Of a stretch of 64,000 nt of DNA, positions 1 through 64,000 are shown in pieces. The stretch is taken from positions 40,300,001 to 40,364,000 of the forward strand of contig CM060734.1 in assembly GCA_030704615.1 (NCBI GenBank), in the 5' to 3' direction. This DNA comes from Takakia lepidozioides (taxonomy: Eukaryota > Plantae > Bryophyta). The notes beneath the pieces were generated by a model that was not told the origin of the DNA, ran no database searches, and saw only the letters and a program-made list of their open reading frames with translations. The first letter of the stretch is position 1, and every line of letters starts with the position of its first letter. The translations under genes and the position numbers were made by a program.

Positions 1-18
1 GACACATGCTACCCTAGT

Positions 19-375
19 CAATATATGAAGCGAGACGTTTGTTTTGTTTTGTAGCGTCCTTGAGATCTCCCAAACCGGGGCAGCCCCTGTGCTTGGTGCC
101 ATTGGAAAGCCCTCCGTGAGGAGGCTTGGTCTCATAATTGTTGGACCTGCGATGTGGGCGATGTGGGAGATGTGGAATTCCAAGTACTTTTGGTCGCTGG
201 AAATTCGCAAAAAATAGCAAAGTAGGTTTTCATGGAGCAATGATTGGCCCTTAACATGGGAGATTTGGAATTTCAAGTACTTTCGATCGCTGGAAATTCG
301 TGAAAAATAGCAAAGTGGATATATCAATATATGAAACGGGAGATTATACTTGATACGGGAGATTGCAAAAATAGC
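19..375. repeat. Dispersed non-coding repeat (non-autonomous TE-like); inverted copy at ~58323-58653
   Basis: tcaatatatgaa...tttgttttgttttgtag...gagatctccca...cttggtgcc.ttggaaagccct...ggcttggtctcat at 19-135 is the reverse complement of ~58515-58653. The aagtacttt...ggaaattcg..aaaaatagcaaagt blocks match 58370-58500 in reverse. Confidence 0.7.
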
Positions 376-1454
376 AAAGTGGGCTTTGGGATTGCACTTG
401 GACTTAGGTGACATTGGACACTTGAGGTTGCACTTGGGCCTCTACGTAGGATGCAACAGTCCTGCTTTAATGTTAGGCCTCTAGAGTATGAAATTTCTAA
501 CAGATAGCCAGGTATCACATATAACCTGACAGCAGGGAGAATTTTCATAAATTATCAGTTACAAGAGGCACAGTAAACCAGGTCATGCCAATGAAAGATA
601 ACATTTAATCATTGAGTAGGTTGAAAATATGAAAGAATGTCGGTTTGTAAAATGTCGGTTATGCCTAGCTAAAATCACTTCCTTCTAGATTGCTAAACAC
701 TTCACGAGACAAGCACTAGTATCGGTGTTTGGCTACGCAAGATAGAAATGTAAAATGTCAATGGCAGCTTGAACCTCATGAATGGATGAATGGATGGATG
801 GATGGATGCTCAGCTTGAACCTCATAAATGGATGAATGGATGCTCTATTTCAGATGAGCATGAATGGATGGTCTATTTTGGGGACGTCTCTCTATGGAAT
901 CTAACTACTATATGAGTTAACACTATGAAGAGTAGGATAAACTAACAATTAACCACTTAACACTCTTGACATGGTTTCTAGTGTATTTTTTTGCAGAATA
1001 TCAAAACCGTAACATTTAGAGTGAAATAACACATAAGCAGGTAACAATAAGGCAAGGTCGACTGTATGAGTTATGTAGCTAGAGAATATATTCTCTCGAA
1101 TAAGAGACTGGATCAAGTCAAAGAGCATATTGGAAAAGGGAGTTCGATGGAATTTTGAATATTCAGCTCTTATGCTTCAGCGGCAAACATCATGATTCAT
1201 GCCATGTTCAGCTGAATTTGCACATCGATACATAGGAGATTGCACTTGGGCTTAGATTTCAATTCTTTATACATGGGCCAATGGCACACGCGCTACCGTA
1301 GATCCCAAACAGTGGGGTCTCTGGATACATAGGGGATTGCACTTGGATAAACATGACACTTGACACTTGGGCAAACGGCACAGGCTACCCTAGTATTGTA
1401 CAATCATCATAAACCCAATTTGTTTTTTTCCATGAATTGCAAGAGACAAAAAAA

Positions 1455-1628
1455 TACTTGAAATTCAATATCTCCCACATTGTAAGTCCAAAACTTATGA
1501 AACCACCGCGATGCACCCCTACTCATTGAGGGCTTTTCAATGGTATCATGATGGCAGAGGCCTTGCGATTTGGTAGATCACAATGACATTGCAAACAAAA
1601 CAAAACAAACTATTTTACTTAATAGATA
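1455..1628. repeat. Diverged member of the same dispersed repeat family
   Basis: tgcacccct.ctcat..agggcttt.caa.gg...agatc.caa.g.ca...caaacaaaacaaaacaaac resembles 58530-58630. Confidence 0.5.
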
Positions 1629-2812
1629 AATAGCACAATTATTACTTCACATATTAATAGATATATTTTTTTAAATATTTTTTTAATAACCGTTCAGGTT
1701 GGTTGACAGATGAACTTATTTTAATCTTATATTTTTTTATGTTTTTGTTGTTTAGTGGTCTCAGTTATGTTTGCTATATGTCCAAATATTTACTTCTATT
1801 TTTATTATTTATTTGCACATGAAGTAAGAATTAATAGATGTATGTAGGATGATTGTGGCCCAAACACTCGAGAATGTGATTATTGGAATAATTGGCCACG
1901 TGGACAAAAAAAACACTTGAAAAGTTTGTGGTGGGTGTCAGCCAGTGTTGATATCAGCCGCTTACAGATGTTTAACTTCAACTTTGTGTTCACATCCTCC
2001 GGTTCCACGGTTTTTGGAGTTTTCTTCTTTCTAATAGCATGTTGGTTGGCAGCAAATTTAAGCCTGTGCGATTATGGACAAATGGATTTTATGTGTGGAT
2101 GGCCTCTGAAGTTTGAGTATTTGGCTATCAAACAAGTTTATTGGCTCCTCTTTATTCTAAAGTGGAGACTACGTATCTGTAAAAAATTGCTAACCCCTTG
2201 TTGTGCCTTCCTCTTATTATTTCCATGATGTGCCTTCTTCAAGTAACACCTCCTTTTGGTACTATCTATGTTATTGAACAACTGATGAAAAATAAAACTT
2301 TTCAAATTTATTATAGATGAAACAGATTTCACTAGCTATTCACAAGGAGGAGCCACTAGCCGTTTGTTGCTCCTCTCTAAAGAAGAGACCACACATCACT
2401 GACAATAAATGGTAAGTCCATGTTATAACTTCCCCGCATAAACCCTACAATGAACATGCACCTCCTTTGGTTATAAAATCTTTATCAAATTTCCTTAATT
2501 ATTTATATTATATATATTTTCATCGCAACCACAATTTTAACCGTAAGTTCAATGGTTTATATCTTGTCTTTCTCTCTTTCAGCCAAAGATGCTAAAGGTA
2601 ACGGACACAAAAGAGAAAGAAAAGATAAAATTGAACTCAAGCTTTAAAATGAATATTATTGCAATCTAAGTATATTGAAAAAATTGTATATACAGCATAT
2701 TATCAAAATTAATAACTAATAATATGATATAAATAATTAATGGAATCTGATGAAGGCTTTACCAACATTCAGTGCAGGTTTAATGTAGTTTGGGCTGGAG
2801 TTTGGACAGAAA

Positions 2813-3064
2813 GGGCCACTTTACGAAGACCAAGAAATCGTGGGACCAAGAACTCCCACTCTTGGGCTCTTGGTCCGGAGGTTCATTTTCCTTGGTCTGG
2901 ACCAAGAAGCTCGCGCCAAAAGTAGGTGCCATGTAAGCTGCTTTGGTATTTTGGGCTTGGTCCCTAGTGTAAAGCCCTTGGGACCAATTTTCGGCCCTCG
3001 ACCAATAATGCTCCATTTCCGCTTGGTCTTGGTCTTGGTCTTGGTCCTTGGTGTAAAGTGGCAC
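2813..3064. mobile_element. MITE, PIF/Harbinger (Tourist)-like
   Basis: Terminal inverted repeats gggccactttac (2813) and gtaaagtggcac (ends 3064). Internal ggaccaag/cttggtcc repeats occur in both orientations. The right flank is tta; the TSD is imperfect. Confidence 0.6.
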
Positions 3065-3084
3065 TTAAGGAAGTTCTAACACTT

Positions 3085-3262
3085 GAGCAGGTAGCCCAGT
3101 GGTTGGGTATTTGTCCTTGCCTGTGCATAACCTAGGTGATCAAGGGTTCAATCCTTCAATATGTGCCTTCAGACTGTCCATTGGGCGCTCGATGGCCTGT
3201 GTGTTGAGGTAGGCTCTGTAAATTCACTGGACGTTAAAGAATCTTTATCTTTTTTTTATCTT
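3085..3262 (+). mobile_element. tRNA-derived SINE
   Basis: Pol III A-box-like tagcccagtgg and B-box ggttcaatcc, with a (tcttta)-type tail. The body recurs at ~58087-58225. Confidence 0.65.
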
Positions 3263-5135
3263 TAACAGCGACTTACATCTGCGTAGTCTCCTCTTACGGA
3301 GAAGCTACTACCAATCATTTTCAATTTCTACTAGTATTTTAGGTACTTATTGAGGTAGCATATAATTTTGTTATGGTACTGCTCCATATTTTTGCTTTGG
3401 GAGGCCTTGGGTGTAAATTGTTAGTAAGTTGGAGCGGAGAGGGGTTAGACGGCAGACCCTCCCTTATATACCCTCTGAGGGCGGCGGGGGCAGGTGTCTC
3501 TCGGCCTTCTAGAAGGTTGATTCGTGCCAGCTGTGCACTATGGGCGCCTGGATGTGGCTGGACACACATCTTCATCCCGTCGCCCTCCTGCTTCGCTCAA
3601 CTACACCCCTTCCAACTGATGTTGGGTACTTAGGACCTTACCACACCAGCTGCAGTGAGCTCCACTGACATGGAAGTCCGTGGCTAGGATTGTAGCATAG
3701 TGATGTTAGGGAGAGTAGGCCAATGTCAGCAAAAACAAACAACGCTACCACATGAGCGGCAGTCGGGCATAAAAACAGATAGTTGAGAAGCAAAAATGAA
3801 TGACTCCGATGAGATCCACGGCGGGAAGGAGCAGATCACGACAAAGAAGTTCCCTAACAATTCGGATTTCCAGGCAATAGTCCTTGGAAATCCTACTTCC
3901 GCGGAGAGGCTCCACATAAGCACCACATCACGTTGCCTTCTCGTTGCCTTCTCGTTATCGTTCCTCCGGTGTGGTAGGTGAGGGTGTCAGTTTACGATCC
4001 ATCAACCGCTCGTGTGGTAGCGCCCTTATTCTCCTCTTAGGGAGAAGCCAATAAACGACGAGACTCCAAACATAAGAGGAGCTGTAGAGAATAAAACAAG
4101 CGCCAACACCAAGCAACATGAAAAGAAAAAGCTAAGTCCCAAGCCCAACCACTCGTCACCAAACGGGGAGCCCCACTAAGTCACATCCCATAGATCAGCC
4201 CGCAATTTATTTTATGTTTTTCATTAACAGGGAGGGGCCCTCAAAAATTTTATTGATAAAGATGGGCAAAATGAAGCTTTTAAGGTCTTCCTCCCCTTTA
4301 AAAAAAATTAAAAAGGGGGAAAAAAAAAAACCCCCGGGGCGATAAGGCAAGAACACACAACACACCCACAAAAAATAAAAATAAAATACACACCCACAAA
4401 TGGCCGGGTGATGAACCGAGGAACACACGGAGAGAAAAACCATCCACATGGATGCATAACCTAACTTCCACAACCCAACCAAAATACAAACAGTAAAACA
4501 AACCAAAATAGTGTTGTTCCCGCCATCTCAAATGTGAGTGGGTAATAGGCCGGTACCCCGTGCTGGGGATTTGTGAATAATAAGGGGAGCGTCACATTAT
4601 GAATGCAGCTATTTCAAGTCACATGTAGAGTTGATCTTGGGATCAAACTCTAATTAACGCGGCCAAAGTACTCATTCCCCTGAATTAATTGCGTCTAAAC
4701 TGGTTTGATGCTTTTCCCATCCCTCCCACGGGAGGCAATCTCACTCTCGCCAGTATCACCATTACGTTATTCCTTCACGATCATCCGAGCCTCGCGTGTG
4801 ACCGCGCATCATTGGGACGATCATTTGCCACCCAGTCTTCGAACCCTAAAAGCTTGAACTGCAGGAGAGCCATAACCCGCGCACGCTTCCCGCCATATCA
4901 GAGGGCCACCCATTTTGAAACGCTGTCAGCACCGCCGTTTTCTGACCTGCCCTAAATGGCTGCTCTAAATTTGGGCTTCTGTGTCCCACTTTACGGCTCC
5001 CCCTTAACTTAACCACCATCGGACCCTCGCGCCGCAATCGCTCAACCCACACGGATGAGCCTCTCCACTACATATTTCATCCAAGCCGTATCCCAGTCTC
5101 CAATACCCAAGTAGATGAGCACAGAAGGAGCGCGA

Positions 5136-5215
5136 GGCCGGATATGGGGATTCGAACCCCAGGATGTCTGGCCACATGAGGCCGATGCTCTAACCAGGGT
5201 TAGCGTCATCTCGCC
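5136..5215 (-). pseudogene. tRNA-like sequence (CAT anticodon-like loop): tRNA pseudogene or SINE head
   Basis: The minus strand has tggttagagca (D-loop-like), tcggc-ctcatgt-ggccaga (imperfect anticodon arm) and a perfect T-arm tgggg-ttcgaat-cccca. The acceptor stem has mismatches. Confidence 0.5.
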
Positions 5216-6342
5216 GACTACCTACATGGCGATAGCTCTCGCCAGTCCTCGAAGACAACTCTCATCCATCCCTGCAACGAGGATTGCACTGTCATACACG
5301 TCCCGAACGATGGACGACATCCCGAAATATGACCGTACGTGTTTCATCCGTGGTGGCGACAGACTCGCAATTTGGCGAGGGAAGGGCGTGCATTTGGAGG
5401 CGGGAGAGGGAGGCGGAGAGGCGAGAGGTGATAGGCCAAGATACCTGACTCTTGGGCTGCAAATCTGGTGTGCTCGGGGAGATTGTGAAGGGAGGGAGCG
5501 GAGCAACGCCGAGCAATTCTGCGGAACATTGTAAGAGCGCAAGCTGATGAAATGTAGCTCTACTGTGTAATTTGTTTGTACTTATTGCTTCTGCTTATCT
5601 AAAACGGAAGAGAGGAAGGAATTGTGCGTTTTTCTTACATGGTAAAGTGCTTACTTCTGTGCGGGGAAGATAATCCTAGTGTGGGAGATGTTTGCGTGGT
5701 CGTGCGTATACGTGTTGTTCTGTTTAACTGTCTGCGAACTATTGCGGTGGACTTTCGGGAAACTTCGATCCCGGGAGAGCCATGGATTTTTCGGTTAGAC
5801 ACCAATTATACCCGCACATGCTCCTTTTAGGTTAGGGTTCATCACTTTTTGGGGCATTCGATAGCGCGCAATGCGCACTGTTTGTTGTCTCAAACCATCT
5901 CCCGACATCAGTCGTAGTTGCGGAAGATCGGCACATTCTCAGTGTTGGTAGATTTTTGAGCCTGCATGCATATTGTGTTTCATTTGGAGACAATTCTTCC
6001 TGCTGGAGTTTTGTCTATGCTACAGAGTGCAATTTAGCTCGGGTTTGCTCATCTGAGGGATATGACGGGGGTCTACGGGTCGTACTCAGAATGTAATGAA
6101 CGCTGATAGAATTTGGCTTCGCATTCCATTCAAGAAAGCCTCGAAGCTCTGGACAGTCGATCAAGTCAGCATTTGCAGTGTAGGTCTCTCGGTTTTCTCT
6201 CTTGGTTGGGTTTACGAACATCTTTCACTCTATACTTTTCTTCTCGGAGGAGGTTAGATGCTGATTCATTTTGTGGTTATTCCCAGACTGAGTTGGCTAG
6301 TAGGTGGTAATTATGCCATGTAACAAAGTGGTTGCATGACAG

Positions 6343-9300
6343 TGAGGCGGAGGAGGCTGGGGAATCTGCGGCGGATACGAGATTGCGTAGAATACATCTT
6401 CGGAATGCACCAGAGCAGAAACAGGAACAAATGAGAGGCAGTAGAAGGGCGAATGGGTCGAGTAAGGGTCTGGCCAATAATGATGGAGTCCAGGAAAAGG
6501 CCATACAAGAAACTACCGTCCCTGATGAGCTACGGTGCAACAGATCTGATGGAAAAGTCTGGCGGTGCAAAAAAAGTAAAGTGCCAGGTAGCAGTTTGTG
6601 TGAGCATCATAAAAATAGGGGAACAAACAAGGGTTCTAAAGCTAAGTCTGAGGAAAAACCTTTGAGAAAGAGAAAGAAAATAGAGCAGGATAACACCAGG
6701 CACAAGGAAAAGAAGGATGATACCAAGCACATGGAAAAGAAGGTAGTTGATAGGGAGGGGGGCTCCGGCAATGAAGTACTGTCTAGAAGGTCCCAAAGAG
6801 GGTCAACTGCACGGGCTGCAGAAACAGACATTGAGGAAGGCAAAAGTGTGGATGTGGAGGAGACAACACAACGCAGTGGCCGGAAAATGGTGAGTACCAA
6901 GAATCAACTGTTCTACTTAGTGAGTGAAACTCCTTACTGTAAACCCTGAATTTAATCGTGCACGTTGTATCCATTAAATGAACATGTTTGAGCCGGCTGT
7001 TTCTGTTCCTCTACTGTCTCTGTACATTTATTGGTGGAGTATGCCAAGCCCCTTTATAGTCTTTGGACTTGAGGTAATTGAGTCCTGGATTGTTAACGCC
7101 CTTCCTCCTTAATTGTACTAGGTGCAGACTGGAGATATTGAAATTTTGATACAAAGTGGTTTTATTTTATGCAAACTGTTGTTTAACTGTTTGCTACTAC
7201 CCTCTTTTTTAAATACCTACAGCTAGCAGTTTTTCTTGGTGCAAATTTAGGACAAATTGTAGATACTTTGTTCATGAAGTAGAACAAAGTATCCATCAAT
7301 TTAAGATGCATGTTCAGGTCGATGTCTGATGGAGCATGTCCCTGTGTTATGTTTTTACAGTTTTTCTGCTTATAGTCATTACACAGATAATCGTCGGGGT
7401 TTTTTTTTTTTCTACTGAATTCCATGTTGTCTTTCTCAGCCCGACTTTTTTGTGGAAACCTCAAAACCTTATTCCTTACATGGTGTGTGGTATTCTGTTA
7501 GTAGGTTTGGAATAGCTAGAGGTACCTCTAGCTAGAAGCTAGAGGCACCAGCTAGAGGTATTCTTAAGAGTGCAATGAAGCTTGTACATGGCTAAATTAG
7601 GCAACTCCATGCAAGAGTTGTACAACTCCTAAACTCCAAAAGTCTTCAGAGTGCCACCAAGGAAGCAATCACCTAGTGTGCATAGATTGAGATAGTTGGA
7701 GAAGTGTCCATGGGTTTGAAACCTGCTGATATTTCTCTTGGCGGTGCTGGTATGGTGAAGATTGTCTAGATGTAGGCTGCAACACACTGTCTGGGTTTGT
7801 GTTGAATAATCTTGTATGTGTCTAAGGTGATCGTTTCCTCAGTTCTTTTGGGGTGTGGCCTTTGGTGGAGTCTTGCAGGGCTTCCATCCAGAGAGCAGGA
7901 TGTGTCATCAGTGTCAAAGAAATGATAAGGGCAAAGTAGTGTTTTGCCTCAAGTGTAACCGCAAGCGCTACTGCGCACCATGCATAGCAGCCTGGTACGT
8001 AAATTAGTCTTTCCAGCTACCTTGTTGCACTCAACACATGCGTTTAGCTGTGGCAATTGATTTATTGTTGGTGAGCAAGGCTATGACCCTAATTCATGGT
8101 TGTGTAGGTACCCCCTTTTGTCAGAGGAGGAAGTTGCACGGGATTGCCCTTTCTGCCGTGGAAACTGCAACTGTAAGGCTTGCCTTCGCAGCTCTGGACC
8201 AGACAGGGTAAGTGACTTGCAACAGTGCAGAACTTTGCCAAGTAGGGCATTGTGCCCCATTACAGTTTTGTATCTTTGACATTGAAGCTATATTGAGGGA
8301 GATGTGGTGCCATTGGGTTTTGGAGCAGAAGATTGTGACAAAAAGTTGCGGGGAGAAGATCAAGCTTTTAAAATACATGCTAGTCAAGCTCCTTCCTTGC
8401 CTAAAGCAACTTAATCAGGAGCAGTGTGAGGAGCTGCAACTGGAGTCAAGATTAGAAGGTATTGTCCTGTATACACTTCATGTAGTTAATTCTTCTTTTC
8501 GCATCCCCACTCCCCCTTGTCTTGACAGGGGACCATCGTCAATATGGACACTTCTTTTGAAAGCAGTGGTCTAATGCTTGTGTAGGAAAAGCAGTTGTGG
8601 ATGTGGATCGGTCAATTGCACCTCCTGATGAGCGAGTTTACTGGTATGTGACATCAACTTGCTACGTCCTTATAAAAGTGTGGTTCTTCCTATTGTCCAA
8701 TTACAGTATCAAGTAGGTGATGCTAGTGGAGTGGATTTTCATTGGGTATGCACCGATAAGTGGGGCTCGAGACTACCTTATGCTGCAGGAATCTCAACTG
8801 AAGTTTAGGTAAGTGGGGACAGGCAGGGAGCAAAACAAGACACTCAGTTGGCCTTTGTTTGGAGGTCCATTTTGGTTGTCCATGAAGTAGCTTAAGGACA
8901 ATATTCGCTACGGCTAGTGAGGTTTTAATAGGTTTATGCATTTGTCTCTCCGTCCCAACAAGTGGGACTGAAACTACCCTAGGCTGAAGATCAAACTAAG
9001 CATCTGGATAGAAGTTGATGTAGCTTAGAAAAATGCATGCAACACAATTATAAATTTGCTTCAACAATTATATTTGTGGGCTTGTGTCCAGTGACAACTG
9101 CAGCACATCAATTGTGGACCAACATAGGAGCTGTCCAAATTGTCAGTATGATCTGTGCCTAGCTTGTTGCCGTGATCTACGCATGGGATGTCAACCAGGA
9201 GCAGACCAGGCAAAGCTACAAAATAGGGAGGTAAAAGAGCACACAACTCTGGTAGAGGACAGTTTGGATGCAGACATGCCTATACCACCACCTGCTTGGA

Positions 9301-12300
9301 CTGCAAATGCAGATGGTACCATTCCTTGTCGTCCAGTCTTGCAAGGTGGGTGTGGTCAGGCGTGCTCCCTACGTTTGAAGACATTGTTTGAGCCCAACTG
9401 GCTTGCGAAGCTGACCAAGGATTGTGAGGAGATGGTGGCCTTCTGTGACACCAAGGAGCAGCATGTTTCGATCCACTGTCCCACATGTGATGGGCTTGGA
9501 ACAGATACAAGGCATTTACGCCTAGCTGCCTGCAGAGAAGATGAAAGTGACAATTATCTGTATAGCCCAACCCTGCAGCAAGTTGAGGAAGAGGGTCTAG
9601 GTCACTTCCAGAAACATTGGATGCGAGGTGAGCCTGTGATTGTGCAAAATGTGCTAGAAGGTGCGACTGGGCTGAGCTGGGAACCTATGGTCATGTGGCG
9701 TGCTGTCCGAGAGACCACCAAATACAAATTTGAGGATGACACAAAGACTGTCAATGCTTTGGACTGCCTAGATTGGTGTCAGGTGAATAAACTATTACTG
9801 ACTAAGTGGTTGCATGTGAGATGAGTAGCTGTTTTTGGATTTTCAGCCCTCATTTTTCCCCCGTAGTTGTTGACGACAGTGCACATGCATGTTGCGATTT
9901 TAAACAAAGTACTTGGATGAGGTTTGTACGCTGAAATAAATATCCATCTTGGAAGGCAGGGTTTCACGCACATAGCAATTTAATTTTACTACCTGGATGA
10001 GGGGTACAGGTTGAAATAAATATCCATCAGTTTTTCACGGGATACGAGCAGGGGCGTGTTCATCTGGATGGGTGGCCTGAAATGTTGAAGCTGAAGGATT
10101 GGCCACCATCAACAGATTTTGAATCCCGGCTTCCACGACATGGAGCTGAGTTTCTTGCCGCTCTCCCCTTCCAGGAATACACCAATCCTAAAAGTGGCAT
10201 GCTCAACCTCGCCACTAAGCTTCCAGAAGAGACGATAAAGCCTGATTTGGGCCCAAAGACTTACATTGCGTATGGTTTGAGATCGGAGCTGGGCAAGGGT
10301 GATTCAGTGACCAAGTTACATTGTGACATGTCTGATGCGGTGAGGTGGCTGTGGAATCAACCATTGCATTGCTTGTTTGAAACACATGTGTTTCTTAGCT
10401 TCCTAGGTTTGTCCTATATGTATTTCAGTAGATTATCCTCGAGCATTCAGTTTGTATTTGTGATGGGATAAACATCAAGCAAGTGGACTTGATTTTCTGG
10501 AAGGTGGCAGGTGAATGTGCTGAGACAAACCTTGAATATCAGGTTCTCGAAGGCTTGACACGCATTTGCAGATTTAGTTGCTTAGCAGCCAATCGCTATC
10601 CTCAAGCATTTCAGAGGTTGTAGTGTCTGAGGTTTATTGGCAAATAGTCAGCTTATATTTGCAATGGGAGAAAGATCAAGGAATGGGCCTGATTTTCTCA
10701 TATGTGGCAGGTGAATGTGCTTACACATACCACAGAAATCAGGTTCCCTAAGGCTCGACAAAGGGCTATAGAGAAGCTTATCAACAAGTTCAAAGAAGCA
10801 GGGAAATTGTGTCAAAAATTGGGTGCAAATCAGCTCAAGGGTGACTTTCCTACTGAAGCAAGGTTAACTACAGATGATGGTGCTGGTGCAACATTGGGGG
10901 CAGAGATTTTGCCCGATGCAAATGCTGTGGTTGGAGATTCTCCCTTTGGACATGCGATAGAGCAACCCAAAGTTGAAATTGGAGGAGAGAAAGAAGAGGC
11001 ATTCACAGACATCAAGTCTGACGTAAAGTTTGGCATAAAGGAAGACATTGATGAGATGCCTGTAAAGGGAGACACAGATGAGATGCCTGAGCATCGTGGA
11101 GCAATCGTAAAGGGAGACACTGATGAAACGACTGAATATGGTGGAGCCTTATGGGACATTTTCCGGAGGCAAGATGTACCCAAGCTGCAAGAGTATTTGA
11201 GAAAGCACCAGCAGGAGTTCCTACATATTGAATTGAAGCCAATAGACATTGTAATCATATCTTACTATCTTTTGTGTGGAAGTGGTGTGTTGAGGGTTGT
11301 TTCATTTTGTATGATTGCCCTGCATGTGTGGAGGAGTGACTTGATTGGTTATTTGTCTTGCCTCCAGGTAATGCATCCGATTCATGATCAAACCTTCTTC
11401 CTTAATAAGGAGCACAAGGAGAAACTGAAGGAGGAATATGGTAGGTACTTGTTATTGCTTGTCCTTTGGTTTTTCTTGACAAAATTGTGGTAGACTCCCT
11501 AGTCACTTATCTGTCACTTATACTGGACTTTTGAGCTGATACTTGTCCTGTGTAAACTAACCCTTAAGCATATGTCAAGAGTCCGATGCATTTATGCACC
11601 TGTGGAATGACTAATAGATAGAAAAGCAAGCTAAGTGGAACTTCCCTTCTGCAACTGACTTCGATGCTTTTCTAGGCTATAATGTATGATAAAGGTGCTA
11701 TCTTTTTGGATAGCTTGGATAACTCAAATAGGTATGCCAAATAATAAGGAATCAAGGATATATTCTTTAATGGAGGTTCTGTTTTTTACCCAGGAGTTTG
11801 GAAATACTTAATTTACTTGAGAGTAAGTTGAATAGGTGTGTAGTGATGCATCCACAAACAGATTGGCAGAAAATAGTCAAAATAAAAGAGTCGATTGAGC
11901 TATTGAAATATTCTCTGGAGGCCATCCCAGGGTTTTTACAGTGCGCCCACCAGCTGAAAGTAATAGAATAACTGTTTTCATTTAGTCAGAACATCTTTTA
12001 GTGGTTTATGAAAGCACCTGCTTCTGCAATATTCCTTAGAACTGATTAAGATCTGCTTCAAGCACCAAAAATTATTTAGTCTCTGTGAAGTCTTTATTCC
12101 TTCCCTTGCCATATCTCCTATGGTGATATCCATCCTTGTATGCAGGAATTGAAGCATGGACATTTGAGCAAAATTATGGCGAAGCAGTGTTCATACCAGC
12201 TGGTTGTCCACATCAAGTGCGCAATCTGAAGGTTGGTTCTTGGTACTAGTCAAGTTCTTGGTACTAGCTTGTTCTTTTATGTAGCTTGTTATATTGTCTA

Positions 12301-12986
12301 CACCAGTTACCGAAAGCACAACTACTGGAATCTCAATGCTGATGGGTGACATAGTATTGCAACATGACTTCTTTCCTCTTGAACGGTTCAAGAGTGTGAT
12401 TGATGGGTGATCGGTACTACATTAAGATTGGCTCTCATTTCAGATTCTCTTGAGAAATTGTGCTAAGAGCGTGTTCAATCAATAGATTGAGTTCTAGCTC
12501 ATTGTGGATAGTGTCATGGGTGATGCAGTCATGTATTAAGGTGGCTCTCGACTTCGTTTCACCTGAAAATGTACAAGAGTGTGTTCGATTAACAGATGAG
12601 TTCCGTTTGTTGCCTGAGGATCACCGAGCGAAAGAAGATAAGCTGGAGGTAAAGGTTTTTCATTTTTCTCTTTAGGACTAGGAAGATGGGTGTGGCAGTT
12701 CTAAAGCTGGCTCTTCACTTAATTTTTCCCGAAAATGTACTGGAGTAGGTTTAGTTATAATGAGTTTCCATCTGCCTTAAGGATAACCAAGGAAAGAACA
12801 TAAGGTCGAGGTAAGCAAATCCAGCAGGAGTCGGGGGTTCAGACAAGGTTGGAATGGCCTAAGATTAATTGGATGCCCTCATCATGTGAGGTGGCTTGCT
12901 TCAATGTGCAGGTGAAGAAGATGATTTTATATGCAGCAAGCCAAGCAATGACAGAACTTCAAAAATTGTGTGGCAAGCCCAAGTGA
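6343..12986 (+). CDS. JmjC-domain histone demethylase, KDM3/JHDM2 (JMJ25/IBM1-like) family, ~12 exons; start codon or first exon uncertain
   Basis: WRC motif [12 protein letters not shown]...CEHH. RING-like CHQCQRND...[20 protein letters not shown] and [25 protein letters not shown]. JmjC motifs [87 protein letters not shown] and [18 protein letters not shown] exons at approx 6343-6889, 7879-7994, 8109-8207, 8328-8458, 8586-8643, 9092-9782, 10010-10339, 10711-11250, 11369-11441, 12146-12231, 12529-12648 and 12912-12986 (TGA). Confidence 0.93.
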
Positions 12987-15900
12987 GTGTTACAAAGTGG
13001 ATGAGGACCCAAAATGTTTGTGGCTTAGTGTGGCTCAAGAGTTTTATAAAGTCAAATACAGCTTGATTGTTGGCATTAAAGAAGAGAGCTGTTCATGTTT
13101 GTGCAAATACTTGAGAAAGTCAAGCAACCACGCGAAGTAGACTAGAACATCTAGTAGTCTTCCCACAAGATTTGTGTGGTTTGCCTAATATAGAGATATA
13201 GAGATAATGTTTCTCTATACCAGTCTAAACCCCAATTCTCAGGTTATGAGTTCAAAAGGAATCCCTCTATTTTGTCCTTGCTGCTTTTTCTTTGTTTTTC
13301 TTTGTCCTTGTCTCTGTTTCTCGTTTGTTTGTTTTTGGTTCTCTTCTGAACATCCTCCTAATCACAGATCCGATCTTCTCGGTACTTCCTTGTTGGCTAC
13401 CTTTGAATGGAAATATCTTGATACCTATAAGGATTCTACCTTTGTAGTAGTGTAGCTAGCTGAATGTTTTTCGTAAAGCTTGGTGAGGATTTTTCCTCAT
13501 GTGTATTGATAATGTAGAGATGTTTTTGTGTACCTATAATTTGTTCCCAGCAAGTCTGGATGTGTGTACAATCATATGAATACTTTGAGAGTCTCACATG
13601 GATTTGAGTTTTCTGTAAATGGTAGAGTAATTTATTTGTTACACATTGGTTTGAATGTTTCTGGTGGTTTTTGCAGTCCAGGGGTTGTGAGTAACGGAAA
13701 TGGGTCTTTGAGCAATGAAAATGGCGAGACTATTGTTTGCCGAGTGCTGAAGAATCATGCACATCCTGAGGCGCGAAGTAATGGAAGACAAATGAGGAAG
13801 AGGAAGCGAAACTGAAGGTTTTTTTATATACATTATATTGACCTTTAGATGGTCATGTTGGCAAGGTGTTTCTGAGAAAAGGCATGGTTGAGGAAGCGAA
13901 ACTGAAGATTTAGTTACAACGCACTAACTGTTATGTGGTCATGTTGGAAAGGTGTTGAAGGAGAGTGTTGCAAGGGATCAGAAACAGCAATGAGAGGAAC
14001 TCCTGAAGAATGTCCCCAAAATTTACTTCATATGTAGTGAGGCTTTACACGGCTGTGAGTTATCATCCACATGGAATTTTCCACCAGGGTTTGGTGTATG
14101 CTTTTCTCTCCCTCTCTGTGCAGTTTTATGGCTAGCAAGGTCTAATTAGTAGTGTGTTGCACAGTTGTACTTCCTAAAATGATGTCGATGGGAATCCTGA
14201 AATGTACAATTTGTACCTTGTACTTAGATTTTTCTAAGCTGGACATTTAGGTAACGTTTTTGAGCTTACTGCATGAAAGTCCTAGGATTATTGTGGAGAG
14301 GTGTAGTTACTCAGACAATATATCCAAGACTTGTGGAGAGTGTGGTTACTAAGACGATGAGTCCCAGGACTGTTGTGGAGAGGCCCAGTTACTAGGACAA
14401 TGTCATTGATTACAAATAGTCAAATCTCACTGCTGTTCTTGGTTGAAGGTTGTCGCCAACATGACCCTCCTGGCAATGTAATTATTTGGAATAGAATGAG
14501 AGGCAATGATTGGCTGCCACCAAGGGAGGCATTACTAGCTTGCAATTCACTTCCGGAAGGATTTGTTCCACGCTACAGTCACCATTGTAAACAAGTGCTT
14601 GGATTGCATGGTGAGTTGTCAAACCTTGCTATCAAGTAACATCTTAGACCATAGACACATGGTGGAGTGGGGTGCTTGGATTGAACAGTGAGGTGGCGAA
14701 CCTTGTTATCAAATATTAGAGGAGACTTAATAGCTATGCTTCAGCAGTGTACAGTTTGAATGATATAAATTTTTTATCTCTTTGGGACATGTTTATCCAC
14801 TTCAATGTTTAGATTCTGAGAACTAGATATTCCATGTTGTCTTGAGACACTTGTCAAATCTCACATTTCTTGCCCGCAGTATTAATCATTATCAGCTTTA
14901 ATGGACATAAAATAATTGAATTCCTTTGACTTCTTGCTTCAACTATTGAAGAAATGTATGATTTGCGTTCATATCTGGTATTGCTCATTAGATTGAAAAA
15001 TGGGGAGTGTCAATGACAAATGCTAAGTAGTCAATTGTATGGCAATTTTGGACAAGGTGGGTGGAAGTCAGGAGGAAGTAGTTTTGTCATGGCTAAAACG
15101 TAACTTGCAACAACTATGATTACCATATATGTACCATATGGTATGTATGTATATGTACATACATACATATAAAGCACATGGAAGTGGTGAACCCCATGTT
15201 GTGAGAATGCCACCTTAACAACCTGTATATAGTAAGCCTACTAGAGGTGGAAGGTAGTATGAATTTATACATGGAAAGTCAGATGGAAGCCCACTTATTA
15301 TGTTCCAAAATTGAACTCTTCAACCCAAGCTTCGTCATCAGAGTTGATTGTTTGAAATCATTCAATTAGCTATGTAATGGTGTTGAAGCAGTATACTCTA
15401 AACGGTAGACAGATCTGCTGGGATCTCAGGCCATTCGGTTGACTCACATCAGGTGACTGCATGAACATAGAAAACCTGTAAACATTGATATGTTCATATA
15501 GATAAATATTAGTAATATATTCAAATATAATTTATTGATGTTTGCCTGGTGCTTCAGTGTATTGAAGTAGAATAAAAAAATTGGTGTGCTCTTTCCCCCT
15601 CCCTGCTGATGTCTTTTCAAAAAACAAATTTAAAGGTAAAATTGACTTTCAATTTTGCAAATTTGTGCTTGATAATAGGGGAACCTGTTGCTCAATACCA
15701 GTATATACTTAATGAAACTCTTATAGTGTTTTTATATAGAGCTATAATTATAAGGTACAATTTTGTGTTGTTTTCTATATTCTTTTACTGGTAACTGCAA
15801 TTTATTTATTTTTTATTTTTTTAAAGGGGAGCTAGTCCTTTATTACTTTTTTTGGTACTTATCTTCATTCCAGAAATTCTCTTGATCGAGTTTAATATAC

Positions 15901-18900
15901 ACTATGCTGATGTAAGTGTGAATCCCATACTTTTGTGGATCTGTTGTAAATTTGCCTTCAAAGTAACATTTTTGTAGACAATTTTTTGTCTACTGATTTT
16001 CATGTAAGTACGGTGTCAATTATAGTCCGTTCATCTTTACTACAAATTTCTATGTTGTCAATTTATGGATGTTATATTATGGTGGTAATATAACATGAAT
16101 GGCTTTTTTTATGTTTGAACCAAATGAATTGCAATTTGGAGAAAAAAACATGTGTATTCTATACCACTGTCTTCTATCTAATTCCATTGATTAGCATGTA
16201 CCACATAGAATTTCAAGTAGTTTTCATATATATTTGCTGTACAAAGATTCTCTTATAGATGAAGGCCAAAGCTGTAAATGATAAAAGTGGATGAAAATAT
16301 AATGCAAACTCCTATCTTCGTCATAGATAAAATTATAGATTTGTGTTATATATACTCATCTGACTTTGCTTGCTAGACCTGTTTTCTGATAGAAGACGAT
16401 TACATGAATTGTTGTTGACGCTCCCAATAATCCATTTTTCCAATACTACAGGATCATTGAGGTTTGGTGTTTGGTCGATCACATTCAGTATATTAAACAG
16501 ATCTGTTGAATGTGGTGTTGATATATGTTTTCTTCAGTATGATGTTAAATGTTTATTAGAGCGTAAGTATAGAGAGGTCAAATTTCAGACATCTAAAATA
16601 TAATCTCAATAAAATCTCCAGGGCCTCTGTCCCCTGTTTACCATATATATATATATATATATGGTTTAACTATTACATCAAATTCCCTTGACAAAACATT
16701 TTTAATGTTTTTTATGGGGTTTTTTTTTTGGTTCATTATGGTTGTCTGTAATTGGTGTTATCCATCTCACGAACCTATGGAAAGCTGCAATACATCCCAA
16801 CCTTACTATAACAACTATCATAAGGATGAATGGGAAATTGTGAGTGGTAGGCAACAAGGAATTGCCGTTTTTGGAATAAATAAACTTTATTTGCAATTTG
16901 TTGGATAAGGAGGGGTATATTGATTAAAGCTTTTGGTTGTTGTTTCCTATGGTTAACCCCTAAAGGACAAAGCTGCCGGAGTAGAAAGCAAATATTACCT
17001 CATGGGTGTATGGGAAGGAATCGAAAATATTCTGACAATCTATCCTCCAGATTGCACGTCCACAGCAATCTATCTCATAGGTGCCATCAAAACAGATTGT
17101 GGAGGTTTCAACTCGATACTTGAATTTGGTGGTCAAACCATTTTTTGACATGCAATTTTGAAATACATCTAAATATTGGGGCACATTATTTTACTATAAT
17201 CTACTGAATGCAATGGTCAAATTGCCTGCACTTTTCACATGATGCGGATGTAGTAGATATGCACATAAATATAAGGTTCATCCCTATGGATGATTGGGGA
17301 TAAAAATGTTACACTTGTGCATGAGGGTATGCACCTTTTGTAGCAGGGCCACCAAAAGGGTGCTCGTTGTTTAGGAGTTACTAATTCCAATGCAGATTCC
17401 CAAATGACTACCCAAAGAAGAGAAAAACAAAGCTTTTGTCCGAGACAAGGGGAGCAACCAAAACAAGAGAAAAATATGAGAGTAATAGCAATAGCTCGTC
17501 ACTTACAAGGTGATTTTCTTGTTATGAAGCTGAATTGTAATTATGAGATACACCATAAAGGAAAATCGGTGGTCCATATTCAGCTGAATTTTATTAGAAT
17601 TTTTTAGTGCACAATGGATTTTCTTTATTTTGGGTGTAGTTTGTGCTTATGATGAAATTTCCTTAATGGCACCAACTTGGGGGGTGCATTCTTCATAAAA
17701 TGGGCGTGTCCATACTTGTGTTCATCACTTAATTAAAAATACTCATATATAGAGATTGTTTCATGGTTAACACATGAAAACTTTTTTTCGAAGTTGTAAA
17801 AGACCCTAATGTCACTATATACAATAATAAAATGTTAGAAAATATAATTCTTTATGTTTGTAAATTTTTCGAGTGGTAAAGAAATACCCATACATATCAG
17901 ATATTGTAAAATTCAATACTTTATGTGTATTTGTATACATGTAACAGATAGCAATATTTTCAAATTTTATGATTATATAAAATAATACCATCTTAGTTGT
18001 ATATAGCATCCAGGTGATTTTAGGTTCAAATCTTGCTACCATGTCTAGTGTGGTATAACTTCTTCCATTTCTTTTGGGTGGGGTCTCTTTAGCCTTGTGC
18101 TGTGCGCCTCATGGCGAGTTAACTATGAAAAACGTTATTTTCTCCTCTCACTTTAATTAAGGGGCTTGATTTGTGATCCAAGTGTAAAATAACAAATTTA
18201 ATGCAGGCTGGTGTTTGGCGGGAAGACGTACGCAATGGCAATAGGGTGTCATTGAGGGATTTTGCAAACATAATTGTGTAACTTGCATGAATGGTTTTGC
18301 ACCACACATAGGATGGGAGTTGAATGCATGCGAGCCTTACCAGGCTATATACAAAATTAGGAATTAAAAGTTTGGAGGGTGACAAGAGAGCGGGTAAGCT
18401 CCAGCTACGTAGCAGTCTGGCGGGCAAGCCGCGCATGGTGGGGATTTAACTGCTGCCCCGCCAGGGGCATATTCCGCACTAACGACCGCACATTGATCTC
18501 CCATCCTATGTCAAGTGTCTTTGGCCTGAAGGCAGTGCGATCCACCATTATGCCACCCAAATACGTTGCAATAATCCCCTATATGTAACTTGTGACGACT
18601 TCAGGGAACACTGTCCAAGAAAATGCGATGGATTTAAATGGTACATAAAGTGTCTTGATAATGATATCTGTTATGTGTGTATTTTATTATTTTTCTATCT
18701 ACCAACCTACACTTTTCTGCCAATTATAAAAAATATCTGGTTCTATAGGTGCATGTGCAAATAATTTGAGACCAATTATCTGAAAAGAAATTCCATGTTT
18801 CTTATCACAAAAATTAATATAGTATCTTGTGTTGTACTCATGGCAACATAATCCCTTGACTTAAGATATGATCCATTTATTTCTTCATCTTTTTCATTTA

Positions 18901-19949
18901 CCATTTCTATGGAATTGTACAAGTCCCTTTCATTTATTTTCTGATGTTGTTAGAGTTGTTGCACAGGTATCGGAATTTCTGTTTTTTCTTTTATTTCTGG
19001 AACTTTTTGGAAATGTTCATATATTCACCACCTACCCAAGTTCCAACAATATTTTTCTTATGTACTCAAATATATACTGACAATTTTCAAGGTCGCAGAG
19101 ACAGTTTGACAATATGTAGTTCTTGAGCAAATGAAACAGATTTATAATTTCTAACTTTTCCAAGGTATGGAAAATTTGATATTCCCACAAATAGTAATGT
19201 TTCTTCATTCGATGGGACATTCCATACTGCATTTGAAAACTGGCATTAAATGAGGATCACTTCTAAGTGTAAGCATAATGTTCAGAGACCTTAGTAAATC
19301 CCTACATCCACAACGAAAGTACAACAACGCTAAACTATGGAATTCGCAAATATATTTTTGGAGGTTTCGTTGCAAATTAAAGATAAGGCTAAATGCTGAA
19401 AGAACCCAAACATAAAATTTCATACGATGAGAAATGTAAATTTATTATCAATTGTGTATTTTGGGCACCCATTATGGCCAACTGAGCTATAAAAGGGAAA
19501 TAACTTTGTCAAGCAATTATTTAATGTGTGGTACTTAGGGACTTTCGAGTATTGGGAGAAAGTTGGGCAAGATTATTGCCCAGGTTATGGTTGTTAGAAG
19601 GTGTCTACCTATAGAATCTTAGAGATCCATTCATACCAAGAAACTAAGACATAGAATAGTCATCTCTTTTATTGAGCATCTCCTCCCAACCTAGAAGACA
19701 TACAACCATTGCATTGTGCTTCACCCACTGTGCTCAAGTACTAAACATTAAGAGCTCCGTTTCTTTTGAAAACGTACCCACCTTCAGTTATGGCTGATCT
19801 TCTTTAATCATGTCTTTTCATATTAGGTTAACTTAACTTAGATTAAACTTATCTTTTAACACTCCCATCCGAACGATATGTTATGCTTGGACAATCCCAG
19901 GTTATCATTGCGGACTCCAAAGTCTAAGCCTATCAAAGCATCGTAGTCT

Positions 19950-20160
19950 CCAATTATGGCGGTCGCATGTAAATTTTTTATTTTTAATATGTGCGACCGC
20001 CATAATTGGTGGTCGTGCCTATTAATTGATACGACCACCAAGGCTAGGGGTCGCATGTAATTTTTCAAATTTTAATAGGTACGACTGCCAATTATGGCTG
20101 TCGCATGTAATTGTTTTTTAATAGGTGCGACCACCATAATTGGCTATCGCACCCATTTTT
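19950..20160. repeat. Cluster of short inverted motifs (ccaattatggcggtcgc / gcgaccgccataattgg) in each tandem unit
   Basis: The motif repeats about 5-6 times in alternating orientation, and again at ~23495-23700 and ~53675-53890. It resembles TE subterminal repeats. Confidence 0.55.
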
Positions 20161-20344
20161 AAGAAAAAGAATATAAAAAATTGAAGAGTCCGCCAAAACT
20201 CGGCAGTTACAATTTTTTTTTTTATTTTTTTTTAAAACAGAAACTAAGAAAAAAAAACTAAAGCCACGTATATGACAATTTAAAATGTTCTTTCCCTTCA
20301 GTAATGACTGTATGATACCGGCCCTTTACATATTTGCAGCATTA

Positions 20345-20890
20345 TCCAAACGGTAGAGAGGAGTAGTTCCGACAATTTTTGATATATTTCAGTGATCAAC
20401 GTACCTTATATGACAGATACAAAAAATTTAGAGGTGAATTGTGCTTATTGTGTCTGCCTCGCCGATTCTCAACACAACGTGATCTACTTTCCCATCGTCA
20501 AACATTTTCAAGAGCCCACGAAGTGAAGCATAAAGCCTATGGTATAGCAATTGATGAGGAGGTGTTGTGGTCTACATTAAGGGAGAACCTCGGAACTAGA
20601 GTGCCACCGGAATGTCCCACCATGATGACAACTGTAGTTGGGGCCACTGATAGCGAGTCCGAAGAGAGCTTTGGGAACCGGGGTGCTTCGACTGAAGAAA
20701 TCAGGTCACAATTGCCGTCGAATGTCTACGTCCGGGTCGGACCAACCGCGATGCACAATTTGTTTGGGGGACATTGTAGACGGGCAGTCTAATCACTGCC
20801 AGTTTGTCTGCATACCTACGATGAGCATTGCATTCCGAAATGATTGAAGAAAAGGCAAAAAATGCCCACTGCGCCTGAACAAACTTAAAA
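20345..20890 (+). pseudogene. RING-H2 zinc-finger pseudogene, unit 1, + copy
   Basis: GASTEEIRSQLP...RCTICLGDIVDGQS..LP.C.H.YDEHCI..W-like text spread over shifted frames; frameshifts and stops; no introns seen. Confidence 0.7.
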
Positions 20891-21070
20891 TGGACAATAG
20901 ATTATTATTGCAGTATTGGAATGGTCTCAGAAGAGCATGAGCGATGGGGAGTCCACGTACGACGGGGACGACCAATGGCTGCTAGGCAACGACGACCGTA
21001 TGACCATCGCCTAAGTTTTAATTATTTTCGAAAAAAAAAAATCTAGGTTCATGTATCCGTTGGACGATCC

Positions 21071-21699
21071 CTAGTGACGGTGACCGAAACAATTGGACGA
21101 CCAAGTTTGTCCAAGCAAAATGGGCATTTTCCTTTTTTTTTCCAACCATTTCGTAATGCAACGCTCATGGCAGATTGGCAGTGATATAATAGACTGCCCG
21201 TCTACAATGTCCTCCAAACAAATTGTGCATTGCAGATGATCAGACCCGGACACAGAAGCTTGGAACACATTCGACGATAATCGTGACCTGATTTATTCAG
21301 TCGAAGCACCCTAGTTCCCAAAGCTCTATTCAAACTCGCTATCACTAGCCCCAACTACAGTCGCCGGCACGGTGGGACGTTCCAGTGGGCATTCTACTTC
21401 TAAGGTTCTCCCTTGATGTAGACCACAACAGCTCCTCAATCATTATATCATAGGCTTTATGCTCCACTTCGTGGGCCCTTGAAAATGTTTGATAATGGGA
21501 AAGTACATACGTTATGTTGAGAACTGGCGAGGCGGACACAATAAACATGATTCACCCCTGAAATTTTTGTATCAGTCATATAAGGCACGTTGTTGAAATA
21601 TATCAAAAAATATCGGAACGTCTCCTCTCTATCGTCTGGGTCACTGTCAACATTCTCTAACCATTTTTGTATATTATCTCTATGTTTCTTGTCGGCCAT
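21071..21699 (-). pseudogene. RING-H2 zinc-finger pseudogene, unit 1, - copy
   Basis: MADKKHRDNIQKW... through CTICLEDIVDGQSIISLPICHERCITKWLEKKRK; frameshifted. Confidence 0.7.
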
Positions 21700-23882
21700 A
21701 AAGAGAAAGGACAAAAAAAAAATGAGCAATGAAACAAGAGAAATGAGCAAAAGATTAATGAAACAAAAGATCATTTGTGTCTCTCAGTCTTTGACCATCT
21801 TTGTATTTTGTTTCTTAAATCTTCTATACACACCTCTACAAAGGTCTGAACAAGTGTGTCCCATGCGAAGTGATACATATGACAAGTCATATGCAATCAC
21901 ATGCACAAATGCGAAGGGTTACTACGAAAATGTGAATGGCTTTCTTTTTCGCTACAACATGGTTTGAGCTTGAACAAAATATTGAACTCTGATCAATATT
22001 GATAGTTGTCATAGAGGGTATGTGTGCCTTTTTCTTGGGTATAGAAATGTGTCGTCGTCTTGGTTAGACTTTTGGATAGTGATTTATAGGGACATGAAAA
22101 TATTATGTGTATGGATAAACATTGGATAACCATTTCATAGTCGTCGGGTCGTCCTCATGTACACACAAATTGAATAACGGATAACATACCATTTGCTCGA
22201 TGTGCACACCTAGTCACCCCAAGGACACTGACCCCATCTTCCTAGGTTTTGCCCCCACCTTACCATGGCCTTGACATGATTCGACACAACCCGGTCATCT
22301 AGTTCAGCTCCTCACTCTATGATTTTTCTTTATAAAGACCGATACTGAGCTATAAACAAAAAAATCTTGGGTCAATTGGTCACTTGTGGGTACTTGAGAG
22401 CTTTGGAGTCATTGAGGGAGGTTTGGGCAATCACATTGTCTGGTTACAGTTGTTAGATGGTGTCTATTTTTCAAATGGAAGGCAATAGTCATATGCGGTG
22501 AAATGACACCATAAGGTAGTCTTGCTTCAGGATGAATATTCCTCTCTATCTCTAAATGCTGGTATGTACAAGGCCACCCTCGGACCACACCACCCCACAT
22601 TGGATGCCCTCGATATGTATAGCATGGCCGGGATGCCATCCCGGCCATGCATCTGTAAATGACCTGTGATGAAGTACTCATATTTGCATATACAGCCTTG
22701 AAAATTATCTTGAACTTCATCTCAGACTTGGCCTACTGGATTCCGCTTAGACCATTTATGAGATTGCATCTCCCAAAAAAATTCTACATTTCTTTTTATA
22801 AAGTCCGGGTTTGTTTCTTGCAATAATTGCAAATTCCCTTTCTCTTCTTTTTTATCTAGGAGGCATGCTTCTTTTGTAGATGAAGGATAAAAATATTGAA
22901 GGAATATGAAAGGAAAGGATGTAAAATATTGAAATAATGATATTCATCTTTGTATGTGAGGGGTTTTATATATTTGTAGCTTATTGGTACCTTTTCGAAA
23001 GGTACAGATATGAACGATGTTGGTAAACCAAACAAACATATATTTCTTTTTCATCAAACAGAAACAGTAAACCTTCACAATTGAAACTCTAGATCTTCTT
23101 GATTCATAGAATTTTTCATTGCTGAGGTTATGGTCGTCGTTAGAAGGTGTCTACCTATAGAATCTTAGAGATCCATTCATACCAAGAAACTAAGACATAG
23201 AATAGTCATCTTTTTTATTGAGCATCTCCTCCCAACGTAGAAGACATGCAATCATTGCATTGTGCTTCACCCACTGTGCTCAAGTACTAAACATTAAGAG
23301 CTCCGTTTCTTTTGAAAACGTACCCACCTTCAGTTATGGCTGATCTTATTTAATCATGTCTTTTCATATTAGGTTAACTTAATTTAGATTAAACTTATCT
23401 TTTAACACTCCCATCCGAACGATATGTTATACTTGGACAATCCTAGGTTATCATTGCGGACTCCAAAGTCCAAGCCTATCAAAGCATCGTAGTCTCCAAT
23501 TATGGCGGTCGCATGTAAATTTTTTATTTTTAATATGTGCGATCGCCATAAGTGGTGGTCATGCATATTAATTGATGCGACCACCAAGGCTAGGGGTCGT
23601 ATGTAATTTTCCAATTTTTAATAGGTACGACCACCAATTATGGTGGTCGCATATAATTATTTTTTAATAGGTGCGACCGCCATAATTGGCGATCGCATCC
23701 ATTTTTTTAAGAAAAAGAATACAATTTAATTTTTTAATATTAATTAAAAACTAAATGTTAAAATATTTTTAGTGTTAGATAAATCCGAGTGTGCAGTCCA
23801 CGGTCCACAATTTGTTTTTTTAAATATATGTTTTAAAGAAAATGTGTGCGACCGTCGTATGTTTTTTCTCTTTTTAAAAGAT

Positions 23883-26800
23883 GTCATCTCAACACTCTCC
23901 CAACTCACCGTAGCCTATGGCTATAGGCTACTTTCATCCGGAGAGTTCACTCTTAAATACTCCACAGCCACGGTCAAAACAAGTAGATTCCTCTCCTTGC
24001 TTCGATCCCTCTTTTGCCATAGGACCCCTCCTGTACCCTTGAATGCGATATGCCATGCAAACTCCTTCCCCACCACAAACATGACCTTCTTCCTCAATAG
24101 AGAACTAGACCAGCCCCCTCTATTTTCAGTACTCTCACAGGGCGCACATGTCACCCATACCCCTACCACCCCTCCCAAATGGCGGGTTCCAACCCATCCT
24201 CTCCCAATTCCCCTGACCTCGCCTCCCCTCCCACCCCTACCCAGCCTGCTGCTCCATTGATGTCCCCAACTCACCAGACCTCCCTCCCACAGTCACAGTA
24301 TGTTAACCCAGACAATACAGACGCCTTCATTATCGAAGCTATTCTTGGTACCAGAACCCAACCACTGTCGATGAATTTGGCGCTAAATGCCTAGACACCT
24401 ACTACCTATGCAAATGGGCATGATACCCATCAGAAGATAATACATGGCAAGCAAAAGACGACCTTTTTTGGATCTCATGATGATTGTGACCCGGCCCACA
24501 ACCTAGCCCTCCTCACCACTTTTCACAAAACTAGAATACTAACTACATAGCCCATATCCATCAGCAACACACTTCCACACCCCAACCAATAGATTCCCGA
24601 TATGTTCATACCCCCCCTAATTGCCCCGGCAATTCATGTATGCATTACAGAGTGTAATCCTGACAAAGACATCCTCCGCACCTCCCCCACAATCCGCTCA
24701 GGAAAAAGCATGTCCAAACTCTATGCCTCCCATGGCCGCTTTATAGGCCTCATCCCGAACGACAGACCCACCTGGCTATGGCACAGATTCTCAACCTCAA
24801 ACCCTCCTCAAACCCGCCCCCCTAACCAGGTCATGCCAGCAAGGCAGGACTTTACTACAAAGGTCTGCTGGCTAGTAGACCGCTATTTGGCTGACTCCCC
24901 CCCCCCAAAAAAAGCCTCGCTCCCTCCTAAAGCTAACACAAGCTCAATCTCATGCTACCCTCCCCCCTGACATCCTTGCATTTTTCATAGATTCTTTCCA
25001 CATTACGCACTCTTATTATTCTAGCCCGCTCACATGCCGTATGATGCTCTCCTAATTCTCTAGCCCGGGCACCCCCGAGACTGCCTATTTGGAGCCTTAG
25101 GCTCGACATCCCAGCATACCTGGTCTGGTCGCGGCTTCGCGCATCCCCCCTGGGTTCTTCTATGCAAGACGCTTTACAATGGGCACGCCTTGCGGCCCAA
25201 ACCTCCCCCTCTGCTGCTACCATCCTTCTTCTGACGAACCAACAACTGCCAAATGGCCTCCACCCCCTACTCCAACTACCCTCTACGGTAATGCCCCGAG
25301 CCGCTATTGACCCTAGTCAGCTCCAATTCTCCCGTACCCCGCCCCTTCCCACATACCTTAAACACCAGGAACCCACCCTGACACTCGTATTACTTGTACA
25401 TCGTCCACCATCACTACCATCATACCCACTAAATTTGTCCCGCCTTACTCACCTTCTTGCAAACACACATAATATGAAGGTCACCGCCTTCCCTTCCCCC
25501 ACTTACCCCCAGGGCACCCCTCACCCCCTCCCTATCATTAAAATATCTAAATCATGGTCCCAATTGCTCCCCCACCCACCAGCCCCCCTCACCCTATCTA
25601 TTCCCACCAATCCCCCTCCGGTATCCAGAGAGGATCTCCCCCTCAAATACCCCCCGGCCCACTCCCACTACACGGATGAATCCCTCATTGCAGGCCCCCG
25701 TGCTAGATATGACATCTACCATGCCGCTATTGACCAAGGCGTTGCCCTTCGCCTCCCTGGCCCGGCCACCATCCTTCGTGCCGAGCTCATGGCCATCCAC
25801 GACGCCCTCACCCATCTCTCTTCATTTTCCCTACCCCATTGCATCTTCACAGACCGTCTCACTTCACTCTATCTTATCCGTAACCACCTCCCTCAACCCT
25901 CCTCCACCACCACCACTCCGACCGAAACCTCATCTCTACTATTACTCATCTTGCCATATCCATAAACCAATCCCTCCACTTCATCAAAGTCCGTTCACAT
26001 ACTGGCATCACTGGCAACGAAATGGCTGACCTCTTTGCCCAACGAGGGGCCACATGCCATGAGGTGAACCCCTCGTCAGACCCTATCCACGTTGCCCATA
26101 CCCACCCATTCTGGTTCATCCACCCCGTCCTTGGCCCCACGGAGCCCCGATCTATCCGCAACCTGACCACTACCCTTACACGTGAAGCCCACAAACAAGC
26201 CTCGAACTCCGCCAGCCACACTAAATCACACATCCAGAAATGGACACAATCTGAGGTACTACACCACAAATTATCTAATCACTTCTGGCATACTAACCTC
26301 GCCACAGATGCCCAAATAAGGCAAATCCTTAAATTTCGATATGCCCAATACATAGGCCACCAGCGCAAGCACATTTTCTGGCCGTGTCTCTATCCCTCCC
26401 TAAACTGCCCACTTTGTGCTAACACGCACCTGGCCTCATCTACTTAGTCAATGCACGCACCCACTCATCCATGGCCTTTGTGTTAATCATAATCATGCTG
26501 TTTGGCGTATCCATAAACTGCTCCTAAATAGACCTGAAACACGCTGGTTTTCTCTCATCGATGCTGGGACCTATCAGGGCCGGCCCCCGGACCATACTGT
26601 ACCCCCCTGTCTCCTACCATGTTCGTGTAGGACCTGCTCGCCCTGCTCATGTCCCGCTAGACTCTGCCCTAACATACTCCTTTGTACTGCCCATAAACGC
26701 CCCACCACCGGACATTCCATCCCCTGAACTTATCATACACTTCATCGATTTACATACTGTAATGACCGCCACCCTTCCCCCTCCACATTAGAAAAACGCC

Positions 26801-26885
26801 AAAAATACGCACCGCTCATCTTAGCCATCCGCCGCCGGGGGTGGACCACCGGCCCTCTCACAGTCATCTCCGTTGGTACTAGAGG
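23883..26885 (+). mobile_element. Truncated, decayed non-LTR retrotransposon: chromodomain, PCIF1-like MTase-like segment, RNase H, zinc knuckle and restriction-like endonuclease (Dualen/RandI-like architecture); RT not retained
   Basis: C-rich insert absent from units 1 and 3. IIEAILG / YYLCKWA*YPSEDNTWQ..DL (chromodomain, ~24330-24470). HYTDES..., ILRAELMAI, IFTDRL and KVRSHTGITGNEMADLFA (RNase H, ~25660-26045). CPLC...TWPHLLSQC...HNHAV (knuckle). RLCPNILL..., TYCND, KRQKYAPL...RRRGW...VISVGTRG (RLE, ~26660-26885). No TSD; about 110 bp of the unit is missing at the junction. Confidence 0.75.
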
Positions 26886-26974
26886 AAAAAAACTAAAGCC
26901 ACGCATATGACAATTGAAATTTTTCTTTCCCTTCAGTAATGACTGTATGATACCGGCCCTTTACATATTTGCAG

Positions 26975-27540
26975 CATTTATCCAAACGGTAGAGAGGAGT
27001 AGTTCCGACAATTTTTGATACATTTCAATGATCAACGTACCTTTTACATGACAGATACAAAAAATTAGTATTGAATTGTGCATATTGTGTCTGCCTCGCC
27101 GATTCTCAACACAATGTGATCTACTTTCCCATCGTCAAACATTTTCAAGAGCCCACGAAGTGAAGCATAAAGCCTATGGTATAGCGATTGATGAGGAGGT
27201 GTTGTGGTCTACATTATGGGAGAACCTCATAACTAGATTGCCACCGGAACGTCCCACCATGATGACGATTGTAGTTGGGGCCACTGATAGTGAGTCCGAA
27301 GAGAGCTTTGGGAACCGGGGTGCTTCGACTGAAGAAATCAGGTCACAATTGCCGTCGAATGTGTTACAAGCCTCTACGTCCGGGTCGGACCAACCGCGAT
27401 GCACAATTTGTTTGGGACGTTGTAGACGGGCAGTCTATTATATCACTGCCAATTTGCCTGCATAACTACGATGAGCATTGCATTACGAAATGGTTGAAGA
27501 AAAGGCCAAATGCCCACTTCGCCTGAACAAACTTAGAATG
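26975..27540 (+). pseudogene. RING-H2 pseudogene, unit 2, + copy
   Basis: ORFs 27076 and 27275: ...RCTICLG / VVDGQSIISLPICLHNYDEHCITKWLKKRP; frameshifted. Confidence 0.7.
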
Positions 27541-28304
27541 GACAATAGATGATTATTGCAGTATTGGAATGGTCTTAGAAGAGCATGAGCGACGGGAAGT
27601 CCACGTACGACGGGGATGACCGATGGCTGCTGGGCAACGACGACCGTATGACCATCGCCTAAGTTTTAATTATTTTCGAAAAACAAATCTGGACTCAGGC
27701 ATCCGTTGGACGATCCCTAGTGACGGTGACCGAAACAATTGGTCGACCAAGTTTGTCCAAGCAAAATGGGCATTTTCCTTTTTTTTTCAACCATTTCGTA
27801 TTGCAACGCTCATGGCAGATTGGCAGTGATATAATAGACTGCCCATCTACAATGTCCTCCAAACAAATTGTGCATTGCAGCTAATCAGACCTGGACATAG
27901 AAGCTTGGAACACACTCGACGGCAATCGTGACCTGATTTATTCAGTCGAAGCACCCCGGTTCCCAAAGCTCTATTCAAACTCGCTATCACTAGCCCCAAC
28001 TACAGTCGCCGGCACGGTGGGACGTTCCAGTGGCATTCTACTTCTAAGGTTCTCCCTTGATGTAGACCACAACACCTCCTCAGTCACTATATCATAGGCT
28101 TTATGCTCCACTTCGTGGGCTCTTGAAAATGTTTGATAATGGGAAAGTAAAAATACCTTATGTTGAGAACTGGCGAGGCGGGCTCAATAAACACGATTCA
28201 CCCCTGAAATTTTTGTATCAGTCATATAAGACATGTTGTTGAAATATATCAAAAAATGTCGGAACGTCTCCTCTCTATCGTCTGGATCTTTGTCAATATT
28301 CTCT

Positions 28305-29607
28305 TGTACGAAAACGAAAGATCTACATTTCTATAGTCAATAGAAGACGATATATAGTATAATAAGAGAATCGTATTATTACATTTTTGTGTCTTTTTAT
28401 ACATGCTAGAAGTCTACTCACATACTTTGAATATTCTAGGCTCATAGTAGAGTTGAGAAACTCCTACTATTCTTTAGAATGATGTTTCTTTAAAACAACT
28501 AAATGTATGGTGTAGTGGTGACACAATTAGCAGCTTGATTCCTTTCATCCGCCAATTTCTTCTGACACTCTCGAGCCCAATGACCTAGTTTCTTATAGTA
28601 ATTACAAATCCCAGATCTTTTAGGATTTCTTGAGTTTGTAAGGAAATCCATTTTATGATTATTATTGGAGCTAGATGTATCTTCATCAGTGTTTTTTCTC
28701 ATTAGCTCTTCTTGTAATAGATGTGTAATTAATATTTGTAGTGTCATATTAGGCATGCAATGCAAAGAAACAACAAGTCCTTGATAGCTTTTGGGTAGAC
28801 TGTGCATTAGTGCCACTGTATTGTCCTCATCAGTAACTGTTGATCCAGCACCTGCAAGTTGTCCAAGTAAAGTCTTAAAACTGATAATATGATCAGATAT
28901 ATTACCATCTTTACTCATTTTCAATGTTGTTAGCCTATCTTTAAGATACATCTTAGTTATGGCATCTTTTGACTCATATAGTCGAGTCAACTCTGCCCAA
29001 GCTTCTGTGGCAGTATTACAATTACTAATGTGTAATACTTGTGAATTTTTCAAACATACAGTTAGCATATTTAATGCATCCATATTTCTTTGATCCCAAT
29101 CTATTTTACTGCCTGTTCCCATGGCTGAGAGAGGAGCTTGACTAGATGAGGATGATGAGGCAATTGGAGTTATTGGACGTATTTCATTACCATCGACAAT
29201 TCTCCAAACCTTTTCCTTTTTTAGCAACAGAGATATTCTATGCTTCCAGACGTGAAAGTTAGACCCATCAAACTTTTCTATACTTGCACTAAAGGTTGAT
29301 GTAGTCATGTCTTTCTCTTTCTAACTACCAAGGCTCTATACCATGTACGAAAACGAGAGATCTACATTTCTACAGTCAATAGAAGACGATACAGAGTATA
29401 ATAAGAGAGATCATATTATTACATTTTTGTGTTTTTTTATACGTGCTAGAAAGTTGTGTCTCTTGACACCACAACCAATCATATTTTAGTAGTCACACCT
29501 ATTCCCTATAGTTGGGACCTTTTACTGTTGAGTTATGACTCTTGAAATATCCTTTCATATATTAGATGAATGTCCACTTGATGAATGTTGAGTTTGAATA
29601 CTCAATA
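28305..29607 (-). mobile_element. Non-autonomous gag-only Ty1/copia-type LTR element
   Basis: 5-bp TSD tctct (28300-28304 and 29608-29612). The ~105 bp repeat tgtacgaaaacg... occurs at 28305 and 29344. PBS tggtatagagcc (tRNA-iMet-like) on the minus strand at 29332-29343. Gag ORF present, no pol. Confidence 0.85.
28499..29308 (-). CDS. gag: Copia-type Gag (269 aa)
   Basis: IEKFDGSNFHVWK.R...L....W, TATEAWAEL..LYE, LKM....ISDHI..F, LMHSLPKSY and a degenerate zinc knuckle CNYYKKLGHWAREC. Confidence 0.85.
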   Translation of the reverse strand: MTTSTFSASIEKFDGSNFHVWKHRISLLLKKEKVWRIVDGNEIRPITPIASSSSSSQAPLSAMGTGSKIDWDQRNMDALNMLTVCLKNSQVLHISNCNTATEAWAELTRLYESKDAITKMYLKDRLTTLKMSKDGNISDHIISFKTLLGQLAGAGSTVTDEDNTVALMHSLPKSYQGLVVSLHCMPNMTLQILITHLLQEELMRKNTDEDTSSSNNNHKMDFLTNSRNPKRSGICNYYKKLGHWARECQKKLADERNQAANCVTTTPYI

Positions 29608-32600
29608 TCTCTAACCATTTTTGTGTATCATCTCTATGTTTCTTGTCGGCCATAAAGAGAAAGGAGAAAAAAAAAATGATCAATGAAATAAGAGAAATGA
29701 GCAAAAGATTAATGAAACGAAAAATCATTTGTGCCTCTCATTCTTTGACCATATTTGTATCTTGTTTTTTAAGTCTTCTATACACTCCTCTACAAAGGTC
29801 TGAACAGGTGTGTCCCATGCGAAGTGATACATGAGACAAGTCGTATGCAATCACGCACAAATGTGAAGGGTTACTACGAAAATGTGAATGGCTTTCTTTT
29901 TCGCTACAACATGGTTTGAGCTTGAACAAAATATTGAACTCTGATCAATATTGATAGTTGTCATAGAGGGTATGTGTGCCCTTTTCTTTGGTATAGAAAT
30001 GTGTCGTCGTCTTAGTTAGACTTTTGGATAGTGATTTATGGGGACATGAAAATATTATGTGTATGGATAAAACATTGGATAACCATTTCATGGTCGCGGG
30101 GTCGTCCCCATGTACCCACAAATTGAGTAACGGATAACATACCATTTGCTCGATGTACACACCTAGTCACCCCGAGGACACTGACCCCATCTTCCTAGGT
30201 TTTGCCACCACCTTACCATGGCCTTGACATGATTTGACACAACCCAGTCATCTAGTTCAGCTCCTCACTCTATGGTTTTTCTTTATAAAGACCGATACTG
30301 AGCTATAAACAAAAAAGTCTTGGGTCAATTAGTCACTTGTGGGTACTTGAGAGCTTTGGAGTCATTGAGGAAGGTTTGGGCAATCACATTGTCTGGTTAC
30401 AGTTGTTAGATGGTGTCTATTTTTCAAATGGAAGGCAATAGTCATATGCGGTGAAATGACACCATAAGGTAGTCTTGCTTCAGGATGAATATTCCTCTCT
30501 ATCTCTAAATGCTGGTATGTACAAGGCCACCCTCGGACCACACCACCCCACATTGGATGCCCTCGATATGTATAGCATGGCCGGGATGCCATCCCGGCCA
30601 TGCATCTGTAAATGACATGTGATGAAGTACTCATATTTGCACATACGGCCTTGAAAATTATCTTGAACTTCATCTCAAACTTGGCCTACTTGGCCTACTT
30701 GGCCTACTGGATTCCACTTAGACCATTTATGAGATTGCATCTTCCAAAAAAATTCTACATTTCTTTTTATAATGTCCGGGTTTTATTTTTGCAGTAATTA
30801 CAAATTCCCTTTCTCTTCTTTTTTATCTAGGAGGCATGTTTCTTTTGTAGATGAAGGATAAAAATATTGAAGGAATATGAAAGGAAAGGATGTAAAATAT
30901 TGAAATAATGATATTCATCTTTGTATGTGAGGGGTTTATATATTTGTAGCTTATTGGTACCTTTTCGAAAGGTACAGATATGAACGATGCTGCAAAACCA
31001 AACAAACATATATTTCTTTTTCATCAAACAGAAATAGTATACCTTCACAATTGAAACTCTAGATCTTCTTGATTCATAGAATTTTTCATTGCCGAGATTA
31101 TGGTCGTTAGAAGGTGTCTACCTATAGAATCTTAGAGATCCATTTGTCAAGTTATTTTACCACTAGTGTAAAACTAGCTTTTACATATTGACATTTGGGA
31201 TTGGCCTAAGTGTCAATCCAGGGGTCGAGGCAGATTAGGCCCTGGAGTGGTTATCTTCACGGCAAGCGCAGGAGGCTCATCTTTCTCGAGTTGAGCCTCA
31301 CCGCGCCTAGCTATGGCGCCGTAGTGTGGATTCCCCATGGCGTGGGGTGCACTTGGCTTGACTTGTATTTGAGTGATGAGGTTATATATGCATGAGTTTA
31401 TGCTTCAGGTTTGTGAGCTCGCATGAGCTTGTGCTTGTATTCTTCCTCCTTATTACTCGAGAAAGATGAGCTCGTATCTGTGAATGCCAGATACGAGTTA
31501 GTTGTAGCACTTGTGGTTTTTGCTTGAGAATGAGAGAAACCAGGTTGTTATGCAGGGAGCACCGTTGAGCTCTTAGTTGTTAGAAGCGGAGGCGATGTGG
31601 GTTACGAGGTGGTAGACCTTGGCATTCGATCTTCAGCTTCAGAGATGAAAGCACCATGCTGCAGGTAATTCCAGAGCACCTTGATGGTTTCAGATTGTGT
31701 ACATGCATGAGCAAACACGATTGGGAAGAGGACCAGTCAAGAGCAGGTTATAGTGGCTTTGGTGGCAAATCTGAGAACTAGCCTTGGGAATGCGAGCTTT
31801 CATTGTGTGACGATTGCAAGACCAAGCGAAAGGGCTGATTTGGCTTGGGGCAAATCAGTGCACTTTGTGGAGTATGTTGAGATTGGGTTTCAATCTCGAG
31901 CTTCAGCATTGAGAGGGCTGGAACATGAGCTAAGAGGTGCGGCAAGACAATGGAATGTGCACCTAGGGTTTTAGAGCTTGGAAGAAGAGCTCTTGCACCA
32001 CAAGAAGAGTGTCTTGTGGCTGGAAATGTAAGCCTTAGGGTTTCAGGAGCTTGGCAAAGGTTGTGGAGTGCTTAGTCTTGTCTTAGAGAGCATCAATGAG
32101 CCAAGGAGCCAAGATAGGGGTTGATACCTCTTGTGTGAAGAGGTTGCATGTGTGGAGCATGTATTCAGCTCATTGAAGCTTCCATCTTCAAGCTTGGAGG
32201 GCAAGCAAGGAAGAGGAAAGGGCTGACTTCCCTTATGTGAGGGCAATGCATGTGTGGAGCATGTTTTCAGCCTGTTGAAGGCTTGTATTTTCAGGTTGGT
32301 GGGTGCAAGAAAGGAAGCAAAGGGGCTGATTCTCTTGTGGTGAGAGTGGGGCATGTGTGGAGCATGCCTTCAGTCCATTGGGCTTTTGTTTTCAAGCTTT
32401 AGAGAACTAGAAGAGAAGGTAAGGGGCTGATCTGCTCTTATGTGACAGTCCGATACTTGTAAAACGTGTTCTTAGTTGGGGTTTTAACCTCAAGCCTAGA
32501 TAGAGCATGGCTCTTGAAGTGGCAGATGTAGGGGGCTGGAATAGGCTCTAAAACAGATGCTATGGCCAAGGAAAACGCTTGAATGAGTGCTCACAAGGGC

Positions 32601-32864
32601 TGGAAACCAGCAAGGCTTGGTTGTTTGCCATTGAGTTTAGTGGCGTGTTTGGGGAGTCTAATTGAGAAAGAAGACTTGGTTTGTGGCAACCATCTTCCTC
32701 ATGGCTTAGGGCTACTATTGGTGGTGTGTGGGAGCTGAAAGAGCAAGAATACCTTGCTGATTTCTTCACAACCGCCATAGCTCGGTGCAAAGAAGCCTAG
32801 AGTCCAAGAGACACAAACCCTAGCTTGGCGTGGCTAAACCCCTTGGAGAAATGGCTAAACTGCC

Positions 32865-33365
32865 ATGAGTGGCCATGGATGGGGCTGTGACAGGCTGTGC
32901 CCTGTGGCCTGTGGGGCTGTGACAGGCTGTGCCCTATGGCCTGTGGGGCTGTGACGGGCTGTGAGGGGCTGTGCCCTGTGCCCTGTGACCCCTGTGACCT
33001 GTGACAGGCTGTGGCTGTGACCCCTGTGACCTGTGTAGGGCTGTGACAAGCTGTGATGGGCTGTGCCCTGTGGCCTGTGGGGCTGTGACCCCTATGACCT
33101 GTGATGGGCTGTGATGGGCTGTGATGGGCTGTGACGGGCTGTGACGGGCTATGACAGGCTGTGGCCTTTGGGGCTGTGACCCCTCTAACCTGTGTAGGGC
33201 TATGAGGGGCTGTGACAGGCTGTGGCCTTTGGGGCTGTGACCCCTGTGACCTGTGTAGGGCTGTGACAGGCTGTGACCTTTGGGGCTGTGACCCCTGTGA
33301 CCTGTGTAGGGCTATGAGGGGCTGTGACAGGCTGTGGCCCGTGTGGGGCTGTGATGGCTGTGACC
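32865..33365. repeat. Low-complexity minisatellite (ggctgtgac / cctgtgac variants) in the 5' region of the gypsy insert
   Basis: Dozens of 9-10 bp gggctgtga(c/t) units, with higher-order ~50 bp repeats. Confidence 0.85.
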
Positions 33366-33769
33366 AGTGATGTGTGTGGGCCTATGCTGGTATGTGGTGG
33401 CCCGTGTTGATCTGTGGACGGCCTGTGCTGACTCGTGGAGGCACTGGTGGATTGCCTAAGGACTGGCATGTCTTGAAGGCCGAATTTTGAAGCTCGTGGA
33501 GGGCGGTTTGAGGAGTATCTTCATGATATTTCCATGGTCATGCAAGTGAGGGAAGAGAGAAGAAAAAGAGTGTTGGGATGAGGGCATGCTGGGGTTAGGC
33601 ATTGCTTTAGCTTCTCTTCCTCGTAGTTTTCTACCCTCTCATTAGGCCAAGATATTTCCGTAGGTGGAGACAAGAGTCAGTCCGGGTTTGGGCTGGGGTA
33701 TCCTTGCAGGAGCAACACCGGTTGTTTTGGTATGGGGGAGTTGTCGTTCTGATTTCTTGTGTTTGGATG

Positions 33770-33930
33770 CTGCCATTGCAAGCTCATTCTTTTGGATCCA
33801 TCTCTCCTCCTTCAGGTTATCCTCTGAAGGCTTTTTAGCCACTACTGACCATAGGCTCTTTGAAGAGAGCAGGAGCTGCATCGTGTAGATCCAACTCTTA
33901 TAGTTGTTGCCATCCAGTGGCTCAACTGTC
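33770..33930 (-). pseudogene. Copia Gag N-terminal fragment embedded antisense in the gypsy 5' region
   Basis: VEPLDGNNYKSWIYTMQLLLSSKSLWSVV...W.QKNELAMA matches the L.G.NY..W...M...L....LW..V copia Gag signature. Confidence 0.65.
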
Positions 33931-35327
33931 CAACCGGTCATCCACCTGCACCTGCATGCTTGACTGTGTGCCATGTTAGCTTACATTTCCAGCCACAAGA
34001 CACTTCTTTTGTGGTACAAGAGCTCTTCTTCCAAGCTCTGAAACCCTAGGTGCACATTTCATGGCCTTGCCGCATTGTGTGGGCGCTTGTTTTTATAGGT
34101 GATTGGTCCAGATTTGATCACCGGCCAGTCCTACAGCATGCTGTCGATGGTGAGGCTGGGGTGATGACCAGTCAGACCATCATTGTTTCTCATGTGGTGA
34201 GGTTGGAGGTGATGACCAGCCAACCATAGGAGTGCTTGCGGTGGATGCAGGTGCAGGTGTAGGCTGTGTTAGGAACCTAGTATTCCAAACCATAAGCCGC
34301 AACAGGTTCTCTACCCAGTTACCTTGTGGAGAGGGGGTTAGGGACATGTTCATGACCGGTTGAGTGACAGTTTGTCAACACGGAGGTGCCACTAGTTGCT
34401 GGGGACAGTGCCGGTTCAAGCACTAGCGATACTAGTGGGTACACGAGACGAGGTGTGCGGTTTAGGCCACCTTCATCTCTTGTGTCTTCTACGGAAGGTT
34501 CTGATTCGGATTGTGAATCAGGAGGACTCACACCGGCGGTGCAAGTTGTTTCCTTGCCATTGTTGTGGGACACAATGGAGGAGATCTATGGAGCTACCAA
34601 GGGGCCACGAAGGTACTTGGAGAAGTGCTCCACCAAGGCATGGCCAACCGGCTTCAGCAGCTAGAGCAGAGGCTCGCTGCCATGGCTACAGCTCAGGTGG
34701 TACCGGCTCCAAGGCCGGATGGTCCACCTTCTGCTCCTGAGGGAGGAGATATGGGAGGCATGGGATTCATGTGCGGAGCAGCACTACCACTAGTGCAGGT
34801 GGAGTCTGCTGCAGCCGTGACTCAAGGAGCAGCACGAGTTCCTGAGCCACGAGGTGCAGAGGTGGAGTTGGATCGTGGGGAGGCAAGCCGTCAAGCTAGG
34901 CTCCCTCAATCATTCACATTGGCAGAGACAGTGTTGACGCCATCCATAGCACCTAGTTCTCGCCCGACTGTTACCGAGGCGGAGGTTACTATGCCATTGG
35001 GGAGAGCTACACGGGTAGCACCACTACCTAGTGTTGCCAAGGCTACGGTAGCTAGTGTGCTGCTGGGAGCGGCCACATCTGTGTGTCAGGCTCCATTGTT
35101 CTCGGCTACCATGATTGCAACGCTGGGGTAAGACCAGCCGAGGTGTTCAGGATGGCAGCTACACTCTGTGAGAGTGGGGAGGTTACTTCATCTTCTGCGG
35201 AGATAGTGGGAGGTGTAGTGCCAAAGGGATCCTCAGATTTGAGGGTCAAGACTGCCACGGCGGCGCCATGGCAAGCTGCAGCTGCCAGGTTGATGGAGCT
35301 GCCAGCTAGCCCAGCATTGAACGCGCC

Positions 35328-35867
35328 ATGGTGACACCTGGAGTTGTCATGTTAAACAACCAGGATGACATTTTCTGTTTGAGTGGACCGGCAGGCAAGA
35401 GGTACCGGCCACTGCGGGTCTTGTTGGACTCGGGAGCTCAGCCATTGATGCTGGGCAGAGCTGCTATTGCAGGCTTGGGCCTCACGGAGGCGGATATGGA
35501 GCCTTGTCCTTTCCAGATACAGACGTCTCTGGGAGGATCGGAGCAGGCTCGGGGCATGACACGGCATGAGTTGGCTATCAGACTACGGCCGGATCACCCT
35601 ACAGATGGCTCAGTGTTGCAAGCCAAGGCCATTGTGACAGACGCGGTCTCGTTCAATGTCCTGGTTGGTGGGGCAGTGTTGTACCCCATGGGCTTCACCC
35701 TGGATTTTTGGGAGGAGTCAGCTTCCTATAGGCCTGGATGGCAGTCAGGGGAGGGCCGGCGTGTGCAGCTCCCTATGACATTCATAGGAGGAGTTGCGGT
35801 TGCCCAGCGGGGCAAGATGCCGATACTAGCAGCATTCACAACGGCAGTGAGTTGGCCTGGAGAGTAG
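35328..35867 (+). pseudogene. Retroviral-type aspartic protease domain of gypsy pol
   Basis: RVLLDSGAQPLMLG (D-S-G active site) ... FNVLVGGAVL. Confidence 0.8.
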
Positions 35868-36089
35868 CCTGAAGGCAACGCTCATTCAGAGGATGTGCCA
35901 CCTCCAGGAGAGCAGGAAGACATGTATGGTATGGTGGAGTTGCCTGCCATGGTTGCTCAGACTCCATTGTGGGGCACGAGCAAGGATTTGCAGCGAGTTG
36001 CTAATCGATAGGTGCAACAAGCTTGGGTGGAGGCTTTTATACCATTAGGAGAGTAGGAGAATGCGGGGATTGCACCAGGACCACCTTAG

Positions 36090-37075
36090 TTGTCTCCATT
36101 GGACACCACACCTATTGTGTGGCAGTATCCGGATGAAGGCATTTGTCTTCTGGACTTGTTTGGCGGGATCAGCACCGGATTGGCTGCTGTGTTACAGGCA
36201 GGTTTACGAGTTCGGCGTTACATGTATGTGGAGAGAGATGAGACTGCACGACACATTTCACTTCGCCATGTTGCTCAGTTGGTGCAGCAGTACCCTGAGT
36301 TGTTGCCGATGTCTGCAGTTCGTGGATATCAGCAGGCTTTGCCTGGAGACATTTTGTTGCTGGGGGCGCAGGATTTGAAGCGGGTTGGCTCCATTGATCC
36401 GGTAGTGGCAGGTTGGCCCTGCCAAGGGCATTCATCAGCCAAGCATGGCAATGGATTGCAAGACTCAAGGTCGGGTCTGTTTTGGGAGATGGTGCGGGTT
36501 TTGTGCCACTTGCAGCTTCATCAAGCTGTATCTCCAGCATACATCTTGGAGAATGTGCCACTGATGGACAATTCTTGGGCCAGGGTGATGGCCAGTGTGC
36601 ATCAAGTCCGGTCGTGGCTTGGGTCAGCAGTGTTGATAGATGCAGCTACAGTGGGGACACGGGCTCATCGTCCACGGCTATGGTGGACTAACTTGATGCC
36701 ACCCGAACTACTCAAGCGTGCATTTGATGGGGTGCAGTGGCCAGCATACCTCACAGTGGATAGCATTTTGGACACAGGGAGGTTGTCTCAGCGTGTGAGA
36801 CATGATGACCGTTCGCCTTTGGCAGTGGTCAACAAGGTGGGTCAACCACGAGCAGCATTACCTACACTACTCAGCTTCCCAGGATCGCATGCTTTCCGGG
36901 ATAGTGGACCTGGCCTCTAGTGGGATGCTTAGTTGTAGCAGTTAGTGGAGCCTAATGCTGACAAGCGTGAGCGGGCAATGGGTTTTACCACTAGTACCAC
37001 GACGGTGCCGTCTCTTTCTGAGGCATTACGTCGTCGGGTGTTGGGGCAAGCAATGGATTTCAATTGCTTGACCTG
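36090..37075 (+). pseudogene. C5 cytosine DNA methyltransferase domain, in frame within gypsy pol
   Basis: Motif I LDLFGGIS, II YVERDE, IV VAGWPCQG (catalytic PC), VI ILENV, VIII RAHRPRLWWTNL, IX ERAMGF and X RRRVLGQAM. Same reading frame as the protease (35328) and RT (37548). Internal TAG stops at 36918, 36930 and 36936. Confidence 0.9.
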
Positions 37076-37449
37076 GATTATCAGCTTGGCTATGGCTGAG
37101 CAACGCAGAGTGCGGAGTACACTTCCCTCGATGGTCTCTCTGCCTACCGAGACGGTACAGGCAGTGAGTGGGGGCGAGCATGAGAGGACCACGGGGTGCA
37201 GGCATCCATGGCACACGTGGGAGGTGCTCGAGGTTCAAAGGGAGTTGACAACCAGGGCGGCGGTGATGGATGAGGTTGGGGATTTTTCTTGGGTTGAGGA
37301 AGTCCTCGAGGATGAGATGATGGGGCAGGATGAGGCCTTGTCATTGACTAAGCAGGCAGGGAATACTGCTCAAGAGGTTGCAACATAGCAACCACTGGAC
37401 GCGTCCTCTACCTCTAAGCCCACTGGACTTAAGGTTGCAGTTACGGAGG

Positions 37450-38912
37450 ACAATTGGGAGCCTGACATTGGACCCATTGTCACCGGAGGAGAGAGACGAC
37501 GTATACGGCGGTTCCTGAGGGCTTACAGGAATTGCTTTGCCTTCAACTTGAAGGACTTGGGAGCACTGAAGGGTCAAGAGATTCGTATTGAGTTGGCCAA
37601 TGACACGCCAATCTTTCGGAGACCCTATAGATATAGTGACATGGAGAGGTCTTTGATTCAGATGAGGACTCAAGATCTCTGGGAGGCTGGTTTGGTGGAG
37701 CTCTCTGGTGGAGAGTATGCTTTAGCCACAGTGATGCTAGCCAAGAAGGATGTCTATGGCAATTGGACGGAGAAACGTATGTGCGGTGATTACCGGCCTG
37801 TAAATCGTCAGACCAAATCCGATAAGTATGCCATGCCAACACCAGAGGAGATCTTTGATGTCATTGGGCATGCTAAGGTCTTTAGCACTTTGGATTTACG
37901 ATCCGGATATCACCAGTTGTCAATCAAGGAGGCGGACAAGCAGAAGACGACATTCTGGGGGATCAATGAGCATGGCAAGGATTGCCTATATCAGTGGCGG
38001 TTCTTACCATTTGGGCTTAAGAATGCTCCTGCAGAGTTTCAGAGAGTCATGGATAGGATTCTAGCAGGGGTGGACTTTGCTCGGTGCTACATAGATGACA
38101 TCATCATCTTTAGTGCTATGGTGGAGGAGCATGAGAGACACCTTCAGGTGGTATTGGAGCGCTTGAGAGCGCACGGATTGAAGTTGCATCCGGGGAAGTG
38201 CAAGTTTTTCCACAACCAGATTGAGTATCTGGGTCACATGATATATCCTGGAGGATTGGGGGTACAATAGACTAAGGTAGAGGCCATTGCACAAATTCCA
38301 CGCCCCACGGATGTGAGCCGAGTTCGAGCTTTCATGGGGTTGGCAAACTATTATAGACGGTTTGTCAAGGGATTTAGTGCCATTGCAAAGGCTCTAACCA
38401 AGCTGACCAAGGTGGACCAGGAGTGGCAGTGGAAAGATGAGCAGGAACAAGCTTTTCAAGAGCTCGAGGCGAGGTTGACCTCGGCGCCTATCCTGAGACG
38501 ACCTATCAGGGGGCGTCGCTTTCAGCTGCATACGGATTGGAGCATGCTGGGGCTTGGAGCGGTGCTCACACAGGTGGATGATGAGGGAAGAGAGTTCGTA
38601 GTGGCTTATGCTAGCCGCTCGAACAACGCTGCAGAGGCTAAATACAGCTCATATGAGGGAGAGTGCTTAGCTGCAGTGTGGGCCGTGGCACACTTCAGGT
38701 GCTATCTATACGACAATCTCTTCACCATTGTCACGGATCACCAGCCACTCAAGTGGTTGATGGAGTCAGACAAGCTTACGGGGAAGCTTGCACGGTGGGC
38801 ACTCATACTCCAGGAGTATGACTTTCAGATTGTGCATCGACCGGGTTTGGTCAATCGGGATGCGGATGGATTGAGTCGCAATCCATGCACGAGCCAGCAG
38901 AATGACACTTGA
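37450..38912 (+). pseudogene. pol: Reverse transcriptase and RNase H of gypsy pol
   Basis: RMCGDYRPVN, FSTLDLRSGYHQ, LPFGLKNAPAEFQR, YIDDIII, KC.F....IEYLGH; FMGLANYYRRFV, LHTDWS..GLGAVL, VAYASR, YSSYEGECLA, TDHQPL, RWAL.LQEYDF, NRDADGLSR. Confidence 0.95.
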
Positions 38913-39230
38913 GCTCGGCGGCATGGTGAGACGGACGAGGAGATGGTGTCGGGATGGCATGCATCTGTCTTTTTGTGTATCTTGGCATCGGGAGGTCAGG
39001 TTGGACCTACAACAGGGATGACTGTAGACGGAGTGTCTGAGGACCCTGAGGCTAGTGATGAGCCAGGTGGTACCCGAGATATACATGAGGATTTGGCTGT
39101 GTTGGACTACCTCTGTATTGGAGACACGGCAGCCACTGTGACTGCCAAGGAGAGGGATCGGATCCTGCAACGAGCCAAGAGGTTCAAGTGGGAGGGGATA
39201 CACATGCTTTGAGTATGGGAGGATGGTTGG

Positions 39231-40407
39231 GTGAGGATTGTGCCTCACCCCACACAGCGTGCACGGTTAGTGCGGCATGCCCATGAGGAATTGGGGCATT
39301 TTGGAGTGCGACGCACTCACAGTTTACTGCAGGGGCAGTATTGGTGGCGTGGAATGCATACAGAGGTGCAACAGTTCGTGGCTAGGTGCATGGTGTGTGA
39401 CAGGGTGCGTGCTTCATTCAACGCCCCTACACCACAGTTGCATCATTTACCAATCATGGGGTTGGGCTACAGGTGGAGTCTTGACTTCGCATGACCGTTG
39501 CCACTGACTATGCGCCACCACAGATATGTGTTGGTGATGGTGGAGCACTTCTCCAAGTGGATTGAGTTGGTTCCATTGCTTGACAAGGCTAATGAGGGGG
39601 TTGTGTATGCATTCTTGGATCGTGTGCTTAGCCGATTCGGTGCCAGTTGAGGTACTCACGGACCAAGGGAGAGAGTTCTTGGGGGAGTTTTCAGGCTTTG
39701 TGTGATAAAGCCTTGATAGACCACCGCACCACTTCTCGGGATCATCCTGAGGCCGATGGCTTGGCAGAGAGAGTTGTTCAGACGGTGAAGAGGGGTTTGC
39801 GCAAGTATGGTTTGCAGAAGGGACACCTAGGAGATTGGGATCTTCAGGTGCCTTGGTTAGCCATGGGCTACAAGTTCAGCAAACAAGCATCACTTGCCTC
39901 CTTCTCACCATATTCCTTCTCTTTGGCCGAGAGCCGGATTTTCCTGCAGCCATTCGTAGGGACACTGCTCAAGTCCTTAACCTTGACGATCCAGAAGTGT
40001 GGGTATGTGCATGTGGTCAGCGTGCAGAGTTGTTCAAGAAAGTCATGCCCATGGCTTTTGAGAACCTTGCCATTGCACATCACCGTGATACGTTGAGGTA
40101 TGCCACTATACGTGGTGGAGGATATCGTCCTGGGGTTCGGAGGTTTAGCCCTGGTGACTATGTTTATTTGCAGCAGACTACTCCTACGACCCTGGATATT
40201 ACTGCAGGGCGTGTTATTCTGAGGGTTCGAGAGGTGTTGCCCTCAGGAGTTCTGATCTTGGAGGGTCAGGATGGCATGACTTGGAAAGACCATGTGCGTA
40301 ATTGTGCGTCATGTCACCTTCCCAATGTCGATGGCAGAGTTGACCCAAACTTGGCAGTGGTACCTGCAGGTTTGAGGTGCATGCTTTGTGGGTCCGCCAA
40401 AGGGGCA
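39231..40407 (+). pseudogene. Integrase of gypsy pol (HHCC and DDE), ending in the first half of a PHD finger
   Basis: HEELGHFG...CMVC; WSLDF; EHFSKW; LTDQG; HPEADGLAERVVQTVK; frameshifts near 39650-39680 and ~39915; ends LRCMLCGSAKGA at the CACTA junction. Confidence 0.9.
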
Positions 40408-40429
40408 CACTACAACAGATGAGCGTTTT

Positions 40430-41000
40430 TATGACTTCACATATGACTATTTTTTCAGTCTTATATGCGTTCATGACTACATCACTCTGTAGTGAAAAAA
40501 GCCTTGTCATAGCGACTAGTTTTTAGGACTGCGTTTTCCTGGGGTCCTGCTGCAGAGAGGGTTGCAGTCACAACTATATGACTAATATATGACTACATTG
40601 TCTGTTGAGCGCTGCCTACATGAAGAGGCTTCAGCGGGACACGTGGGCCACTGCGCAAGCGACACGTCATGCATTCGTCAGGGGATCATATGACTATATG
40701 TCTGCAAAGTGATGCCTACATAGAGAGGCGACGGATGGACACGTGCGCCACTGCGAATTTGACATGTCACGACTTCTTGCCATGATCATATGACTACATG
40801 TCTGCACAGTGATGCCTACATGGAGAGGCGCTAGCGGGACACGTGTGCTATGGCAGATTTCATACGTGGTGACTACATGACTCGCTCATATGATTACAGG
40901 GATGTCTATATGGAGAGTTGTTAGCGGGACACCTGTTGCACTTGAGATGTGACATGTGGCACACAGACAAAATATATGACTAGCATATATGACTACGGAT
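40430..41000. repeat. CACTA left subterminal repeats, including ~4 copies of a ~100 bp unit
   Basis: atatgacta...tgcctacat.gagaggc...gggacacgtg recurs near 40590, 40690, 40790 and 40890. Confidence 0.8.
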
Positions 41001-41553
41001 CTTTACACGTGGTGAAAATATGGATAAAGAATGTCGTGTCATATACTGCCACGTGTTCTAGTTTGAGCAAGAGTGATGCCACGTGTCATCAAGATTGTTT
41101 TCCGAAATAGTTTATATTTTTAATGTTCATATTTTATTTTTTTAGTTTTCATTTAATATTTAAAAGAACAGGGAGATTGCAGCCTTGGAAATTTTTTTAA
41201 TGGTATTATTTTTAATATTATTATTTAAAATGAAAGTGAATTAAATGATTTAAAATCTTCATTACATGGTGAAATTCCAACATGAAAACAGAATGGATCC
41301 TCCTGCATACTATCAACCACAAGGAGAATGAAAATAGTCAACTACAGGGCAATACAAGCCCTATAAATCACATTACAAAAATCCAAATGAGACCAATGTC
41401 CCAATGGACACCTCAAAAGCCACAAGGTCAAAAAATCCATGCCTCAAAAGGCCCAGCCAAAAACAAGCAAGCCCACACATGGGCTGAATTGTTGTAGCTA
41501 GTATGTTCTAGTGCTATTAGAATCAAGAACTCTGTTAAACAATACAATACTGA

Positions 41554-44500
41554 CTATCCCTTCCGCAGCTCCATAAGTTTCAGTAACTTTAGACTCCAAA
41601 GTGTTGTCTGGCCAACCACCTGCCCCAACTCGGTCTGTTTCCTAACACCATTCACATATGGTAGAGGGGTGTTACTGACACATGCCTCTTTGATGTACAC
41701 ACAAGCATAATCAAGGGGCACAGCAGGGTACCCGTAACCCACCACAGCACCTTGAAGAGCAACAATCAGCCCTACTCCACATTTCTTGCGTTTGGAGTTC
41801 ACATCCAACAGCCGAACCTCGTCACCCACCCTGAACTGTGATCCCAACTCCACACAAAAAAGAACACGATGTAAAACCCATGACATACACACGACTAGGA
41901 CACTCAACATTTGCGAATTAAAGAGAGCCCCAAGGTTGGAAAAAATAAAACAAACAAGACAACGGCCTGGACTTACTCCATTTGCAGTCTCCAGTGGTGG
42001 TGAGACCTCTTTTGGGGGGCTACTCGCCGGGTCGACACTCTTGCCCCTCGTCTGTACCGGCTTGTCGACAATATCACCTTTGTTTGTCACAAGTTCCTGT
42101 GTCACAGACCAGAGAACAACCAGGAAAGCAATGAGCAAACAGGAATAGTGAATAGAAACAAAATCCAAGTATGAATCAAACAAAAAAAGCCAATATGAAA
42201 AGCTGCAAAGAAAACCTAGTATTAATCAAGCAACCGAGGAGAAGCATCCAGGAAAGCAATGCAATGAATGAACCCACAAAATTGTAGCCTCTGGAGCACT
42301 GTCAGAATGTTTGTACCTTCACAGTAGCAGTGTTGTATGGTTGTTGTCCGAAAACAGGCTAAGACTCCAAAAACTTGGGAATACTGGCAGCTTTTGATGC
42401 CTTCCACAAGAAAGGCCACAACACCTCTGTTAGATACTCATCAGTTGGTGAATCTGGTTGCACCTTCCATGGCTCTGGAAAAATCCCACTGAAGGGAGGA
42501 TTGTTTGCCGCCTTTCTTGGTGTGTCGTCAACAAGAACATTGTCCTCATAAGTCCATTTTGGCCAGTCTGCCCACACTGTAGACAAGTTCTTGAAATATA
42601 ATGGTTTTGAATCAGACCCCTTACGGCATGGGAAGACTGGATCCTCGTCACAGTGAAGGGCATCCCACTGGAAAACCAGGTTAGTGTGGGCTGCAAAAAT
42701 ATAGTCCACCATTGGGAAGAAGTTGCGAGCTTGGCAACAAGACCACACCGCCACCTCAAAGTGTTCAAAACATTTTTGCAAAAAGTCATAACAGCGTGGT
42801 CTCAAAACTACCATCTTCTTGCCACACATCTTCCCCACAAAACCTTTGGGAAGGGATGCAGGCCCATTAGCAAAATGAAAAGATTCACATAACAGACCAT
42901 TTAAGTCCAGAATTAGTAAATGCTTCCTCGTTGGTCCAGGAAGTAAACTGACATTTGGCTTCAACATGTGAGCAGGAGAAATTAAAGCAACCTGCTTGTT
43001 TGTTTTGTCCCCGTCTGCATCTTCCTCCCCATTTAAACTCCCATATACCTGCATACTAGAATCCAGTGTGCCCGGCGGCTCTGTCACCATTGCCCCCTGG
43101 ACTGCTACTGCCTTTGTACGTGGCAAGGGCTGAATTTCCACGTGTACCTCACAGCTGGCCTTCCCTGTATCCTGCTGCTACTCGGTCAAATTCAAAAGAT
43201 CATCAGTGACAGGAAGACATAAGGGCTTAGAGTGAGCACCAGTTACCGTCTGAAATTGGGATTCCAAACATTTTGATACTGTCACAGCAGACGTATCCAT
43301 CGTAGATGTCACTGGTCCTGCGCCTGGTAGATTAATCCCCAATCTGGTCACAATGGCTTTCTGGTACTCAATCACACCTGCATCTGTAATTTTAATTCTG
43401 CCATGTCACGTCCTTGTGATTCCACCAGTTTGTCCAAGCCATCCATCCTGCCAACTACTGTAGAATATGCGAGACTTCCCTCCTGCCAATCCATGAAAAC
43501 TTGCCCAAGTATGAATCAAACCAAAAAAACCTAGCATGAACAACCATTGGAAAGAAAACCCAGGCCAAAAGCCTTGAAAAAAACCCTAGCAACCTATGAT
43601 GCAGCAACCACTCTAGCAAACGTGGAAAACACACTTACCCGCCTGTCACTCCTAGCTGACAACCGTGACACTGAACCCTCTTGAATTTCATATAATGTAG
43701 GAGGGCACCCTGATAGTGTTTCCTACAAATTAATCCATGCCACAAACAAACCCATGCCAACAAGTCAGTAAGCAATGTGAGGGCTGACTATATACACATA
43801 GCAATTCAATGAGGAACAAAATACAGAGTCGTGATGATGCCACTTACCAAGCGTGCTTCCACCATTGCCTTCCCACCACGGCCAGTCTTGGTAGGATTCT
43901 GAATTGCACCATTTGCCTTCTTCATGTTGCCCGACACTTTGTGGAACACCTCTGTCTGCCAGTAACTTACAAGCTTGTTCCATACCTCGTCAAATACAGT
44001 AATGGGTTTCCCCTTACCACCCAACCACGCAGTGTGTGCTTCATAACGCTGGCTCTTCATTATTCTGCCAATTGTTTGTTTTAGGTGGAAGTCTTTTAAC
44101 TTGTGTGGCGTATATGAAAATAGCTTAGCCAGGTGATCTCTGATTTCGTATACAACTTCATCAGGTTGGTTGTTGATGGCAAGGGAACAATCTAGCTTGC
44201 GATAAGCCTGTCCTTTAAGGGCAGCGTGCCATACATTCCGGGTCTGACCATACGGGGCTCCTTTGAGGTTCGTCAAAATCACCGTGGGAGGAAGACCTGC
44301 AGCTATTCTCTCTTCCTTCACCTTGGCAGCTTCAATTTTGGCTGAGCTATTAGCCCTCCTTAAAGCATTGGTTCTATCATTCTTTGAAACGGCACCCTCC
44401 CCTCCTTCAGAGACCTCCGTGCGCTCAGGAGAATTCAAAGCAGGATCCTGCCAAGTAGGGACTGGTGGCCATGGCTGTTGGCCAGAAGGCCGAGGACCAT

Positions 44501-45671
44501 ACTGGCCATACTGTCCATAAGCAGGAGGATATTCCGGTGGCCTGCCACCCCCATAGCTATTAGGGGGTGGCAAATATGGTGGAGGAGGATACTGGCCATA
44601 CTGCCCATATGGAGGAGCACCATATTGACCCTGACCATACTGAGTGCCAGACTGTGGGTACTGAGGCATACCATAATAAGGTGGGGGTACTGGTGGCACA
44701 GAACCCACAACGATGGGAGAGTTAGGGCCACCTCCTGCGTTCTTGTGGGCGCCATCTCCATTGCTAGCAGCAGGGATCGTGGATCCAGTGCGCTTGTGCT
44801 TGCCCTGAAAAGAAATTCCCCCAGTACAATGTGGGTGATTACACATACATATAGGCAGCAAGCAGCAAATCCTTGAATTCAATATAACAAACTGGAAGCA
44901 CATATCATTTGTAAAGACAAGATTACCCAAAACTCAGTATGATCTTGGGCAGTAAATCTCCCAAATTTGATTGGCCCCAATGATGTCCTCCCAGTACATT
45001 TTTGAGCCCTCTTAGGTATGGGGTGTTCCTGAAATCCATAGCAAGAATTCAAATGGACAAACCTGATGGGTCCATGAGAAGTATCCCTCCAAGTTTTACT
45101 GATATTCTGGGTGCATAAGTAACCCAAGTATCTCTATAAGTAGCCATTGTAGCTTAGTACCAGGACGTTGGTTTCATGGGGCAAAGAATTTGAACACACC
45201 TGAAGTCTACATTGGCCTGACATCATGCCTTTGGCACTTCAACTTGTCTAGTGGAAATCATTTGTGATTGTGCCTTGGCTGACCCCTGCATTGTCCAACT
45301 TCCCTGTCTTGACAGACATACCCTATCTCTTCGTGATTTTACCAAAAACATACATAATTTGAATCATGGTCATTGTGAAGAACTATAACTCACAGACGGA
45401 GAAGGTGTTCGTAGTGTAGATGATGGGCGTTTTTGTCCTGCGACATGAGCATGGGCATGTTCTCCTCGGCTTGCCGTGGCATCCGCCGACGACGCACTCG
45501 CCTCGCACTGGCGTGGGAGGAGTGGATCGTCCTCATCGTCCTCAGAAGAGCCCTCATGCAGAATCGTAGTCTTCATCGTCTTCAGTCTGGCACTTTGCCT
45601 TGCAGGACCTTGATCCCTAGCTTTTTCCTTCGGAGCGCGTGGCTTGCGAGGGCGATTCGCTCCCGCAAGCC
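41554..45671 (-). pseudogene. TnpA-like multi-exon CACTA gene: Ptta/Transposase_24-like region, FCP1/NIF-like HAD phosphatase, Tnp1-like C-terminal domain
   Basis: 43850-44800: VWNKLVSYWQTEVFHKVSGNMKKANG...KTGRGG. 42359-43141: LLILDLNGLL, VLRPRCYDFL..CFEHFEVAVWS, KNLSTVW, VLVDDTPRK. 41554-41850: VGDEVRLL...G.G......G...VP.DYACVYI......PLPY.......LGQVVG.TTLW. GT-AG-like junctions between blocks; in-frame TAG stops at 43178 and 42359. Confidence 0.65.
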
Positions 45672-46309
45672 TGCACAAACACCTCCATGACCTCCCTCTC
45701 AAACAATCACAAACAAATGCAAGCATACATACCCTAATACTCTTAAGCCTACGCTGAACCACAGCCGCACCCTACCAGGACGTAATGGCTGCCCACGAAT
45801 GACGGCGGACATCTCCCGCCTAATGACACACCCTCCTCAAACCTAATCGTCACTCACTGCATGTTGTTTGCCTCTCTGTTTGTACAAGTCGCAGCTACTC
45901 GCCCCCATTTGTGCTATGAAGCTTATGATCGCTGTAGGAAGGTTAGAGGATAAGGCGAATCGCAAGTTTAGTGGGTGGGTATCCAAAGTCAGGAACTAAA
46001 CTCACCCATCTATCGACTGCTTGAACGTTGCTTCCACCTCCTTTATGGCAGCAATCCGGCGCTCTCGGAACTTCTCGTACTCAGTGAGAGGGACTGTCAC
46101 TTCGAAGACCTTCCGCTTCACCATGGACACTCAGAAACGATACTTATAGTATACTATAGATATAGAAATAGCACATTGGCAGCTGGTGCAAAACTAGAGA
46201 CAATGCACTGTGCGTAGCATGCAAAGAGGGAAGGGGTGACGTTCAAAGCATGTACAGTGCAGGTGGCGACGGATGCGTAGGCGTAGAATAGATGACCGTC
46301 TATGGCGAA

Positions 46310-49300
46310 TGGAAGAAGCTTATGCCACAAGGAATGGGCATACAAAAATGCTATGCAACTGCGATGAGTGTCATGGAGGAAAAGTACTGTTGTTGGAAAC
46401 AGTGAGGAATCATTACATGATACACGGGAGGGATCCTCTTCTCCAACGCTGTTCTCTTCCGGTAAGATCGCCACTTTCCCTTCAGCACTTTAGTTTGAAT
46501 TTTGAATGCAACGATCCTCTTCTCCACATGTCGACATTTCGTTGGGTGATTGTAGTCAAGAAGTCATAAGATACAGACGTGACTATGACTACGCCACTTC
46601 CGTTATCACTTTAATTAATGCACATGTCGTGTTTTCATTGGTCATGTGTAGTCATGTAGTCATATATGACTAAGTAAGTGACTGCAACTATGACTTCAAT
46701 GGTTACAAATGTCGTGTTTTGATTGGGTGTATATTCATAAGATACATACGTAAATATGACTGCATCACTGCAACGTCACCGTGCCTCCTATGTCATAATA
46801 TGAACAAGTGTCACATCGTTGTTGGTCCACTCACAAGATGACTATTGGGATGCAGGGATGTGAATATTCAGATGATGAAGACGAAGGCCCTGCGGCACAG
46901 CGGGAGCCCAATGTCACAGAGAACGCAGATGAGAGTGGTGGATTGGAGGTAGAAATGCAGCGTGCATTGCAGGAAGCGTTTCTCTTTGCAGATGCAAACA
47001 GAGAGGACCCCATTCATGGTGGAACCGATCACACATTTGCCGATCATGACGATGATCTCGACGATTCCGGAGACAATGAATTTGATGAGAATGCTCACCT
47101 GCACGTTGATCCCGAGTATGATAAACTCTTCCGACAGTCGCAATGTCCACTTTTTGAAGGGTGCTCCATCAGCCGGCTGCAAGCAACTTTGACGTTGCTG
47201 AACGCATGCACTACCCACAAGTGCACCAATGCATTTGTGGATGAGCTTCTGGGATTGTTGCGTAAGAGTTTTTTGCCTAAAGAGAATTCATTGCCGAAAA
47301 CTCACTATGAAGCAAAAACCATGATTGCCAAGATGGGATTGCAGTACACCATGATTCATGCCTGTGAGCGTGGTTGTGTACTCTTCCGTGGGGAGTATGA
47401 GAATGTAGACATTTGCCCAGTGTGCCGCAGTTCCCGTTACATTCCAGGTCGTGGAAGTGTGCCCAAGAAAGTATTGCGACACTTCCCTGTCATTCCAAGG
47501 TTGAAACGTATGTACCGATGTAAATCGATCGCTAACCTCATGACATGGCACGACAGACATAAGAGCCAGGATGGGTTGGTTCGACATCCAGCTGATAGCA
47601 AAGCATGGAGACACATTGACACCACATTTGCGGATTTTGCTGCAGAGCCACGATCTCTGCGATTTGGATTGGCCTTAGACGGTGTAAATCCCTACGGAGC
47701 TCAATCCACAAGTTGGAGCACATGGCCCGTTCTCTTGGTCAATTACAATCTGCCTCCGTGGTTAATGACCAAAAAGTTCTTTGTCATGTTAGCGCTACTG
47801 ATTCCTGGTAAGGAGTCTGTTACCTCGGACAACGTAGATGTTTACCTGATGCCCCTAGTGGAAGAGCTACTGGAACTATGGAGAGGGATTGCAGCTCATG
47901 ATGTTTCCCGTCCTCGTGGTCAACGCGAATTCACACTGAGGGCAGTGTTGATGTGGTCAATCCATGACTACCCTGCATATGGCTTGCTCTCAGGTCAAGT
48001 GACGAAAGGTTATGCTGGTTGTCCAGCTTGTGGACCCGGGGTGACTTCACAGCAGTTACACACATGTGGAAAAATTGTTTTCCTAGGCCACCGAAGATTT
48101 TTGGCCCGCAATCATCCATATAGAAGGTCAAGAATGTTCAATGGCGCTACTGAGCATGGAACTCCTCCAAAAACGCAGACTGGAACACAAATCAAGGACC
48201 TTGCAACAGCTCGCACTGCATGGGTGGAAAACGGAGGGACGCCAGATAGCAGGACAGACCCAGCAAAAACTCATGGAGTTAAGCGATTGTCAATTTTATA
48301 TGTCTTACCTTATTGGGAGGTAATTCCTTCATGGCCTTTAAATTGGCTGTGTACATTTTTGCGTTTTCTGTTTAAATTGTGATGAGTAAATGCTCAATTG
48401 CTTATGTGTTCATTTTGTAGGGTCTCCTCATCCGCCACACGTTTGACGCAATGCATTGCGAGAAGAACTTGGCTGAAAATATTATTAAAACTATCTTTGG
48501 TGAGAAAGACACATTGAAAGTTCGCCGTGATTTGGAGCTACTTGGGATGCGCCGGAATTGTGGCTACAACGTGATCCTGACAGAGCAGATACGTTAATTA
48601 TGCCTCCTGCCCCTTATGTCCTCACTGAGGCTGAGTTACAAGTCTTTCTGGAGATTGTGCAGAACTTGAAAGTGCCAACAGGCTACGCATCAGCTTTCAA
48701 AAAGCATGTGGTGAAGAAGAAGTTGTCTGGCATGAAATCACATGACTATCATGTGCTCATGCAGCAAATTATACCGCTTGCTATCCGTGGGCTCATGCCA
48801 AGTGGTCCTCGAAGGGCATTTTGCGAGTATGTCGTGTATTTAAGAAGTTGTGTGCAAAAGTGGTGAATCCTGTAGAGTATGAGGAATTGAGAACTGAAGC
48901 AGAGTTCTCACTCTGTGTCTTATAGAGAAGGAGTTCCCACCATCATTTTTTGATGTGATGACACATCTGGTTGTTCAGGGCTACGTAAGAAACATGGCAA
49001 GGCCCGAGGGGAGCATGGCAGAAGGATACCAATTTGAAGAAGCATTGGGTTTTTGCACAGAGTATATGGCAGGATTTGATGGAAGTGTACGAAGGGTGTG
49101 GGATGCAGATGAGGCAGAAATGTGGTGGAACGTGAAGTTGTGGAGGAGGAAGTTCTAAAGCCCGAAAATTGAATGACCTGTGTGATATTGTACATGAGTA
49201 CATCATTCAGAACCATCCTCGTCTATCAGTCATGTTGGGGTAAGAAATCTACTTCATTGACATTCAGATTTCCAAGTTTTAGTCATTTATCATTAGTTGG

Positions 49301-50325
49301 CATATGGCGTCTTTTCAATCTCCCACGCCACCTCTGTCAATCTCCTGGCTGACCCTCGGATTGTGACAGGATATATGAAGCAGAGTCCACACGGATAGAA
49401 GCCAGACGACGCTTGTTTCGTGAGGAGCAAGGGCTGGAAGGCATGAGCAATCCCACGGCAATTCAGTACCCTCCTGATTTGCATCCTTGTCCTCCATTTG
49501 CTGTTTGGCTCCCTCAAGGTGTACGGGATCATCTCTCAATTCAATCAGATGGGCTTGATCCTACAACACGTGAGGAATTACTGGATCTTTCAAGGCCTCC
49601 ATCATTTACTGCCCTGTCATTCAAGAGTATGACAGCGTATGGTAACCATTACAGGGTTACATCCCCCGGCATGAACACAACAAGTATGGGTCTTTTGATT
49701 GTGGAGTCTCATTGGTTCTAGCACCAACCATTACCAACAATTCAGGCAATGACCTGGAGGAACCTACAAGATCTATGGGTCTTATAAGGGAGATTGCAAA
49801 ATTGACTATGCCAAAACCAACCTATAGTGTTTTGTGTTCGTGGGTACGGGCGAGTCGCGTGGGTCGTCCAACTATGTCAATCATGAAGCGGATGATGCTG
49901 GCTTCACACTGTCAATTTTAACAGATGATTCCATCTTCTGAGCAAACTTTGTGTTTTCCTGGCAAGGGTGATCAAGTGTTTTTTTTTTTTTTTCATGTGT
50001 GAAGGAGCCGGGGGGGTGGAAAGTCGTCCTTGAGAAGAGCCAACGAGCACGTAGAGTGGTCTGCGACATATCAATTGATAATGATGATGTGGCGGAAGTG
50101 GAAGGATTGTTAGCCCCACAAAGACTAGAGGAGACTCTGGTTACTGATGGCCCAACATGCAGCCGAGCGGTACCGGTTACTCCAGAGCAGGTGGCCTCCT
50201 TGTACCTCCGAGCACCCCATATACGTGGTGATGATGTTCAGCCAACCCTTGGACAAGATCAAGTCTGTGATGAAGACAGTGATACATGTAGTGACCCAGA
50301 CATAGATGAGGATGATGAAGATTAG
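46310..50325 (+). pseudogene. CACTA Tnp2/TnpD transposase (Transposase_21 family), frameshifted in the 3' half
   Basis: MLCNCDEC (associated domain); IHACERGCVLFR...CPVC..SRY; HPADSKAW; LALDGVNPYG..STSWSTWPV..VNYNLPPW; DVYLMPLVEEL; IHDYPAYG; FDAMHCEKN; MKSHDYHVL; RPEGSMAEGY. Confidence 0.9.
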
Positions 50326-52792
50326 ATATGCGCGATTTGTGCACTCCAGTTATAGACCATGCATGATAGTTTAAGGTGGTAACACTCCATTCGCATTCCC
50401 ATTAAGATATCATGCTTGGACACTGGATTTTATGATCAATTATGGAGTGCTTTCCTTTCAGCACCCTTTATTCATTTGTTGTTGCAATTGGCTTTGGACC
50501 AACCCGTGCTGGTACCATTGCCATGGGTTCTGCCTGCAATGTTTTCTTGCCATGGATTCGCCACACGCCACAAAAGGCCATCCAGACCATCCTCTGGAAA
50601 TGCTCCAATGTTGTTTCAAACATCTCCACATTGCAATGGATACAACACTGACATTAGATGAGTGAAAGTGAGACTAGACCTCCAGCCAGCCGGCTTTCCC
50701 ACATCAAATTGAAGGGGATCTGTAGATTATAGATAACGGCTGTTGCCTTCTCAATGTCTTTTCCAATCACCTCTGCAATGAACTAGGGTATAAGATCCTT
50801 CAAATCACAAGTTTGAGCATCACGCACAAGCCACTTATGGGGATAGAGTTTCCAATGCGAACCATTGGTCTTTTATTGATAGCATTGTTGTAAAATACAT
50901 GGACCAACATGGTCAATTTCGGGAATGACATATAGTACGCTTTCATGTACTATGTAAGCATGCAACTATGTACCAGTGACGTGGCTTGTTCGCCACTTAA
51001 CCTGTTTGCCCATTCAGCCATCTCCACATTGTCATGGATTTTGCATGCTGGATTGTGAGGCCATCCACACCGTCCTCTGGAAATGCTATCATGGGGTTTC
51101 AGCTATGTCCACATTTCCCTGGATTATGCCTGCACGAAGCAAGGCCAACTGCATTCAGCACCCTCCACTTTATTATAGTATTGCAGCAACATTCAAAGCA
51201 CTTCAATTTGTATCCATCGAAAACATCTAGGCTGGAAAAAGACATTGTTGCAGCAGAACTTAGGAAAGTACTTCTCCCCTTCCACTACACACGTGAAATG
51301 AAAGAAGCCAACCAACAGCATACTAGCCAAGAAAATATGAAACGAGCCAAGAAAAGAGCCAATATATGCAGTGAAGGTCGACACTAAATGAAACTTATCC
51401 AACACTTACATTAGAGGAGGGAAGCTAAGTCTTACCTCCATAAGCTTGCCCACATCAAATTTGGGAGCTTTCAGAATTTTTCTTTTCCGGTTGAATGAAC
51501 TTGACTACAAGATCCTTCAAATCACATGTTTGAGCTTCACACACAATGAACTTACAGGGGATTGAGATTCCAATGCGAACCAGAAGTCTTATATTGATAG
51601 CATTGTTGTAAAACACATGGACCAACAATGACAGTCTCTGGAATGACATATAGTACAGTAATGACATATAGTACAACATGCCGCTTCCAGTTGACCATCT
51701 ACCCATGTAGGTTTCTTGTAACTATCCTTCCACAGGGAATCATAGGTAATGTGGAGCTTGAAATCCAGCCCTCTTGGATGAATCTGGACCCACACTCTAT
51801 CCCTGCTCCTTCAGTTATCCATGCCTCTGACAGCCTACAATTCTACCAGCAAACACCCCAACCATACTGGTGTGGAGTTCTTCCCCAAAACACCCCAACC
51901 CTACTTATCACAATCTGAAATGCATCTGCTTCTCTCTGTAGTCCAACAGGCATTCGCCTTTTTGTCTCCATTGTCCCACCATTGGGGTCGGAAAGTGTTC
52001 ACCCCAAAGCTTCTCCTCACCTCTATTATATGTTTTTGGATACTTCCCTGCTGCCACACTGGCAGTAACTTGCCAAAGTTACTCCAAACCACCACAGATC
52101 TACCCAACGACCTAACTTACAGAATTCAATATGCATCTTGCGGTCGAGTCTGATGAGAGGGCAACACAGGCTGAAATAGGTTGAAGAAGAAGGTGCCCTA
52201 CCTGTCCTGACCCATGGAGGATTTGACCGATGACCTCTTGTGTGTGCTGCTTGTGTCTGTAGTCAGGTAATGTCGGATTGGTCTGTCAGATCGAACCACT
52301 ACGGCGTAGATGAGTAGTCAGAGATTGAAACACGCTTGCTAAGACCAAGCTGACTCTCCCAAGAATGGCGAGCTCGCTTCTCCTCGTCTCGTCTCTTCCT
52401 CCTCTTCTCCTTCGTGCATCATTTGCTCAACGCCTCCATTCCACGCCTTATTTGCATTATATGTGCCTTCAAAATGACACGTGTAGTGTTGTAGTCGTAT
52501 AAATAGAGCTCTGAAACCATCTTCAGTCATGGAGTCATAAGATTCTATGAAACGTCGTCCACGTGTAGTCAAACATATCACACTAGTCATATAAACCATC
52601 TCTGTCATCATGGTCAACAATGTTTGACCAATGCTCCCTAACTTTCCGGAGTCATGTAGTGATATCCATTACTACAAAGTCATAAAACTAAAACTGTAAT
52701 GTATTTCAGCGCTCTGTAGTCATGTACCTAGTGCAGTTTTTATGACTCCGCCAAAGCCGTAGTCCTAAAAACGCTCGTCTCTTGTAGTGGCA

Positions 52793-52906
52793 GCCACCAT
52801 GCTGGTGTGTGATCGATGCTCAAGAGGTTGGCATATGGGATGCTTGACACCACCTCTTGAGAGGGTTCATGATGGAGATTGGTTATGTCCACACTGCTTG
52901 GGATAG
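52793..52906 (+). pseudogene. Second half of the integrase C-terminal PHD finger
   Basis: ATMLVCDRCSRGWHMGCLTPPLERVHDGDWLCPHCLG* continues in frame from CMLCGSAKGA once the CACTA and one gca are removed. Confidence 0.9.
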
Positions 52907-54299
52907 TGGCAGTGGACATGACTAGAGGCAGCTAACAAGACATGGGAGGCCAAGCTCATAGGAGTCAATACACGAGATCCCAGGCTCAAGTTCACAAGTT
53001 GCAAGACGGCGACTAACGATGGGGCAACTCTTGCACCCGGCTTCTTGATCTATCGAGTTTGAGTGTAGTAGGGACAGTGGTGGAGGACTTAGTGAGGCTA
53101 TGGTAACTATCACATCTTGTGGCTACATGCACTTAGAGGGACCTAAGCACCAGCTAGGGGGGCGATTGTGTGGACTAGTGACTGCCATAGTGGGCAGCAT
53201 AGTGACAGCATAGTGACAGCCTAGTGACTGACTAGTTCTAGCCTAGTGGTTGGACTAGTGGTGGACTAGTGGTATACTGGTGTGTGGTGTGCACATGTGT
53301 TGTGTGGTTTTGGACAGCGATGTAGTTGTGTAGCGACATGTATGCGCACGACACATTCATACCTAGTAACTAAGATATAGAATAGTCATATCTTTTATTG
53401 AGCATCTCCTCCCAACCTAGAAGACATGCAACCACTACATTGTGCTTCACCCACTGTGCTCAAGTACTAAACATTAAGAGCTCCGTTTCTTTTGAAAATG
53501 TACCCACCTTTAGTTATGGCTGATCTTTATTTAATCATGTCTTTTCATATTAGGTTAACTTAACTTAGATTAAACTTATCTTTTAACACTCCCATCCGAA
53601 TGATATGTTATCCTTGGACAATCCTAGGTTATCATTGCGGACTCCAAAGTCCAAGCCTATCAAAACATCGTAGTCTCCAATTATGGCGGTCGCATAAAGT
53701 TTTTATTTTTAATATGTGTGACCGCCATAATTGGTGGTCGTGCCTATTAATTGATGCGACCACGAAGGCTAGGGGTTGCATGTAATTTTCCAATTTTTAA
53801 TAGGTATGACTGCCAATTATGGTGGTCGCATGTAATTATTTTTTAATAGGTGGCGGTGGAGCGACCGCCACAATTGGCGATTGCACCCATTTTTAAGAAA
53901 AAGAATATAAAAAATTGAAGAGTCTGCCAAAACTCGACGGTCACAATTAATTTATTTTTAAAAATATATTTTTAAACTAAATATTAAAATATTTTTAGTG
54001 TTAGATAAATCCACGTGTGCAGTCCACGGCAGATAATTTTAAAAACATTAAAGAAAATGTGTGCGACAGTCGTATGTTTTTTCTCTTTGTAAAAGATACC
54101 TGCAACCGCTAATATCGGCGGTCACATTTTTTTTCATTTTTTTAGAAATGCAAGCAACTGCCAACGTTGGCGGTCGTCCGTATTAAAGATTCCAAAAAAC
54201 AGAAACTAAAAAAAAAACTAAAGCCACGCATATGACAATTTAAATTTTTCTTTCCCTTCAGTAATGACTGTATGATACCGGCCTTTAACATATTTGCAG

Positions 54300-54860
54300 C
54301 ATTTATCCAAACGGTAGAGAGGAGTAGTTCCGACAATTTTCAATATATTTCAGTGATCAACGTACCTTATATGACAGATACAAAAAATTTAGAGGTGAAT
54401 TATGCTTATTGTGTCTGCCTCGCCGATTCTCAACACAACGTGATCTACTTTCCCATCGTCAAACATTTTCATGAGCCCACGAAGTGAAGCATAAAGCCTA
54501 TGATATAGCAATTGATGAGGAGGTGTTGTGGTCTACACTAAGGGAGAACCTCATAACTAGAGTGCTACCGGAACGTCCCACCATGATGACGACTGTAGTT
54601 GGGGCCCCGATAGCGAGTCCGAAGAGAGCTTTGGGAACCGGGGTGCTTCGACTGAAGAAATCAGGTCACAATTGTCGTTGAATGTGTTACAAGCCTCTAC
54701 GTCCGGGTCGGACCAACCGCGATGCACAATTTGTTTGGGGGACATTGTAGACGGGCAGTCTAATCACTGCCAATTTGTCTGCATACCTACGATGAGCATA
54801 GCATTACAAAATGATTGAAGAAAAGGCCAAATGCCCACTTCGCCTGAACAAACTTAGAAT
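54300..54860 (+). pseudogene. RING-H2 pseudogene, unit 3, + copy
   Basis: Homologous to 20345-20890; multiple frameshifts. Confidence 0.65.
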
Positions 54861-55038
54861 GGACAATAGATTATTATTGCAGTATTGGAATGGTCTCAGA
54901 AGAGCATGAGCGACGGGGAGTCCACGTACGACGGGGACGACCGATGGCTGCTGGGCAACGACGACCGTATGACCATCGCCTAAGTTTTAATTATTTTCGA
55001 AAAAAAAAATCTGGGTTCAGGCATCCGTTGGACCATCC

Positions 55039-55664
55039 CTAGTGACGGTGACCGAAACAATTGGACGACCAAGTTTGTCCAAGCAAAATGGGCATTTTCC
55101 TTTTTTTTTTCAACCATTTCGTAATGCAACGCTCATGGCAGATTGACAATGATATAATAGACTGCTCGTCTACAATGTCCTCCAAACAAATTGTGCATTG
55201 GAGCTGATCAGACCCGGACATAGAAGCTTGGAACACACTCGACGGTAATCGTGACCTGATTTATTCAGTCGAAGCATCCCGGTTCCCAAAGCTCTATTCA
55301 AACTCACTATCACTAGCCCCAACTAAAGTCGCCGGCACAGTGGGACGTTCCAGTGGTACTCTACTTCTAAGGTTCTCCCTTGATGTAGACCACAACACCT
55401 CCTCAATCACTATATCATAGGCTTTATGCTCCACTTCGTGGGCGCATGAAAATGTTTGATATTGGGAAAGTAAATACGTTATATTGAGAACTGGCGAGGC
55501 GGGCACAATAAACACGATTCACCCCTGAAATTTTTGTATCAGTCATATGAGGGACTTGTTGAAATATATCAAACAATGTCGGAAGTCTCCTCTCTATCGT
55601 TTGGGTCTTTGTCAACATTCTCTAACCATTTTTGTGTATCATCTCTATGTTTCTTGTCGGCCAT
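55039..55664 (-). pseudogene. RING-H2 pseudogene, unit 3, - copy
   Basis: CTICLEDIVDEQSIISLSICHERCITKWLKKKRK; homologous to 21071-21699. Confidence 0.65.
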
Positions 55665-57928
55665 ACAGAGAAAGGAGGGAAAAAAAATGATCAATGAAAC
55701 AAGAGAAATGAACAAAAGATTAATGAAACGAAAGATCATTTGTGTCTCTCAGTCTTTGACCATCTTTGTATCTTGTTTTTTAAGTCTTCTATACACACCT
55801 CTACAAAAGGTTTGAAGAGGTGTGTCCCATGCGAAGTGATACATGTGACAAGTCGTATGCAATCACATGCACAAATGCGAAGGGTTATTACGAAAATGTG
55901 AATGGCTTTTTTTTCCGCTACAACATGGTTTGGGCTTGAACAATATTGAACTCTGATCAATAGTTATAGTTGTCATAGAGGGTATGTGTGCCCTTTTCTT
56001 TGGTATAGAAATGTGTCGTTGTCTTGGTTAGACTTTTGGATAGTGATTTATGGGGACATGAAAATATTCTGTGTATGGATAAAACATTGGATAACCATCT
56101 CATGGTCGGGGGGTCGTCCCCATGTACCCACAAATTGAGTAACAGATAACATACCATTTGCTCGATGTGCACACCTAGTCACCCCAAGGACACTGACCCC
56201 ATCTTCGTTGTTTTGCCACCACCTTACCATGGCCTTGACATGATTCGACACAACCCGGTCATCTAGTTCAGCCCCTCACTCTATGGTTTTTTTTTATAAA
56301 GACCGATACTGTGTTATAAACAAAAAAGTCTTGGGTCATTTGGTCACTTGTGTGGGTACTTGAGAGCTTTGGAGTCATCGAGGGAGGTTTGGGCAATCAC
56401 ATTGTCTGGTTACAGTTGTTAGATGGTGTCTATTTTTCAAATGGAAGGCAATAGCCCTGTGCGGTGAAATGACACCATAAGGTAGTCTTGCTTCAGGATG
56501 AATTTTCCTCTCTATCTCTAAATGCTGGTATGTACAAGGCCACCCCCAGACCATACCACCCCACATTGGATGCCCTGGATATGTATAACATGGCCATCGC
56601 GGCCATGCATCTGTAAATGACCTGTGATGAAGTACTCATATTTGCACATACGGCCTAATTTCTACACTTCTTTTTATAATGTCCGGGTTTTTTTTTGCAG
56701 TAATTGCAAATTTCCTTTCTCTTCCTTTCTATCTAGGAGGCATGCTTCTTTTGTAGATGAAGGATAAAAATATTGAAGGAGTATGAAAGGAAATGATGTA
56801 AAATATTGAAATAATGATATTCATCGTATGTGAGGGGTTTATGTATTTGTAGTTTATTGGTACCTTTCCGAATGTACCTTTTCAGATACGAACGATGCTG
56901 CAAAACCAAACAAACATATATTTCTTTTTCATCAAATAGAAACAGTAAACCTTCACAATTGAAACTCCAGATCTTCTTGATTCATAGAATCATACGCTAC
57001 ATTCCAGAAAAAACAAATTTATTTTTCATGAATTTATTGAGTAGTAATATATTTCTTTTTGATCAACAACAACAGTAAATTTTCACACTTGAAATTCCAG
57101 ATCTTCTATATTTTTAGAACTTTTTATACACAGCTTTTTATAAAAGTGCAATCTCCTATGTGGAGACGTGTGTTTTTTAATAAGAAATATGGTAAACAGC
57201 ACGAGTGGCTACAGAGTTTTGCAGAAAATAGCGGTTCTGTTCATCCACTGAAATTCATTCACCTCTGTATTATAATCCATTTATATCATCCATATTTGGC
57301 AAATTCATCCATAATTTATTTTTTATATGGAGAGATTTGGCGATTTCATCCATGAAAAAACAGGGGATTTGCGACATAATGGTCCACTTTATTTTTTGAG
57401 GTCGAAATCTGGCGAAAATTTGCCAATAAAGAAAACGCTGGTTGAGACCTAAGTGCGACCTCTAGGATACATTCCAGAAAAAAACAATTTTTTTTCATGA
57501 ATTTATTGAGTAATAATATATTTCTTTTTCATCAAACAGAAACAGTAAATCTTCACACGTGAAATTCCCAATCTCCCACATGAAAGGCCAATCATTGTTA
57601 GAAGAAAGCGTACTTGTTGGACTGCATAGATAGTACTTACGTGAACGTAAATAATTTTGGGAAAATTTCCTTTGTATTTTGAGGGGCCTTATACTTGTGA
57701 ACACCACTCTAGGGTTACGTGCAGGGACGTTCACGAGTGGAATGCACTCGCCAGGCTGGCAGAGTGGGTTATGCTCCTGGAAAGCACTCCTCTTACCCCT
57801 CCCTTCTTTCCCTCTTCTTTTCGACTTCTTCCCCCTTCCTTCTGATTTCATTCTGGCATCTTTTCTGACTTGACACCGTGCTGGAAAGATGATAAAGATA
57901 AAGAGGAGAGGACCAAAAATTCTTTACG

Positions 57929-58023
57929 TAGGGTAAAGCACCTGGGCGAGGTGGTTCCCAGGTTTGAGCCCTTGAAATGAGGGCGATAACCTAGGAACCA
58001 CCTCGCCCAGGTGCTTTACCCTA
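57929..58023. mobile_element. 95-bp foldback/MITE-like palindrome
   Basis: tagggtaaagcacctgggcgaggtggttcc(c)aggtt ... aacct(a)ggaaccacctcgcccaggtgctttacccta; TA at both ends. Confidence 0.75.
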
Positions 58024-58086
58024 TACATTCATAGTGTGGTATGTGTCATTGAGCACATACTATACAATCATTTTATATTCCATAAA

Positions 58087-58225
58087 CATAACCTAGGTGA
58101 TCCTGGGTTCAATCCTTCAACGTGTGCCTTCAGACCGTCCATTGGGCCCTCGATGGCCTATGTGTTGAGCAGTAGGCTCTGTAAATTCACTGGACGTTAA
58201 AGAAACTTTATCTTCATCTTTATCT
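58087..58225 (+). mobile_element. 5'-truncated copy of the SINE at 3085-3262
   Basis: cataacctaggtgatc..gggttcaatccttcaa..tgtgccttcagac.gtccattggg...ggctctgtaaattcactggacgttaaagaa is shared between the two copies. Confidence 0.7.
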
Positions 58226-58322
58226 GTCTCTTTCTCCTTGGGGATAGTAAATATTCATAGTGTGGTCTCTATTGTATATACCATCATTTTTAAAAATTAA
58301 TTTATTTCAATTTATTTCTTTT

Positions 58323-58653
58323 CATGCTATTTTTGCAATCTCCCCTTCGAGGCTTCATATTGCCATATCCACTTTGCTATTTTTCGCTATTTTTTACGAA
58401 TTTCCAACAACCAAAAGTACTTAAAATTCCAAATTTGTGGCTAATCACTGCCCCAAGAAAGCTCACTAATTTTTGCGAATTTCCAACGACCCAAAGTACT
58501 CCACTCTGCAGGTATCATGAGACCAAGCCAGTGCACCCCTCATCAAGGGCTTTCCAACGGCACCAAGCTCTAGGGCTGGGGCCCCGTAGTGGGAGATCTC
58601 AACGTCACTACAAAACAAAACAAAACAAAACCAGCATCTGGGTTCATATATTG
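58323..58653. repeat. Dispersed repeat, inverted relative to 19-375
   Basis: Reverse complement of blocks at 19-375. Confidence 0.7.
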
Positions 58654-59348
58654 ATAATTTGAGATGTACTTTCTTGAGTTTTTCAACTGAGAATTATTCT
58701 GATTACCTTGATGAGATAACTTTCTGCCAACCCATAATGCAGTGCCTTGAATTTGTGTGGAATCACAATGTTTGTTTCTTCTCATGCTTTCAATTAATAA
58801 TTTTGATGATTTATCTTGAAACGTCAGTCCTGCAGTATTTTCTAATGTCATGACTACAGGATCATAACCTTAAAGTGTATGTAAATAGGATGGAAAATCC
58901 CCATGTGGAGATGTTAGTACCCACCACATTGCCGCGGTGCGCAAATAGGATGGCAGACCCCATGTGAAAGATGAAGCACTGCCTTGGTGGATGACCTACC
59001 TAACCTGCACAAAGGAGACAGTATTTAACTCCATCTTCAAGCACAATGTACAGATGGAATACTTGGTAGAAGATATGTTGATTTGGAAGAATCTGCTGTT
59101 GTAGCTCTCAACAATGCTAGTCTGAGAATAGGAGCAGTGGAAATCAGCTCCACCTTTCAGCTTTGTATGACATTGTCATACATGTGGCAGCGGGGATGTG
59201 CCTTCTTGATGATGTTTTTTACTTACCATCAGCAGGAACAAATTGGAATTGTCCCTGGCAGCAGTCTCATCAGCGAACAAAGTTTTGCCTCTTATTGAGA
59301 TGTCCTTAATATAAAATGCAAGCTAAAGGAGAAAGAACAAACCTTTGG

Positions 59349-62300
59349 CTATTGACGAAATGTAGCGGTCCGGTTCCCTGTTTGAGGGAACACCTGTCTA
59401 CGTTTGGCAGCAGGGATGCCATCTGGCCGGGGATCCTCTCTTGCTCTTCGAAGTGGGTCAAATGCTGCCTTGGTCCCAGTCCAAGAACTCGGAGGAGGGG
59501 TTTGCTGCTGCCGCCGATTAGATCGTCCCTTTCTTCCATCATTTGTCTTCAATTGCTCTCTTGTACTCAAACTACTCTCTAAGCCCATTGCCTTTTGTGC
59601 TGCACTATAGTCAAATGGCAAGATGATGTCTTTGCCAGAGATATCCTCCCCTTTTTCTAGTAACACAGGTATGGGGCGGTGGTTCAAGAAATGATGGGCA
59701 GCTCCTTTATCTTCTCCTTTCCCTCCAACTTTCTTTGGCTCCAATAGTAAGTCCTTCTCAGTGCCTGTTGAGTAGGATGGCCCAGCTAGACCCTTGGCCA
59801 TGCCATTCCTAGTGTCTGGAACATCCACTGACACATTCCGTTGTTGCCGCTGCTTAAATTGACGATGGACTTCTGATAGAGACAAAGGTAACCCCACCTC
59901 TTCCTCATCAACTTTCTGACACCTTTGTTCAGCAGTGTTAGGGCCAACTGACTCTAAAGGATCCAAATTGCTCCTGCCTGCTGACATTTTAGGGACTTTC
60001 TCTGCACTGACATTGTCTCCCCCTTTCCAACTCTCAAGCATTACAATCTCTTCCAATTTCTCAGGCCCCTGTCTCTCACTTGCATTCAAAGAAGGCAGTT
60101 CGCCACCAGATGCAGCCCTTGGAGGTGGGTTTTCAATAAGTTTCATTTGTTTGACAGTTTCCATAGTAACACAGGTGTCAATGGAAGTGATGTGAGCCAT
60201 GAGCAGGTCATTCTTGACTGTAGATATAGCATTAAATTGGAGTCCTAGTGAGGCTCGGATTTGCTCTGCCTTCATCCTTGCCTCCATCTGCAACACTAGT
60301 AAAGTGGGTCATCAGTGCAACCTTAGACAGCAAGAAAAGACTCGCTAATTTTTCCAAGAAGAGTGAGAGTCAAATTTACAAAAAAAAATCCAGACATGAG
60401 CAACAGAGTTGAGATGAGGCTGGGTGCCCACCAGCTCCAAATCTCCATCAATTCTTGTTTGAACTCTCCTTCCAGTTATTGGCCCAAGCATTGCTCCCAA
60501 CGCTCTTGAGGGCTTGGCAAATGTGTGCGCCGGGAAGCGAGCTTTAGTTCCTCTACTTTCTTCCCTTTGACCTTGGGTTGAAGGGATGGCAATATTTTCC
60601 AGCACTGATAGAGAATTTACCAGCAGAGGCTTCTCACATGCCTTTCCGTGTTGAGGTGAGCGGTTAGCAGTTTCCACTCCCTCTTTGGCACATGCCAACC
60701 TGGGTGAGCTGAAGTCTTGGGCAGGCATTGCATCGGTACAACTTGGCACAGGGCTAGGTAAGCTAGGCCTGAGTATAGAGTCAGGCCTACTTGGCTTCCA
60801 AGGACAAGCAGCAGGCACAACTCTCTTTTTGGGCATTGCCCCCAAGATAGACATAGATGGGGCAGCTGCCCTCCGTACCAAAGCAGCACTAGGTCTTGAA
60901 TTATATTCGGTGTGGCCCTGAACCATGACCACATTTGTCTCTTGATCTGCAACTTTTGTCACAACTCCCATAATTGTCTCTCCTGCATTACCAACCTGTT
61001 CAACCCACAAGCTTGATTCTTCTTGGCCTGAGACAAATGCTTGCACAAGCATATTTTTGTCTTTAGCATCCCTTTCGATTTGTACTCCTTGATCCCCTCG
61101 TGAACTCCTCACGTGACTAGCCGCTTCATCCCTTGCATTCTCAGTATGACGTTTTGGGCACTTGTTTTCAATTTGATCACCAACCTGTCCTGGCTGTGGG
61201 CCTCCTTTCACCACAAGCACCTCAATTGGTTCTGGAACAGCCTGATCAGTCTGCTCAACACCACCAGAATCTTTCATGTGGGGAGAAGGCTCCATCCCTC
61301 CCTCCCTGCTCTTCTCTGCCAGAGACACAACCCTCTCTGCTTCAAAAAACCTCAATCCGTTTAAGGGAGGTGAATCTGTGCTTATGGGTGCAGCAACCAC
61401 TGCCTGTTCCATGGACTGCCGGATAATTTCAAGAATGGATGCAGCATGCTGTCCTACCAAAGAGTGTGAACCCCCGATCAAACTGTGAAGCCTGCGGGGA
61501 GTGTCGGGTATCTCCTCGGCTGATCATTTACCATTAGAAATATTAGAAGGCAAACAAAGAGTAAGTAATATCATAATGTTGCATAGTCTAAAAAAGAAAT
61601 GGAAGTATCAATAGTCCTGTCACTAATAATGATATTTACAACCCCTCACAACTGAAGCAATGTTGAATGACAAACACCAGTTTGCCAGATCCTTTTTCAA
61701 TCTCTTCAGTGAACAGGGAAAGATTGCCCAACAAGGTTGAAAATGCTTACCCAGGCGGAATAGCAGTTGATTAGGCAGAACATAGCCAGTACTCTCATCC
61801 TCTCTGCGTGCCATGCCATCCCTCCAAGCATACAAACCCTGAGTCAAAGCAGCAGATGAGTTACAGCAAGCACAAGATGGATAAAATCATTCATATTTCC
61901 TGCAAACCTGCCTATGAAACAACCCTGAAAGTCCCTGTGGGGTCCCGTCCTGGAGCCCAAGTTATTGTAACTCAGACTGAAATTGCCACAGCGTGTGCAT
62001 GGCCAATGACATTCTGCTTTCAGGGAGTAAGATTTCCAAGTCAATGACAGGCCCCTACAGTGAACATAGAAACACAATATTCAATAAAACTACAACCAAA
62101 ACACTTTGCAGTTTCTGCAAGTGAAACAGCCAGACAAACCATTGATGGAAAGGTCTACTGATAAAGTTAAGAAGACAGTAAAATAGCTCTCAGCATCCAT
62201 CTGAGTTACTACTCAGGTTTTTCACACATGGGAATAAGGAGACTCATGCGCACAGCGAGGACTGCCATCTGTTGTGGCTGAAGCTGCTTGTCCTGCAACC

Positions 62301-63313
62301 TGCATCTCCAGATGTTCGCAAAAGATTATGAAACTGCAAGCTCAATCATACACTTCAACAATCAAACACTTGGCTATGTCAAGACAATCAGTTCCAGAGA
62401 AAGGCTGAGATCTCTCAGAGAGACGGTCAGGCCTTATGTACTTAAGAAGAGTAGATTTATAAAGAACAGTGTAGTGTCACGATTGGAGGTGAGGTGCTAA
62501 GCAAACAAATGACTTCTGCCTATCCTGAGACATTAGGATATGTGGCATACCCATAGAGTTTCAGATATGAAGATTCTGTAAAAATGTCCTTCTGGTACAA
62601 CTGTAGGCATATGTCCCGGCTGCGCTGATAGACCTAACACAGTTAGCAATCACAGCATTCCACAAATTAAGGCAATGCCAATGGTATACCATTGATGGGC
62701 AGAACTATTGCTCACCTTCTCAGCACTCTCATCTGATAGCCAAACACAGGCCGCGATGTTTTGCTCTGCCATGATGCGACTACGAACTGACCATGATGTG
62801 ACTCTAAAACTTAGTTTTCAGGAAGACTCATTCATGGTACCTGGAGGCAGGGGTTGTTCACATCTCCTACAGCAGTCCGTGCTGAGACCAACAGTTCCTT
62901 GAGCATATCATGAATATATAATAGGTAGTGAGTGTCTTCCCTTGCATACCTGCCATGCCCACAGCCAAAAGAAGCAGGGAGTAAAGCGAAAGTGCACGGA
63001 GCCAACCACAGGGTGATTTAGGGTACAAATCCATCCACAAAGGGCTAGGAAAGCAGATGGGGAAGAAGAGTAATAAAAAAGGAAGCAACCAAAGTCAAGA
63101 CATAAACAGACATGGAGCACAGAAATACTAGACAATAAAACAGAGCACAATTTGGAAGACAACCAAAAACAGAGGATGAGGGGGCAATGGAAAGCAAAGG
63201 ACAGTAAGCAACATAAGGGATGCAAAATGAGGCAAAGATGTGGATGGCTAGAAATATTGCACTTGAGCATTTCAGATGGCAATGGCCGTATCCGCCAGTC
63301 TGCGAGCTGGTAC
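59349..63313 (-). CDS. RRP6-like (RRP6L2-type) exosome 3'-5' exoribonuclease, 3' part; 5' exons lie beyond the window
   Basis: Exons encode YQLADWRIRPLPSEMLK (~63264-63313), YAREDTHYLLYIHDML (~62841-62949), VYQRSRDICLQLYQKD (~62550-62634) and the HRDC motif GLYAWRDGMARREDESTGYVLPNQLL (~61752-61838). Long terminal exons end KRRQVFPQTGNRTATFRQ*. Confidence 0.88.
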
Positions 63314-64000
63314 CTGCCGCCTCACCCACACCACCAAGTTCCTTTGATGAGAACCAACGAAGAAGTCCAAGCTAGAAACTTTATCATTCTTATTCTTGTC
63401 AAAATACACAAAGGAGAAGCAACGAAGTTGGCAAAATAGATCTAAAACCAGGCCGTAAGACCAACCGTTTATCTGGGTGGACATCCAGGAAATGTTGTAA
63501 CAGAAAAGCGAGCCCAAACCCATCCATCTCCAATACCCTTGCTGCCTGTCCTCATCCAAACCACTCATCACAGAAATGCCTCATCACGTTTTAAAAATAC
63601 CTCTGAAATCAAAGCCATGTCATCTTGATGGTGCTTGAACATGAGGGGGAAAAAAAGGTTAATATTACATAACATATGAATGGTAAGTGACTTACCATTA
63701 ACACGATGTGGTAAGGCTAAAATTGTGTATGCGATCTGACTACAGCGCTCATCATCAGAAAAAAACTAAGGAAATATTTGTCCCACTTACCACATAGGGT
63801 GAGCATGTGGAAGACTCATATGCAACCATACAGAAATGGCAGGAAAACTTAGATGTAATGATGCAAGCATGCCATAAATGAATGAACTACTAACCTCCAC
63901 CCTCATACAAGCCAACAATTAAACAGAACCAAGGTCAATAGAAATCAGACACTAACTATTGATGTGTTTCGTTGAACTGTGTACACAAAAAGCTCAAACA

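Follow-up and report, generated by a model that had tools for sequence, protein, structure and literature searches.

A moss and liverwort Ty3/gypsy retrotransposon family with a DNMT3-like methyltransferase ahead of a conserved, putatively leaky stop codon

The window analysed here, a 64,000-nt stretch of the Takakia lepidozioides genome, contains a Ty3/gypsy retrotransposon in which a C5 cytosine DNA methyltransferase (DNMT) lies between protease (PR) and reverse transcriptase (RT), raising the question of whether this enzyme belongs to the element and how its production relates to that of RT. Retrotransposon-borne cytosine methyltransferases have been described from dinoflagellates and Klebsormidium (PMC5890265) and from Cymbomonas and Euglena (10.64898/2026.05.21.726589), and a review considers such elements absent from “land plants, such as tracheophytes,” having been lost on land (PMC6338049). 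Predicted enzymes of this kind are present in mosses and liverworts; the host of the window element groups with mosses, and relatives of the element were found in Marchantia, Calypogeia, and Sphagnum. Neither a land-plant member nor a report of the leaky stop described below was found in a literature survey that included term look-ups in PMC6453930, PMC12344493, PMC10952607, PMC6317226, PMC5009743, and PMC3441728, with most subscription papers and Repbase outside its scope; absence from print is not proven by it.

Translation of the frame of position 35328 through 12 stops yields PR, DNMT, RT, RNase H, and the zinc finger and core start of integrase, with no frameshift up to 39641. This agrees with the single frame claimed in the initial annotation, whose ORF starts were ATG-based while ours run stop to stop. 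Pfam searches of this translation, with stops written as X, recovered RVT_1 (E 1.6e-31), RT_RNaseH (E 7.7e-35), Integrase_H2C2 (E 4e-16), and DNA_methylase (PF00145), the last being the check that had been proposed for the DNMT (E 1.4e-9 in the full read-through and 1.7e-10 for the domain alone). The protease is weak in Pfam (E 0.0066, below the cut-off) but aligns with the corresponding region of all close relatives. The gag remnant is matched by tblastn of Marchantia P0003 over residues 394-602 only, and loose ends of other copies lie at 34617 and 34632, in the area of the gag deletion. Integrase is shifted in frame near 39642, 39688, and 39912, and the stops at 36918, 36930, and 36936 in the DNMT domain are specific to this copy. 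The 12 stops, gag deletion, and frameshifts mark the window element as dead, one decayed member of a Ty3/gypsy family present in high copy number (Table 1).

Table 1. Coordinates of the retroelement copy and its parts within the window
Feature	Position	Strand	Basis or remark
Whole retroelement copy, A-coding-PPT-B, no second A-B block	31145..53353	+	TGTC...GACA termini, target-site duplication (TSD)
Repeat A plus leader, taken together as the 5′ non-coding part	31145..34430	+	
2.1-kb stretch bounded by 96-bp inverted repeats, probably nested	31938-34074		within 5′ part
gag remnant	34368..35322	+	start motif near 34577-34617; internal deletion of ~370 codons; two frameshifts in the C-terminal part
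Aspartic protease, DSG at 35427-35435	35328..35867	+	
DNMT3-like C5 cytosine methyltransferase domain	36114..37097 (about)	+	PF00145, PDB sequence and fold searches
C-terminal tail of ORF1, 96 codons, open	37098..37385	+	
Stop TAG and CAACCA (UAG-CAR-YYA, type I readthrough context)	37386..37394	+	
ORF2 start and reverse transcriptase, YIDD at 38088-38099	37395..38267	+	PF00078, residues 814-972
RNase H	38430..38819	+	PF17919/PF17917
Integrase with H2C2 finger, core, and C-terminal part; interrupted by stops and frameshifts	39249..40360	+	PF17921, tblastn
PHD finger, first part (start approximate)	40370..40407	+	tblastn of P0021, P0024
Nested CACTA DNA transposon, not part of the retroelement	40408..52789	.	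CACTAC...GTAGTG, 3-bp TSD GCA
PHD finger, second part, and ORF2 stop	52790..52906	+	PF00628, E 2.7e-10
Polypurine tract (PPT)	53152..53164	+	blastn of relatives; same place
Repeat B, ending CGCACGACA as in relatives	53166..53353	+	

The methyltransferase carries its motifs in the expected order, namely LFGG, PCQ (Cys codon at 36420), ENV (36549), HRPR, ERAMGF, and RRVLGQAMD, which we take to be motifs I, IV, VI, VIII, IX, and X. Among solved structures the nearest by sequence is DNMT3A (E 2e-7), followed by a DRM-type entry and DNMT3B (2e-5) and by HhaI (0.02), and the predicted fold is likewise nearest DNMT3A (TM 0.59, E 1e-11). By best sequence and fold match the domain appears DNMT3-like, in line with the resemblance to DNMT3-type or bacterial enzymes suspected by eye, the RT and DNMT trees having taken in element copies and no host DNMT3, DRM, CMT, or MET1 sequences. 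Comparison across copies, also called for in the initial annotation, gave dN/dS values of 0.13 for DNMT, 0.15 for RT, and 0.12 for PR between loci L045 and L046, and of 0.17 for DNMT between L019 and L022, dS being saturated in most comparisons of distant pairs; purifying selection acts on the DNMT much as it does on RT. Decayed, near-identical copies gave DNMT values of 0.35-0.71.

Placement of the DNMT between PR and RT in a Ty3/gypsy element is upheld by this analysis; its description as built into pol is not, because a conserved in-frame stop parts DNMT from RT. From 69 loci fetched, 31 held both the C-terminal half of DNMT and the start of RT, and an in-frame TAG or TAA stands 11-22 codons before the RT match in 29 of these (six pairs among the 29 represent one insertion each, leaving ~23 distinct loci); L048, outside this filter, has a matching stop. 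The 3′ context of the junction stop is CAR-YY in 27/29 loci and strict CARYYA in 6/29, the corresponding counts at the other in-domain stops of those loci (n=289) being 7 and 0, and the in-frame CARYYA background being 0.2-0.4%. Rice RIRE2 and silkworm Kamikaze reportedly use CARYYA as well (Gao et al., in 2003). Codon 2 after the stop is CCA, CTA, TTA, or TCA (Pro, Leu, Leu, Ser), and since its residue varies, it is the nucleotide pattern that is conserved. Locus L046 is otherwise stop-free, with an ORF1 of 1369 codons (Gag-PR-DNMT), TAG CAG TTA, and a further 1047 codons (RT-RH-INT-PHD).

The initial annotation had simply read through all in-frame stops; the TAG at 37386-37388 is, judging from the copies compared, a conserved family feature, because it recurs in 29/31 loci, stands in a CAR-YY(A) context, and is the sole stop in an otherwise unbroken relative. 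For other copies in the host genome, the position does not occur among 40 of the differences, to which at least 621 more belong, too small a part to speak for or against a shared TAG there. TAA at the junction in 8/29 loci is scattered over the tree of copies and may be decay or a real variant. Elements with the stop form one side of a branch (SH-aLRT 99 in the RT tree and 92 in the DNMT tree), and 27/133 database homologues are (Gag-)PR-DNMT proteins without RT, 23 of which end 17-183 aa past the DNMT. CARYYA also follows TAG 36936, which was nevertheless rejected as a readthrough signal, since this stop falls within the DNMT and 6/8 relatives have an open frame there. With a conserved stop between DNMT and RT, ORF1 closes with the DNMT, and readthrough is the likely source of RT-RH-INT-PHD.

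UAG-CAR-YYA is the type I readthrough signal of tobamoviruses, benyviruses, and pomoviruses as described in PMC3542737; gag-stop-pol readthrough in MuLV and the stop-separated Tca2 and SIRE1 are described in PMC2194720. The mechanism we favour, and hold to be somewhat probable, is that ORF1 (Gag-PR-DNMT) ends at the conserved UAG, that low-frequency readthrough adds RT-RH-INT-PHD, and that the excess DNMT is packaged and likely methylates the element's own cDNA. By analogy with tobamoviruses and MuLV, readthrough would occur at a few percent, which would place the DNMT at Gag-level stoichiometry, with an expected DNMT:RT ratio greatly exceeding one. The element's protease would then cleave the DNMT free, the particle would hold far more of it than of the copying enzyme, and the cDNA could be methylated before or at integration, so that a new copy would arrive pre-marked, with the PHD finger perhaps tethering to chromatin. 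CG observed/expected in the window copy is 0.54, a value that does not tell self-methylation from host methylation, and CG and CHG ratios are uninformative on self-methylation. Among sequencing runs recorded as RNA, none contained the stretch, a result that speaks neither for nor against its expression.

The same readthrough layout could instead serve a DNMT acting in trans in the nucleus, targeting host chromatin, competing elements, or genomic copies, the last as a self-limiting control of copy number. We consider this unlikely, although an enzyme encoded before a leaky stop would be in large excess over RT/integrase, beyond the need of one cDNA per particle, the host carries the family in very great numbers (65,820 contigs matching in run X1), and host-methylome and rate-limiting roles were both raised by de Mendoza et al. 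Most relatives, however, have one DNMT for each RT/integrase and can evidently do without an excess, and no targeting domain is joined to the DNMT in ORF1. Sister architectures have the DNMT fused beside RT or between RNase H and integrase, the order RT-RH-DNMT-INT-PHD accounting for 39/133 database homologues in one count and 31/133 in another, and a DNMT sharing one ORF with RT and RNase H occurs in the sister group only (L077, L078, P0218, P0223, P0232, and Closterium models). Placement by RT or before integrase ties the DNMT to the cDNA/integration step.

Less probable still, splicing might remove the stop, or translation might start again from an ATG beyond it, with no ribosomal readthrough involved. 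Ogre elements have GAG-PROT parted from RT-RH-INT by a partly spliced intron, as described in PMC6317226, and a TAG could act as a 3′ splice site. The Sphagnum-type loci, the largest group (22 loci), count against readthrough, having CAACCC or near variants instead of CARYYA, an ATG two codons past the stop (codon 3), and a T-rich run before it. NCBI gene models of five Marchantia and Sphagnum copies likewise fuse DNMT to RT/RH across the junction, some splicing there, and the three fused models examined (P0006, P0007, and P0020) each use a different junction. Against splicing, there is a single in-frame stop and no stop-filled spacer, and the linker before it keeps an open frame whose length is divisible by 3 (the ORF1 tail in 9/9 sequences checked), has ~50% G+C, its final 30 nt containing 17-33% U, and is under coding constraint (pN 0.23, pS 0.63 for L046 vs L073). 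The conserved part moreover lies 3′ of the stop, and 8/29 loci have TAA there, though possibly through decay. Against restart, the first Met after the stop falls inside RT in four sequences, at codon 117 (L046), 117 (L073), 85 (window), and 48 (L019).

Retention of the domain for a non-catalytic or RNA-directed role (genomic RNA, RNA-DNA hybrid, or particle scaffold) is improbable. In yeast, no DNA methylation was seen with KnitGypsy-Dnmt3 of Klebsormidium nitens, an outcome regarded as inconclusive by its authors (PMC5890265), and 9 of the 47 RT-RH-DNMT-INT type domains have E or S for P in the motif IV pattern, with 5 more not matching that pattern. The catalytic Cys and the motif VI Glu-Asn are nevertheless invariant in alignment A3, PCQ is kept in 33/34 and EN in 34/34 stop-type DNMTs, and the nearest structures are DNA methyltransferases. 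Although the copy is dead and lies in a repeat-rich region, the reading as a single chimera, an assembly error, or a host DNMT3 pseudogene that was captured, with every stop due to decay, is refuted to near certainty by the order common to dozens of independent loci and proteins, with the DNMT at the matching place family-wide, by unbroken L046 and the shared stop, by purifying selection, by read cover in four runs that is of similar size across DNMT and RT, and by an intronless DNMT whose catalytic motifs lie inside the gypsy polyprotein region.

KnitGypsy-Dnmt3 is the closest described kind, likened here by description, no Klebsormidium sequence having been identified among the matches. According to PMC5890265, it joins gypsy domains to an intronless Dnmt3-related DNMT under purifying selection and has DIRS-like split repeats (Fig. 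4c legend there), as in the A-coding-B-A-B form of L043. It differs in its algal host, ours being a moss with relatives in liverworts and Sphagnum, and in type, with DNMT in one ORF with RT and RNase H where the window copy and 29/31 loci have a stop between. SymbioDIRS-Dnmt3 and SymbioLINE-Dnmt of Symbiodinium are also retroelement-borne C5 DNMTs, and the SymbioDIRS-Dnmt3 domains, taken alone, carry out de novo CG methylation in yeast; the carriers of both are described as tyrosine-recombinase or LINE elements, unlike the DDE-integrase gypsy here (PMC5890265). EpiLTRs of Cymbomonas and Euglena share the LTR type and a DNMT with a chromatin-reading domain, and differ, as their preprint describes them (bioRxiv 10.64898/2026.05.21.726589), in a DNMT4-related enzyme, Dam, and a chromodomain, against a DNMT3-like enzyme, a PHD finger, and no Dam here. 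Tobamoviruses share the single in-frame stop with a six-nucleotide 3′ signal (PMC3542737), and in type I viruses as in MuLV, Tca2, and SIRE1 the stop sets the upstream:downstream protein ratio; in the latter three it follows gag (PMC2194720), whereas here a natural CARYYA-type signal sits after protease and an accessory enzyme. Ogre/Tat elements differ in their ~270-bp spliced intron, normal LTRs, and lack of a DNMT, the main text of PMC6317226 making no mention of methyltransferase, PHD, Marchantia, or Klebsormidium.

A wider scenario, possible but rather doubtful, is an old, large Viridiplantae gypsy lineage whose DNMT moved within the polyprotein and, in the moss and liverwort branch, came to lie upstream of a virus-type leaky stop, so that each Gag would bring a DNMT, hundreds per particle, making a mobile writer of the host methylome with split direct repeats and no tRNA primer. 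The lineage comprises 538 clusters at 50% identity (E up to 1e-30), and viral contigs gave weak phage-type methylase matches only (17 loci, best E 2e-11). A leaky stop would explain the annotation of such ORFs as stand-alone ~1250-aa hypothetical genes. In Marchantia polymorpha, which has many gene models of this kind, the role of the DNMT can be tested directly through DNMT mutants, genetics, and bisulfite sequencing.

The limits of the insertion are set by a 4-bp TSD, CATT, at 31141-31144 and 53354-53357, and the empty site, with a single CATT, is seen near 19628 and 23174 in the two other copies of a repeated 3.55-kb host unit. The triple repeat of this unit (19575-57127) was considered as LTRs and rejected; it is the target unit that received the element. 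TSDs of 4 bp also surround relatives L043, L047, L051, and L034, establishing insertion as DDE-type with a 4-bp TSD. TG...CA termini, a short TSD, and a polypurine tract are all present, and the PR-RT-RH-INT order marks the element as Ty3/gypsy. The possibility of a DNMT inserted on its own was tested, and the TSD-bounded units found were the whole element and the CACTA transposon only; the latter splits the PHD finger and carries Transposase_21 at 46799-48382. No LTR pair, and no two identical LTRs, was found within the 64-kb window, and the 5′ part gave no nucleotide match to the relatives' A repeat. Split repeats are seen in relatives, with full A-coding-B-A-B in L043 and the B-A junction in L023 and L046, and this form is reduced to A-coding-B in L047, L051, and the window copy; LTR-pair finders would therefore miss the whole family. 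A TGG-starting site directly after A1 is absent in 4/4 loci (judged by position only, with no comparison with tRNAs), and the polypurine tract is at the matching place in 8 metagenome loci (blastn) and in L046 (by eye). No TSD was seen by eye around the probably nested 2.1-kb stretch of the 5′ part. A copia-type gag fragment (33642-33980, − strand) and a minisatellite lie inside that stretch.

Reading the frame from 35328 to 39641 with its 12 stops, every one TAG or TGA, as X recovered the Pfam order DNA_methylase, RVT_1, two RNase H models and Integrase_H2C2, in agreement with the frame and domain order described in the initial annotation. The likeness noted there, to DNMT3-type or bacterial enzymes, fits both sequence, with DNMT3A as the nearest match (E 2e-7), and predicted fold (DNMT3A again nearest; pLDDT 78, TM 0.59), the 276-residue model lacking motifs IX-X because it ends at the first stop. 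Upstream, gag survives as a remnant that has lost ~370 codons, and the PHD finger that forms the C-terminal end of the integrase is cut at 40407 and resumes at 52790. Given the termini, the CATT on both sides and the empty site visible in both sister copies of the 3.55-kb repeat around it, the element is a single integrase-made insertion; the concern that the DNMT (C5 DNA methyltransferase) might have been inserted independently is thereby settled.

Features of the gypsy element and its surroundings in the window
Feature	Position	Details
Whole element	31145-53353	starts TGTC, finishes GACA, CATT at each flank; breaks third 3.55-kb unit
CACTA transposon	40408-52789	12.4 kb, TSD GCA; splits PHD finger
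Polypurine tract	53152	then 190-bp end repeat
Subterminal tandem repeats, CACTA	40587-40898	100 bp
NIF/CTD-phosphatase-like ORF	42359-43177 (-)	PF03031 E 2e-15; apparently carried within CACTA
Transposase_24 in CACTA	43806-44933 (-)	weak match
Transposase_21 in CACTA	46799-48382 (+)	
3.55-kb unit, x3 in tandem	19575-57127	copies 91-95% alike; internal inverted repeat, arms ~550 bp
RNase H-bearing stretch	~23.9-26.9 kb	breaks second unit
Copia gag	28499-29320 (-)	breaks second unit
2.1-kb stretch, element's 5' region	31938-34074	96-bp inverted repeats (92%) at borders, no TSD seen; 102-bp tandem repeat, TGTG-rich minisatellite
Copia-type gag start, in 2.1-kb stretch	33642-33980 (-)	
JmjC histone demethylase gene	~6311-11493	spliced host gene
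Two long ORFs	59349-61523 (-)	319 and 392 aa

The nearest full-length homologues terminate ~80 residues past the DNMT, at the point of the window's TAG 37386, which is followed by CAACCA. Among 69 related metagenome loci, 31 contain the C-terminal half of the DNMT together with the beginning of RT; an in-frame TAG or TAA stands 11-22 codons ahead of the RT match in 29 of them, where six pairs each represent one insertion seen twice, the stop being absent from L077 and L078. Directly 3' of it, CAR-YY occurs in 27/29 loci (the other two each have a single mismatch, in the first base) and strict CARYYA in six, against 7 and 0, respectively, at 289 other within-domain stops of the same loci. This signal, in which four different YYA codons occur, is kept across lineages with DNMT identity of just 48-68% and non-aligning flanks. 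Locus L046 is unbroken, with a Gag-PR-DNMT of 1369 codons, TAG CAG TTA, and an RT-RH-INT-PHD of 1047 codons. UAG-CAR-YYA is described as the tobamovirus type I readthrough motif, also working with UAA (PMC3542737), and MuLV Gag-Pol is reported to arise by ~5% readthrough (PMC2194720). That the stop is programmed appears nearly certain, and its bypass by ribosomal readthrough is likely. Splicing or restart could instead connect the two parts, and five gene models do fuse DNMT with RT or with RNase H over this region; moreover, the Sphagnum-type loci, 22 in number and with a linker that matches S. fallax protein P0020, have C, once G, in place of A as the sixth base, with an ATG two codons past the stop and a T-rich run ahead of it. 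However, the region holds just one stop in an open, G+C-rich linker under coding constraint, the conservation sits 3' of the stop, and an early Met is absent in four sequences checked, leaving this route quite improbable.

Where dS is measurable, constraint on the DNMT is comparable to that on RT and protease (DNMT 0.13, RT 0.15 and PR 0.12 in dN/dS between loci L045 and L046); in decayed copies that are almost identical, the ratio moves toward 0.3-0.7 for DNMT and RT alike. With readthrough as the preferred reading, a transcript starting in A1, the first A repeat, would yield mostly Gag-PR-DNMT, occasional readthrough would append RT-RH-INT-PHD, and the element's protease would cut both products in the particle, placing DNMT at the Gag level. 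The enzyme would then probably methylate the cDNA, so that a new copy reaches chromatin already marked, and the PHD finger would probably guide the integrase. We somewhat favor this chain as a whole. Action of the DNMT in trans on genomic DNA is rather unlikely, and a non-catalytic role highly improbable.

Three layouts were found in the family: the stop-separated one of the window element; an upstream DNMT fused to RT (Closterium models, L077, and proteins P0218, P0223 and P0232); and RT-RH-DNMT-INT-PHD, the commonest among the matches and probably green-algal, judging hosts from a few labels. The last forms a very large gypsy family with long open ORFs (L056-L069 and further proteins), of which no published description was found in the literature searched. 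In the RT tree and in the DNMT tree alike (26 and 33 selected rows; 62 and 88 in fuller FastTree runs), a single branch separates the stop-separated elements from the rest, and the same holds for the RT-RH-DNMT-INT-PHD elements. One old DNMT capture followed by relocation would fit these trees, which are unrooted and include no host DNMTs. Separately, the 1417-aa protein P0032 combines C5 DNMT and Dam domains, reminiscent of EpiLTRs.

The window family works like KnitGypsy-Dnmt3 of Klebsormidium nitens as presented in PMC5890265, with a common repeat structure, but that element has DNMT and RT in one ORF whereas a stop separates them here. A 2026 preprint (bioRxiv 10.64898/2026.05.21.726589) lists 'streptophytes (Gypsy-DNMT3)', its main text naming no land plants, and a 2019 review (PMC6338049) considers land plants such as tracheophytes to lack methylases of this kind; in the literature searched, we found no report of land-plant members or of this stop. 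The repeats of locus L043, A(342 bp)-coding-PPT-B(113 bp)-A-B with TSD AAGG, agree with the KnitGypsy-Dnmt3 legend in PMC5890265, where a Gypsy body carries DIRS-like repeats. The internal B-A junction is a palindromic GACA-NN-TGTC in L023 and L046, and L047, L051 and the window copy retain A-coding-B alone with intact 4-bp TSDs, a reduced form that recombination between the two B copies would produce. Such split repeats with 4-bp TSDs on DDE-integrase elements extend to L034. A TGG-type primer site after A1 was absent in 4/4 loci.

The region 34300-40420 was covered in 30/30 bins in four public runs, with DNMT and RT depths of the same order; 65,820 contigs were placed on it in one run (X1), and depth here is no measure of copy number. 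Among the differences listed, which carry no information on 37386, other copies differ from the window at the stops 36009, 39210 and 39492. Whether relatives carry the DNMT was answered by 32 matches to the DNMT region, which include 14 Marchantia gene models (57-70% identity), Sphagnum fallax and Closterium; Calypogeia also has a homologue (71%), and a profile found 538 clusters (E up to 1e-30). No vascular-plant names occur among the DNMT-region matches, which is weak evidence because most are unnamed. Marchantia proteins annotated as hypothetical host genes, P0003, P0004 and P0009 (Mp4g09160, Mp8g17980, MARPO_0204s0011), are ORF1 (Gag-PR-DNMT) of this family and may distort DNMT counts in that species. 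The host is probably a moss, since the window's JmjC gene (JMJ25/27-like; best named match Sphagnum) clusters with all 6 moss sequences among 26 named homologues, a set holding no hornwort or lycophyte (SH-aLRT 97).
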